Shown: in pieces, positions 1 through 64,000 of the stretch
How the letters are laid out: every line of letters begins with the position of its first letter
How positions within the stretch are numbered: the first letter of the stretch is position 1
Origin: Eledone cirrhosa
Taxonomy: Eukaryota
DNA: 64,000 bases
Assembly: GCA_964016885.1 (NCBI GenBank)
Contig: OZ024752.1
Location: 8,308,001 to 8,372,000, forward strand
Direction: 5' to 3'
Program-made: the position numbers and the translations under genes
Notes under the pieces: generated by a model
What the model was told of the DNA's origin: nothing
Seen by the model: only the letters and a program-made list of their open reading frames with translations
The model's database searches: none

Positions 1-3000
1 GCAGGAAACTGGGAGAAATGTTAAGGTGTTGGGTTAAATGTGGCAGGAAACTGGGAGAGATGTTAAGGTGTTGGGCTAAATGTCCCTGGAAACTAGGAGA
101 GATGTTAAGGTGTTGGGCTAAATGTGGCAGGAAACTGGGAGAAATTTTAAGGTGTTGGGCTAAATGTGGCAGGAAACTGGGAGAGATGTTAAGGTGTTGG
201 GCTAAATGTGGCAGGAAATTGAGAGAAATGTTAAGGTGTTGGGTTAAATGTGGCAGGAAACTGGGAGAGATGTTAAGGTGTTGGGCTAAATGTGGCAGAA
301 AATGGGAGATATGGTAGAGTGTTCAGCTAAATGTGGCAGGAAACTGGGAGAAATGTTAAGGTGTTGGGCTAAATATGGCATGAAACTGGGCGAGATGGTA
401 AGGTGTTGGGCTAAATGTGGCAGGAAACTGGGAAAGATGGTAAAGTATTGGGCTAAATGTGGCAGGAAACTGGGAGAGATGGTAAAGTGTTGGGCTAAAT
501 GTCGCAGGAAACTGTGAGAAATTTTAAGGTGTTGGGCTAAATGTGGCAGGAAACTGGGAGAGATGTTAAGGTGTTGGGCTAAATGTGGCAGGAAACTGGG
601 AGAAATTTTAAGGTGTTGGGCTAAATGTGGCAGGAAACTGGGAGAGATGTTAAGGTGTTGGGTAAAATGTGGCAGGAAACTGGGAGAAATGTTAAGGTGT
701 TGGGCTAAATGTGGCAGGAAACTGGGAGAAAATTTAAGGTGTTGGGTTAAATGTGGCAGAAAATGGGAGAGATGGTAAAGTGTTGGGCTAAATGTGGCAG
801 GAAACTGGGAGAAATGTTAAGGTGTTGGGCTAAATGTGGCAGGAAACTGGGAGAAATGTTAAGGTGTTGGGCTAAATGTGGCAGGAAACCAGGAGAGATG
901 TTAAGGTGTTGGGCTAAATGTGGCAGGAAACTGGGAGAAATGTTAAGGTGTTGGGCTAAATGTGGCAGGAAACTGGGAGAAATGTTAAGGTGTTGGGTTA
1001 AATGTGGCAGAAACTGGGAGAGATGGTAAAGTGTTGGGCTAAATGTGGCAGGAAAATGGGAGAAATGTTAAGGTGTTCGGCTAAATGTGGCAGGAAACTG
1101 GGAGAAATGTTAAGGTGTCGGGCTAAATGTGGCAGGAAACTGGGAGAAATGTTAAGGTGTTGAGTTAAATGTGGCAGAAAATGGGAGAAATGGTAAAGTG
1201 TTGGGCTAAATGTGGCAGGAAACTAGGAGAAATGTTAAGGTGTTGGGCTAAATGTGGCAGGAAACTAGGAGAGACTTTAAGGTGTTGGGCTAAATGTGGC
1301 AGGAAACTGGGAGAAATGTTAAGGTGCTGGGCTAAATGTGGCAGGAAACTGGGAGAGATGTTAAGGTGTTGGGCTAAATGTGGCAGGAAACTGGGAGAAA
1401 TTTTAAGGTGTTGGGCTAAATGTGGCAGGAAACTGGGAGAGATGTTAAGGTGTTGAGCTAAATGTGGCAGAAAATGGGAGAGATGGTAAAGTGTTGGGCT
1501 AAATGTGGCAGGCAACTCGGAGAGATGGTAAAGTGTTGGGCTGAATGTGGCAGGAAACTGGGAGAGATGTTAAGGTGTTGGGCTAAATGTGGCAGAAACT
1601 GGGAGAGATGTTAAGGTGTTGGGCTAAATGTGGCAGGAAACTGGGCGAGATGGTAAGGAGTTGGGCTAAATATGGCAGGAAACTGGGAAAGATGGTAAAG
1701 TGTTGGGCTAAATGTGGCAGGAAACTTGGAGAGATGTTAAGGTGTTGAGCTAAATGTGGCCGAAAATGGGCGAGATGGTAAAGTGTTGGGCTAAATGTGG
1801 CAGGCAACTGGGAGAGATGGTAAAGTGTTGGGCTGAATGTGGCAGGAAACTGGGAGAGATGTTAAGGTATTGGGCTAAATGTGGCAGAAACTGGGAGAGA
1901 TGTTAAGGTGTTGGGCTAAATGTGGCAGGAAACTGGGAGAAATGTTAAGGTGCTGGGCTAAATGTGGCAGGAAACTGGGAGAGATGTTAAGGTGTTGGGC
2001 TAAATGTGGCAGGAAACTAGGAGAGATGTTAAGGTGTTGGGCTAAATGTGGCAGGAAACTGGGAGAAATGTTAAGGTGTTGGGTTAAATGTGGCAGGAAA
2101 CTGGGAGAGATGGTAAAGTGTTGAGCTAAATGTGGCAGGAAACTGGGAGAGATGGTAAAGTGTTGGGCTGAATGTGGCAGGAAACTGGGAGATGTTAAGG
2201 TGTTGGGCTAAATGTGGCAGGAAACTGGGAGAGATGTTAAGGTGTTGAGCTAAATGTGGCAGAAAATGGGAGAGATGTTAAGTTGTTGGGTTAAATGTGG
2301 CAGGAAACTGGGAGAAATGTTAAGGTGTTGGGCTAAATGTGGCAGGAAACTGGGAGAAATGTTAAGGTGTTGGGTTAAATGTGGCAGGAAATAGGGAGAG
2401 ATGTTAAGGTGTTGGGCCAAATGTGGCAGGAAACTGGGAGAGATAGTAAAGTGTTGGGCTAAATGTGGCAGGAAACTGGGAGAGATGGTAATGTGTTGGG
2501 CTGAATGTGGCAGGAAACTGGGAGAGATGTTAAGGTGTTGGGCTAAATGTGGCAGGAAACTAGGAGAGATATTAATGTGCTGGGCTAAATGTGGCAGGAA
2601 ACTGGGAGAAATGTTAAGGTGTTGGGTTAAACGTGGCAGGAAACTGGGAGAGATGGTAAAGTGTTGGGCTGAATGTGGCAGGAAACTGGGAGAGATGTTA
2701 AGGTGTTGGGCTAAATGTGGCAGGAAACTGGGAGAGATGTTAAGGTGCTGAGCTAAATGTGGCAGAAAATGGGAGAGATGGTAAAGTGTTGGGCTAAATG
2801 TGGCAGGCAACTGGGAGAAATGTTAAAGTGTTGGGCTAAATGTGGCAGGAAACTCGGAGAAATGTTAAGGTGTTGGGTTAAATGTGGCAGGAAATAGGGA
2901 GAGATGTTAAGGTGTTGGGCTAAATGTGGCAGGAAACTGGGAGAGATAGTAAAGTGTTGGGCTAAATGTGGCAGGAAACTGGGAGAGATGGTAAAGTGTT

Positions 3001-4980
3001 GGGCTGAATGTGGCAGGAAACTGGGAGAGATGTTAAGGTGTTGGGCTAAATGTGGCAGGAAACTAGGAGAGATGTTAATGTGCTGGGCTAAATGTGGCAG
3101 AAAACTGGGAGAAATGTTAAGGTGTTGGGTTAAATGTGGCAGGAAACTGGGAGAGATGGTAAAGTGTTGGGCTGAATGTGGCAGGAAACTGGGAGAGATG
3201 TTAAGGTGTTGGGCTAAATGTGGCAGGAAACTGGGAGAGATGTTAAGGTGTTGAGCTAAATGTGGCAGAAAATGGGAGAGATGGTAAAGTGTTGGGCTAA
3301 ATGTGGCAGGCAACTGGGAGAAATGTTAAAGTGTTGGGCTAAATGTGGCAGGAAACTGGGAGAAATGTTAAGGTGTTGGGTTAAATGTGGCAGGAAATAG
3401 GGAGAGATGTTAAGGTGTTGGGCTAAAAGTGGCAGGAAACCGGGAGAGATGGTAAAGTGTTGGGCTAAATGTGTCAGGAAACTGGGAGAAATGGTAAAGT
3501 GTTGGGCTAAATGTGGCAGGCAACTGGGAGAAATGTTAAAGTGTTGGGCTAAATGTGGCAGGAAACTGGGAGAAATGTTAACGTGTTGGGTTAAATGTGG
3601 CAGGAAATAAGGAGAGATGGTAAAGTGTTGGGCTGAATGTGGCAGGAAACTGGGAGAGATGTTAAGGTGTTGGGCTAAATGTGACAGGAAACTGGGAGAG
3701 ATGTTAAGGTGTTGGGCTAAATGTGGCAGGAAACTGGGAGAGATGGTAAAGTGTTGGGCTAAATGTGGCAGGAAACTGGGAGAGATGTTAAGGTGTTGGG
3801 CTAAATGTGGCAGGAAACTAGGAGAGATGTTAAGGTGTTGGGTTAAATGTGGCAGGAAATAGCGAGAGATGTTAAGGTGTTGGGCTAAATGTGGCAGGAA
3901 ACTGGGAGAGATGGTAAAGTGTTGGGCTGAATGTGGCAGGAAACTGGGAGAGATGTTAAGGCGTTGGGCTAAATGTGGCAGGAAACTGGGAGAGATGGTA
4001 AGGTTTTGAGCTAAATGTGGCAGAAAATGGGAGAGATGGTAAAGTGTTGGGCTAAATGTGGCAGGCAACTGGGAGAAATGTTAAAGTGTTGGGCTAAATG
4101 TGGCAGGAAACTGGGAGAAATGTTAAGGTGTTGGGTTAGATGTGGCAGAAAATAGGGAGAGATGGTAAAGTGTTGGGCTGAATGTGGCAGGAAACTGGGA
4201 GAGATGTTAAGGTGTTGGGCTAAATGTGGCAGGAAACTGGGAGAGATGTTAAGGTGTTGGGCTAAATGTGGCAGGAAACTTGGAGAAATGTTAAGGTGTT
4301 GGGTTAAATGTGGCAGGAAACTGGGAGAAATGTTAAGGTGTTGGGTTAAATGTGGCAGGAAACTGAGAGAGACGTTAAGGTGTTGGGCTAAATGTGGCAG
4401 GAAACTGGGAGAGATGTTAAGGTGTTGGGCTAAACGTGGCAGGAAACTGGGAGAGATGTTAAGGTGTTGGGCTAAATGTGGCAGGAAACTGGGAGAGATG
4501 TTAAGGTGTTGAGCTAAATGTGGCAGAAAATGGGAGAGATGGTAAAGTGTTGGGCTAAATGTGGCAGGCAACTGGGAGAAATGTTAAAGTGTTGGGCTAA
4601 ATGTGGCAGGAAACTGGGAGAGATGTTAAGGTGTTGGGCTAAATGTGGCAGGAAACTGGGAGAGATGTTAAGGCGTTGGGCTAAATGTGGCAGGAAACTA
4701 GGAGAGATGGTAAAGTGTTGAACTAAATGTGGCAGGAAGCTGGGAGAGATGGTAAGGTGTTGGGCTAAATGTGGCAGGAAACTTGGAGAGATGGTAAAGT
4801 GTTGGGCTAAATGTGGAAGGAAACTAGGAGAGATGGTAAAGTGTTGGGCTAAATGTGGCAGGAAACTAGGAGAGATGGTAAAGTGTTGGACTAAATGTGG
4901 CAGGAAACTGGGAGAGATGGTAAGGTGTTGGGCTAAATGTGGCAGGAAACTGGGAGAGATGGTAAAGTGTTGGGCTAAAT
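1..4980. repeat. 42-bp tandem satellite (~118 units visible, runs off the left edge) with ~503-bp (12-mer) higher-order repeat
   Basis: Unit GCAGGAAACTGGGAGAGATGTTAAGGTGTTGGGCTAAATGTG. The variant TGAGCTAAATGTGGCAGAAAATGGG recurs near 2250, 2753, 3256, 4011 and 4514. All ORFs here are 14-aa periodic artefacts. Confidence 0.97.
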
Positions 4981-5317
4981 CCCTGGTGGTATTTGTTCTG
5001 TCTCTCTCTGTTCTGGCTTCAATTGCTACCAAAGATTCTTTTCGGTATCTAATTTCTTTGACTCCGGAACAATGAAAGGCAAACATTGATTTTGGCAGGG
5101 TTTGAGCTCTGAACATAAAAGCCCAGTTTAACACTACAACTTGACCCATGGGTACCTTTGGCAAAGTTTACTCTGATGTAAGCATTCTGGCCAGGTCTCT
5201 GGTTTGAGTGTAACTCCCTCCCTCTTGTTTCTGAATCCTTGAAAAGGGTCATGGGTATTGCCTTTCCCTCACTCAGCAGTAAATATTAAAGTACCAGTGA
5301 AGATCAGTGGAGGGTCA

Positions 5318-5477
5318 GACGTAATATTTGGAGTGTCGGACATAATATCTGGAGTGTCAGACATAATATTTGGAGAGTCGGACATGATATTTGGAGTGGA
5401 GTGTCAGATATAATATTTGGAGAGTCAGACATAATATTTGGAGTGTTGGACATAATATCTGGAGAGTCAGACATAAT
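5318..5477. repeat. ~21-bp minisatellite (GACATAATATTTGGAGTGTCA), ~7 copies
   Basis: Direct tandem repetition visible in the sequence. Confidence 0.85.
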
Positions 5478-5689
5478 GCTTTTTAGTATTTTTATCAGTC
5501 CATCATCAACAATTTCCAGTTTCTATGCTGGCATGGGCTTGATGAATTGTAATAGTCCGAGTCAATCCTTATCTTGAACTTCTGCTTTCCGAAATAGTTT
5601 AGAGGACATTCCAAATGTTAGCTTGATCTCTATGGCTGGAGGTCCTTCCTGACATTAATCACTTTACAAAAAACTGAAGCCATCTCCTT

Positions 5690-6419
5690 CTCTGCAGATG
5701 AAATGACCTTTGGAGCAAGTGAGAAGGCATGTTTCTACTGCATAGATTGTCTTTTTGTCTCTGGCTCAAAGTGATGAACACAACACTCATCCTGGTTTAG
5801 GAAACATTCAAGGAAACCTGGTGGATCTGGCTCAAACAATGTCACAGTTCCCCGTGATGTGGTCAACCTGGTTCACATTTGATCAGGTGTCAGATGATAT
5901 GTCACCCACCGAGCAGAAGCCTTTGTCTTGCCAAGTTCATTGTGCAGAATATTCTCATCTCTCTCACAGGATATGCTAATAACATTGGCTATTTGATTTA
6001 TAGTCAATCACCTGTCATTTATTCCCATGTGGTGAACATGATCAATATTTTCCTTGGTGGTGGCAGTTGCAGGACGTCCAGTCCTTGGGTCATCTTCAAG
6101 ACTCTCCCTTCCCCTCCTAAATTTAGCTGTCCCCACTTTTGCATTGTTGTTAAAGCTGGAGTGTCATCCCCTAATGAAGCAACCATGCCAGCATAAATGT
6201 TCTTGGGGGCTAAACCCTTTTTCTGTAAGTTCTTGATAACACCACAATGCCAAATTTTGTCCATTTTCAAGAGAAGTCGTTACTAGTTACTTTTAAAGTC
6301 TTCTTTGAGCAGTCAGATGTCAGTTTACCTGGAAAGAACCAATATAGTTACTAATAAGAAAAGCTGAAATTAATGCACTCAAAATTTCAGTCAGCCTATG
6401 AACTTTTCAGCCCACCCTC

Positions 6420-6421
<2 letters not shown>
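5690..6421 (-). mobile_element. Degenerate Tc1/mariner transposon remnant (left TIR plus N-terminal transposase)
   Basis: Minus ORF 6019-6270 (MDKIWHCGVIKNLQKKGLAPKNIYAGMVASLGDDTPALTTMQKW) resembles the mariner HTH region. Minus-strand ATGAGGGTGGGCTGAAAAGTTCA at ~6399-6421 resembles a mariner terminal repeat and abuts a TA run. The left boundary is approximate. Confidence 0.75.
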
Positions 6422-6460
<39 letters not shown>

Positions 6461-7664
6461 CTAACAGGGAAAGTGGACATTAAAACGATGATGATGTAGT
6501 TGACAGATGAGAGAAAAGAGTACTCAATAATACTGAAGGAGAGTTTAAATATTCATTAAAACTGGGGTCAATTCTTCCTCTATATCTCTTTCTCATTTCT
6601 TTTCTCTCATTCTTACTATCTTTCTCTGGAAGAAAACTGCTGTACTCGGGCCTGGAGAGGAGATGGGCTCCACCAGGTTTTTAATAACCCAAGAAACGTT
6701 ATATGCCAATATAGCGCTCCTGCAAATGATTTTATTATTGGTAAGATTTATATAATTTCATTATTTCTTTTATTGATATTCATAATTCCTTCAAGACCAG
6801 ATGGTTAAACTAAATATTAATTTTCAAAGTATGATAAGCTACACATTTCTCTAAACAGATTTTTCCTTGAAGCTCTGTAATTTATTTCTTGGGACGTGAA
6901 AGAAATTCCAGCCATTAAAATATATCTCTGGTAATGATAGATAAAAAAGTACCAGTCTACTACTGGGGTAAATTCTTCCTCTATATCTCTTTTTTACTTC
7001 CTATCCTGTGGAAATCTGTTGTATTCCAGCCTTGAAAAGGGGGTGGGCTCTGCCAGGTTTAAAAATGCCCAAGAAGCGCTCTATGTCAATATGGCGTCCC
7101 TACAGTTCCCCCAGGAGTTACAGGTCCATACCATACCAAGGCTAGATTGATGGAGATTCTCATGCAAGACATGATCAAAGTGGTTAGAGACCACTAGTGT
7201 GTGATGATGGAGAGCATCATATTGGTTGCCTCAGAGAAAGGAGTCAAATTGCAGGTGATAAAGGAGATTGATATTTATAATTGTTTCCATAATTTGGAAG
7301 TAGTGTTGATAGTAGAGTAGGACCAAGGAAATTGTTATTAAAGAAATGGGAATTACTTTTTGATTCTAATTGATTGGAGAAGATTCACATAAAGGGGGAC
7401 AACTTAAACTGTTTTATGGAGTTTAAAAAGAAAGTTAGTGAACGGCAGAATATTTCCGTAATTTTTGGTAGGTTTTATTCAGAGTAACTGCTCTCCTAGA
7501 TGGGTTGCCTTTCACCAATGCTTATGAAACCTACATCTATCCCATTCAGTTTTATTTAATTGTTGTAACTGTTCTCCTAGATGGGTTGTCTTAAGTAGGA
7601 CTTACAAATCCCATGTTTACCCCGCTAAAATTATCCCTCGATACTCTCTTCTACTTTGCTTACT

Positions 7665-7920
7665 TATTCCTGAGAGGGTCATGGGGGCAGAGTCCTCAAA
7701 TACTCCTTCCAGTGGGTCCTGTTAGATGCAACCGTCTCCACCTCATCCGGCTGGATCCCCAAGCTCTTGGATGTTATCCAACCATCTTATTCGGGGTCTA
7801 CTCCTGAGTCTCCTGCTGGTCGGTTTTGTCTGTAAAATCTGTCCAGCGATTCTTTCCTGAGACATTCTAACCACATGCCCATAGTATCGGAGCTGTGATC
7901 TCTTAATTAAGAGAAGTAGA
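7665..7920 (-). mobile_element. 3' fragment of a second LINE family (RTE-like); related copies at ~9505-9930, ~23160-23250 and ~32570-32710
   Basis: Shared sequences GAGTCCTCAAACACTCC...GGGTCCTGTCAGAAGCAAC and TTCTTTCCTGAGACATTCTAAC. Minus translation LETVASDRTHWRECL resembles the C-terminus of an RTE ORF. Confidence 0.65.
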
Positions 7921-8214
7921 GTTACCCTCTGATCTCTGTGTTAAGCACTTTATCAGTTTTATTTCAGAGTTACAGTCCTCCAAAAATTGTTGTCTTTGCA
8001 ATGGTTCTCTACTCTGTATAGTTTTAATATGGAATTAGTTCTTCCCTTGACAAGTTGGTCAATATATAAGGATTTACTGAGTTATTCCTCTTAAGAGAGC
8101 TTTAGTTCTTGGTTCCCAGACTCCATCCCACCTCGTTGCTATCGGAGCGGAGTTGGCTGCCCGCAGGTATGAGCCCTGCAAGGTGGAGTGGCTGTTCCAG
8201 TGAGTCTTTCTCAC

Positions 8215-8314
8215 CGTACCCCGGGACAATATATTCTCCATCCTGTTGGCCAGAACCCAGAGGTGGAGGGTAAGTTAGTTGGAAGTGGAAGATACTCGTT
8301 CGGACGTCACTTCC
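8215..8314 (-). promoter_or_regulatory. Candidate promoter (ETS-CRE-like GGAAGTGACGT) and possible short first exon (MENILSRGT) of a leftward gene
   Basis: Locally GC-richer island. Minus-strand GGAAGTGACGT at 8304-8314, ATG at 8241, then nine codons and a CG|GTGAGA donor at 8214. No downstream exon identified. Confidence 0.3.
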
Positions 8315-8679
8315 TTTCAGTCCAAGATCAGTAATTATGATATTTATCATAATTAACGAAAATATAATATAACTGAGTAAAATTTAAAATAACTTTTTCT
8401 AGTTCGTCTCATTTGAATAATATGGGAAACGTAAAGAGTTGATTCTTGTTTGGGAAAATGGAGATAGAAAGACCACTATACTACTGTGATGTCTCCTAAC
8501 TAAACACAAATGTACTCCTATAAGAGACGACATATTAGTGATATCTGTGGTGAATTATTTCCTAAATAACTCATGGTAACATTTTACAACACCACCCGTC
8601 TCTTACTGGAGGTGGCGTTTATGTTTTTTCTATGTTATTATTATTTTTTTAAAAGGTATTTTGATGTGCTCTGAATCAG

Positions 8680-9085
8680 TCGGAAATTAATCGTTTTATT
8701 AGTTAACGGCAGTGTGGTGAGACACTGGGTGTTTTCTTTACAATTTCACCCGTCTTTAGATGTAAAATTTGTTTTTTCTCCCCCAGAAACGTCGGAATTA
8801 TTTGTTTTTCAAGTTACCGAAGGGGAGAGCACTCTCTGACTTCTCCAGTTTAACGCGAATATTACACTTGTCTCGCTTTGGAGGTAAACTGTTTTTCCTA
8901 CGATTTCTGATGTGGTTTGAATTGATAAACTCTTTAAAAATATCGGAAGTTATTCGATATATATTTTTTTGTTAATTGGGGGAAGAAAAACAACTTTTAC
9001 GTCAAAGTGAGACGGGTGAAATTGTAAAGAAAACACCGTGTGTCCCACCACACCACCGTTAACTAATAAAACAATTAATTTTCGA
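8680..9085. mobile_element. Foldback/MITE-like element with ~100-bp imperfect terminal inverted repeats
   Basis: 8680-8790 (TTTTATTAGTTAACGG...GGTGTTTTCTTTACAATTTCACCCGTCT) is the reverse complement of 8975-9085 (AGACGGGTGAAATTGTAAAGAAAACACC...CCGTTAACTAATAAAA). Confidence 0.75.
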
Positions 9086-9261
9086 CAATATATTTCACTT
9101 CTAACGTGAGATGTGTGTAACTGTAAGTTCTTTAACCACACAGACACGGGGGTTAAAAACAACATTTATAACTAGTACTGCCAGTTATTGGTCACATCTA
9201 ACCTGGGGTTAAAGAACAAGCACTCTCTAGTAATTAGAGGTACATTCTTTCAGTACAATCA

Positions 9262-9437
9262 ACACCACTTCCGGTATGTCAGCCACACTCTTTACTAAAT
9301 CTATAAACACTGGAGATTAATTTTACTCTCTCTACATTGTGTTATTAATCAGGCGTTAAATGTTGTAATTAACCCGACAGCTTGCTCATTAACAACACTA
9401 ATGATGTGTTTCTATAACTGATATTTCTTTGATCAAG
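9262..9437 (+). promoter_or_regulatory. Candidate promoter and non-coding first exon of ZF gene 1
   Basis: ETS-type ACTTCCGG at ~9267-9274 and an AAG|GTAAAT donor at 9437/9438, upstream of the acceptor at 10806. Confidence 0.35.
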
Positions 9438-9959
9438 GTAAATTATTTCTTACTGTTGAAATTTTGAACAAAATATTTCGACAAAAATATTCTTTTTGTC
9501 TCAATCTTCTTCGCCCACTTATTCCTGAGAAAGTCGTGGGGGCAGAGTCCTCAAACACTCCTTTCAGCGGGTCCTGTCAGAAGCAACAGTCTCCAACTGG
9601 ACACCAAGTGTGACCAGCCAAGCTCAGGGATGTTATCCAACTATCTTGCTCGGGGGCTACCCCTGGGTTTCCTACCGGTTGTTTTACTCGTAAAATCTGC
9701 CCAGCGATTCTTTCCTGAGACATTCTAACCCCATGACCATAGCATCAGAGCTGTGATCTCTCAATCCGCAGAAATACCTCAAGTGACTCTCTGATCTCCG
9801 AGCTACATACTCTATTAAGTAACAAAGTCCCTTCAGAGGAATCCCATTTCGGCCGCTTGTATTCGCGATCATATTCTCTCGGACATTACCCAAGATTCAT
9901 GACCATAGGTAAGGGTTGGCACGAATAACGAATTGAAAATAGTGATCTTGGCTTTTACA

Positions 9960-10295
9960 CCTGTATTTTATCATGGCACCAGCACTACCTCTATACAGAA
10001 TGTACTGGGTGCCTTTTATCTTGGTACCAGCTCTACACTTACAGAGTGTACTGGGTGCATTTTATCTTGGCATCAGCTCTACCTCTTACAGAGAGTACTG
10101 GGTGCATTTTATCTTGACACCAGCTCTACCTCTATACAGTGTGTACTGGGTATATTTCATGAGGCACCAGCACTACCACTTTACAGAGTGTACTGGGTGC
10201 ATTCTATCATGACACCAGCACTACCACTTACAGAGTGTACAAGGTGTATTTTATCATGGCATCAGCACTACCACTTACAGAGTGTACTAGGTTCA
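9960..10295. repeat. Degenerate ~43-49-bp tandem repeat related to the RTE 3' UTR unit
   Basis: About 7-8 copies of CACTTACAGAGTGTACTGGGTGCATTTTATCATGGCACCAGCACTAC, similar to the unit of the 49-bp satellite. Confidence 0.7.
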
Positions 10296-10549
10296 TGCAT
10301 TTCATAGTCACCATCACTAAAGAGGTTGTTTTATCCTTAACGAAGCAAAAATTGGGGTGGAGTGAGAGTATGACAGAAGAGCCATTGTGTGTGGGGTGGG
10401 GGGCAATAGTAGTTGAATATTGCCGAGAGAGAGAGAAATAGAGAAGTATTATTTGATTTAATTTTAATCACAAATGAAATTTCCAATGTTCACCTAAAAG
10501 TTTCTAATACAAATATATCAAAATTTCCACAGTTGAATCTCAACTTTTT

Positions 10550-10795
10550 AACTGTCCTCTATAATACTGTCCCCTATATATAATACTATCCTCTATATCT
10601 GATACGGTCCCCTATATCTAATACTATCTTTCATATCTAATACTTTCCCCTATATCTAATACTGTCCCCTCTATATAATACTGTTCCCTATATCTAATAC
10701 TGTACCCTGTATCTAATACTGTCCCCTATAATACTGTCCTCTATAATACTGTTCCCTCTATATAATACTGTCCCCTATATCTAATACTGTTTCTC
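10550..10795. repeat. 19-bp minisatellite (CTATATCTAATACTGTCCC), short version (~13 units), directly upstream of a splice acceptor
   Basis: The tandem units end in TTTCTCTATTATTTCAG (AG at 10805-10806). Confidence 0.9.
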
Positions 10796-10806
10796 TATTA
10801 TTTCAG

Positions 10807-11166
10807 AATATCAGATGACATTGACATAACAGAATATATCACTCGAAATCCATCATCAATGTTTATCATCTTTTAAAGACTAAAGGAACATTTTATACAG
10901 AACAGATATAACCCTGTTTATATAAATTTATGGAAGAATTACTGTGAAATATTTCCTCTGAACTGAGATTAATAGCAACATTTCTCTACTTCATTGTCTG
11001 GAATATGTACAAGATGGTTTTATATTCTAATGAAACTTGGATAGATTTACAAAGGATTTAGCAACATTTTCAGATATCAACAAAGATCACAGTTCATAGA
11101 AATATAACAACAGAAATATTTGTTAGGAATAAATTGCAAATAGAAAATGAACTAAAACATATCTTG
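10807..11166 (+). repeat. 360-bp non-coding block duplicated almost exactly at 19135-19494 (probable 5' UTR part of the ZF coding exon)
   Basis: Read base by base, the two copies match at offset 8328; I noticed a single difference (AATTGC vs AACTGC). Confidence 0.9.
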
Positions 11167-11186
11167 TGGAAAATTATTTTAGAAGC

Positions 11187-11402
11187 TTAACCCTTTACCA
11201 TTTGCATTACTCTATATATACTATTATATTTTCGTGGTAAAGGCTTTACCTCACATAACAGCAAATCTATGAGATTTTGATATTATTTATTTTGAGAACA
11301 ATACCTTAACATCAATATGAGCAGCAGGGTACAGTTAGTTTGAACAGGAAGAGGTCAGAGAATTCTGGCTGAGTACGGCCTGTTTAAATGTTAAACTATT
11401 AA
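11187..11402. mobile_element. piggyBac-type MITE immediately upstream of the ZF1 start codon
   Basis: Begins TTAA-CCCTTTA, the body matches the other family copies in this window, and the right end (AAATGTTAAACTATTAA) is degenerate. Confidence 0.75.
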
Positions 11403-11417
11403 TTTTTTCCTTAAAAG

Positions 11418-12113
11418 ATGTCAGGAGAGACAAAAAAATCATTGTACCACTGTGATGTCTGTGGTAAATCATTCTCTCAAAATGTTCACCTAACTACTCA
11501 CAAACGCATGCATACAGGAGAGAAGCCATATCACTGTGATATCTGTGATAAATCATTCTCTGATGGAAGCCACTTAACTAGACATAAACGTATTCATACA
11601 GGAGAGAAGCCATATCACTGTGATATCTGTGATAAATCATTCTCTGAAAATGGTCATTTAACTAAACACAAACATATTCATACAGGAGAGAAGCCATATC
11701 ACTGTGACATTTGTGGTAAATCATTCTCTGGAAGTAGTAACTTAACTAGACACAAACAGATTCATACAGGAGAGAAGCCCTATCACTGTGATATCTGTGG
11801 TAAATCATTTACCCATGGAAATACCTTGACTAGACACTTGTATATTCATACAGGAGAAAAGCCATACCACTGTGATATATGTGATAAATCATTCTCTCTA
11901 AAGCATCATTTAATTTCTCACAAACGTATACACACAGGAGAAACCCCGTATCATTGTGTTGTGTGTGGTGAATCATTCTCTCATGGAAATACCTTAACTA
12001 TACACAAACGTGTTCATACAGGGGAGAAACCATACCACTGTGATATCTGTGGTAAATCATTCTCCCAAAAAGTTCATTTAACTACACATCTAGGTATTCA
12101 TACAAAACGATAA
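11418..12113 (+). CDS. C2H2 zinc-finger protein, 8 tandem fingers (231 aa)
   Basis: Eight YHCDICGKSF-x5-L-x2-H-x3-H units joined by TGEKP linkers; open frame ending in TAA. Confidence 0.93.
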   Translation: MSGETKKSLYHCDVCGKSFSQNVHLTTHKRMHTGEKPYHCDICDKSFSDGSHLTRHKRIHTGEKPYHCDICDKSFSENGHLTKHKHIHTGEKPYHCDICGKSFSGSSNLTRHKQIHTGEKPYHCDICGKSFTHGNTLTRHLYIHTGEKPYHCDICDKSFSLKHHLISHKRIHTGETPYHCVVCGESFSHGNTLTIHKRVHTGEKPYHCDICGKSFSQKVHLTTHLGIHTKR

Positions 12114-13940
12114 CTCTACCAATGTGGATTATAGTAAATATAGTGTAATAAGAGAACTATTTAATCTTTGTTGATAAAATTAACTTTCTCTTTTTTTCCA
12201 TTGTAATTTTATGAATATTGATACTTTACAATCACCATCATCATCGTTTAAAGTCCATCTTTCACTCTAGCCTGGGTAGGATAGGCTGACTCTGTGAGAG
12301 AATCAGGTCAGAGGACTGTGTTTTGCTCACCCTGGCCTGATTTTGCTTGGTTTCTACAGCTGGATGCCCTTCCTCTCACCAATATCTATAAGATTACTAT
12401 ATTATTTACTAATGTATAATTCTACTTTTGGCATAGTTTTTCTGGCTGGATGCTCTCCCTATAACTAACCAGTCTACAGCATAGTTTGGGTGCATTTTAT
12501 AGAGTGACCAACACTACATTCAGTCAGTTTTTATTCAAAGTTACAACTCTCCTAGATGTGTTACCTTCACAACAGATGGTGGAGTCCACATTTTGTCCAT
12601 GATGTTTTTATATGGAGTTGCTACTCTCCTTGACAGGTTATCAAATATGTAAGTACTTGCAGAGACCCACATCTTCCCCAAATGCACTTTATGAAAGTTG
12701 GCCTTAAAGAAATCTGGCAGCCTATGGAAACTGTATGATCTGGTTCTTATTGCCTAATCTGTGGAAGAGCTTGAGAAGAAATTCCTGTTGGGTTTCTGGG
12801 TTATTCCCCTTCGTCAAGACTATGTAGATCTCTCCTGTCACTAGAACTCTTGAGAATATATAGTTTTCTCTAAAGTATACATAGGCTGATTAGCCTAATT
12901 TGCATACCAAGTGATTTTATAGCTAGCTTTGCCGAAAATTAAAAACAAAATTAGAATTTAGTTTTTAATTTTTTGCTCTGAAGAGTGACACACGAAGGGC
13001 AATAACGCAGAAACAATATTGTTGATAGTTTCTCTCTGTCACCGCTAGAACAAAAGAATGACGATTGTCAGCTAAAACACAGCACAATGAGGCTGTTTGC
13101 TTGCAAACGAATCGAATATTATAATTATTTAATATAAAACTCATGAATATATGAAATATTTAATCATGTCATAACAGCATATATGTATAATCATCACCAT
13201 TTAATGTCTATATTCCCACACTAGCATGGGTTAGACGAGTTGTCCAGATGTGCGCTAAACCAGAGCAGATGACCGTCTCCAGCTCACATTGGATTGATTG
13301 TAGCTTGGTTTCTGCAGTTGGATGTCCTTCTTAACACCAACCACATTTACAGTGTGGAATATCTTATATTTTATCATGTCATAATAGTATAAATGTATAA
13401 TACCTTATATTCTAGATCTTACAGACATTCTTTTGTGTGAAATCTTATAAAATTCTGTTATAAGGAATACCATTATAACAAATTTTTCAGTATAACAACA
13501 TATTTTCAATCCCTGAGGTAATAACAAACAAACGCTTCATTAGTTTCGGTCGATCTCATTATAAAGAAATTTTTGTTAGAACCAATTTTTTTTATACCCC
13601 GTGAATTTCACTGTATATCCTATCAAGAGAATGATTCTGTGAGCAAGATATATATGATTATATCATCATCATTACATCCACTTTTCCATGCTTGCATGGG
13701 TTGCACTATCATATATTATTACATAATGAAATATTTCATGTTAGACTTTGTCTATTTATTATTTCTTTTATTTATATCACGGTCCCTTCATAAGCCGATG
13801 GTTAAACAAAATGTTAACTTACCAGTGTAAATGTATCTTTTAACGTAAAATAAATGAAATATGACTGATATAATTTGTGAATCATCTTCAATGTTTTATA
13901 TGGATATTAATGGATGTTAATAAACTCATACATACATACA

Positions 13941-13996
<56 letters not shown>

Positions 13997-15364
13997 AAGT
14001 ACAAAACAATCACATTTTTGTTTAATGCAGTTTTAATTGCTGACGATTGTTTCTTCCAAACAAATGTTTGGAATCATCAGAGCATAGGCAATGTTTAAAC
14101 AAGCAATTACATTCCTAGTCCATAGAACATACATAAAGTTACTTACTGGTAATTGGGTAGTACAAATTACTATCCTTTCATATTTATAATTATATATAGT
14201 TTATATATAAGTATAAATACTATTATTATTATATATATATCATCCTCATCGTTTAACGTCTATCCTCCATGCTAGCATGGGTTAGATATATATATATATA
14301 TGTGTGTGTGTTAAGTATTTCCGTAGGAAAGGTAAAGGAAAGAAGAGTGCTCTATATATAGTGCAGAACTATTTAATTACATAATAAACAACACACTACA
14401 ATTATTCCATTACCAAAGGTTTTAGGAGACTAGATGATCACTTCAGAAACGTCCAGCTTGTTCCTCAGATGAAATAGTTATGTTTTGGGTATAAGAAAAT
14501 CTTAATAGAATAATTTTATTATGTAAGTAAATAATATATTTCAGAAGATCCCGTTAAGGGTGAAAGCAGCGATTCTTTGCTTAAACTTTAATCTGTTATT
14601 TTAATAAATATTTGCTCTACGGTTCTTATATACTTGATATATATTTATCCTTATCGAGCCCTCTTTGGATTTTAGTCTTCACATTTATTATTATTACTAT
14701 ATATATACATATATACATACATATATATATATGTATATGTTTGACTTACAAAGGATTGGGAACTTTGAAAAAATAGTTGCCACAATGCAGATAACTATAA
14801 TAATAGTTGAATAAAAGAGAGTAAAGAACCCCTGGAGATGGAAAAGGTTGGTAGAGATGCCTGGGAGGAATTGGCCAGCATGTAAATGATGAGAGGTTAA
14901 ATTCCTTGCAGGTGTCTCTTTTTTTTCTGTGTCTGTGTCCAGGTGTATTTACCTGGGTTTATTCAACTGTTATTTATATTTATATATCATATTCCACCAG
15001 ACTGTGGTAGGGCTGATAACATTGTTAGAACTCAATATGTCCTTGGAAAGATGGTTGCAGCGAGATTAGGTGGTGTGGTCAGTAGTTTTTGTGGTAGGTG
15101 ACCACTGCATAAGGTTTTCCTTGAAAAACATCTGTTTTAATGTTTCTGAAGAAGACGGTTGATTGAACAGTAATTTCGAGACAAGAAATAGGTAGTAAGC
15201 TAATCACTACCATGTTAGTCGATACATCGATCTTTCATGATCAAATGACTCTCTGAAACGATCGTAAAACAATGAAGTAATTAACTTCCCCCCTCAGGTG
15301 GTTGTGAGGGGGCAGTGACCCCAAAAAAATTTGAGAACATCTGGTTTACAGGAAGGTAAGCAGG

Positions 15365-15530
15365 TGGTGAATTGCCAGAGTTCTTTGTTAGAACGTTGGA
15401 TAGAATACTTTGTGGTTTCCATTCCAGCTCTCTATTCTCTGAGTTCAAATCCCGCCGAGGTCAACTTTGCCTTTCATCCATTCGGGGCTGATATAAAAAA
15501 TATCAGTCAAGTACTGGGGTCGATTTTTCC
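15365..15530 (+). mobile_element. tRNA-derived SINE, family B (MetaSINE-like central domain)
   Basis: B-box GAGTTCAAATCC followed by GTCAACTTTGCCTTTCATCC...GATA. Other copies at ~24910-24975, 36180-36365, 39660-40312, 42850-43010, 46010-46160 and 61645-61815. Confidence 0.7.
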
Positions 15531-15689
15531 TCTATATCTCTTTCTCACTGTCTATCTCTGGAAGAAATCTGGAGACGGGTGAGCTCTACCTTGTTTTAAA
15601 ATGCCATAGAAACACCGTATATCGCCCTGGTCCCTCTAACAACTTCCCCGGGAGTTACAGGACTACACCTTACCAGAAATAGGGTAGAT

Positions 15690-16210
15690 CAGAGGTCCCC
15701 AACCACCAGGCCACAAAGAAATAATTAACTTGTTTAAAATTATATAATAGATAAATTGAATATTGGACTTTAATTAAAAAAGATTTATTTAACCCTTTAG
15801 TATTTACATTACTCTATATATACTATTGTATTTTCACAGTAAAGGCTTTACCTCACATAACATTTACATTACTCTATATATACTATTGTATTTTTGTGGT
15901 AAAGGCTTTATCTTACATAATTATCTCATATATTATTGAATCTACAAGATTTTGATATTTATTTTGAGAACAATACCTTAACATTAATACGGCCAGTTAT
16001 GGTCAGTTTGAAGAAAAGGAGGTGAGAGAATTCTGGCTGGATATGGCCGGTTTAAATGCTAAAGGGTTAAATATTCAATATTCATCTACTTTAATAAATT
16101 GCTCTCTTTATCGAAATACACTTAAATAACACATATGTCCAACTACAGTCCGCAGAAAGATTGTCCGGCATAAAGCCGGTCCGTGATATAAAAAAGGTTG
16201 GAGACTACTG
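15690..16210. mobile_element. hAT (Charlie-like) MITE containing a nested piggyBac-type MITE (15789-16070)
   Basis: TIRs CAGAGGTCCCCAAC / GTTGGAGACTACTG with an imperfect 8-bp TSD (GGGTAGAT / AGATAGAT). The inner element is TTAA-CCCTTTAG...CTAAAGGG-TTAA. Confidence 0.75.
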
Positions 16211-16759
16211 AGATAGATAATTCAACAAAGCTGCTAGAAATAGCAGTCAAATCTCCCATAAATTATAGTCTTGTGTCATCAAATATAAGGACGTATACTT
16301 TAGATAATTTATTTGAGGTAACATAACGAGTTAATAATTTAATATATTTCAAATACTTACATGTTAGCGGGAAAGTGAAATATGTGACCCGACCTTTTCA
16401 GGTCAGAGTTGAAGTCAACGAGGTCAATGAAATTTTCTTCCTGCAACACTCAGTCCCCTATCGGATAATTTAAATAAATTAAACAAAGGGGAACAACTGT
16501 CACCACACTAAACTGTAATTAAGAGTTAATTATACCAAGGTTATTTCTATCGAGAAACTGTAAGTTAACAACGATGTTTTTAAAGTCTGTAACAAGGTTT
16601 ATAAAAAATAGATTTATGTCATATTTTAGTTGTACAACAATTATATTGAAGTGAAAATATATAAAAGCATAGGAAAAATATATTTCGTGTCCTGACTTAA
16701 AACGTACAAGAAAATAACTTTCAAGTTGAAATGTGGAATTGTTATTTTTGAAAACGAAT

Positions 16760-17018
16760 AGGCTATGTAGCCGGTAAACCTTAAAGGGACGCAACACACA
16801 TCGCTATAACGTTTCACCAGCCCCCTGTCTGTTGTCTGAATCTGTTTATATATTTATCTGTAGATGTGTGTATGTAACTAAAGTGTAACGTACGTTACCA
16901 ATGGACGACTAAATGATTTTAACTTGTCTTTTAACAATTTATGGTTGAAAAGATTTCAAATTGTCTTAACTCCTGCTACAACTCATCGTGTCTGACACTC
17001 TTACCGGCTACATAGCCT
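16760..17018. mobile_element. MITE-like element with perfect 18-bp inverted termini
   Basis: AGGCTATGTAGCCGGTAA (16760-16777) and TTACCGGCTACATAGCCT (17001-17018). Confidence 0.7.
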
Positions 17019-17499
17019 CTTCCTTTTGAAAACCTACTGAAATAGCGTGATTTATAGGTAAATACTACATTTTTCAGCCTGTGACATTCGGGAGAGTTGG
17101 GCCGCTGACAAGGGTGCTTGGCTGTTCCAGCGCTTTAGCCTCGCTATTAAACTCGGCAGTGATGTCAGTGTCTTGGTTTACCTCAACTTCCGCTAAATAC
17201 CAACATTTACTTTGTACTGTGTAATAGAGTGTACTATACGTGTTTTGTCTTTGTTTCTGGCCTTTTTATACCAAGTAACAGAAAGAGAGAGAGAGTGTGT
17301 GTGTGTGTGGAAAGAGAATGATAGAAGAAGTAATGAGAATGAAAGACAATGATTGTCAGGTTTGGTAAGGAAAGAATAGTGAAAAGAGTGCTGGAGGTAG
17401 CAATAGAAGAGAGTGGAGCATTAAATGATAGTAATAGAGATGAATGGATGTTAAGAGATGTTGATGAAGGGTCACATAGTGGGAGAGAGGTGGTGTGTG

Positions 17500-17653
17500 C
17501 AGGGCCTCCAAGAGAAATTTTGTAAGGCGGTACAAGACTCCTTTGGGGTCCGAAACATGGATGTTGCATGGCTGCTGTAGGGCCTTCTTAGCTCTTGGGT
17601 CCTGGAACAAAGTACTGGATGGACCCCTCGCCCCCTCCCTTTCATAGGCCCTG
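17500..17653. mobile_element. Small hAT-like MITE
   Basis: Termini CAGGGCCT...AGGCCCTG, flanked by GGTGTGTG / TGTGTGTG. Confidence 0.55.
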
Positions 17654-17814
17654 TGTGTGTGTGGTGGTTAGCAGTAAAGGTGATGAGAGTTAGAGTATCA
17701 TATAATTTTAATAAATTAAAAAGTAAAGTTCAAATGTCCAGGTGAAGGTTTATATTCTAAGTTTATCAATATAAAAATGTATTTAAATTTCCACAGTTGA
17801 ATCTCAACTTTTTA

Positions 17815-19120
17815 ACTATTCTCTATTTCTAATACTATCTTTTATATCTAATACTGTCCTCTATATCTAATACTGTCCTCTATATCTAATACTGTCCCCT
17901 ATATCTAATACTGTCCCCTATATCTAATACTGTCCTCTATATCTAATACTGTCCTCTATATCTAATACTGTCCCCTATATCTAATACTGTCCCCTATATC
18001 TAATACTGTCCCCTATATTTAATACTGTCCCCTATATCTGATACTGCCCCCTATATCTAATACTGTCCCCTATATCTAATACTGTCCCCTATATCTAATA
18101 CTGTCCTCTATATCTAATACTGTCCTCTATATCTAATACTGTCCCCTATATCTAATACTGTCCCCTATATCTAATACTGTCCCCTATATCTAATACTGTC
18201 CTCTATATCTAATACTGTCCCCTATATCTAATACTGTCCCCTATATCTAATACTGTCCCCTATATCTGATACTGCCCCCTATATCTAATACTGTCCCCTA
18301 TATCTAATACTGTCCTCTATATCTAATACTGTCCCCTATATCTAATACTGTCCCCTATATCTAATACTGTCCTTTATATCTAATACTGTCCCCTATATCT
18401 AATATTGTCCCCTATATCTAATACTGTCCCCTTTATCTAATACTGTCCCCTATATCTGATACTGTCCCCTATATCTAATACTGTCCTCTATATCTAATAC
18501 TGTCCCCTATATCTAATACTGTCCCCTATATCTAATACTGTCCTTTATATCTAATACTGTCCCCTATATCTAATACTGTCCTCTATATCTAATACTGTCC
18601 CCTATATCTAATACTGTCCCCTTTATCTAATACTGTCCCCTATATCTGATACTGTCCCCTATATCTAATACTGTCCTCTATATCTAATACTGTCCCCTAT
18701 ATCTGATACTGTCCCCTATATCTGATACTGTCCCCTATATCTAATACTGTCCTCTATATCTAATACTGTCCCCTATATCTAATACTGTCCTCTATATCTA
18801 ATACTGTCCCCTATATCTAATACTGTCCCCTATATATAATACTGTACCCTGTATCTAATACTGTCCCCTATAATACTGTTCTCTATAATACTGTTCCCTA
18901 TATCTAATACTGTACCCTGTATCTAATACTGTCCCCTATATCTAATACTGTCCTCTATATCTAATACTGTCCCCTATATCTAATACTGTCCCCTATATCT
19001 AATACTGTCCCCTATATCTAATACTGTCCCCTATATCTAATACTGTACCCTGTATCTAATACTGTCCCCTATAATACTGTCCCCTATATATAATACTGTC
19101 CCCTATATCTAATACTGTTT
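17815..19120. repeat. 19-bp minisatellite (CTATATCTAATACTGTCCC), expanded version (~68 units), directly upstream of a splice acceptor
   Basis: Same unit, same upstream anchor (AAATTTCCACAGTTGAATCTCAACTTTTTAACT) and same acceptor (TTATTTCAG, AG at 19133-19134) as at ZF1. Confidence 0.95.
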
Positions 19121-19653
19121 CTCTATTATTTCAGAATATCAGATGACATTGACATAACAGAATATATCACTCGAAATCCATCATCAATGTTTATCATCTT
19201 TTAAAGACTAAAGGAACATTTTATACAGAACAGATATAACCCTGTTTATATAAATTTATGGAAGAATTACTGTGAAATATTTCCTCTGAACTGAGATTAA
19301 TAGCAACATTTCTCTACTTCATTGTCTGGAATATGTACAAGATGGTTTTATATTCTAATGAAACTTGGATAGATTTACAAAGGATTTAGCAACATTTTCA
19401 GATATCAACAAAGATCACAGTTCATAGAAATATAACAACAGAAATATTTGTTAGGAATAAACTGCAAATAGAAAATGAACTAAAACATATCTTGATTTAG
19501 TAACATCTACAGATATTGATTGTTGATGGAAATCTACCAGAAGAAATACTTGTTAGGAATAAATTATAAATAAGAAGAAAAATAATGGAAAATGAATCAT
19601 GTGAAAGCCAAGTGAAATGTAAAAAAGAGCCTAAATAGATTGATTTTCTTGAT

Positions 19654-20853
19654 ATGATGGAAGAGACAGGAAAATCTTCATATCGCTGTGATATCTGTAA
19701 AAAGACATTCTCTCATAAAACTAACCTGACTAGACATAAATGTATTCATACAGGAGAAACACCACACTACTTTGATATCTGTGGTAAATCATTCTCTGGA
19801 AATACTGACCTAAATACTCACAAGCATATTCATACTGGAGGAGAGACATCATTTTGCTGTGATATCTGTGGTAAATCCTTCTCTAGAAATCACCATTTAA
19901 CTAGACATAAACACATTCATACAGGAGAGAAACCATATCACTGTGATATCTGTGGTAAATCATTCACCCGAAATGATCACTTAGTTACTCATAAAGGCAT
20001 ACATACAGGGGAGAAATCACATCACTGTGAGATCTGTGGTAAATCATTTTCCAAAAATGATCAATTAACTACTCACAAATGTATTCATACAGGAGAGAAG
20101 CCATATCACTGTGATATTTGTAGTAATTCATTCTCTGAAGTAAATGCCTTAACTGAACACTTATGTACTCATAAAGGAGAGAAACCATATCATTGTGATA
20201 TTTGTGGTAAATCATTCTCTAGAAATGATCAATTAACTAAACACAAATGTATTCATACTGAAGGAAAACCATATCACTGTGATATTTGTGGTCAATCATT
20301 CTCTAAAAATTATCGCTTAACTAGACACAAACACATTCATACAGGAGAGAAACCATATCACTGTGATATCTGTGGTAAATCATTCTCCCGAAATGATCAT
20401 TTAATTAGTCACAAAAGTATACATACAGGAGAGAAATCACATCACTGTGAGATCTGTAGTAAATCATTCTCTGCAGCAAGTCACTTAACTATACACAAAC
20501 GTATTCATACAGGAGAAAAACCACATCATTGTGATGACTGTGGTAAATCATTCTCCGTTGCAAGTCATTTAACTAGACACAAACATATTCATACAGGAGA
20601 GAAACCCTTTCACTGTAATATTTGTGGTAAATCATTCTCTGATGGAAGTCACTTAACCAGACACAAACATATTCATACAAGAGAGAAACCACATCATAGT
20701 GACATATGTGGTTCATCATTCTCTGTACGGAGTCACTTAAGTAAACATAAACGTATTCATACAAAAAAAAAGCCACATAACTGTGATATATGTGGTAAAT
20801 CATTTTCTCAAAAAGGTCAGTTAGCTACCCACGTATATATCCATACACAGTAA
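19654..20853 (+). CDS. C2H2 zinc-finger protein, 14 tandem fingers, two degenerate (399 aa)
   Basis: Fourteen 28-aa units with TGEKP-type linkers. Finger 2 (YFDIC) and finger 13 (HSDIC) have lost the first Cys. Confidence 0.92.
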   Translation: MMEETGKSSYRCDICKKTFSHKTNLTRHKCIHTGETPHYFDICGKSFSGNTDLNTHKHIHTGGETSFCCDICGKSFSRNHHLTRHKHIHTGEKPYHCDICGKSFTRNDHLVTHKGIHTGEKSHHCEICGKSFSKNDQLTTHKCIHTGEKPYHCDICSNSFSEVNALTEHLCTHKGEKPYHCDICGKSFSRNDQLTKHKCIHTEGKPYHCDICGQSFSKNYRLTRHKHIHTGEKPYHCDICGKSFSRNDHLISHKSIHTGEKSHHCEICSKSFSAASHLTIHKRIHTGEKPHHCDDCGKSFSVASHLTRHKHIHTGEKPFHCNICGKSFSDGSHLTRHKHIHTREKPHHSDICGSSFSVRSHLSKHKRIHTKKKPHNCDICGKSFSQKGQLATHVYIHTQ

Positions 20854-20929
20854 TAACTGTGTCAGCTACACATGTAGCCAACGACTTTACATAGTGTACT
20901 GGGTGTCTTTTATGGTGGCACCAACATTC

Positions 20930-21120
20930 ATTTTACTGATGTCAAGGACATTGCCGGTATTGATTTTTATGATGTCAAGGACATTACCGCCATTGATTTT
21001 ACTGATGTCAAGGACATTACCGTCATTGATTTTGCTGATGTCAAGGACATTACCGTCATTGACTTTACTGATGTCAAGAACATTGTCATCATTGATTTTA
21101 CTGATGTCAAGGACATTACC
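20930..21120. repeat. 33-bp minisatellite (~6 copies) in the probable ZF2 3' UTR
   Basis: ACTGATGTCAAGGACATTACCGTCATTGATTTT repeated in tandem. Confidence 0.88.
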
Positions 21121-21741
21121 CGATCAATGTTGAGAGACATAGGAGAGAAGCTCCATGGTAGATCATCATCATCACCGTTTTACGTCCATTCTTCCACGCT
21201 AGCATGGGTCAGACAATGTCTCTTCTATTTTATTGTTACACAACATCTCTGATCTGGCTACTTCATGCCACCTCCACCCAATACATATGTTACCTTACAC
21301 AATAACCTTAAGTTTAATTAACATATTAATCACTTCGTTAGCCTCAGCTCTATGTAAATTTGATATATTAATTACATATGCAAATAAAGTCTGTTTTGGT
21401 TAATTTTATTAATTTTTTTGTTCAATTTTTGCCTAAAACATAGTGAAATATGGCATAAAATTCCATATTTTGAAAATATTTGGTTAAAAATAAAGTGATT
21501 CCTAAAACATTATTTATGGTGAACTCAACCATGACACTAATTAACATTGAGTAGTTAAAACTGTGTGAATGTTGTCGGAATATGATGAAATCAGGTAAAC
21601 TGAGAGAGAGGGGGGGGGGGGGCTCCTATCATGTCAAGTAAGGACAAACAAATAATCAGGGAAAATGATCCAAGCAATGATTCCATGGGAAAACATTTCC
21701 TGTGATCTTTTAAAACAAGAATATCTGGACACCTGAGGTTG

Positions 21742-23036
21742 TATTGACAACATACCTGGGAGACTGGAGAGTTATGTTGACATACGTGGGAGACTGGAGA
21801 GTTATGTTGACATACCTGGGAGACTGGAGAGTTATATTGACATACCTGGGAGACTGGAGAGTTGTATTGACAACATACCTAGGAGACTGGAGAGTTATAT
21901 TAACATACCTGGGAGACTGGAGAGTTGTATTGACAACATACCTAGGAGACTAGAGAGTTATATTAACATACCTGGGAGACTGGAGAGTTATATTAACATA
22001 CCTGGGAGACTGGAGAGTTATATTAACATACCTGGGAGACTGGAGAGTTGTATTGACAACATACCTGGGAGACTGGAGAGTTGTATTAACATACCTGGGA
22101 GACTGGAGAGTTGTATTGACAACATACCTAGGAGACTAGAGAGTTATATTAACATACCTGGGAGACTGGAGAGTTATGTTGACATACCTGGGAGACTGGA
22201 GAGTTATATTAACATACCTGGGAGACTGGAGAGTTATATTGACAATACCTAGGAGGCTGGAGAGTTATATTGACAACATACCTGGGAGACTGGAGTGTTA
22301 TATTAACATACCTGGGAGACTGGAGAGTTATATTAACATACCTGGGAGACTGGAGTGTTATATTAACAACATACCTGGGAGACTGGAGTGTTATATTGAC
22401 ATAGCTGGGAGACTGGAGTGTTATATTAACAACATACCTAGGAGACTGGAGAGTTATATTAACAACATACCTGGGAGACTGGAGTGTTATATTGACATAG
22501 CTGGGAGACTGGAGTGTTATATTGACATAGCTGGGAGACTGGAGTGTTATATTAACAACATACCTGGGAGACTGGAGTGTTATATTGACATAGCTGGGAG
22601 ACTGGAGTGTTATATTAACAACATACCTGGGAGACTGGAGAGTTATGTTGACATACCTGGGAGACTGGAGTGTTATATTAACAACATACCTAGGAGACTG
22701 GAGTGTTATATTAACAACATACCTGGGAGACTGGAGTGTTATATTGACATAGCTGGGAGACTGGAGTGTTATATTGACATAGCTGGGAGACTGGAGTGTT
22801 ATATTAACAACATACCTGGGAGACTGGAGTGTTATATTGACATAGCTGGGAGACTGGAGTGTTATATTAACAACATACCTGGGAGACTGGAGAGTTATGT
22901 TGACATACCTGGGAGACTGGAGTGTTATATTAACAACATACCTAGGAGACTGGAGAGTTATATTGACAAATACCTGGTAGACTGGAGAGTTACATTGATA
23001 ACATACCTGGGAGACTAGAGAGTTATATTGTCAACA
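21742..23036. repeat. 30/33-bp minisatellite (~41 units)
   Basis: ACATACCTGGGAGACTGGAG(A/T)GTTATATT(G/A) with an optional ACA insertion. The 280-aa ORF at 22176 is its periodic translation. Confidence 0.95.
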
Positions 23037-23739
23037 TGATTAGGGAAATGATAGAGATGACTGGAAAGAATACAAAACATCTTTGTTGTTGACAACTGTA
23101 GTCTTGATCTAGTTGACAGTAATAGATAGTTGTCCTGTTCAATCAGCAGTTGACATTGCTAAAATCTGTCCAGCAATTCTTTCCTGAGACATTCTAACCC
23201 CATGCCTATAGTATCGGAGCTGTGATCTCTCAATTCGGAGAAGTAACAGCTCTACCTGGAGCAAACTGAGGACGTTGAATTAATAATTACAAAATTTTAT
23301 TTAAAAACAATAAATTTCTCAAGAAACCAAACTTTTTTTTTTACAATCCATTGAAAATTTCTAACTTTTCATTGGAAAATTTCTACTTTTCACTGAAAAC
23401 TGGTATATACAAAAACGCTGTTCAATTGTCATTCCAAACAGACGGTAAGATGTAGTTGTGGGGCACTATTTAATGCAAATACACTGTATATACATTAATA
23501 TACTGTATATATATATATAAGATTCTTATCTTCACTCACCTAACAGACGTAACTGTTGATACTTGTCAGGGCGCTTGGTTATTTCAGCGCCTCAGCCTCA
23601 CCATCACCCGAGGTAAAATTGTGATTGTGCTGGCCTGCCTCAAAAATTATTAGAGAGGTTTCCCAGTGTTCCTCCTGATATTATCTTAAGCTCTGGTAGT
23701 GGTTCGTTTGTCCACCCCTTTTGTCTGCCTTTTGTTGGA

Positions 23740-24035
23740 TGTGGTCCCGGATGTGTGTATTACCAGCTTATGTGTATGTATTACCTGGTGGTGTGTTGTA
23801 TGTGGTCCTAGATGTATGTATTACCTGCTTGTGTGTTGTATGTGGTCCCAGATGTGTGTATTACCTGCTTGAGTGTTGTATATGGCCCTAAATGCATGTA
23901 TTACCTGCTGGTGTGTTGTATGTGGTCCTAGATGCATGTATTACCTGCTGGTGTGTTGTATGTGGTCCTAGATGTGAGTATTACCTGCCTGTGTGTTGTA
24001 TGTGGTCCTAGATGTGTGTATGACCTGCTTGTGTG
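23740..24035. repeat. 40-bp minisatellite (~7 copies)
   Basis: TTACCTGCTTGTGTGTTGTATGTGGTCCTAGATGTGTGTA repeated in tandem. Confidence 0.88.
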
Positions 24036-24184
24036 TGTTTTTTCTATTTCTATTTTTTCATTTCCCTTTCCTTTGTATATATTATATGTGTTTTCGTTCT
24101 GTAAGCATTATATTATTATATTTTTTTATACAACTGCGAATAAAATATTGATATATATAAACATAACACAATAACATTTGAACC

Positions 24185-24470
24185 ATTGGTAATGAAGGAG
24201 GACGTCCGCAAAAGAATCCCCCAGCACGTGAGCCACATTGAAGAGAAACAAACTGAGATAGTATGGACATGAGATAACAAGATCGGACGGACTCTCCAAG
24301 ATAATTTTCCGAGGAACAGTGCGTGGAAAAGAAAAGGTGGAACAGACAGAGGAAGCTGTGGAGAGGAAAGAACTTTAGCACAACCCAAAACACTTACCCA
24401 CGACCGCCAGAGATGGAGGCAGTGTCCCAAAGACCCAGGAAAGGGTTAAGGGACCACAATGGTGAATCAA
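24185..24470 (+). mobile_element. Decayed LINE (RTE-like) 3' ORF remnant just upstream of the SDHAF2 start
   Basis: Frame-shifted pieces (NEGGRP/EDVRKRI, LKRNKLR*YGHEITRSDGLSKIIF, RWR) resemble the RTE C-terminal RRLRWYGH region. Confidence 0.45.
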
Positions 24471-24529
24471 GGTGGTTAACACAGCCAAGTTGATAGAAGA
24501 GTTACTTCCCTTTAATAACACCAATAAAC

Positions 24530-24589
24530 ATGGCTGCAATGTTGTCAAATTCCCTGCTTCGCAATATTATTACACGTCGTTTCTATCAG
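24530..24589 (+). CDS. SDHAF2: SDHAF2 exon 1 (mitochondrial presequence-like MAAMLSNSLLRNIITRRFYQ)
   Basis: AAACATGG start context; 20 Arg/Ser-rich codons with no acidic residues; CAG|GTAAGT donor; phase 0 matches exon 2. Confidence 0.8.
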
Positions 24590-25471
24590 GTAAGTTGAGC
24601 TGATTATTTCATACCGAGTAGTTTCGATAAAACTACCATTTCCTACCGTGTGTGTGTGTGTGTTTTTTTTTCTTTTTAAAACACCTAACTGAAATTACCT
24701 ATTATATAAGAACAACGAAAGTAATTTACCACAAGGTTGTTGCTGTTTACTAACTGAAATTACGTTTATTAATTTGTTTACAAAACAACAAATTCGTTCG
24801 ATCACACATGTTAATACAGCTTCATGTTCATGTATAAATAGCTGATATTTCTTAATTGCTCAAACAAAAGCAGAAAAGAGTGTTTTTGTAGATTTTACTT
24901 ACGGCTCTGTCCCTCCGAGGTCAACTTAGTCTTTCATCTGAAGTCAATAAAATAAAATACCAGTCATGCACTGGAGTAAGCTGATCGATTTGTATCCCTA
25001 TAATGCATCATAAGAAATATTAAACTGATATATACGCTCAGGTCTCGAACAATCTCAGCCCCCCCTTATTAAATTTTGTTAATCTATCTCCGGCGAAATT
25101 TTATTTTAAGTTGTAGCATTTCTGCTATAATTTTCTTTATACATTAAAAAAACCCCATTATACATGACAAAAAAGTACATTACTAGTAAACCCATGCGTT
25201 ATAAAATGAATAGGATGGATTGGCAGTCTCAATATGTAAACTAAACGACTAATTCTGGTTTAAAAAAAATCAACGGAGACAACCTAGAAAAATTACCCCC
25301 CCCCCCCACTTATCCTGAACTCCTTAACCACACAGCCATGCCAGTACTTACATAAGTGTTAATAATCATAGACGTTAAACGATGATGTTGATGATGATGA
25401 TGATGATTAGTATACTTATCTTTGCTAGTTTATCTCGTCCTTAACATTTTTCCTTATTTCAAACTTTGCAG

Positions 25472-25647
25472 TGTCAAGTTCCGATTCTATCGAAATGTTT
25501 GGGAACTTCAACAGATGGAAGTGATTTGATGAGCCCACCTCTACCTCAGATGAAAGCATACAAGAATGAAACTCCAGAACTGACGCGAGCTCGGTTGTTA
25601 TACCAAAGCAGAAAGCGGGGGATGTTGGAAAATGGACTTATTTTAAG
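25472..25647 (+). CDS. SDHAF2: SDHAF2 exon 2 (succinate dehydrogenase assembly factor 2)
   Basis: TTTGCAG acceptor; encodes [20 protein letters not shown], the SDH5/SdhE RGxxE signature; AG|GTATAG donor, phase 2. Confidence 0.95.
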
Positions 25648-26120
25648 GTATAGGTGACAAAACCAGAATATATTTCTATGGAATACTTTTTCTTCAGCTT
25701 TTAATTGTGAATCTGACCAAATCTGATGTTCTTCTGATGAAGTGTCATATCACATCCACACTACACTCTATTCCTGACAAAAAACACACCATTTTTTTTT
25801 CAGAATATAAGATGTGTGGAGTTAACTCTTCCAACACGTCTCCCTCACCCTCGCCCTCCTCCAGGGAAACACCTTCTCTATTCTGTCTGCCATGGGACAG
25901 CCAGCATGTGGGCCCCCATTTGCTTATAATGGGGAGAGTGAGAGAGGCAGTGACTATACCAGCATTGCTGAAGTATTTTGTAGAGTTAAAAATTATGCTT
26001 TAAGTCTAAGAATGAGTCTAAAGAGAATTTCTTACCCAATTAACCATGCCCACCCCTGTCTCCAGTCTGAGCTGAGATTTCTCCCTTCCTCCTCTCAATA
26101 AGCCATAAAAACAAAACTAA

Positions 26121-26297
26121 TCTTAGCCCTTTAGCATTTGAACCAGCCAGAACTTCCTGTTCAAATTGACTGCTCATACCTACATTAAGGTATAGTTCTC
26201 AAAATAAATAGCATCAAAATCTCGTAGATTTGATATTATCTGAGGTAAAGCCTTTACTGTCAAAATACATAGAATAATGCAAATGCTAAAGGGTTAA
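26121..26297. mobile_element. piggyBac-type MITE
   Basis: CCCTTTAGCATTT...AAATGCTAAAGGG-TTAA. Confidence 0.75.
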
Positions 26298-26811
26298 CCC
26301 TTTTTATACCAAACTACCTGAAACCTTTCCTGGTTTTATGACAAAACTGTTTGTTTTAAAGTGTTTATATTTATCTAAAAGCCTTCCACCATAATTTTAT
26401 GTACGTCATTGTTTAAATAATGAGAAAGTTAGTTATATTACCAATCTCCTCTAAATTCTTGATTATTTGTAAGTCATAGGCAGTGTCTTTCTTTAGAAAT
26501 ATATTCAGTGGGATTCCACACAATTTTCCCCCCAAAGGTTAACCCTTGGCTATATCAGAAGACACTTGCCCATGCTGTCATGCAACATATGGTCACAAAA
26601 TGAACTTCTTTAAATTTCACTCAATAAAGTGTCTGAGGTATTTATATAAAGAATGATATTGGGTGTTAGGAAGGGCATCCAGCCGTAGAAAACCTGCCAG
26701 ATAGTCCTATACGAGTGAGACACGGTCACCTGACCAATCTTGCCTCATGTGGGACAATTCCCGTTTAATCCATGCTAGCGTGGAAGATGGACGTTAAACG
26801 ATGATAAACAG

Positions 26812-26950
26812 AGTGATGACACTTAATGATGGAAAAAAAGAAGTTGCCATTAGCTGCTACAAGGAATCTAACCAGTATCTGGGAGATGTGGTGTTTGTTT
26901 ACTCATAGTGGCCAATGGTAACTTCTTTTTCCGTCATTAAGCGTCTTCAC
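26812..26950. repeat. ~140-bp hairpin (inverted repeat), flanked by oppositely oriented RTE/SINE 3' tails
   Basis: GTGATGACACTTAATGATGGAAAAAAAGAAGTTGCCATT pairs with AATGGTAACTTCTTTTTCCGTCATTAAGCGTCTTCAC. Confidence 0.8.
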
Positions 26951-26965
26951 CCTATTCTAGAGCAT

Positions 26966-29900
26966 ATCATCATCATCATCATCATCGTTTAACGTCCATG
27001 TTCCACGCTTGCATGGGTTTGGACGGGAGTTTTCCCACTTGAGGCAAGAGTGGTTGTTTTGCTCGCATAGGACTGTCTGGCGGGTTTTCTACAGTTGGAT
27101 GCCCTTCCTAACACCAACGACATTTACAGTGTGGTGCTGGGAGGGTTTTACCGTGTTGCCTACACGGCCACATTACAGCGTGGACTGTCTGGCGTGTTTT
27201 CTACAGCTGGATGCCCTTCCTAACACCAACCACATTTACAGTGTGGGGCTGGGAGGTTTTTACCGTGTTGCCTACACGGCCACATTACAGCGTGGACTGT
27301 GTGTTTTTTTGTCGTGACTCCTACACGATCTCATTTGTTTCGGCCTGGATGTTGTGGCACCAACATAACTTTACATTGAAAGGGGTGGTGTGGTGTGGAG
27401 GGGGGCGGGGGGGTATTTTGTTAGAGATGCCTACTGACTGTAGTAGGTTTTACTTTGTATTTAGGTAAGGCGGGTCTTCTCTATTACTGAGTACCGCCAA
27501 AGGTCTCGGTCCAGTGACATTGTCTTGGAGAGGTGTAAGTGTGTGAGGTCGGAATTTATCAGCTCGTCCCAGGTTTTTCTGGGTCTGCCTACTCCGTGGC
27601 TACCGTCTATCTTTATTGCCCTGCACTTTGCTATAGAGCTGTCGTCTTTCATGCGCATCACGTGACCATACCAACGTAGCCTTCTCTCGAGTAAACAACA
27701 TCTGATCCCTCTTATTTCTAATTTTTTCCTTAGTTCGTTTATGCTTTGCCGTTCCTCTCTAGTCTGCGTATATCCTCTGCACACAATGCCCAGGTCTCAC
27801 TGCCATGCAACATTGCTGTTCGTATGCAGGCATCATACAACCTGCCTTTCATTTTTAGGGAGAACCCTTTAGCGGCTAATAGTGGTATAAGCTCTCTGAA
27901 CTTTTTCCATCCAGTTCTGACTCTAGCTACTGTACTTTCAGAGCACCCTCCCCCACTGCTGATTTTGTCACCCAGGTAACGGAAGCTGTCCACTATTTCT
28001 ATAGAACCCTCTGCGCAATTGAAAGAGCTAGTATTTTGTGGGCACTTGCTGCTACTTATTGCACCAGAGCACCGGCCACATGTAAAATCTGTGTTCTTAG
28101 TTAGCTTACCTGTGATCCCACTACATCTTTTATGCACCCATACTTTGCATTTGGGACATAAAATGGAGTTTCTACCTACGCCTTTCCTACACACTGAGCA
28201 TGGCCATTTCCCGGAAGGGACCGGCGCCTTATTTTCTTTCCTAAAAACTAGAACTTTAGTCTTAGCCAGGTTAATTTTAAGGCCTTTTGATTCTAGGCCG
28301 TGCTTCCATGTTTGGAATTTCTTCTCTAGCTCGGCCATTGATTCAGCTATGAGCGTTAGGTCATCTGCGTATAGGAGTTCCCATGGGCAGCCGGTCTTGA
28401 ACTCCTCTGTTATAGCCTGAAGGGCAATAATAAATAGTAGGGGGCTAAGAACAGAGCCCTGATGGACACCAACTTTTACGCTAAACTCTTCACTATATTC
28501 GTTGTTAATTCTAACCTTGCTCACTGTTTCTTTATACATGGCTTGTATAGCTCTCACAAGCCATTCGTCAACACCTAGTTTTCTAAGAGCCCACCAGATA
28601 ATGGAACGGGGTACTCTATCGAAGGCTTTCTCCAAGTCGACAAAGGCTAAGTATAGGGGTTTACTTTTAGCTAGGTACTTCTCCTGTAGTTGTCGTACAA
28701 TGAAAAGAGCGTCTGTGGTACTTTTGCCTGACACAAACCCGAACTGCATTTCATCTAGATCAATTCTCTCTCTGATTAGTTGCACTATTACTTTTTCCGT
28801 GACCTTCATGACCTGGTCGATTAATTTAATGCCTCTATAGTTACTCCTATCTAGGGCGTCTCCTTTACCCTTGTAACAGTTAATGATGATGCTGCTACGC
28901 CAGTCCTTCCGAACAACCCCATTCTGTATGACTTGGTTTACTATCCGGGTGACCATGGTGTGTCCCACCGTTCCAGAGGCCTTCAGCATCTCAGCAACTA
29001 TTTCCGAAGGCCCAGCCGCCTTACCCGTCTTCATATCTTTGATTGCCTTACTTATTATACTACCTTCAACTAACACTGCTGGTCCCTCTATTGGATCGAT
29101 CTGGGGAAGACTATCCTTCTCCCATTTATTCTCCTCACTTAGTAGCCTCTCGTAGTGACACTTCCAAGCGACCTTCTTATCAGCGTCAGTGATGGCGAGT
29201 ACGCCATCATCATTTAGTACACACTTCTCCCCAACAATATCACGGTTTTCCTTGACACATTGCCTAGCAATCCTGAACACCTCACATTTTTGGTCCTCGC
29301 GTTGTAGAACATGCTTGAACTTTCTTTCCTCTGCTTCCCTTCTTGCGAAGTACACTTGTCTCCTAGCCACTTGATAGTCTTCTCTACTTCCCCCATCCCG
29401 CCATACTTTCCAAGCCTGCTTTTTGGCCTTAATCGACTCCTCCACCACCATGTTACTCTCCTCCTGCCTATAGGCCTGCTCCGGCCACAGACTTCGTCTG
29501 CCGCCATCAGCAGGTTTGCTTTCAGGAATTCCCACTGTCCCTCTATATTGTCCGACTCTAAATGCTCTTCCTTACTGTCGAAAGCATCAAGTAATATGCT
29601 TTGAAATTTATTTCTGGCTGTGGGGTCCTTTAGCTTCCATATTTTCCTCCTGAGGATAGTCCTCTTCTGCTGTCGAGTACGTCTCGTCCTGACTATGAGG
29701 TCGCTAATTATCAGTCTATGTTGGGAGGTGCATTCTTCATGGGGGAGGGATTTAGTGTTTACAACAGTCACTCTGTCACGTCTTCTGGTAAGGATATAAT
29801 CTACCTGGCTGGTATGTTCCCCTGATCTGTAGGTGATCAAGTGATTGTCTCGTTTTTTGAAGTTAGTGTTACAGATTGTTAGGTTATTTGCGTCACAGAA

Positions 29901-30110
29901 TTCCAGGATTCTGGAGCCTTCCTCATTTCTAGTACCAAACCCATAGCCTCCATGGATTTCATCATAGTCGTCACAATGTTGTCCAACGTGACCATTTAGG
30001 TCGCCAGCAATAATTATATAGTCACTGTCGGTTATTTGGGAGGTAGTGAGCATCAGCGTCTCATAGAAAGTGTCTTTTATAGCGCCAGGCAGTCCGGATT
30101 GGGGCGCGTA
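26966..30110 (-). mobile_element. 5'-truncated RTE-clade LINE (APE endonuclease plus reverse transcriptase, two frameshifts) in SDHAF2 intron 2, antisense to the host gene
   Basis: APE motifs YAPQ, IIAGDLNGHVG, SQVDYIL and SQHRLI; RT motifs NYRGIKL, QFGF, DLEKAFD, GVHQGSVLSP and LLYADD; C-terminal RRLRWYGHVMR...GRPRKTW. A ~500-bp 3' UTR ends in a (GAT)n tail. Confidence 0.95.
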
Positions 30111-30199
30111 TAGTTTATATTAACTTTATCTTCTCAGCACTTTGTAGAAGTCCCAGAGATCATCTATGTATACATGTTGCAATGTTTGTATTTTACCAG

Positions 30200-30309
30200 T
30201 ATCTTTGCTTCCAAATACCTCAATGATTTGACAGAACACCAACTGATGCAGTACGATACTCTTATTAATGAACCAACTAATGACTGGGACATTTATTACT
30301 GGATAACAG
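30200..30309 (+). CDS. SDHAF2: SDHAF2 exon 3
   Basis: TTTTACCAG acceptor; (S)[36 protein letters not shown]; G|GTCAGT donor; 110 nt with consistent phases. Confidence 0.95.
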
Positions 30310-31280
30310 GTCAGTTCCTATAAATATTATTTCATGATTTGGTCTTTCTACCATATACATATGTAAATTTACAAAATTACATACAAATATATACATATGT
30401 ATATATATAATTTACAAAATGAAAGAAGAATGAGATCGTCATAACACTGACACGTGTTTCTGTGCATGTATTATATAATCAGTCTAGGATCGCTAACTTT
30501 GACTCTTTAAATTAAATTAAATCAATTATATATCTTCTGATGAAGGACTTATGCCCAAAATGTTAACAATCCTTTCCTATCATCACCGTTTTGCGTCCAT
30601 TCTTCCATGGGTTAGACGGGCAGTGTCCTGTCGGCTGACCTTGTGTTGCTCATACAGGAACTGATTCTGGCTTGACTTCTACAGCTGGATGCCGTTCCTA
30701 ACACCAACCTCATTTACAGTGAGTGCTGGTTGCTTTTTTTCCATGGCACCTACACGACCACTTTACAATGTGGACTGGGTGCTTTTTTTTTTTTTTTTTT
30801 TTTTTTCTGCCGTGGGAGCATATTGTCTATGTTTCAGCTTGTACCCGTGGGAAGTTGGGTCTTCTGTATTACTGCGTGACGCCAGAGATCGCAGTATCAG
30901 GCATTAAACTAATATGCATCATTGTATTGTTCTCGTGTTTTGTCCATCAAGTGCGATTAAAAGTTAGTCAACTGGTCTTCTAAAGGTCAAATTATATTTT
31001 GTACTTGTTAAAAGACACCACCTACTGAGGAGAATGTTGGTCTTTAAATTAACTAATTTTACCTTATTTTAACCATGGTCATTGGAGGAGTTTATCTCTG
31101 AAATTTGAAACAGTTGTATAGGTATAGTGTAGCTATAACAGGTAATATTTTTATATTCTGATTAATATTGTACAATGTCATAGGTACTACAATATATAAT
31201 TAATATTGTCTTCTGTAAAATTCTTGCATACTTGTGGTCTGGAATAGGTTTTTCTGCATCTTCCATTGAACTCTTTACAG

Positions 31281-31415
31281 CAGGTATGTCAAACATACGG
31301 CCCTTTACAAACAAGCATGTTTTTACAGCACAAGCAGGTTTTATCTTCGTAAAATTTGTAATGTGCGCAATTAGTTGTGCGTGGACCTCGAGGGACCCTC
31401 AGTTTGACATGTCTG
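31281..31415. mobile_element. hAT-type MITE with a perfect 8-bp target-site duplication
   Basis: TIRs CAGGTATGTCAAAC / GTTTGACATGTCTG; TSD CTTTACAG at 31273-31280 and 31416-31423. Confidence 0.85.
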
Positions 31416-31467
31416 CTTTACAGAACAATTAAATTGAGATGATTTTATTGCAATTTATATATATATA

Positions 31468-31784
31468 TCATCATTTCATTTAACGTCCGCTTTTCCCTGG
31501 GACGGGAACTGATTCTGGCATGATTTCTACAGCTGGATGCCCTTCCTCACACCCTCATTTACAGTGAGTGCTGGGTGCTTTTTTGCCATGGCACCTCCAC
31601 GACCACTTTGCAGTGGAATGATAGGGACCCCGGTCCCTATCATCTCATTTCTACAGCTGAGTAAACTGGAGCAATGTGAAATAAAGTCTCTTGCTCAAGG
31701 AAACAACACATCACCCGGTCTGAGAATTGAACTCACAACCTTTCGATTGCAAGGCCAATGCTCTAACCACTAAGCCATGTGCCT

Positions 31785-31787
<3 letters not shown>
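31468..31787 (-). mobile_element. tRNA-derived SINE, family A (tRNA head, CORE-like centre, RTE-derived tail)
   Basis: Reverse complement of the full-length copy at 37378-37714. Confidence 0.85.
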
Positions 31788-31839
<52 letters not shown>

Positions 31840-32014
31840 GATACTTTGGGAGGGTCAAGCTGCCAATAAAAATACACGTACCCGTTGGTTGGTTAACCGG
31901 ACGGTTGTTTGTCAAAGCTCTTTTGTCACATTCTGTGACCTCCTCAGTGACTGGGTTTTTATTTTGTCTCTTTGTTCTGTTCTACACTATGTTTGTACCG
32001 TTATTTATTTTCAG

Positions 32015-32121
32015 GAGCAAAGCCCACACCTGACCAGTTCAACAATGAAGTTATGGATATATTGAAAAACTTTGTCAAAAATGAGGATCGTTCCAGTCGC
32101 CTGAAACAGCCTGATCTATAG
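32015..32121 (+). CDS. SDHAF2: SDHAF2 exon 4 (terminal)
   Basis: TTTTCAG acceptor; (G)AKPTPDQFNNEVMDILKNFVKNEDRSSRLKQPDL*. Total CDS 453 nt = 150 aa. AATAAA at 32164 and 32405. Confidence 0.93.
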
Positions 32122-32344
32122 AAGTCCAAGACAATTGCTTTAGCCATTTTTCAATGAAAACGAAATAAAGTTTCAAGCAACCAATGCAAAAATGTTGAAA
32201 CCCCCTGACAAACCACCCATATTTAATAATTTTATTAAACAAAGTACTTGAAATTTTGAATTTAGCTTACCGACCCCTAGGTTGGAAACTGATGGAGTAG
32301 TTTCTTCTAGTAGTGTTTGTATGCTTTATAGTCCGTTTACAAAG

Positions 32345-32375
<31 letters not shown>

Positions 32376-33004
32376 CCTTTATTTAAATACCAAATCTGAT
32401 TTTGAATAAAATGTATTTTCAATGAAACTACATTTGTTATGTTAATTTATGTATTTCAGTCTGCCCCACTGCATGGTACCTTGGGCAAGTATTTCAGTCT
32501 ATAGCCTTCGGTCCACCAATATTTTGTAAGACCGAAGCCCATTTTAAAGTGTTCATATTTAAACCAAAAGTTCTTCGCCCACTTACTCCTGTGAGGGTGA
32601 GTCCTCAAACACTCCCTCCAGTGGGTCCTGTCAGAAGCAACTGTCTCCAACTGATCCGGCTAGATCCCCAGCCAAGCTCATGGATATTATTCAACCATCT
32701 TGCTCTGGGTCATAATTTTATGAAGAAATTTTTCTTAAGTGATGTTCCAACATAATTATGAAAAAGTTATTTCACTAAATACCTCTAAATTTATTATTTC
32801 AAACAAAGAAACATGTAACATAAAAAGTATCAAAGAAAAAAAAAACTTTTTTTTTAATGAAATAAAGACTTTTATTCTATCATTACAAAAATAAAAAAAA
32901 AAGAGGCACAAATAGCGGGAAGTGAAAATGCTTTCTTTTTTAGGGGACAGGAATTGCAGGGAATCCTGCTTTTGTATTTGTACATTGATATAAAATATTT
33001 TTAT

Positions 33005-33166
33005 TTATTTACTAACAGCAAAACCAACTTGATCAGATTTAGCATCGAATATTGTGTAATATTTTCCAAGAAAAACATCTCCCAATATCCACAGTGGTCC
33101 TGCTGGGGGAGGAATGTTAATTCCCATAAAGCCACTAATACACATGGTCTGTCCAGCTTGAGATAC
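33005..33166 (-). CDS. CTSD: Cathepsin D alternative terminal exon 9b (distal)
   Basis: TTATCTCGCAG acceptor, phase 0; [53 protein letters not shown]; intact 162-nt frame; minus-strand AATAAA at 32871-32876. Confidence 0.88.
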
Positions 33167-33517
33167 CTGCGAGATAATGTCCAGTCATTATTATTTACTA
33201 ATATACATCTTATATATATATTACAGCATCCATAGAATAGATAACAACAGAAAATAGAAAACGAAAGGTATTTTTAAAAAGAGGAGACAATAAATTAAAC
33301 AATTAGTATATTAGTAGGGATAGAATGTGATTTTAAAAAGAAGGGAGAATACATTAATTATCAATAGTTCATTAATCAAAGATTGAATGTGTTATTGGAT
33401 ATTTGTATTTAAGAAATGATAACTTTCATAGACACCCAAAAGATGCATGCAGAAAGAAAACAAAACCAAAAGTAAAATTTCAAAGCAACAGAGGAGAAGA
33501 ACCGTATTTCCTGGTGT

Positions 33518-33838
33518 TTAAACCTTTAGCATTTAAATCAACTGTAACCGGTCACTCATACTGATGTTAAGGTATTGTTCTCAAAATAAATAATATCAAA
33601 ATCTCAGATTCAATATTATGCGAGATATGTGAGAGAAAACCTTTACCATGAAAATACAATAGTAAATATAGAGTAATGTAAATGCTATGTGAGATATTAT
33701 GTGAGGTAAAGCCTTTACCATGAAAATACAATAGTAAATATAGAGTAATGTAAATGCTAAAGGGTTGAGGTGTGAGGTAAAGCCTTTACTATGAAAATAC
33801 AATAGTAAATATAGAGTAATGTAAATGCTAACGGGTTG
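33518..33838. mobile_element. piggyBac-type MITE with an internally triplicated right-hand segment
   Basis: CCTTTAGCATTTAAA start; three tandem copies of CCTTTACCATGAAAATACAATAGTAAATATAGAGTAATGTAAATGCTA. Confidence 0.75.
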
Positions 33839-34093
33839 AGAAACTCTGCACCACTATTTCAGTTACTAAACTTTGAAAAAAAAAATAAAGCATATTTTAA
33901 AAAAATAAAAATATTAAACAAAAACCAACAACATTGACCAAGCTTAGAAATACGGTATTTAAATCCTTACTGCTATGTAAGTATTTGAATATTCCACAAA
34001 AGTCATCCAGATTTATTTCTGAAATGGCCTGAATAGATCTTTGGAAGATCCATTATATGAAGCAAGCTTGAGCTAGACATTAATAAAAAAACA

Positions 34094-34350
34094 TTGTATA
34101 TTCACAACAGGAGTTTAACTTTTTAATATGTGCTTTGATTAGGTCTTAAAATATACACAAAACTGAGGAGGAAATACTGAACTGAAATTAATACATCATC
34201 TACCATCACATTAAATGATGAAATGGGATGTATTAAATTAGTTTGAGCTCAGTATTTCCCTCAGTTTCATTGATATTTTAATACCTAATCAAAGTACATA
34301 TTAAATCAAATCTTATACCTGAAAGTTAAATTCCAGTTGCGTAAATACAA
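34094..34350. repeat. ~260-bp imperfect hairpin (foldback) between the two cathepsin D terminal exons
   Basis: Nested complementary arms: AATATGTGCTTTGATTAGGT / ACCTAATCAAAGTACATATT, AACTGAGGAGGAAATACTGA / TCAGTATTTCCCTCAGTT, TAATACATC / GATGTATTA. Confidence 0.85.
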
Positions 34351-34484
34351 AGTTAAACACAAATATATATATATATATATGACACGCACATATAACATGT
34401 CGGTGTCTGTATATAACACATTCCAGTGTGTGTGAATATACATAACGTGTGTGTGTGTGTGTGTATGTGTGTGTGTGAGTGTGT

Positions 34485-34515
<31 letters not shown>

Positions 34516-34736
34516 GATATCAAAGTTATGAATAAAAATATAGAGTTTGAAATATTTATGAAACTGAAGAAAGACTTAAAATAAAAGTATCATGCAGTAT
34601 TAAAATGAGAATAACTGGTCATGTAGCTACAAGAGAAACCACAGAACTGAGAAGCTTCAACAGAGGAACAAAAAGAGAAACTAAAAGATTATCCCACTTA
34701 GAGGTGCAGAAAATAATATTTAACAGATCTTTCCTT

Positions 34737-34901
34737 TCAGTTCTTTGTCTTTGCAAAGCCCACCCTGTTATTCTCGAAATCAAATTCAGTATAGTAGGGT
34801 CCTAGAAATACGTCCCCAAGAATCCAAAGAGGTCCAATAGGTGGTGGAATATCAATCCCCATAAAACCACTTAGACACATTGAATGTCCCATTGCTTTAA
34901 T
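34737..34901 (-). CDS. CTSD: Cathepsin D terminal exon 9a (proximal)
   Basis: ATATTTCAG acceptor, phase 0; [54 protein letters not shown]; minus-strand AATAAA at 34012-34017. Confidence 0.93.
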
Positions 34902-34986
34902 CTGAAATATTCATTGAAAAAATACATTCAAGAAAATTTTAAATAATTTGAAATGCATTAATACACACACATAATATATATATTAA

Positions 34987-35703
34987 GGATCAGATGTTGT
35001 TTACTCGAGAGAAGGCTACGTTGGTATGGTCACGTGATGCGCATGAAAGACGACAGCTGTATAACAAAGTGCAGGGCAATAAAGATAGATGGTAGCCACG
35101 GAGTAGGCAGACCCAGAAAAACCTGAGACGAGCTGATAAATTCCGACCTCTCCAAGACAATGTCACTGGACCGAGACCTTTGGCGGTACTCAGTAACAGA
35201 GAAGACCCGCCTTACCTAAATACAAAGTAAAACCTACTACAGTCAGTAGGCATCTCTAACAAAATACCCCCCCCCCCCCCACACACACACACCCCATCCA
35301 CACCTTTCAATGTAAAGTTATGTTGGTGCCACAACATCCAGGCCGAAACAAATGAGATCGTGTAGGTGTCACGACAAAAAACACAGTCCACGCTGTAATG
35401 TGGCCGTGTAGGCAACACAGTAAAAACCTCCCAGTCCCACACTGTAAATGTAGTTGGTGTTAGGAAGGGCATCCAGCTGTAGAAAACACGCCAGACAGTC
35501 CACGCTGTAATGTGGCCGTGTAGGCAACACGGTAAAAACCTCCCAGCCCCACACTGTAAATATGGTTGGTATTAGGAAGGGCATCCAGCTGTAGAAAACC
35601 CGCCAGACAGTCCTATGCGAGCAAGACAACCACTCTTGCCTCAAGTGGGAAAACCCCCGTCCAAACCCATGCAAGCGTGGAACATGGACGTTAAACGATG
35701 ATA
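34987..35703 (+). mobile_element. 5'-truncated (~720 bp) copy of the RTE LINE 3' end, in CTSD intron 8
   Basis: Near-identical reverse complement of 26980-27710; ends GGACGTTAAACGATGAT. Confidence 0.92.
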
Positions 35704-35901
35704 ATATATTACACACAAACATATACATGGTGTCTCAAAACTACATATTTAAACACTTATTAAAGATAAATATATATTTGACTTTCAAATACGTAAATGG
35801 TTTTGGGGCACCGCACGCGCACACGTGTGTGTGTGTGTGTGTGTGTGTGGATATATATATATATATATATATAATAAAGCTATTTTGTAATCTTTACTCA
35901 C

Positions 35902-36000
35902 CTTAAGTACATAATCTGTGGGAGAAAGTGGGAAACTCTTTCCACCTAATGTGAAAGTTACTGTTGGCATATTAGGAATACTTCCGCAATCAACTATATA
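35902..36000 (-). CDS. CTSD: Cathepsin D exon 8
   Basis: TTCCAG acceptor; YIVDCGSIPNMPTVTFTLGGKSFPLSPTDYVLK; AAG|GTGAGT donor; 99 nt, phase 0/0. Confidence 0.95.
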
Positions 36001-36059
36001 CTGGAAAATATAAAACAAATACAGTTATTGAAAATGTCTAACATAAAAATAAACTATAT

Positions 36060-36482
36060 TTAACCCTTTAGCATTTAAACTGGCTGTATCCGGCCAGAAT
36101 TCTCACCTCTTTCTGTTCAAATTGGCTGCAACCAGCCACTCATACTGATGTTAAGGTATTGTTCTCAAAATAAATAATTGTTTCTACTTTTGGCACAAGG
36201 CCAGCAATTATCCCAGTGCATTACTGGTACTTTATTTTATCGACCCTGTAAGGATGAAAGGCAAAGTTAACCTTGGCGGGATTTGAACTCAGATCATAAA
36301 GGGCCATAACTCTGCTGCAAAGCATGGCGTCTGACCCTCTACCGATACTGCCAATCCATCGGCCTAAAATAATCCACCGTTCTCAAATAATATCAAAATC
36401 TCAGATTTGATATTATGTGAGATAAAGCCTTTATTGTTAAAGTATAGTAGTGTATAATGTAATGTAAATGCTAAAGGGTTAA
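36060..36482. mobile_element. piggyBac-type MITE interrupted by a family-B SINE (~36180-36365, minus strand)
   Basis: TTAA-CCCTTTAGCATTT...AAATGCTAAAGGG-TTAA. The MITE body resumes (TTCTCAAATAATATCAAAATCTC) after the SINE. Confidence 0.82.
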
Positions 36483-36765
36483 ACGAGAAATAAAAAAAAA
36501 AAAAATAAAAAACTAGATAGTACTGTTTTACTGCCTTCAGTCATTAGACTGGGCATGCTGGGGCATGGCCTTCATTTAGTTGAGCATATCAACCCCAGTA
36601 CGTATTTCTTTTTGTTAAACTACTTAGCTACGGAGCAAATACAGCCCCTTTCCCCTCCGCAAACAGACGTCTGACGACCTTTTGATTCTAAGTTGGGCCC
36701 GACCAAAAGAGATTAAACCTTGAGCCGACCAAATGTGAAACACGCATCACACCTGAATAAACTCA

Positions 36766-37054
36766 TCTATCATCATCATCATTTTACGTCCGCTTTTCCC
36801 TGCTTGCAAGGGTGGGACGGGAACTGCTTCTGGCTTGATTTCTACAGCTGGATGCCCTTCCTAACACCAACCTCATTTGCCATGGCACCTACACATCCAC
36901 TTTGCTCCAGTTTACTCTATAGTTGAGTAAACTGGAGCAATGTGAAATAAAGTGTTTTGCTCAAGAAAACAACACATCACCCGGTCTGAGAATTGAACTC
37001 ACAACCTTTCGATTGCAAGCCCAATGATCTAACCACTAAGCCATGTGCCTCCAC
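36766..37054 (-). mobile_element. Family-A SINE, left member of an inverted pair
   Basis: Reverse complement of 37378-37714 with an internal deletion. Confidence 0.85.
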
Positions 37055-37377
37055 CTATACTTAATAATATTACATTCTGCTTAGTACAGCCCCAAACTAC
37101 ATACTGGAAACAATACAGCGTATGCTCAATGTGGTGAACCAACAGTAACTTGTCGTTACAATCCCTAAACTATATATATGGTATAACGCTCCACATCGGA
37201 TACTGGATTAGTCCCTTTATTTTCCTCGGAAGAAGAGATCTCAATCTCAAAATATCAGGACATAAATTAAGGTAAAAAACACTTAACATCTCGTTTCCTC
37301 AGACTTTGTTTATCTGTTCCATTTCACATTGTCGGGGCTTTCAAACTTTGAATTCTTTATACATTATATATATATAT

Positions 37378-37714
37378 GGAGGCACATGGCTTAGTGGTTA
37401 GAGCATTGGCCTTGCAATCGAAAGGTTGTGAGTTCAATTCTCAGACCGGGTGATGTGTTGTTTCCTTGAGCAAGACACTTTATTTCACATTGCTCCAGTT
37501 TACTCAGCTGTAGAAATGAGATGATAGGGACTGGGGTCCCTATCATTCCACTGCAAAGTGGTCGTGGAGGTGCCACGGCAAAAAAGCACCCAGCACTCAC
37601 TGTAAATGAGGTTGGTGTTAGGAGGGCATCCAGCTGTAGAAATCAAGCCAGAATCAGTTTCCGTCCCACCCTGGCAAGCAGGGAAAAGCGGACGTAAAAT
37701 GATGATGATGATGA
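37378..37714 (+). mobile_element. Full-length family-A SINE (tRNA head, CORE-like centre, RTE tail)
   Basis: A-box TGGCTTAGTGG, B-box GAGTTCAATTC, CORE-like TCCTTGAGCAAGACACTT. The tail GTTGGTGTTAGGAGGGCATCCAGCTGTAGAAA...GGACGT-(GAT)n is shared with the RTE LINE. Confidence 0.88.
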
Positions 37715-37908
37715 TATATATATATATATTTATAGAGGAGATGACGAAGGACCATGATAAGTGAGAGATGCTGTGCTGAATAGGACCTGTCCAACCCTTG
37801 CAAGCAGGGAAAAGCAGACATAAAATGCTAATGATGATAATATATATATATTAAGGTGCTGTGTTGTCATGTACATGGGACAAACTTCGTATATAAGTAT
37901 ATATATAT

Positions 37909-38298
37909 TAAATACAAAGTAAAACCTACTACAGTCAGTAGGCATCTCTAACAAAATACACCCCCGTCCCACCACCCCCACCCCATCCACACCGCCCCTT
38001 TCAATGTAAAGTTATGTTGGTGCCACAACATCCAGGCCGAAACAAATGAGATCGTGTAGGTGTCACGTCAAAAAAACACAGTCCACGCTGTAATGTGGCC
38101 GTGTAGGCAACACAGTAAAAACCTCCCAGTCCCACACTGTAAATGTGGTTGGTGTTAGGAAGGGCATCCAGCTGTAGAAAACCCGCCAGATAGTCCTATG
38201 CGAGCAAGATAACCACTCTTGCCTCAAGTGAGAAAACCCTCCGTCCAAACCCATGCAAGCATGGAACACGGACGTTAAACGATGATGATGATGATGAT
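37909..38298 (+). mobile_element. Short 5'-truncated RTE copy (3' UTR only)
   Basis: Matches 35217-35703 but with one fewer internal repeat; (GAT)n tail. Confidence 0.88.
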
Positions 38299-38957
38299 AT
38301 ATATATATATATATATATACACATACAATGTTCTTCTACAGCTTTCCTCAATCAAATTTCAATAATGAAACATTAGCCAACACAAAGTTATAGTAGAAGA
38401 CACCCAAGGTGCCATGCAGTACACCCAAGGTGCCAAGCAGTACACCCAAGGTACCATGTAGTATGCCCACCATGTAGTACATGCAAGGTACCATGTAGTA
38501 CGCCTAATGTGCCATGTAGTATAACCAAACTACCATGTAGCCAGTAAATTCCTCAACCACACGGCCATGTCTGCACCTATATTCTACCATTAAAAAAAAG
38601 TTGATCGACAAGATCCCAGACCTCATTTGCTTAACGAGTGCAGTGGAGCTCGTCAAATTGGACCAAGGAAACAATGTTTCCATTTGTCTTTCCAATTGCT
38701 AATACTATCTGTCGGTCACAACGTGAAATAAAGTGTGTTGCTCAAGGACATAACATAGCCCCGTTTGGGAATCAAACAACCTCACAATTGCAATTGTGAA
38801 GTGACACGCCTTCACAAAGGACATTTGCAGTATTAGAGTAAAGATTTTAATTTACAATGTGATGCAGACATAATGGTCTCACACTTTCCAAGAATATCTT
38901 GTTAATGCAGTTTTGGTGGAGGATGTTACGATACAACCCAATTTAAAGTTTTAGTAC

Positions 38958-39099
38958 CTCGCCGCCAGGTAAAGGTTTCGCTCCAATGGCTTCGTTGAGG
39001 TCAACAATCTCATCAGTGGGGCCAGCAAGCAGAGAAGTACCAGTATCAGCAATAGCTGCACAGCCCTTTGCACAGAATGTTTTTTTATTCACAGATACA
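38958..39099 (-). CDS. CTSD: Cathepsin D exon 7 (second catalytic DTG)
   Basis: TTGTAG acceptor; (S)[47 protein letters not shown]; GAG|GTACTA donor; 142 nt. Confidence 0.95.
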
Positions 39100-39659
39100 C
39101 TACAAGAGAAAATAGAATACAGTCGATAAGAAAAAACTATAACTCGATATTATTAAATGACAAATTTCTCAAAACAAGTATGTGGGAAAATGGCAGAGTT
39201 GTTAAAGTAGAGGTGTTGATAAGGTCCAGGGTAGTACTGGGGCCTAAGGGGGTGGTGGGGTGGTAGAGATAATATAATACTATATTAAATATCAAATAAT
39301 ATATATTATATATAAATATAGTAAAATAAAAAATATATATTTATTTATACATAGTATATATTATATTATTTATTATATATAAATTAACGATTTAATTTAT
39401 TATATATTATTTACAATTTGTGTGTAGGGATGTCTCTTGGAAATAGGAGTGGGGCGCTGGGGGGTATTACATGGTCGTGAGGGGAGGGGGTAGTGGCCCC
39501 AAAAAGGTTTCAGAACCTCTGCTTTATATTATCAACCCTGGATGACCGAAAGGTAAAGTTATTCTACACAGAATTTCAACTTAGAATATAGGGAACCAGA
39601 ACAAATACTGCAAAACTTTTTGTCCAGGGCTCTAACAATGGATCCTTATCTAGGCACCA

Positions 39660-40312
39660 GGCTAGCAAGAAAGGGGATTAAATAGACCCAAGAGCATTAC
39701 TGGTATTTTATTTCATCGACCCTGCAATGATGAAAGACAAAGCTAAGTCTGGTGGGATTTGAACCGAGAACGGAAAGGGCCGCAACTGCCACAAAGCATG
39801 TCCATTGCTCAACCGATTCTGCCAAACCACCGCCCTGATAATAATACTCGTTTCTACTATAGACACAAGGCCAACAATTTTGGGGGACGGGAAAAAAAAA
39901 AAAAAAAAAAAAATCAATCAATTAAATTGACCTCATTGTATTACTGGTACTTTATTTTACTGAACCCGTAAGGATGAAAGGCAAAGTTAACTTCGGCGGG
40001 ATTAGAACTCAGAATGCAAAGGGCCAAAACTCTATACCACAAAGCACGTTCCACGCTCCACCGTTCCTACCAAACCACCGTGCTGATAATAAATAATGAT
40101 TTCTAGAATAGGCACAAGGCCAGCAATTTTAGGGGAGGGAAAAGTCGATTAAATTGACCCCAGTGTGTGGCTGGTACTTTATTTTATCGACCCCCGTAAG
40201 GATGAAAGGCAAAGTTATCTTCGGTGGGATTTGAACTCAGACCATAAAGGGCCGTAACTATGCTGCAAAGCATGGCGTCCGACCCTCTACCTATACTGCC
40301 AATCCACCGCCC
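39660..40312 (-). mobile_element. Three tandem family-B SINE copies
   Basis: Three repeats of GGCACAAGGCCAGC...ACTGGTACTTTATTTTATCGACCC...GATGAAAGGCAAAG...GGATTTGAAC...CCACCG. Confidence 0.82.
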
Positions 40313-40409
40313 TTATAATAAATAATAATGCTTTCTTTATAATAATAAATAATAATGACAACAACGATGATGAAAGACAGGGTATATCTACTGTTTTAAG
40401 AAAACATAC

Positions 40410-40532
40410 CTGTCCATTTTAATCTGCCAGTAACCCTTCTTAACAACAGGTAGATAGGTCACGTTACCAGTATAGTGTTTAGGATCAGAACCTCCTAAAA
40501 TCAACTCACCACCTTCCTTGGCATCTGGGTCA
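40410..40532 (-). CDS. CTSD: Cathepsin D exon 6
   Basis: TTTAG acceptor; (R)[40 protein letters not shown]; AG|GTATGT donor; 123 nt. Confidence 0.95.
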
Positions 40533-40667
40533 CTAAATTTGAAATGAAAGGAGAAAAAGAAAATTAGACAGGTAAACATCTTTTTAGTAATATAATAATA
40601 AAAAATACACCTCGTGTTTACCTGGCTTCCTGTGAAGTTGCATCTCTCAGAAAGTTTCTCAAGTGTT

Positions 40668-40852
40668 TTAACCTTTTAGTATTTAGACCAACCACATCTG
40701 GCCACTCATACTGATGTTAAGGTATTGTTCTCAAAATAAATAATATAAAAATCTCATAGATTCGATATTATGTGAGATAATTATCTAAGATAAAGCCTTT
40801 ACTACAAACATACAATATTAGATATAGAGTAATGTAAATGCTAAAGGGTTAA
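40668..40852. mobile_element. piggyBac-type MITE
   Basis: TTAA-CCTTTTAG...GCTAAAGGG-TTAA; the body matches the family. Confidence 0.78.
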
Positions 40853-41037
40853 TATGAGACCCCAGTCCTATCATGAAAAGCCACATAAAATGAAATAAAT
40901 TGCTCAAACACAACACACTGCTTGGTCCAGGAATTGAACCCACGACCATATGTACGTTGAAACCTTAACTACCAGGCTACAAGCCTTTACATAGTTCAAC
41001 ATAGGTTAATTAGAAAAGTTCATGAGGGCGAACTTAC

Positions 41038-41237
41038 CGGTTGATATAGAAAGAAAAGACAGGACTATCAACAATTTTCTGAGCCACCATTTGATAGAAA
41101 ACTGGTTTAACTCCATCAACAGAAATAGTATCATATGCCATTCCAAGAATTCCATCAAATTTAGCAACAACAAACACAATTCCTGGCTCTTGTATCGCCT
41201 CAGCAAATGTTTGACCAACCACAGTTGCTGAGCCAAC
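41038..41237 (-). CDS. CTSD: Cathepsin D exon 5
   Basis: TTTTGTAG acceptor; [35 protein letters not shown]...VFSFYIN; CG|GTAAGT donor; 200 nt. Confidence 0.95.
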
Positions 41238-42163
41238 CTACAAAACAGAAATGGCACAAGAAAATATTTAACCCTTTTGTTACCATATCTTTACCATACA
41301 GTCCTATACGAGCGAGACACGGTCACCCGATCAATCTTGCCTCAAATGGGACAACTCCTGTCTAACTCATGCTAGCATGGAAGATAGACATTAAACAATG
41401 ATGATGATAATGATGATTTTTTTAATGAAAGACTGTACTAATAGAGACTTGGCCTATGATAACACGTCCAACCCATTCTGGCATGGATGAACAGATGGTA
41501 AATTGTGGTGTTGGTGGGGTGGAAACAATCTTCAGAGTTTTAGTTTCAACAATAACATTTTATGTTTAGAGAAAAGTAATAAAAATGTCAAAATTATTTT
41601 ATATGGATAAAATATTTTCTAAAGATAAATTCAAAAGAAAAGCTTATGTCAAATTCCCATCAGAGTTTAGCAACAATTACAAGACTTTTGAACCTTTCTG
41701 TGGCTGTATTTCTAATGAAATATACTCAATATTTAAGTCTTTTGAGATATTTACTAAAATTATTAACTTTCTGCCAGTAATTGTGGAAGATAGTATCAGC
41801 AATGGAAATGTTTCCTAGGTCTGATTTCGTGAGTTCCACCCTACTCGGTACATGACGAGGTCTAGGACCTTGTCAATTCATCAACAATTTCATTACTAAA
41901 ATAGAACAATGAAGACTAATTACCTAATTTTTAAGGTTAATCTTAAGAAACAAGCTTTAAAATAATAGTTTCAACAAATTCATTAATAAGTAATAATCAA
42001 GACTTCATGGTTAGGGTATCCGGCCGTGCATTGCGTCCTTGAGCAAGACACTTTAGTTCACGTTGCTCCAGTACCGTCAGCTGGCAAAAATGAGTTGTAC
42101 TTGTAATTCAAAGAACCAGTCTTGTCACATTCTGTGTCACGCTGAATCTCCCTGAGAACTATG

Positions 42164-42392
42164 TTAACCCTTTAGCATTTTAACCGGCCATATCCGGCCA
42201 GAATTCTCTCACCTCTTTCTGTTCAAACTAGCTATAACTGTCCACTCATACTGATGTTAAGGTATTGTTCTCAAAGTAAATAATATCAAAATCTCATAGC
42301 TTCGATATTATGTGAGATAATTATGTAAGGTAAGGCTTTTACCACAAAAATACAATAGTATATATAAAGTAATGTAAATGCTAAAGAGTTAA
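42164..42392. mobile_element. piggyBac-type MITE inserted into a CORE-like SINE remnant (~42000-42490)
   Basis: TTAA-CCCTTTAGCATTT...AAATGCTAAAGAG-TTAA. The left flank carries TCCTTGAGCAAGACACTT. Confidence 0.8.
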
Positions 42393-42583
42393 GGGTATGC
42401 ATGTTTGTGGAATGCTCAGCCACTGGCATATTTCACGAACAGGCTGTTCCGTTGACAGAATCAACTGGAACACTCATCATAACTGCCGGATTGTCAGTTC
42501 AGTCAAAATTATGATAAAATATTTTCAAATGATATTTTTTTTTATTTGCTTAAGTTTTTGTAGAAGACATTCAATATACTTAC

Positions 42584-42702
42584 TCTTACTGTGTCTGTAC
42601 TCAAGAAACCTGATAAACTACCACTTCCATATCTTATATTAAATTCAGTTCCGTTTGCCTTATATGTAGAAGATGTTGTATCGTCGTATTTGTTATGAGT
42701 CA
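42584..42702 (-). CDS. CTSD: Cathepsin D exon 4 (flap region)
   Basis: TTTTTCAG acceptor; (L)[39 protein letters not shown] with an NGT sequon; AGA|GTAAGT donor; 119 nt. Confidence 0.95.
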
Positions 42703-43714
42703 CTGAAAAAAAAACAATTTATTTTAGGTGGCACCAAAAGATTACCATCAATTTAAATATTGTGTTACACAGGTGGCAAATATCCAGACAATGGAGCAAC
42801 GACTGACTTCTTGGAGTTTTCAAAATAATACAAATATTAGCTACAAATAATTGTTTCTCCTTTTGGCACAAGGCCAGCAATTACCCAAGTGTATTACTGG
42901 TGCTTTCTTTCATCGACCCCGTAAAGATGAAAGGCAAAGCTAACCTCAGCGGGATTTGAACTCAGACCGTAAAGGGACGTAACTATGCTCGAAAGCATGG
43001 CGTCCGACACGTCCAACATAGTGAAAAATGGACAGAAATATTGGAAGGAATGTAGAGATATGCTATATCAAATTTCAATCCTTCATTATCTCAGCCATAT
43101 TTGTCAACATTTAAAACATCAGGCAGTAAAAGTTAGAGAAAGACAGAGCTTGGATGAACTGAGGGAGAAACTGGGTTTAACCCTTTAGCATTTAAACTGG
43201 CCGTATCGGTCAGAATTCTCTCACCTCTATCTATTCAAACCAGCTGTAACTGGTCACTCATACAGACATGTTATGTTCTGATATGTTAGAGTTTTGAGGG
43301 AACACCACCAATGTGGCATTACACTGAATGGAAACAGCATGAGGAATTTTTATTTTTGTTCATATTTTATTTATGTAACTTTCTGCTTATGTAATAGCTG
43401 TCTGATGAGGGCATAACTGTTACATAACAGCTGCCATTGAAATAAGTATAACAGCGATTGTGTAACAAAAAAGCGAGGTAAATTCTCACTTCTACTCCAT
43501 TGTTATATTAATACTTCGGAATACACAGACCTAATGTATACAACGTTGACTGCTCTATCCTGCATACACTAGTATTGATTGATTAACTAACAAAATACAC
43601 CAATGAGTATGTATATATATATATATATATACACACACACATACATACATGTCCATGTATGTCTCAATTTAGAAGTTCAACAAAAAGAGGTTGATAAAAT
43701 AAGTACTGGGGAGT

Positions 43715-44285
43715 CATCATCATCATCGTTTAACGTCCATTTTTCACGCTAGCATGGGTTACATGGATTGACGCATTAGAGACAATTTGGATGAGGTGAC
43801 TGTCATGCTCATATAGGACTGTTTCTGGTTAGATTTCTATAGCTGAATGCACTTCCTAACACCAACCACATTTACAGTGTGGGCTGGGTGCCTTTTGTCA
43901 TGCCACCTACACAACCACTTTACAGTGTGGGCTGGGTGTCTTTTGTCATGACACCTACAGGACCACTTTACAGTGTGGACTGGGTGCTTTTTGTCGTGAC
44001 ACCTACACAACCACTTTACAGTGTGGGCTGGGTGCTTTTTATCATGACACCTACACAACTACTTTACAGTGTGGACTGGGTGCTTTTTGTCATGACACCA
44101 ACACTGTCACTTTACAGTGTGGGCTGGGCACTTTTTACCATGACACCAACACTATCACTTTACAGTGTGGGCTGGGCACTTTTTGTCGTGACACCTACAT
44201 GACCACTTAACAGTGCGAACTGGGTGCTTTTTACCATGACACCAACACTCACTTTACAGTGTGGGCTGGGCACTTTTTGTCATGT
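43715..44285 (-). mobile_element. RTE 3' tail carrying ~9 tandem copies of the 49-bp unit
   Basis: (CAT)n-CGTTTAACGTCC tail followed by repeats of CCACTTTACAGTGTGG(G/A)CTGGGTGCTTTTTGTCATGACACCTACAC. Confidence 0.85.
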
Positions 44286-44351
44286 GATCTTTTTTTTTTT
44301 CTTTTTATACGATACATCAACTGCTATGTTTGAAATTAAGACAAATGTTTA

Positions 44352-44549
<198 letters not shown>

Positions 44550-44639
44550 TTAATGTCTGCTTCCCCTGCTAGCATGGGTTGGATGGGTCTACATAGACCA
44601 AGCCAGTACTGAAGCAGGGCTATATATATATATATATAT

Positions 44640-44676
<37 letters not shown>

Positions 44677-45444
44677 CGATACGATTGGAAGGATAGTAAA
44701 ATCGAACTTGTGACGGTTGGCCAAACTCCATGATAGAACAAAAATTTGGATTTGCATAAAGCACTCAATACGACTGTATCAATAAATCAATAGGTTACCC
44801 CTTAGAGTCAAACATACGTTAGAGTGTGACAAATTGAAAACTGGTTAAGGGGACAAGGCCACAGAAGCCACCACAACAATGGAAATACAATCAGATTATC
44901 ATCATCATCTTCGTTTAACGTCCATCTTCCACGCTAGCATGGGTTAGACGGGAGTTGTCCCACTTGAGGAAAGGGTGGTCGGGTGACCATGTCTTGCTCA
45001 TATAGGACTATCTGGCAGGTTTTCTACGGCTGGATGCCCTTCCTAACACCAGCCACATTACAGCGTGGACTGTGTGTTTTATATATATATATATGATAGA
45101 ACCTAAAAATTATTCATGGAAACCACTGCTTATTTGTGGAATCATAAATATCTTCTGCAATTTCTTATGGACGCCCCATCGCATAAGACACTCCCTTTTT
45201 TTTTTAATTTATTTTATTTTATGTTATATTTTTATGAACCATGTCCAATATTGGCAGTTTTTCACTCTTCGCGGGTACTCTAGGAATGTACCCCTGCTAA
45301 TACTGGGGACAACTGTATACAACTCCTGCTAGCATGGAAGATGGACGTTAAATGATGATGATTATATATATATCACCCCACTCAAGAGCTTGAAACTAAT
45401 AAACCTTTGTTCGTACTGCCTCTGTTTTGTTCCCGTTCAATTTT

Positions 45445-45479
<35 letters not shown>

Positions 45480-45550
45480 TTGTTTCCTTGAGTGATGATG
45501 ATGATAGATATATATATATAGATATATTGTTGGACGTTAAATGATGATGA

Positions 45551-45584
<34 letters not shown>

Positions 45585-45826
45585 TTGTTTCCTTGAGCAA
45601 GGCACTTTATTTCACATTGCTCTAGTTTACTCAGTTGTAAAAATGAGATGATAGGACTGGGGTCCATATCATTCCACTGCAAAGTGGTCGTGGAGGTGCC
45701 AGCACACTGTAAATGAGGTTGGTGTTAGGAAGGGCATCCAGCTGTAGAAATCAAGCCAGAATCAGTTCCCGTCCCACCCTTGCAAGCAGGGAAAAAGCAG
45801 ACGTAAAATGAAATGATGATGAATGA
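45585..45826 (+). mobile_element. 5'-truncated family-A SINE
   Basis: Matches 37455-37714. Confidence 0.8.
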
Positions 45827-46195
45827 TATATATATATCTATCATCATTTAATGTCCATCTTCCATGCTAGCATGAGTTATATACAGTTGTCTCCCAGTAT
45901 ACATACATACACACAGATCCATATGAGCAAGGTGTGGGGCCATTTCACATGGCTGGTCTCATAATAATAATAATAATAATAATAATAATATGACCCGTCA
46001 CACGAGACAAGTCAGAGTGTAAAGGGCCATAACTATGCTGCAAAGCATGTCCGACGCTCTACCGATTCTGCCAATCTACTGCCCTGATTTTTAAATAATT
46101 GTTTCTACTTTTGACACAAGGCAGCAATTATCCCAGTGTATTACTGGTACTTTATTTTTAAAAAATAAAAGGAAATAGTGTGAAAAATTCCTTAC

Positions 46196-46334
46196 ATCAA
46201 GATAATTGGAGAGAGGCTCTGGGACTGGACCACCATATTTAGAGGTAAGGGGGTGGTAATATTTCAACATATCCCTGGTCGTACCCTTACTTAACAGGTC
46301 ATTGTAGACACTGGTCATTTTATGTAATTTAATT
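46196..46334 (-). CDS. CTSD: Cathepsin D exon 2 (propeptide and start of the mature chain)
   Basis: TTCCAG acceptor; (R)IKLHKMTSVYNDLLSKGTTRDMLKYYHPLTSKYGGPVPEPLSNYLD; GAT|GTAAGG donor; 139 nt. It starts in phase 2, so an upstream signal-peptide exon is required. Confidence 0.92.
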
Positions 46335-46369
46335 CTGGAATAGAAAAGAAAATTACTCAGACAATAGAA

Positions 46370-46625
46370 GGGATTAACATAGGGACAGTGCTACATGAAA
46401 GATTGACACAGGGACAGTGCTACATAAAAGAGATTAACACAGGAACAGTGCTACATGAAAGATTGACACAGGGACAGTGCTACATAAAAGAGATTAACAT
46501 AGGAACAGTGCTACATAAAAGAGAAACAGGGACAGTGCTACATGAAAGACAATAGAAGGGATTAACATAAGAACAGTGCTACATGAAGGATATTAGAAGG
46601 GATCAACATAAGGACAATGCTACAT
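46370..46625. repeat. ~29-32-bp minisatellite next to the CTSD exon 2 acceptor
   Basis: About 8 copies of AGG(G/A)ACAGTGCTACAT(G/A)AAAGA. Confidence 0.8.
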
Positions 46626-46938
46626 GTGCGTTCTACATGTACAATAAACATGATACGCAGACACTGTATATATTTGTGTAAAAGTTGGTCTCATGAATGC
46701 TGATCCCACCCCATCTATGACCCTAACATGTTGGATTTTTCCATTATCTTCTGTAAATGCCAACCTTAGTTCTTCCCATGCAACAGATCAATATTTGTGA
46801 ATCAAGATATGATGAGGAAATTAATTTTACTACACTATTATGATGTATAACAGTGGAAATATTTATAAAAGCTACATGGTCTTGTGTTTTGATAGTTTTA
46901 AGTGTGTTTTCATGTAGAAATATTGGTGTAATATTACT

Positions 46939-47345
46939 TTAACCTCTTAGATTTTAAACCAGCCGTAGCAGGCCAGAATTCTCACCTCTTTCTGTTCAAA
47001 CCGGCTGAAACTGGCCACTCATCTATGTTAACCCTTTAACACTTACATTATTCTATATACACTATATCTATATCTCACATATCGAATCTATGAGATTTTG
47101 ATTTTGAGAACAATAACTTAACGTCAGTATGAGCAGCCAGTTACATCCGGTTTGAACAGAGAGAAGTGAGAGAATTCTGGCCAGATATAGCCGGTTTAAA
47201 TGCTAAAGGCTTAAGGTATTGTTCTGAAAATAAATAATATCAAAATCTCATTGATTTGATATTATGTGAGATATTATGTGAAATAAAGTGTTTACCGTGA
47301 AAATACAACAGTATATATAGAGTAATGTAAATGGTAACAGGTTAA
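46939..47345. mobile_element. piggyBac-type MITE with a second copy nested in opposite orientation (47028-47214)
   Basis: The outer copy is split at its internal ATG-TTAA-GGTATT. The inner copy is bounded by duplicated TTAA at 47028-47031 and 47211-47214. Confidence 0.85.
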
Positions 47346-47669
47346 GTAGATTATCACCTGTCATAATAATTATGTGAGTATACAGTCACTACTGTTAGTA
47401 ACAGTGGATAAATAGTAGACCCAGCCAACCCTAGCTGAAACTGGATGTTAAATGATGATGATGCACATAAATATGTGTAACTAGTTTACAACAGGTACAC
47501 CATATCCCAGCACACCAAAAGAAGAAACTAAATCAGTTGGTGTCAAGGAGGACAGCCGGCTGTAAAACATTGCCTCAAATAGTTCCACCCAACCCATTCC
47601 AGCAAGGAAAAGTTGATACAAAAACAATGATGATGCATACACAAACACACATTATATATATGATTATTA

Positions 47670-47930
47670 TTACATCATATGTAAAGGTTGGCACGAATAC
47701 CAAATTGAAGATAGAAAGTTTGGCTTTTTCCCTTCTGATTACTGAATGCTGAAGCTGGCACATTACTGCACCAGCTCCTGCATTTCTTGCACTTAATTCA
47801 ACCTCTTGCCTTTCATCACTCATGTACACGGCCCTGAGATACTTGAACCTCTACCCGCTTCGGTGGATCCATTCACATGTACAGTGCACTGCACAGGCTT
47901 CCTTGGGAGGACAAATGTCTCTGCACTGAT
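47670..47930 (-). mobile_element. Decayed RTE-type RT fragment
   Basis: Minus translation SDERQEVELSARNAGAGAVM...KAKLSIFNLVFVPTFTY resembles the post-RT region of RTE elements. Confidence 0.55.
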
Positions 47931-47934
47931 TTTC

Positions 47935-48477
47935 AAACCACACAACCATTGCGTATGCATGAAGTTGACACAAACCACACAACCATTGTGTGTGTGTGTG
48001 AAGTTGACACAAACCACACAACCATTGTGTGTGTGTGTGAAGTTGACACAAACCACACAACCATTGTGTGTGTGTGTGAAGTTGACACAAACCACACAAC
48101 CATTGTGTATGCATGAAGTTGACACAAACCACACAACCATTGTGTGTGTGAAGTGAACACAAACCACACAACCATTGTGTGTGTGTGTGAAGTGAACACA
48201 AACCACACAACCATTGCGTATGCGTGAAGTTGACACAAACCACACAACCATTGTGTGTGTGTGTGAAGTGAACACAAACCACACAACCATTGCGTATGCG
48301 TGAAGTTGACACAAACCACACAACCATTGTGTGTGTGTGTGAAGTGAACACAAACCACACAACCATTGTGTGTGTGTGTGAAGTTGACACAAACCACACA
48401 ACCATTGTGTGTGTGAAGTTGACACAAACCACACAACCATTGTGTGTGTGTGTGAAGTGAACACAAACCACACAACC

Positions 48478-48525
<48 letters not shown>

Positions 48526-48774
48526 GTGAACACAAACCACACAACCATTGTGTGTGTGTGTGAAGTGAACACAAACCACACAACCATTGCGTATGCGTGA
48601 AGTTGACACAAACCACACAACCATTGTGTGTGTGTGTGAAGTGAACACAAACCACACAACCATTGTGTGTGTGTGTGAAGTTGACACAAACCACACAACC
48701 ATTGTGTGTGTGAAGTTGACACAAACCACACAACCATTGTGTGTGTGTGTGAAGTGAACACAAACCACACAACC

Positions 48775-48816
<42 letters not shown>

Positions 48817-48980
48817 GTGAACACAAACCACACAACCATTGTGTGTGTGTGTGAAGTTGACACAAACCACACAACCATTGCGTATGCGTGAAGTGAACAC
48901 AAACCACACAACCATTGTGTGTGTGTGTGTGAAGTGAACACAAACCACACAACCATTGTGTATGCGTGGAGTGAACACAA
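47935..48980. repeat. ~39-bp minisatellite with a variable internal (TG)n
   Basis: GAAGT(TG/GA)ACACAAACCACACAACCATT(GT)n, ~26 units. All long ORFs here are periodic artefacts. Confidence 0.95.
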
Positions 48981-49484
48981 ACTCTCTCTCTCTGTGCGTG
49001 CGTGAAATTAGTATTGCAGCAAATACTTGCCATAAGTGACATTTTTTTTCAATTTTTGAAAAAAGATGAAAGTATAGACTGCATATTTGGTGAAATACCT
49101 TATAAATAATTTAACTAAAATATGGCAGCATGTGGTAACCTCTTTGTCAATCTATAAAGAATCTTTGGAATAGTGAGTTACAGGTATTTTTAAAATTTGT
49201 TTTCATGGCTGATTCCACGAGTTCATGAAAGACAATAGAAAATGTTATAAATCAGTTGAGCATGACATCAAAATATGTCACATTCAGATGTTCTCTTCCT
49301 AGTTTCATTGAGTAAAAACAAATCCATTTAAAACCTACGTACAAAGGGATGACTGTACGACACCTGATGGACCTTGTCCTAAATCTGACATCCCACTCTC
49401 CTTTCCAAGTCCACTACCATGTAGGACATGGTGGATCTAGCCACAAATCTATGACTTCTCACCTCAACAGCAAGCAATGTACAC

Positions 49485-49730
49485 TGTCACCCTTGACCAC
49501 CACACCACTATATCGCCCCCCCCCCCCACCACAACACTCCATATTGCTACCCTTGACCACCACACCACTCCATATTGCCAGCCCCTGACCACCACACCAC
49601 TCTATACAGCCACCCCTGACTAGCACTCCATATTGCCACCCCTGACCATCACACCACTATATTGCCACCCCTGACCACCACCCCATATTGCCACCCCTGA
49701 CCACCACACCACTCTATATTGCCACCCCTG
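49485..49730. repeat. C-rich degenerate ~30-bp tandem repeat
   Basis: CCACCCCTGACCACCACACCACTCCATATTG variants in tandem. Confidence 0.75.
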
Positions 49731-49735
49731 AGGCC

Positions 49736-52700
49736 CATCTTCCACACTAACAGGGGTTGGGTAAGTTTGTCTTACTTGAGCCAAGTTTGGTCGGGCGACC
49801 GTGTCTTCCTCATATAGAACTGTTTCTGGCTGGATGCCCTTCCTAGCGCCAACCACATTTACAGTGTGGACTGGGAGCCTTTTTACTGTGTCTCCTACAT
49901 AACCACTTTACAGTGTGGACTGGGAGCCTTTTTACCGTGTCTCCTACATAACCACTTTACAGTGTGCACTGGGAGCCTTTTTACCGTGTCTCCTACATGA
50001 CCACTTTACAGTGTGGACTGGGAGCCTTTTTACTGTGTCTCCTACATGACCACTTTACAGTGTGGACTGGGAGCCTTTTTACTGTGTCTCCTACATGACC
50101 ACTTTACAGTGTGGACTGGGAGCCTTTTTACTGTGTCTCCTACACGACCACTTTACAGTGTGGACTGGGAGCCTTTTTACCGTGTCTCCTACACGACCAC
50201 TTTACAGTGTGCACTGGGAGCCTTTTTACTGTGTCTCCTACATGACCACATTTACAGTGTGCACTGGGAGCCTTTTTACTGTGTCTCCTACATGACCACT
50301 TTACAGTGTGGACTGGGAGCCTTTTTACTGTGTCTCCTACATGACCACATTTACAGTGTGCACTGGGAGCCTTTTTACTGTGTCTCCTACATAACCACTT
50401 TACAGTGTGGACTGGGAGCCTTTTTACTGTGTCTCCTACACGACCACTTTACAGTGTGCACTGGGAGCCTTTTTACCGTGTCTCCTACACGACCACTTTA
50501 CAGTGTGGACTGGGAGCCTTTTTACCGTGTCTCCTACATAACCACTTTACAGTGTGGACTGGGAGCCTTTTTACTGTGTCTCCTACACGACCACTTTACA
50601 GTGTGCACTGGGAGCCTGTTTACCGTGTCTCCTACACAACCACTTTACAGTGTGGACTGGGAGCCTTTTTACTGTGTCTCCTACATAACCACTTTACAGT
50701 GTGCACTGGGAGCCTTTTTACCGTGTCTCCTACATAACCACTTTACAGTGTGGACTGGGAGCCTTTTTACTGTGTCTCCTACACGACCACTTTACAGTGT
50801 GCACTGGGAGCCTGTTTACCGTGTCTCCTACACAACCACTTTACAGTGTGGACTGGGAGCCTTTTTACTGTGTCTCCTACATGACCACTTTACAGTGTGC
50901 ACTGGGAGCCTTTTTACTGTGTCTCCTACATAACCACATTTACAGTGTGGACTGGCAGCCTTTTTACTGTGTCTCCTACACGACCACTTTACAGTGTGCA
51001 CTGGGAGCCTTTTTACCGTGTCTCCTACATAACCACTTTACAGTGTGGACTGGGAGCCTTTTTACCGTGTCTCCTACACGACCACTTTACAGTGTGGACT
51101 GGGAGCCTTTTTTACTGTGTCTCCTACACGACCACTTTACAGTGTGGACTGGGAGCCTTTTTACTGTGTCTCCTACATAACCACTTTACAGTGTGGACTG
51201 GGAGCCTTTTTACTGTGTCTCCTACACAACCACTTTACAGTGTGGACTGGGAGCCTTTTTACTGTGTCTCCTACATAACCACTTTACAGTGTGCACTGGG
51301 AGCCTTTTTACCGTGTCTCCTACACGACCACTTTACAGTGTGGACTGGGAGCCTTTTTACCGTGTCTCCTACATGACCACTTTACAGTGTGCACTGGGAG
51401 CCTTTTTACTGTGTCTCCTACATGACCACTTTACAGTGTGCACTGGGAGCCTTTTTACTGTGTCTCCTACATAACCACATTTACAGTGTGGACTGGGAGC
51501 CTTTTTACTGTGTCTCCTACACGACCACTTTACAGTGTGCACTGGGAGCCTTTTTACCGTGTCTCCTACATAACCACTTTACAGTGTGGACTGGGAGCCT
51601 TTTTACCGTGTCTCCTACATGACCACTTTACAGTGTGCACTGGGAGCCTTTTTACTGTGTCTCCTACATGACCACTTTACAGTGTGCACTGGGAGCCTTT
51701 TTACTGTGTCTCCTACATAACCACATTTACAGTGTGGACTGGGAGCCTTTTTACTGTGTCTCCTACACGACCACTTTACAGTGTGGACTGGGAGCCTTTT
51801 TACTGTGTCTCCTACATAACCACTTTACAGTGTGGACTGGGAGCCTTTTTACTGTGTCTCCTACATAACCACTTTACAGTGTGGACTGGGAGCCTTTTTA
51901 CTGTGTCTCCTACACGACCACTTTACAGTGTGGACTGGGAGCCTTTTTACTGTGTCTCCTACACGACCACTTTACAGTGTGGACTGGGAGCCTTTTTACT
52001 GTGTCTCCTACACGACCACTTTACAGTGTGGACTGGGAGCCTTTTTACTGTGTCTCCTACACGACCACTTTACAGTGTGCACTGGGAGCCTTTTTACCGT
52101 GTCTCCTACATAACCACTTTACAGTGTGGACTGGGAGCCTTTTTACTGTGTCTCCTACACGACCACTTTACAGTGTGCACTGGGAGCCTTTTTACCGTGT
52201 CTCCTACATAACCACATTTACAGTGTGGACTGGGAGCCTTTTTACTGTGTCTCCTACACGACCACTTTACAGTGTGGACTGGGAGCCTTTTTACTGTGTC
52301 TCCTACACGACCACTTTATAGTGTGGACTGGGAGCCTTTTTACTGTGTCTCCTACACGACCACTTTACAGTGTGGACTGGGAGCCTTTTTACTGTGTCTC
52401 CTACACGACCACTTTACAGTGTGGACTGGGAGCCTTTTTACTGTGTCTCCTACACGACCACTTTACAGTGTGGACTGGGAGCCTTTTTACTGTGTCTCCT
52501 ACACGACCACTTTACAGTGTGGACTGGGAGCCTTTTTACTGTGTCTCCTACATAACCACTTTACAGTATGCACTGGGAGCCTTTTTACCGTGTCTCCTAC
52601 ATAACCACTTTACAGTATGCACTGGGAGCCTTTTTACCATGTCTCCTACACGACCACTTTACAGTGTGGACTGGGAGCCTTTTTACCGTGTCTCCTACAT

Positions 52701-55700
52701 AACCACTTTACAGTGTGGACTGGGAGCCTTTTTACTGTGTCTCCTACATAACCACTTTACAGTATGGACTGGGAGCCTTTTTACCGTGTCTCCTACATAA
52801 CCACTTTACAGTGTGCACTGGGAGCCTTTTTACCATGTCTCCTACATAACCACTTTACAGTGTGGACTGGGAGCCTTTTTACTGTGTCTCCTACACGACC
52901 ACTTTACAGTGTGCACTGGGAGCCTGTTTACCGTGTCTCCTACACAACCACTTTACAGTGTGGACTGGGAGCCTTTTTACTGTGTCTCCTACATAACCAC
53001 TTTACAGGGTGCACTGGGAGCCTTTTTACCGTGTCTCCTACATAACCACTTTACAGTGTGGACTGGGAGCCTTTTTACTGTGTCTCCTACACGACCACTT
53101 TACAGTGTGCACTGGGAGCCTGTTTACCGTGTCTCCTACACAACCACTTTACAGTGTGGACTAGGAGCCTTTTTACTGTGTCTCCTACATGACCACTTTA
53201 CAGTGTGCACTGGGAGCCTTTTTACTGTGTCTCCTACATAACCACATTTACAGTGTGGACTGGGAGCCTTTTTACTGTGTCTCCTACACGACCACTTTAC
53301 AGTGTGCACTGGGAGCCTTTTTACCGTGTCTCCTACATAACCACTTTACAGTGTGGACTGGGAGCCTTTTTACCGTGTCTCCTACATGACCACTTTACAG
53401 TGTGCACTGGGAGCCTTTTTACTGTGTCTCCTACATGACCACTTTACAGTGTGCACTGGGAGCCTTTTTACTGTGTCTCCTACATAACCACATTTACAGT
53501 GTGGACTGGGAGCCTTTTTACTGTGTCTCCTACACGACCACTTTACAGTGTGGACTGGGAGCCTTTTTACTGTGTCTCCTACACAACCACTTTACAGTGT
53601 GGACTGGGAGCCTTTTTACTGTGTCTCCTACATAACCACTTTACAGTGTGCACTGGGAGCCTTTTTACCGTGTCTCCTACACGACCACTTTACAGTGTGG
53701 ACTGGGAGCCTTTTTACCGTGTCTCCTACATGACCACTTTACAGTGTGCACTGGGAGCCTTTTTACTGTGTCTCCTACATGACCACTTTACAGTGTGCAC
53801 TGGGAGCCTTTTTACTGTGTCTCCTACATAACCACATTTACAGTGTGGACTGGGAGCCTTTTTACTGTGTCTCCTACACGACCACTTTACAGTGTGCACT
53901 GGGAGCCTTTTTACCGTGTCTCCTACATAACCACTTTACAGTGTGGACTGGGAGCCTTTTTACCGTGTCTCCTACATGACCACTTTACAGTGTGCACTGG
54001 GAGCCTTTTTACTGTGTCTCCTACATGACCACTTTACAGTGTGCACTGGGAGCCTTTTTACTGTGTCTCCTACATAACCACATTTACAGTGTGGACTGGG
54101 AGCCTTTTTACTGTGTCTCCTACACGACCACTTTACAGTGTGGACTGGGAGCCTTTTTACTGTGTCTCCTACATAACCACTTTACAGTGTGGACTGGGAG
54201 CCTTTTTACTGTGTCTCCTACATAACCACTTTACAGTGTGGACTGGGAGCCTTTTTACTGTGTCTCCTACACGACCACTTTACAGTGTGGACTGGGAGCC
54301 TTTTTACTGTGTCTCCTACACGACCACTTTACAGTGTGGACTGGGAGCCTTTTTACTGTGTCTCCTACACGACCACTTTACAGTGTGCACTGGGAGCCTT
54401 TTTACCGTGTCTCCTACATAACCACTTTACAGTGTGGACTGGGAGCCTTTTTACTGTGTCTCCTACACGACCACTTTACAGTGTGCACTGGGAGCCTTTT
54501 TACCGTGTCTCCTACATAACCACATTTACAGTGTGGACTGGGAGCCTTTTTACTGTGTCTCCTACACGACCACTTTACAGTGTGGACTGGGAGCCTTTTT
54601 ACTGTGTCTCCTACACGACCACTTTATAGTGTGGACTGGGAGCCTTTTTACTGTGTCTCCTACACGACCACTTTACAGTGTGGACTGGGAGCCTTTTTAC
54701 TGTGTCTCCTACACGACCACTTTACAGTGTGGACTGGGAGCCTTTTTACTGTGTCTCCTACACGACCACTTTACAGTGTGGACTGGGAGCCTTTTTACTG
54801 TGTCTCCTACACGACCACTTTACAGTGTGGACTGGGAGCCTTTTTACTGTGTCTCCTACATAACCACTTTACAGTATGCACTGGGAGCCTTTTTACCGTG
54901 TCTCCTACATAACCACTTTACAGTATGCACTGGGAGCCTTTTTACCATGTCTCCTACACGACCACTTTACAGTGTGGACTGGGAGCCTTTTTACCGTGTC
55001 TCCTACATAACCACTTTACAGTGTGGACTGGGAGCCTTTTTACTGTGTCTCCTACATAACCACTTTACAGTATGGACTGGGAGCCTTTTTACTGTGTCTC
55101 CTACATAACCACTTTACAGTGTGCACTGGGAGCCTTTTTACCATGTCTCCTACATAACCACTTTACAGTGTGGACTGGGAGCCTTTTTACTGTGTCTCCT
55201 ACACGACCACTTTACAGTGTGCACTGGGAGCCTGTTTACCGTGTCTCCTACACAACCACTTTACAGTGTGGACTGGGAGCCTTTTTACTGTGTCTCCTAC
55301 ATAACCACTTTACAGTGTGCACTGGGAGCCTTTTTACCGTGTCTCCTACATAACCACTTTACAGTGTGGACTGGGAGCCTTTTTACTGTGTCTCCTACAC
55401 GACCACTTTACAGTGTGCACTGGGAGCCTGTTTACCGTGTCTCCTACACAACCACTTTACAGTGTGGACTGGGAGCCTTTTTACTGTGTCTCCTACATGA
55501 CCACTTTACAGTGTGCACTGGGAGCCTTTTTACTGTGTCTCCTACATAACCACATTTACAGTGTGGACTGGGAGCCTTTTTACTGTGTCTCCTACACGAC
55601 CACTTTACAGTGTGCACTGGGAGCCTTTTTACCGTGTCTCCTACATAACCACTTTACAGTGTGGACTGGGAGCCTTTTTACCGTGTCTCCTACATGACCA

Positions 55701-58700
55701 CTTTACAGTGTGCACTGGGAGCCTTTTTACTGTGTCTCCTACATGACCACTTTACAGTGTGCACTGGGAGCCTTTTTACTGTGTCTCCTACATAACCACA
55801 TTTACAGTGTGGACTGGGAGCCTTTTTACTGTGTCTCCTACACGACCACTTCACAGTGTGGACTGGGAGCCTTTTTACTGTGTCTCCTACATAACCACTT
55901 TACAGTGTGGACTGGGAGCCTTTTTACTGTGTCTCCTACACAACCACTTTACAGTGTGGACTGGGAGCCTTTTTACTGTGTCTCCTACATAACCACTTTA
56001 CAGTGTGCACTGGGAGCCTTTTTACTGTGTCTCCTACACAACCACTTTACAGTGTGGACTGGGAGCCTTTTTACTGTGTCTCCTACATAACCACTTTACA
56101 GTGTGCACTGGGAGCCTTTTTACCGTGTCTCCTACACGACCACTTTACAGTGTGGACTGGGAGCCTTTTTACCGTGTCTCCTACATGACCACTTTACAGT
56201 GTGCACTGGGAGCCTTTTTACTGTGTCTCCTACATGACCACTTTACAGTGTGCACTGGGAGCCTTTTTACTGTGTCTCCTACATAACCACATTTACAGTG
56301 TGGACTGGGAGCCTTTTTACTGTGTCTCCTACACGACCACTTTACAGTGTGCACTGGGAGCCTTTTTACCGTGTCTCCTACATAACCACTTTACAGTGTG
56401 GACTGGGAGCCTTTTTACCGTGTCTCCTACATGACCACTTTACAGTGTGCACTGGGAGCCTTTTTACTGTGTCTCCTACATGACCACTTTACAGTGTGCA
56501 CTGGGAGCCTTTTTACTGTGTCTCCTACATAACCACATTTACAGTGTGGACTGGGAGCCTTTTTACTGTGTCTCCTACACGACCACTTTACAGTGTGGAC
56601 TGGGAGCCTTTTTACTGTGTCTCCTACATAACCACTTTACAGTGTGGACTGGGAGCCTTTTTACTGTGTCTCCTACATAACCACTTTACAGTGTGGACTG
56701 GGAGCCTTTTTACTGTGTCTCCTACACGACCACTTTACAGTGTGGACTGGGAGCCTTTTTACTGTGTCTCCTACACGACCACTTTACAGTGTGGACTGGG
56801 AGCCTTTTTACTGTGTCTCCTACACGACCACTTTACAGTGTGGACTGGGAGCCTTTTTACTGTGTCTCCTACACGACCACTTTACAGTGTGCACTGGGAG
56901 CCTTTTTACCGTGTCTCCTACATAACCACTTTACAGTGTGGACTGGGAGCCTTTTTACTGTGTCTCCTACACGACCACTTTACAGTGTGCACTGGGAGCC
57001 TTTTTACCGTGTCTCCTACATAACCACATTTACAGTGTGGACTGGGAGCCTTTTTACTGTGTCTCCTACACGACCACTTTACAGTGTGGACTGGGAGCCT
57101 TTTTACTGTGTCTCCTACACGACCACTTTATAGTGTGGACTGGGAGCCTTTTTACTGTGTCTCCTACACGACCACTTTACAGTGTGGACTGGGAGCCTTT
57201 TTACTGTGTCTCCTACACGACCACTTTACAGTGTGGACTGGGAGCCTTTTTACTGTGTCTCCTACACGACCACTTTACAGTGTGGACTGGGAGCCTTTTT
57301 ACTGTGTCTCCTACACGACCACTTTACAGTGTGGACTGGGAGCCTTTTTACTGTGTCTCCTACATAACTACTTTACAGTATGCACTGGGAGCCTTTTTAC
57401 CGTGTCTCCTACATAACCACTTTACAGTATGCACTGGGAGCCTTTTTACCATGTCTCCTACACGACCACTTTACAGTGTGGACTGGGAGCCTTTTTACCG
57501 TGTCTCCTACATAACCACTTTACAGTGTGGACTGGGAGCCTTTTTACTGTGTCTCCTACATAACCACTTTACAGTATGGACTGGGAGCCTTTTTACCGTG
57601 TCTCCTACATAACCACTTTACAGTGTGCACTGGGAGCCTTTTTACCATGTCTCCTACATAACCACTTTACAGTGTGGACTGGGAGCCTTTTTACTGTGTC
57701 TCCTACACGACCACTTTACAGTGTGCACTGGGAGCCTGTTTACCGTGTCTCCTACACAACCACTTTACAGTGTGGACTGGGAGCCTTTTTACTGTGTCTC
57801 CTACATAACCACTTTACAGTGTGCACTGGGAGCCTTTTTACCGTGTCTCCTACATAACCACTTTACAGTGTGGACTGGGAGCCTTTTTACTGTGTCTCCT
57901 ACACGACCACTTTACAGTGTGCACTGGGAGCCTTTTTACCGTGTCTCCTACATGACCACTTTACAGTGTGCACTGGGAGCCTTTTTACTGTGTCTCCTAC
58001 ATGACCACTTTACAGTGTGCACTGGGAGCCTTTTTACTGTGTCTCCTACATAACCACATTTACAGTGTGGACTGGGAGCCTTTTTACTGTGTCTCCTACA
58101 CGACCACTTTACAGTGTGGACTGGGAGCCTTTTTACTGTGTCTCCTACATAACCACTTTACAGTGTGGACTGGGAGCCTTTTTACTGTGTCTCCTACACA
58201 ACCACTTTACAGTGTGGACTGGGAGCCTTTTTACTGTGTCTCCTACATAACCACTTTACAGTGTGCACTGGGAGCCTTTTTACCGTGTCTCCTACACGAC
58301 CACTTTACAGTGTGGACTGGGAGCCTTTTTACCGTGTCTCCTACATGACCACTTTACAGTGTGCACTGGGAGCCTTTTTACTGTGTCTCCTACATGACCA
58401 CTTTACAGTGTGCACTGGGAGCCTTTTTACTGTGTCTCCTACATAACCACATTTACAGTGTGGACTGGGAGCCTTTTTACTGTGTCTCCTACACGACCAC
58501 TTTACAGTGTGCACTGGGAGCCTTTTTACCGTGTCTCCTACATAACCACTTTACAGTGTGGACTGGGAGCCTTTTTACCGTGTCTCCTACATGACCACTT
58601 TACAGTGTGCACTGGGAGCCTTTTTACTGTGTCTCCTACATGACCACTTTACAGTGTGCACTGGGAGCCTTTTTACTGTGTCTCCTACATAACCACATTT

Positions 58701-60490
58701 ACAGTGTGGACTGGGAGCCTTTTTACTGTGTCTCCTACACGACCACTTTACAGTGTGGACTGGGAGCCTTTTTACTGTGTCTCCTACATAACCACTTTAC
58801 AGTGTGGACTGGGAGCCTTTTTACTGTGTCTCCTACATAACCACTTTACAGTGTGGACTGGGAGCCTTTTTACTGTGTCTCCTACACGACCACTTTACAG
58901 TGTGGACTGGGAGCCTTTTTACTGTGTCTCCTACACGACCACTTTACAGTGTGGACTGGGAGCCTTTTTACTGTGTCTCCTACACGACCACTTTACAGTG
59001 TGGACTGGGAGCCTTTTTACTGTGTCTCCTACACGACCACTTTACAGTGTGCACTGGGAGCCTTTTTACCGTGTCTCCTACATAACCACTTTACAGTGTG
59101 GACTGGGAGCCTTTTTACTGTGTCTCCTACACGACCACTTTACAGTGTGCACTGGGAGCCTTTTTACCGTGTCTCCTACATAACCACATTTACAGTGTGG
59201 ACTGGGAGCCTTTTTACTGTGTCTCCTACACGACCACTTTACAGTGTGGACTGGGAGCCTTTTTACTGTGTCTCCTACACGACCACTTTATAGTGTGGAC
59301 TGGGAGCCTTTTTACTGTGTCTCCTACACGACCACTTTACAGTGTGGACTGGGAGCCTTTTTACTGTGTCTCCTACACGACCACTTTACAGTGTGGACTG
59401 GGAGCCTTTTTACTGTGTCTCCTACACGACCACTTTACAGTGTGGACTGGGAGCCTTTTTACTGTGTCTCCTACACGACCACTTTACAGTGTGCACTGGG
59501 AGCCTTTTTACTGTGTCTCCTACATAACCACATTTACAGTGTGGACTGGGAGCCTTTTTACTGTGTCTCCTACACGACCACTTTACAGTGTGGACTGGGA
59601 GCCTTTTTACTGTGTCTCCTACACGACCACTTTATAGTGTGGACTGGGAGCCTTTTTACTGTGTCTCCTACATAACCACTTTACAGTGTGGACTGGGAGC
59701 CTTTTTACTGTGTCTCCTACATAACCACTTTACAGTATGCACTGGGAGCCTTTTTACCGTGTCTCCTACATAACCACTTTACAGTATGCACTGGGAGCCT
59801 TTTTACCATGTCTCCTACACGACCACTTTACAGTGTGGACTGGGAGCCTTTTTACCGTGTCTCCTACATAACCACTTTACAGTGTGGACTGGGAGCCTTT
59901 TTACTGTGTCTCCTACATAACCACTTTACAGTATGGACTGGGAGCCTTTTTACCGTGTCTCCTACATAACCACTTTACAGTGTGCACTGGGAGCCTTTTT
60001 ACCATGTCTCCTACATAACCACTTTACAGTGTGGACTGGGAGCCTTTTTACTGTGTCTCCTACATAACCACTTTACAGTGTGGACTGGGAGCCTTTTTAC
60101 TGTGTCTCCTACATAACCACTTTACAGTATGGACTGGGAGCCTTTTTACCGTGACACCTACATGACCACTTTACAGTGTGGACTAGGTGTTTTTAGTCGT
60201 GGCACCTACATGACCACTTTACAGTGTGGACTGGATGTTCTGTGGTACCAACATAACTTTACAGAGAAAGGGTGAGGTGGGTGAAAGTGGGAGGATGGAG
60301 TAGGGGGTGTATATTGGGTTAAGAGGTGCCTACTGATTGTAGGTTTAAGTTCATAACGTAAGGGAAGGCGGGTCTTCAGTATAACTGCATAGTGCCAAAG
60401 ATCCTTCAGAGAGGTGTAAGTGAGCAAGGTCAGTTTTTATCACCTCGTCCCAGGTTTTTCTGGGTCTACCCACTCAGTAGCTCCCATCAA
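49736..60490 (-). mobile_element. 5'-truncated RTE LINE copy inflated by an internal satellite
   Basis: The left flank (49736-49860) matches the RTE tail (GCTGGATGCCCTTCCTA...CCAACCACATTTACAG). The right flank (60235-60490) matches the upstream 3' UTR and ORF end (AAGGCGGGTCTTC...CTCGTCCCAGGTTTTTCTGGGTCT = GRPRKTWDE). Confidence 0.88.
49852..60232. repeat. 49-bp satellite, ~210 units, with ~2.2-2.5 kb higher-order periodicity
   Basis: Unit ACCACTTTACAGTGTG(G/C)ACTGGGAGCCTTTTTAC(T/C)GTGTCTCCTACA(C/T)(G/A), with occasional 50-bp variants. The rare CTTTATAG variant occurs near 52318, 54626, 57130 and 59290. Confidence 0.98.
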
Positions 60491-60604
60491 TTATATATGT
60501 ATAAAGAAATTCGTTTTCAAATATAAAAACTGACATCTATATACACATGATCTGTAAATTCTAATAAAATATCTTCAACAGATTAATTGAAATTAATATA
60601 TTAA

Positions 60605-60935
60605 GTAATACAGAAGACGCGAACCCCCCCCCCCCCCCACACACACACGGGTACAAGCTGTAGCATATAGACAATAAGCTCCCACCCCGTCCCACTGCAA
60701 AAAAGCACCCAACCCACACTGTAAAGTGGTCGTGGAGGTGCCACAGCAAAAAAAAAGCACCCAGCACTCATTGTAAATGAGGTTGGTGTTAGGAAGGGCA
60801 TCCAGCTGTAGAAATCAAGCCAGAATCAGTTGCCGTCTGAGCAAGACATGGTCAGCCGACCGGACACTGCTCACAACAGGACAACCCGTCTAACCCATGC
60901 TAGCGTGGAAGTACGGACGTAGAACGGTGATGCTG
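60605..60935 (+). mobile_element. RTE-tail-bearing non-autonomous element; a related inverted copy lies at ~30580-30875
   Basis: TAATACAGAAGAC...CACGGGTACAAGCTG...GGTTGGTGTTAGGAAGGGCATCCAGCTGTAG...GGACG. Confidence 0.7.
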
Positions 60936-61146
60936 ATTAAATATTCATTTAAATTCAGCTGTTTTTCAAATAAAAAAATCCCAAATATTATATATAGACA
61001 TTGATAAAGAAAAAAAACCACCATTAGCAATTAATAAAAAGTTGGTTTCGGTTGTATTAAACACCCGAGAAGCTGCTGGATGATTCGATTACGTAATAAA
61101 ACTCCAACATATGATCAAGACACATCACAATACAGGTATTAAGATA

Positions 61147-61450
61147 TACAGTCTACTCCCCAGCATTCGCGGAATTTCCCTTAGAACCTAATTAATAATT
61201 GTTCGTGTAAACAACCACATATTCGAGGAATCGTAAATATCTTCCGCGATTTTTTTTAATGCCGTTTTTTTTCGTGGCAATATATATTTTTTCGGGCTTT
61301 ATAACACTAAATTATTAATAACAATATACCGTATTTGCCGGCCTATATTTTAGGTTATGTTTTGACGTTTATAGGCATTTTTATGGACTACGTCCGTTAT
61401 TCGCGGGTATTCTAGGAACGTAACCCCCACGAATACTGAGGAGCATGTAT
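61147..61450. mobile_element. Tc/mariner (Tigger-like) MITE; related fragment at ~45170-45318
   Basis: TA-CAGTCTACTCCCCAGCATTCGCG ... CACGAATACTGAGGAGCATG-TA imperfect inverted termini. Confidence 0.55.
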
Positions 61451-61644
61451 TACATTCGTTCAAACCATATGAACGAAAGATACTTCCTAGAATTTTCAAA
61501 TAATTTTGAAAATAGTCAAGAATTTGTTTTGATTTAGTAATATATCTAACTGTCCCCCAAAATTATTGGCCTTGTGCCTAAATCAGAAACAGTTTTCCCG
61601 TTCCTTTATATTATATTAGTTTGTGCTTTCGTTCTGTAAGCATC

Positions 61645-61815
61645 GTAGAGGGTCGGAAGCCATACTTTCCAACAAAGAGTTACGGCCTTTTATGATCCGA
61701 GTTCAAATCCAGACGAGGTTAACTTTGCCTTTCATCCTTACGGAGTCGATAAAATAAAGTACCAGTAATGCACTGGAATAATTGCTGGCCTTGGGCCAAA
61801 AGTAGAAACAATTAT
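61645..61815 (+). mobile_element. Family-B SINE
   Basis: GAGTTCAAATCC...AACTTTGCCTTTCATCCTTACGGAGTCGATAAAATAAAGTACCAG. Confidence 0.8.
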
Positions 61816-62170
61816 TATATTTATACAACTGTGAATAAAGTATATGTGTGTTTATCACATTATCAAGGTCCTGTTTGTAACAAAGATTCTTGCATAAAAT
61901 TACAAGGGAAGATTTTTAATAAATATAAACACTTTTAAGCAGTTTTGAATTGTAGAAACGAGGGAGGGGGACGGTTTCGAAATTAAAAAAAACTATTAAA
62001 ATATCTGAAGACCAAAGCACTTGATAGACATTTCGTCTCCACATCATAGCAGAAAAAGGGGAGGGGTGACCCTGACACATTAAAAGTGTTATGAGAACCT
62101 ACTTTTCGTTTTGTAACAAATATCACATGGGTTCTTTATATACACACACACATACATACATATATATATA

Positions 62171-62416
62171 TAGCGGCGTGCAGAGCCCTGGTGATGCCCG
62201 GTGCAAATCTTGATTGTATGTCCCCAAAGACTCAAGTATAAGGCCTAATATACTGAGAAATATTACGAGAAATGAAAATATTTTCAATATATAAACTCAG
62301 ATAAAACATGAAATAAACACTTTATACGATTTTAAAATAAATCAATCAAATTTATCAAGTTCTTTTCCCCAAAGGATGCCCGGGGCCAACGTACCGTCGC
62401 CGCCTGCACGCTACTG
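62171..62416. mobile_element. hAT-like MITE
   Basis: Termini TAGCGGCGTGCAG / CTGCACGCTACTG, sitting in a TA run. Confidence 0.6.

Positions 62417-64000: not shown

What the first reader, a model, noticed from the sequence alone, without database searches (positions are those of the whole stretch)
33005..34901. Cathepsin D has two intact, diverged tandem copies of its last exon, suggesting alternative C-terminal isoforms
Seen: downstream of exon 8 (phase 0) lie two complete terminal exons, both missed by the ORF track. 9a (34737-34901) reads [54 protein letters not shown] and 9b (33005-33166) reads [53 protein letters not shown]. They are 35/53 aa identical with no indels or internal stops and many synonymous differences. 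Each has a CAG acceptor, its own stop and a downstream AATAAA. No duplicate of exons 2-8 lies between them, so this is exon duplication rather than a second gene. Known: this segment carries a disulfide Cys and the cathepsin D polyproline loop that borders the primed substrate subsites. The copies differ exactly there (DIPPPIGP vs NIPPPAGP), and 9b begins like vertebrate CTSD (VSQAG). Inference: both exons are under purifying selection and give proteases with different specificity, pH behaviour or trafficking, for example lysosomal versus digestive-gland forms. I do not know of such a system being described, but I cannot search.
Basis: partly seen in the sequence, partly recalled or inferred. 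Interest (0 to 1): 0.85.

Follow-up and report, generated by a model that had tools for sequence, protein, structure and literature searches.

The report
Mollusc cathepsin D swaps final exons
An octopod's single cathepsin D gene carries two intact versions of its last exon, and gene records of many other molluscs show the same pair, so one gene likely makes two protease variants that are predicted, not shown, to differ in what they cut or where they act.

Summary
Exons 9a (34901-34737) and 9b (33166-33005) follow exon 8 in phase 0. They share 35/53 aa, with synonymous sites saturated (pS 0.90, pN 0.25). The searches found one cathepsin D gene in the genome. Database isoforms that are identical up to this junction and then swap the last exon occur in 25 named molluscs (cephalopods, bivalves, limpet, abalones, chiton) and the nemertean Lineus. 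Most are gene models, and I chose the clusters partly for their isoform names. A squid-like pair on intron-free 1.2-kb contigs supports both splices. Junction use in this animal is unshown. The pair predates the octopus-squid split. One mollusc-wide origin is plausible but not proven (AU p 0.04 against a clean a/b split). The polyproline loop holds only 2 of 18 differences; the hairpin at the exon start and the C-terminal strands hold the rest. It is a tandem-exon C-terminal substitution, a known splicing class. RefSeq annotates it, but four targeted literature searches found no description. Functional differences are inferred.

The parts
46196..46334 (-). Cathepsin D exon 2 (propeptide). Exon 1 (signal peptide, 62 nt) lies outside the window at G000:C12:8389843-8389782 (L084), about 35 kb upstream.
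   Evidence: exons 1-8 give 1008 nt, 336 aa, no stop
44372..44495 (-). Exon 3 (first catalytic DTG)
42584..42702 (-). Exon 4 (flap)
41038..41237 (-). Exon 5; single copy in the genome search
40410..40532 (-). Exon 6
38958..39099 (-). Exon 7 (second catalytic DTG)
35902..36000 (-). Exon 8, shared; phase-0 GT donor at 35901
34737..34901 (-). Terminal exon 9a (proximal; x-x-M-G class), 54 aa + TGA, gives a 390-aa isoform; T-rich acceptor (12 T in -25..-5)
34012..34017 (-). Only AATAAA between 9a and 9b; candidate 9a poly(A) signal, not above chance
33005..33166 (-). Terminal exon 9b (distal; x-Q-A-G class), 53 aa + TAA, gives a 389-aa isoform; poorest pyrimidine tract of the 9 acceptors scored (7 T in -25..-5, others 12-20)
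32871..32876 (-). AATAAA followed by a U-rich stretch; best candidate poly(A) signal after 9b, possibly shared by both isoforms

Best explanation
The single cathepsin D gene has two homologous, intact last exons, and the exon 8 donor likely splices to one or the other, giving two complete proteases that share residues 1-336 and are predicted to differ in substrate preference or handling. Shown: the anatomy, selection on both exons, and paired isoforms in relatives. Inferred: use of both junctions in this animal (about 0.9). Choosing 9a puts a stop before 9b, so the choice is exclusive at protein level. The 9a transcript either ends at its own weak signal or carries 9b in a long 3' UTR to a shared site (about even). 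The swapped piece is structural, not a tail. It supplies the second strand and tip of a hairpin that spans the junction, a disulfide Cys, the strand with position 287 (pepsin numbering), the polyproline loop and the last sheet strands. I commit to fine tuning of the non-primed (S2-S4) side and nearby surface, through the hairpin tip (M in 9a, small or polar in 9b) and, outside cephalopods, position 287 (I versus smaller). The likely purpose is a bulk-digestion form and a housekeeping form from a single-copy gene. Which exon serves which role is unknown.
For: Anatomy and selection. Single gene. Pairs identical to the junction and then different in 25 named molluscs and Lineus. Spliced evidence: P0142/P0399 share their first 338 aa and sit on contigs of 1233 and 1265 nt, too short for introns. 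Independent genomic copy: L011 has exon 8 plus two tandem last exons, each with an AG acceptor. In cephalopods the a-type and b-type exons fall in separate parts of the tree. Window 9b shares 42-44/53 aa with b-types and 33-34 with a-types; 9a shares 38-42 with a-types and 35-39 with b-types. The same order (a first) appears in fused models of Mya, Magallana and Mytilus. Position 4 differs in 19 of 23 pairs. Position 14 (287) is I in 17 of 18 non-cephalopod a-exons and differs from b in 14 of 18. AlphaFold models of both O. bimaculoides isoforms have nearly the same strands over the swapped part, with position 4-5 at the hairpin turn. PMC12865886 section 3.1 calls the aligned SmCD1 Met336-Gly337 'S2 subsite residues' (alignment).
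Against: No reads from this animal were examined. Most relatives' pairs are gene models whose RNA support I did not see, and I picked clusters for 'isoform' names or several members. In this species and the 4 other cephalopod pairs position 287 is M in both exons, and positions 289, 291, 300 and 303 are unchanged here. PMC12865886 also says Met336-Gly337 are unresolved in the crystal, and its S2 label rests on an older paper I did not see. My subsite assignments are recalled: two paper searches for them found nothing usable. 9a evolves faster than 9b in all 6 lineages compared, which fits relaxed as well as specialised function. Biomphalaria (5 of 5 cluster members) shows one type only, so the second exon is dispensable in some molluscs.
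Confidence: 0.6

Rival explanations
1. The switch mainly changes sorting, stability or zymogen activation, not catalytic specificity. The a-exon carries a C-terminal extension and different surface residues.
For: a-exons are 81-95 aa against 54-60 aa for b in 8 of 22 database pairs (5 clam-like bivalves, 3 scallops), and no b-exon exceeds 60 aa. 9 of 18 differences here lie in positions 35-52. SmCD1, which starts this segment with the same M-G turn, has a disordered C-terminal extension (PMC12865886 section 3.1). Recalled, not checked: human cathepsin D's mannose-6-phosphate recognition patch lies at and just before this junction.
Against: Cephalopod, oyster, abalone and chiton a-exons have no extension (53-54 aa), yet the pair is kept.
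Confidence: 0.3
2. The two exons are kept for their different 3' UTRs or poly(A) regulation, and the protein differences are nearly neutral under shared structural constraint.
For: Catalytic-side residues are identical here. Within Mytilus and Haliotis, a and b cluster by lineage, so they may be interchangeable and homogenised.
Against: Class-specific residues persist across distant lineages: Q at position 3 in 23 of 23 b-exons (partly by my labelling) and I287 in a-exons. a-a plus b-b similarity exceeds the crossed pairing in 29 of 36 lineage comparisons with the labelling columns left out; these comparisons are not independent.
Confidence: 0.15
3. One exon is a silent or rarely used relic in this species, or the second isoform in databases is a prediction artefact.
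For: No transcript data for this animal. 9b has a weak acceptor. Some predictors produced implausible models that fuse 9a and 9b (P0121, P0381, P0246).
Against: Saturated synonymous divergence with intact frames; conservation of each class across cephalopods; an intron-free squid-like pair.
Confidence: 0.07
4. On origin only: the last exon was duplicated independently in several lineages (cephalopods, bivalve orders, abalones, chitons, nemerteans) instead of once before the molluscan radiation.
For: A tree holding all a-exons together is borderline rejected (p-AU 0.040; 32 rows, 14 close relatives left out). Cephalopod a+b form one side of a branch, support 68. Mytilus a+b (98/90) and Haliotis a+b group by lineage. 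Mytilus and Lineus have three exons, so repeat duplication does happen. PMC9741552 reports frequent convergence of such events (passages).
Against: Same junction, same order and shared class residues across four mollusc classes. Gene conversion between neighbours would also give lineage clustering. 54 columns resolve little.
Confidence: 0.35

Closest known systems
Tandem exon duplication-derived C-terminal substitutions (e.g. PRKCB, GNAO1, tropomyosin 3' exons; PMC8373072, PMC9741552)
   Same: Adjacent homologous 3' coding exons, isoforms identical except for the swapped homologous region, long conservation. 77 of 236 human events are C-terminal (passages).
   Different: The word 'cathepsin' does not occur in either main text (supplements not read). 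PMC9741552 says such regions tend to avoid ligand-binding residues, whereas this exon forms part of a protease's C-terminal lobe beside the cleft.
RefSeq/GenBank isoforms X1/X2 of molluscan lysosomal aspartic protease (e.g. XP_014771655/6, XP_029636147/8, XP_011440854/5, XP_064634460-2)
   Same: The same event: identical to the exon 8 junction, then a swapped last exon.
   Different: Automatic annotation only; no description of the pattern found in the searched library.
Lysosomal versus digestive cathepsin D-like proteases of muscomorph flies (PMC4826915, passages)
   Same: A functional split linked to the polyproline-loop region.
   Different: There it is separate genes and loss of the loop. 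Here it is one gene, and both exons keep the loop.
Schistosoma mansoni SmCD1 (PDB 9snt, 9rxi; PMC12865886)
   Same: Top structural match (TM 0.83), with an M-G hairpin turn and a C-terminal extension like the a-class.
   Different: No alternative last exon is mentioned in the passages read ('splice': 0 hits).

Membership tests
Cathepsin D (peptidase A1) | Signal peptide and propeptide | tested here: met
   Hydrophobic 20-aa exon 1 in L084, and exon 2 aligns with octopod propeptides
Cathepsin D (peptidase A1) | Two catalytic DTG motifs in an open frame | tested here: met
   DTG at residues 88 and 274 of the 336-aa core; 75-77% identity to Octopus and Argonauta proteins
Cathepsin D (peptidase A1) | Polyproline loop DxPxPx(G/A)P (motif from PMC4826915) | tested here: met
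   9a fits exactly; 9b keeps the loop with N in place of the first D
Cathepsin D (peptidase A1) | Pepsin fold with either last exon | tested here: met
   Tested on O. bimaculoides orthologues, not the window's own protein: pLDDT 81.9 and 80.2, nearly the same strands. Only the a-type model was searched; its top matches are cathepsins D
Cathepsin D (peptidase A1) | Acid, pepstatin-sensitive proteolysis | not testable with these tools
   needs an assay
Tandem exon duplication-derived C-terminal substitution | Adjacent homologous terminal coding exons in the same phase, both intact | tested here: met
Tandem exon duplication-derived C-terminal substitution | Isoforms identical except for the swapped region | tested here: met
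   Met in relatives; not shown by reads in this animal
Tandem exon duplication-derived C-terminal substitution | Alternative poly(A) use | tested here: inconclusive
   The 9a signal is at chance level; L011 has AATAAA only after the second exon
Tandem exon duplication-derived C-terminal substitution | Tissue-specific use | not tested
   no expression data obtained
Tandem gene duplicate or pseudogene remnant | Second copy of upstream exons, or a disabled frame | tested here: not met

The most novel reading that the evidence does not exclude
A single duplication of the cathepsin D last exon before molluscs and nemerteans parted (over 500 million years by recalled dates) created a splice switch. 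It rebuilds one wall of an aspartic protease's substrate cleft and adds or removes a C-terminal tail, giving these animals digestive and housekeeping cathepsins D from one gene. Some snails would later have dropped one exon or replaced the switch with separate genes.
Probability: 0.3. Interest if true: 0.72.

Novelty: new member of a known kind. Interest (0 to 1): 0.52.

Why it matters
Molluscan studies, including aquaculture and biomarker work, may treat cathepsin D as one enzyme; primers or antibodies to the 3' end would see only one form. Whether cephalopods use cathepsin D in digestion is disputed: PMC12032550 reports finding none in Octopus maya (passage). This gene gives two defined candidates that can be told apart by junction reads. 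For protease biology it offers natural pairs, identical over about 86% of their length, that swap only the C-terminal 53 residues across many species. These pairs directly test what the hairpin tip, position 287 and the tail contribute.

Tried and rejected
Run search for RNA: no RNA holder listed (4 runs of unknown kind, 1 study); taken as evidence neither way. No reads were laid on the locus, so junction use and 3' ends in this animal stay open. Exon 1 was not inside the window and was found 17.8 kb beyond it. A second cathepsin D gene was rejected: the one other PF00026 match (C21, L086) is a more distant aspartic protease (BACE-like by recall). Metagenome scan: 1 of 80 loci kept had two exon copies (L011). 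Many of the others are transcripts, intronless at this point or short downstream, so they do not test absence. Comparing L011 with held proteins did not settle its animal group. A formal dN/dS was not computable because dS is saturated. Tree of 65 exons: too few columns, and it groups octopod b with vertebrates (98/97), which I read as convergence. Window a+b as a clade was not rejected (p-AU 0.178). One search printed nothing through a pattern slip, fixed. Literature: 10 searches. Four aimed at this system and one at the mussel cathepsin survey gave no description, judged from listings and abstract starts. Subsite searches gave nothing usable. Earlier scan findings: none.

Full report
Observation. 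On the minus strand, exon 8 (36000-35902) ends in phase 0 at a GT donor. Two complete terminal exons follow, 9a (34901-34737) and 9b (33166-33005), each with a CAG acceptor and a stop. They share 35 of 53 residues and 95 of 159 bases with no indel. pN is 0.25, pS is 0.90 (saturated), and 21 of 32 identical degenerate residues use different codons. Both hit human cathepsin D first in the PDB. Old divergence with intact frames indicates purifying selection on both.

Gene. Exons 2-8 lie at 46334-35902. Exon 1 lies beyond the window at G000:C12:8389843. Together they give a 336-aa core with two DTG motifs and isoforms of 390 and 389 aa, 75-77% identical to Octopus and Argonauta proteins, so the animal is an octopod. 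No upstream exon is duplicated in the window. In the 3.0-Gb genome exon 5 has one match, exon 9 two, and Pfam Asp finds this gene plus one distant protease exon (counts are lower bounds).

Relatives. O. sinensis and O. bimaculoides each have RefSeq isoforms X1 and X2 that are identical up to the exon 8 junction and then carry a 9a-type or a 9b-type end. A profile search and two cluster look-ups extended this: 10 of 10 clusters and 9 of 10 held such pairs. I chose those clusters for isoform names or several members, so these counts are not a frequency. In all, 25 named molluscs show the swap: 3 cephalopods, 17 bivalves, Patella vulgata, 3 Haliotis and the chiton Liolophura. The nemertean Lineus longissimus also shows it. 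Lineus and three Mytilus species have three versions. Patella caerulea was left out because its two forms carry different locus tags. Against universality: all 5 Biomphalaria members are one type, and the RefSeq entries for Physella, Littorina, Babylonia (two separate proteins) and the nemertean Tubulanus carry no isoform suffix. Most records are gene models whose RNA support I did not see. Better evidence is the unnamed squid-like pair P0142/P0399, identical for 338 aa and held on contigs of 1233 and 1265 nt, which leave no room for introns. An unnamed genomic contig, L011, shows exon 8 followed by two last exons 383 nt apart (1 of 80 loci).

Splicing. Either acceptor joins exon 8 in frame, and 9a's stop makes the choice exclusive at protein level. 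9a has an ordinary T-rich acceptor and 9b the poorest of nine. The AATAAA after 9a is at chance level, whereas 9b is followed by a cluster with a U-rich downstream stretch; in L011 the only AATAAA follows the second exon. The 9a message may therefore carry 9b in its 3' UTR, which makes this possibly an alternative-acceptor switch with a shared end, not two independent poly(A) sites. No reads from this animal were examined.

Age. In a 65-row tree the cephalopod a-exons group together (87/49; 97/88 without the window's) and apart from the cephalopod b-exons, which fall in two subgroups. Window 9b shares 42-44 residues with b-types and 33-34 with a-types. The pair therefore predates the octopus-squid split. 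Deeper, the evidence is mixed. For one origin: the same junction everywhere; the same order in fused models of Mya, Magallana and Mytilus; matched pairing beats crossed pairing in 29 of 36 lineage comparisons without the five columns I used for labelling (7 go against, comparisons not independent); I at position 14 in 17 of 18 non-cephalopod a-exons. Against: holding all a-exons together is borderline rejected (p-AU 0.040; 32 rows, 14 close relatives dropped), and Mytilus and Haliotis exons cluster by lineage. One old duplication with later gene conversion fits both sets (about 0.55-0.6); repeated duplication remains open.

What the swap changes. Models of both O. bimaculoides isoforms fold with nearly the same strands over the swapped part (pLDDT 81.9 and 80.2), and the a-model matches cathepsins D best. 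The exon supplies a hairpin spanning the junction with positions 4-5 at the turn, then a Cys, a strand, the polyproline loop and the final strands. Here 7 differences fall in positions 1-10, 2 in the loop and 9 in positions 35-52. Across 23 pairs the most variable columns are 4 (19 pairs), 35 (18), 3 (16), 51 (15), 6 and 14 (14 each), while columns 23-30 never differ. Position 14 equals Met307 of primate cathepsin D and pepsin 287; its role in S2/S4 is recalled, not confirmed by my searches. It differs in 14 of 18 non-cephalopod pairs but in 0 of 5 cephalopod pairs. PMC12865886 (section 3.1 read) labels SmCD1 Met336-Gly337, which align to positions 4-5, as S2 residues and reports them unresolved. 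In 8 of 22 database pairs the a-exon adds a tail of about 20-40 residues. The best reading is fine tuning of specificity and handling; it is inferred, and weaker for octopods than for bivalves.

Known context. This is a tandem exon duplication-derived C-terminal substitution, a class with 77 human examples (PMC8373072 and PMC9741552, passages; neither main text mentions cathepsin; supplements not read). Fly digestive cathepsins D lose the polyproline loop in separate genes (PMC4826915, passages). PMC12032550 (passages) found no cathepsin D in O. maya and says nothing on this switch. PMC8777295, PMC4398375 and PMC10481938 (passages) added nothing decisive. Searches found no description. The library lacks most subscription journals, and Romero et al. 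2022, seen only as a citation, may mention mussel isoforms.

Verdict. Real, under selection, conserved at least across coleoid cephalopods and present in four mollusc classes and a nemertean. It is annotated automatically but apparently undescribed. It is a new member of a known splicing class, notable because the swapped exon is part of a protease's folded core. Interest 0.52.

Noticed in passing
window 49852-60234: A 49-bp satellite of about 211 copies (10.4 kb, 94% matches) inside cathepsin D intron 1; a related 48-bp unit at 43863-44284.
   Followed up: no
window 11415-12113 and 19639-20853 (+): Two C2H2 zinc-finger array reading frames; the second was confirmed by Pfam.
   Followed up: partly
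window 27739-30119 (-): Two overlapping long frames that look like the endonuclease and reverse transcriptase of a LINE retrotransposon (identified by eye, not searched).
   Followed up: no
window 1-4980, 17823-19118, 21738-23030, 62419-64000: Further long tandem arrays of 42, 19, 30-63 and 18-28 bp period.
   Followed up: no
P0281 versus P0370 (Mercenaria mercenaria X2, X3): These isoforms share the last exon but diverge from residue 304, about where exon 8 begins, so exon 8 may also be duplicated in this clam.
   Followed up: no
P0351 (Sepiella japonica cDNA): Its last exon has an a-like start and a b-like end, possibly a third exon or a converted one.
   Followed up: no
window 34763 (-), inside 9a: An in-frame GT at the R-V codon boundary matches the point where database models of Mya, Magallana and Mytilus fuse the first and second last exons; for Mya the join lies further downstream. 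Probably a prediction artefact, but untested.
   Followed up: partly
P0283 and P0332 (Babylonia areolata): Two separate cathepsin D proteins on different contigs, one with a b-like and one with an a-like last exon; gene duplication may have replaced the splice switch.
   Followed up: partly
L086:343-987 (G000:C21): An exon of a second, distant aspartic protease (PF00026), BACE-like by recall.
   Followed up: partly
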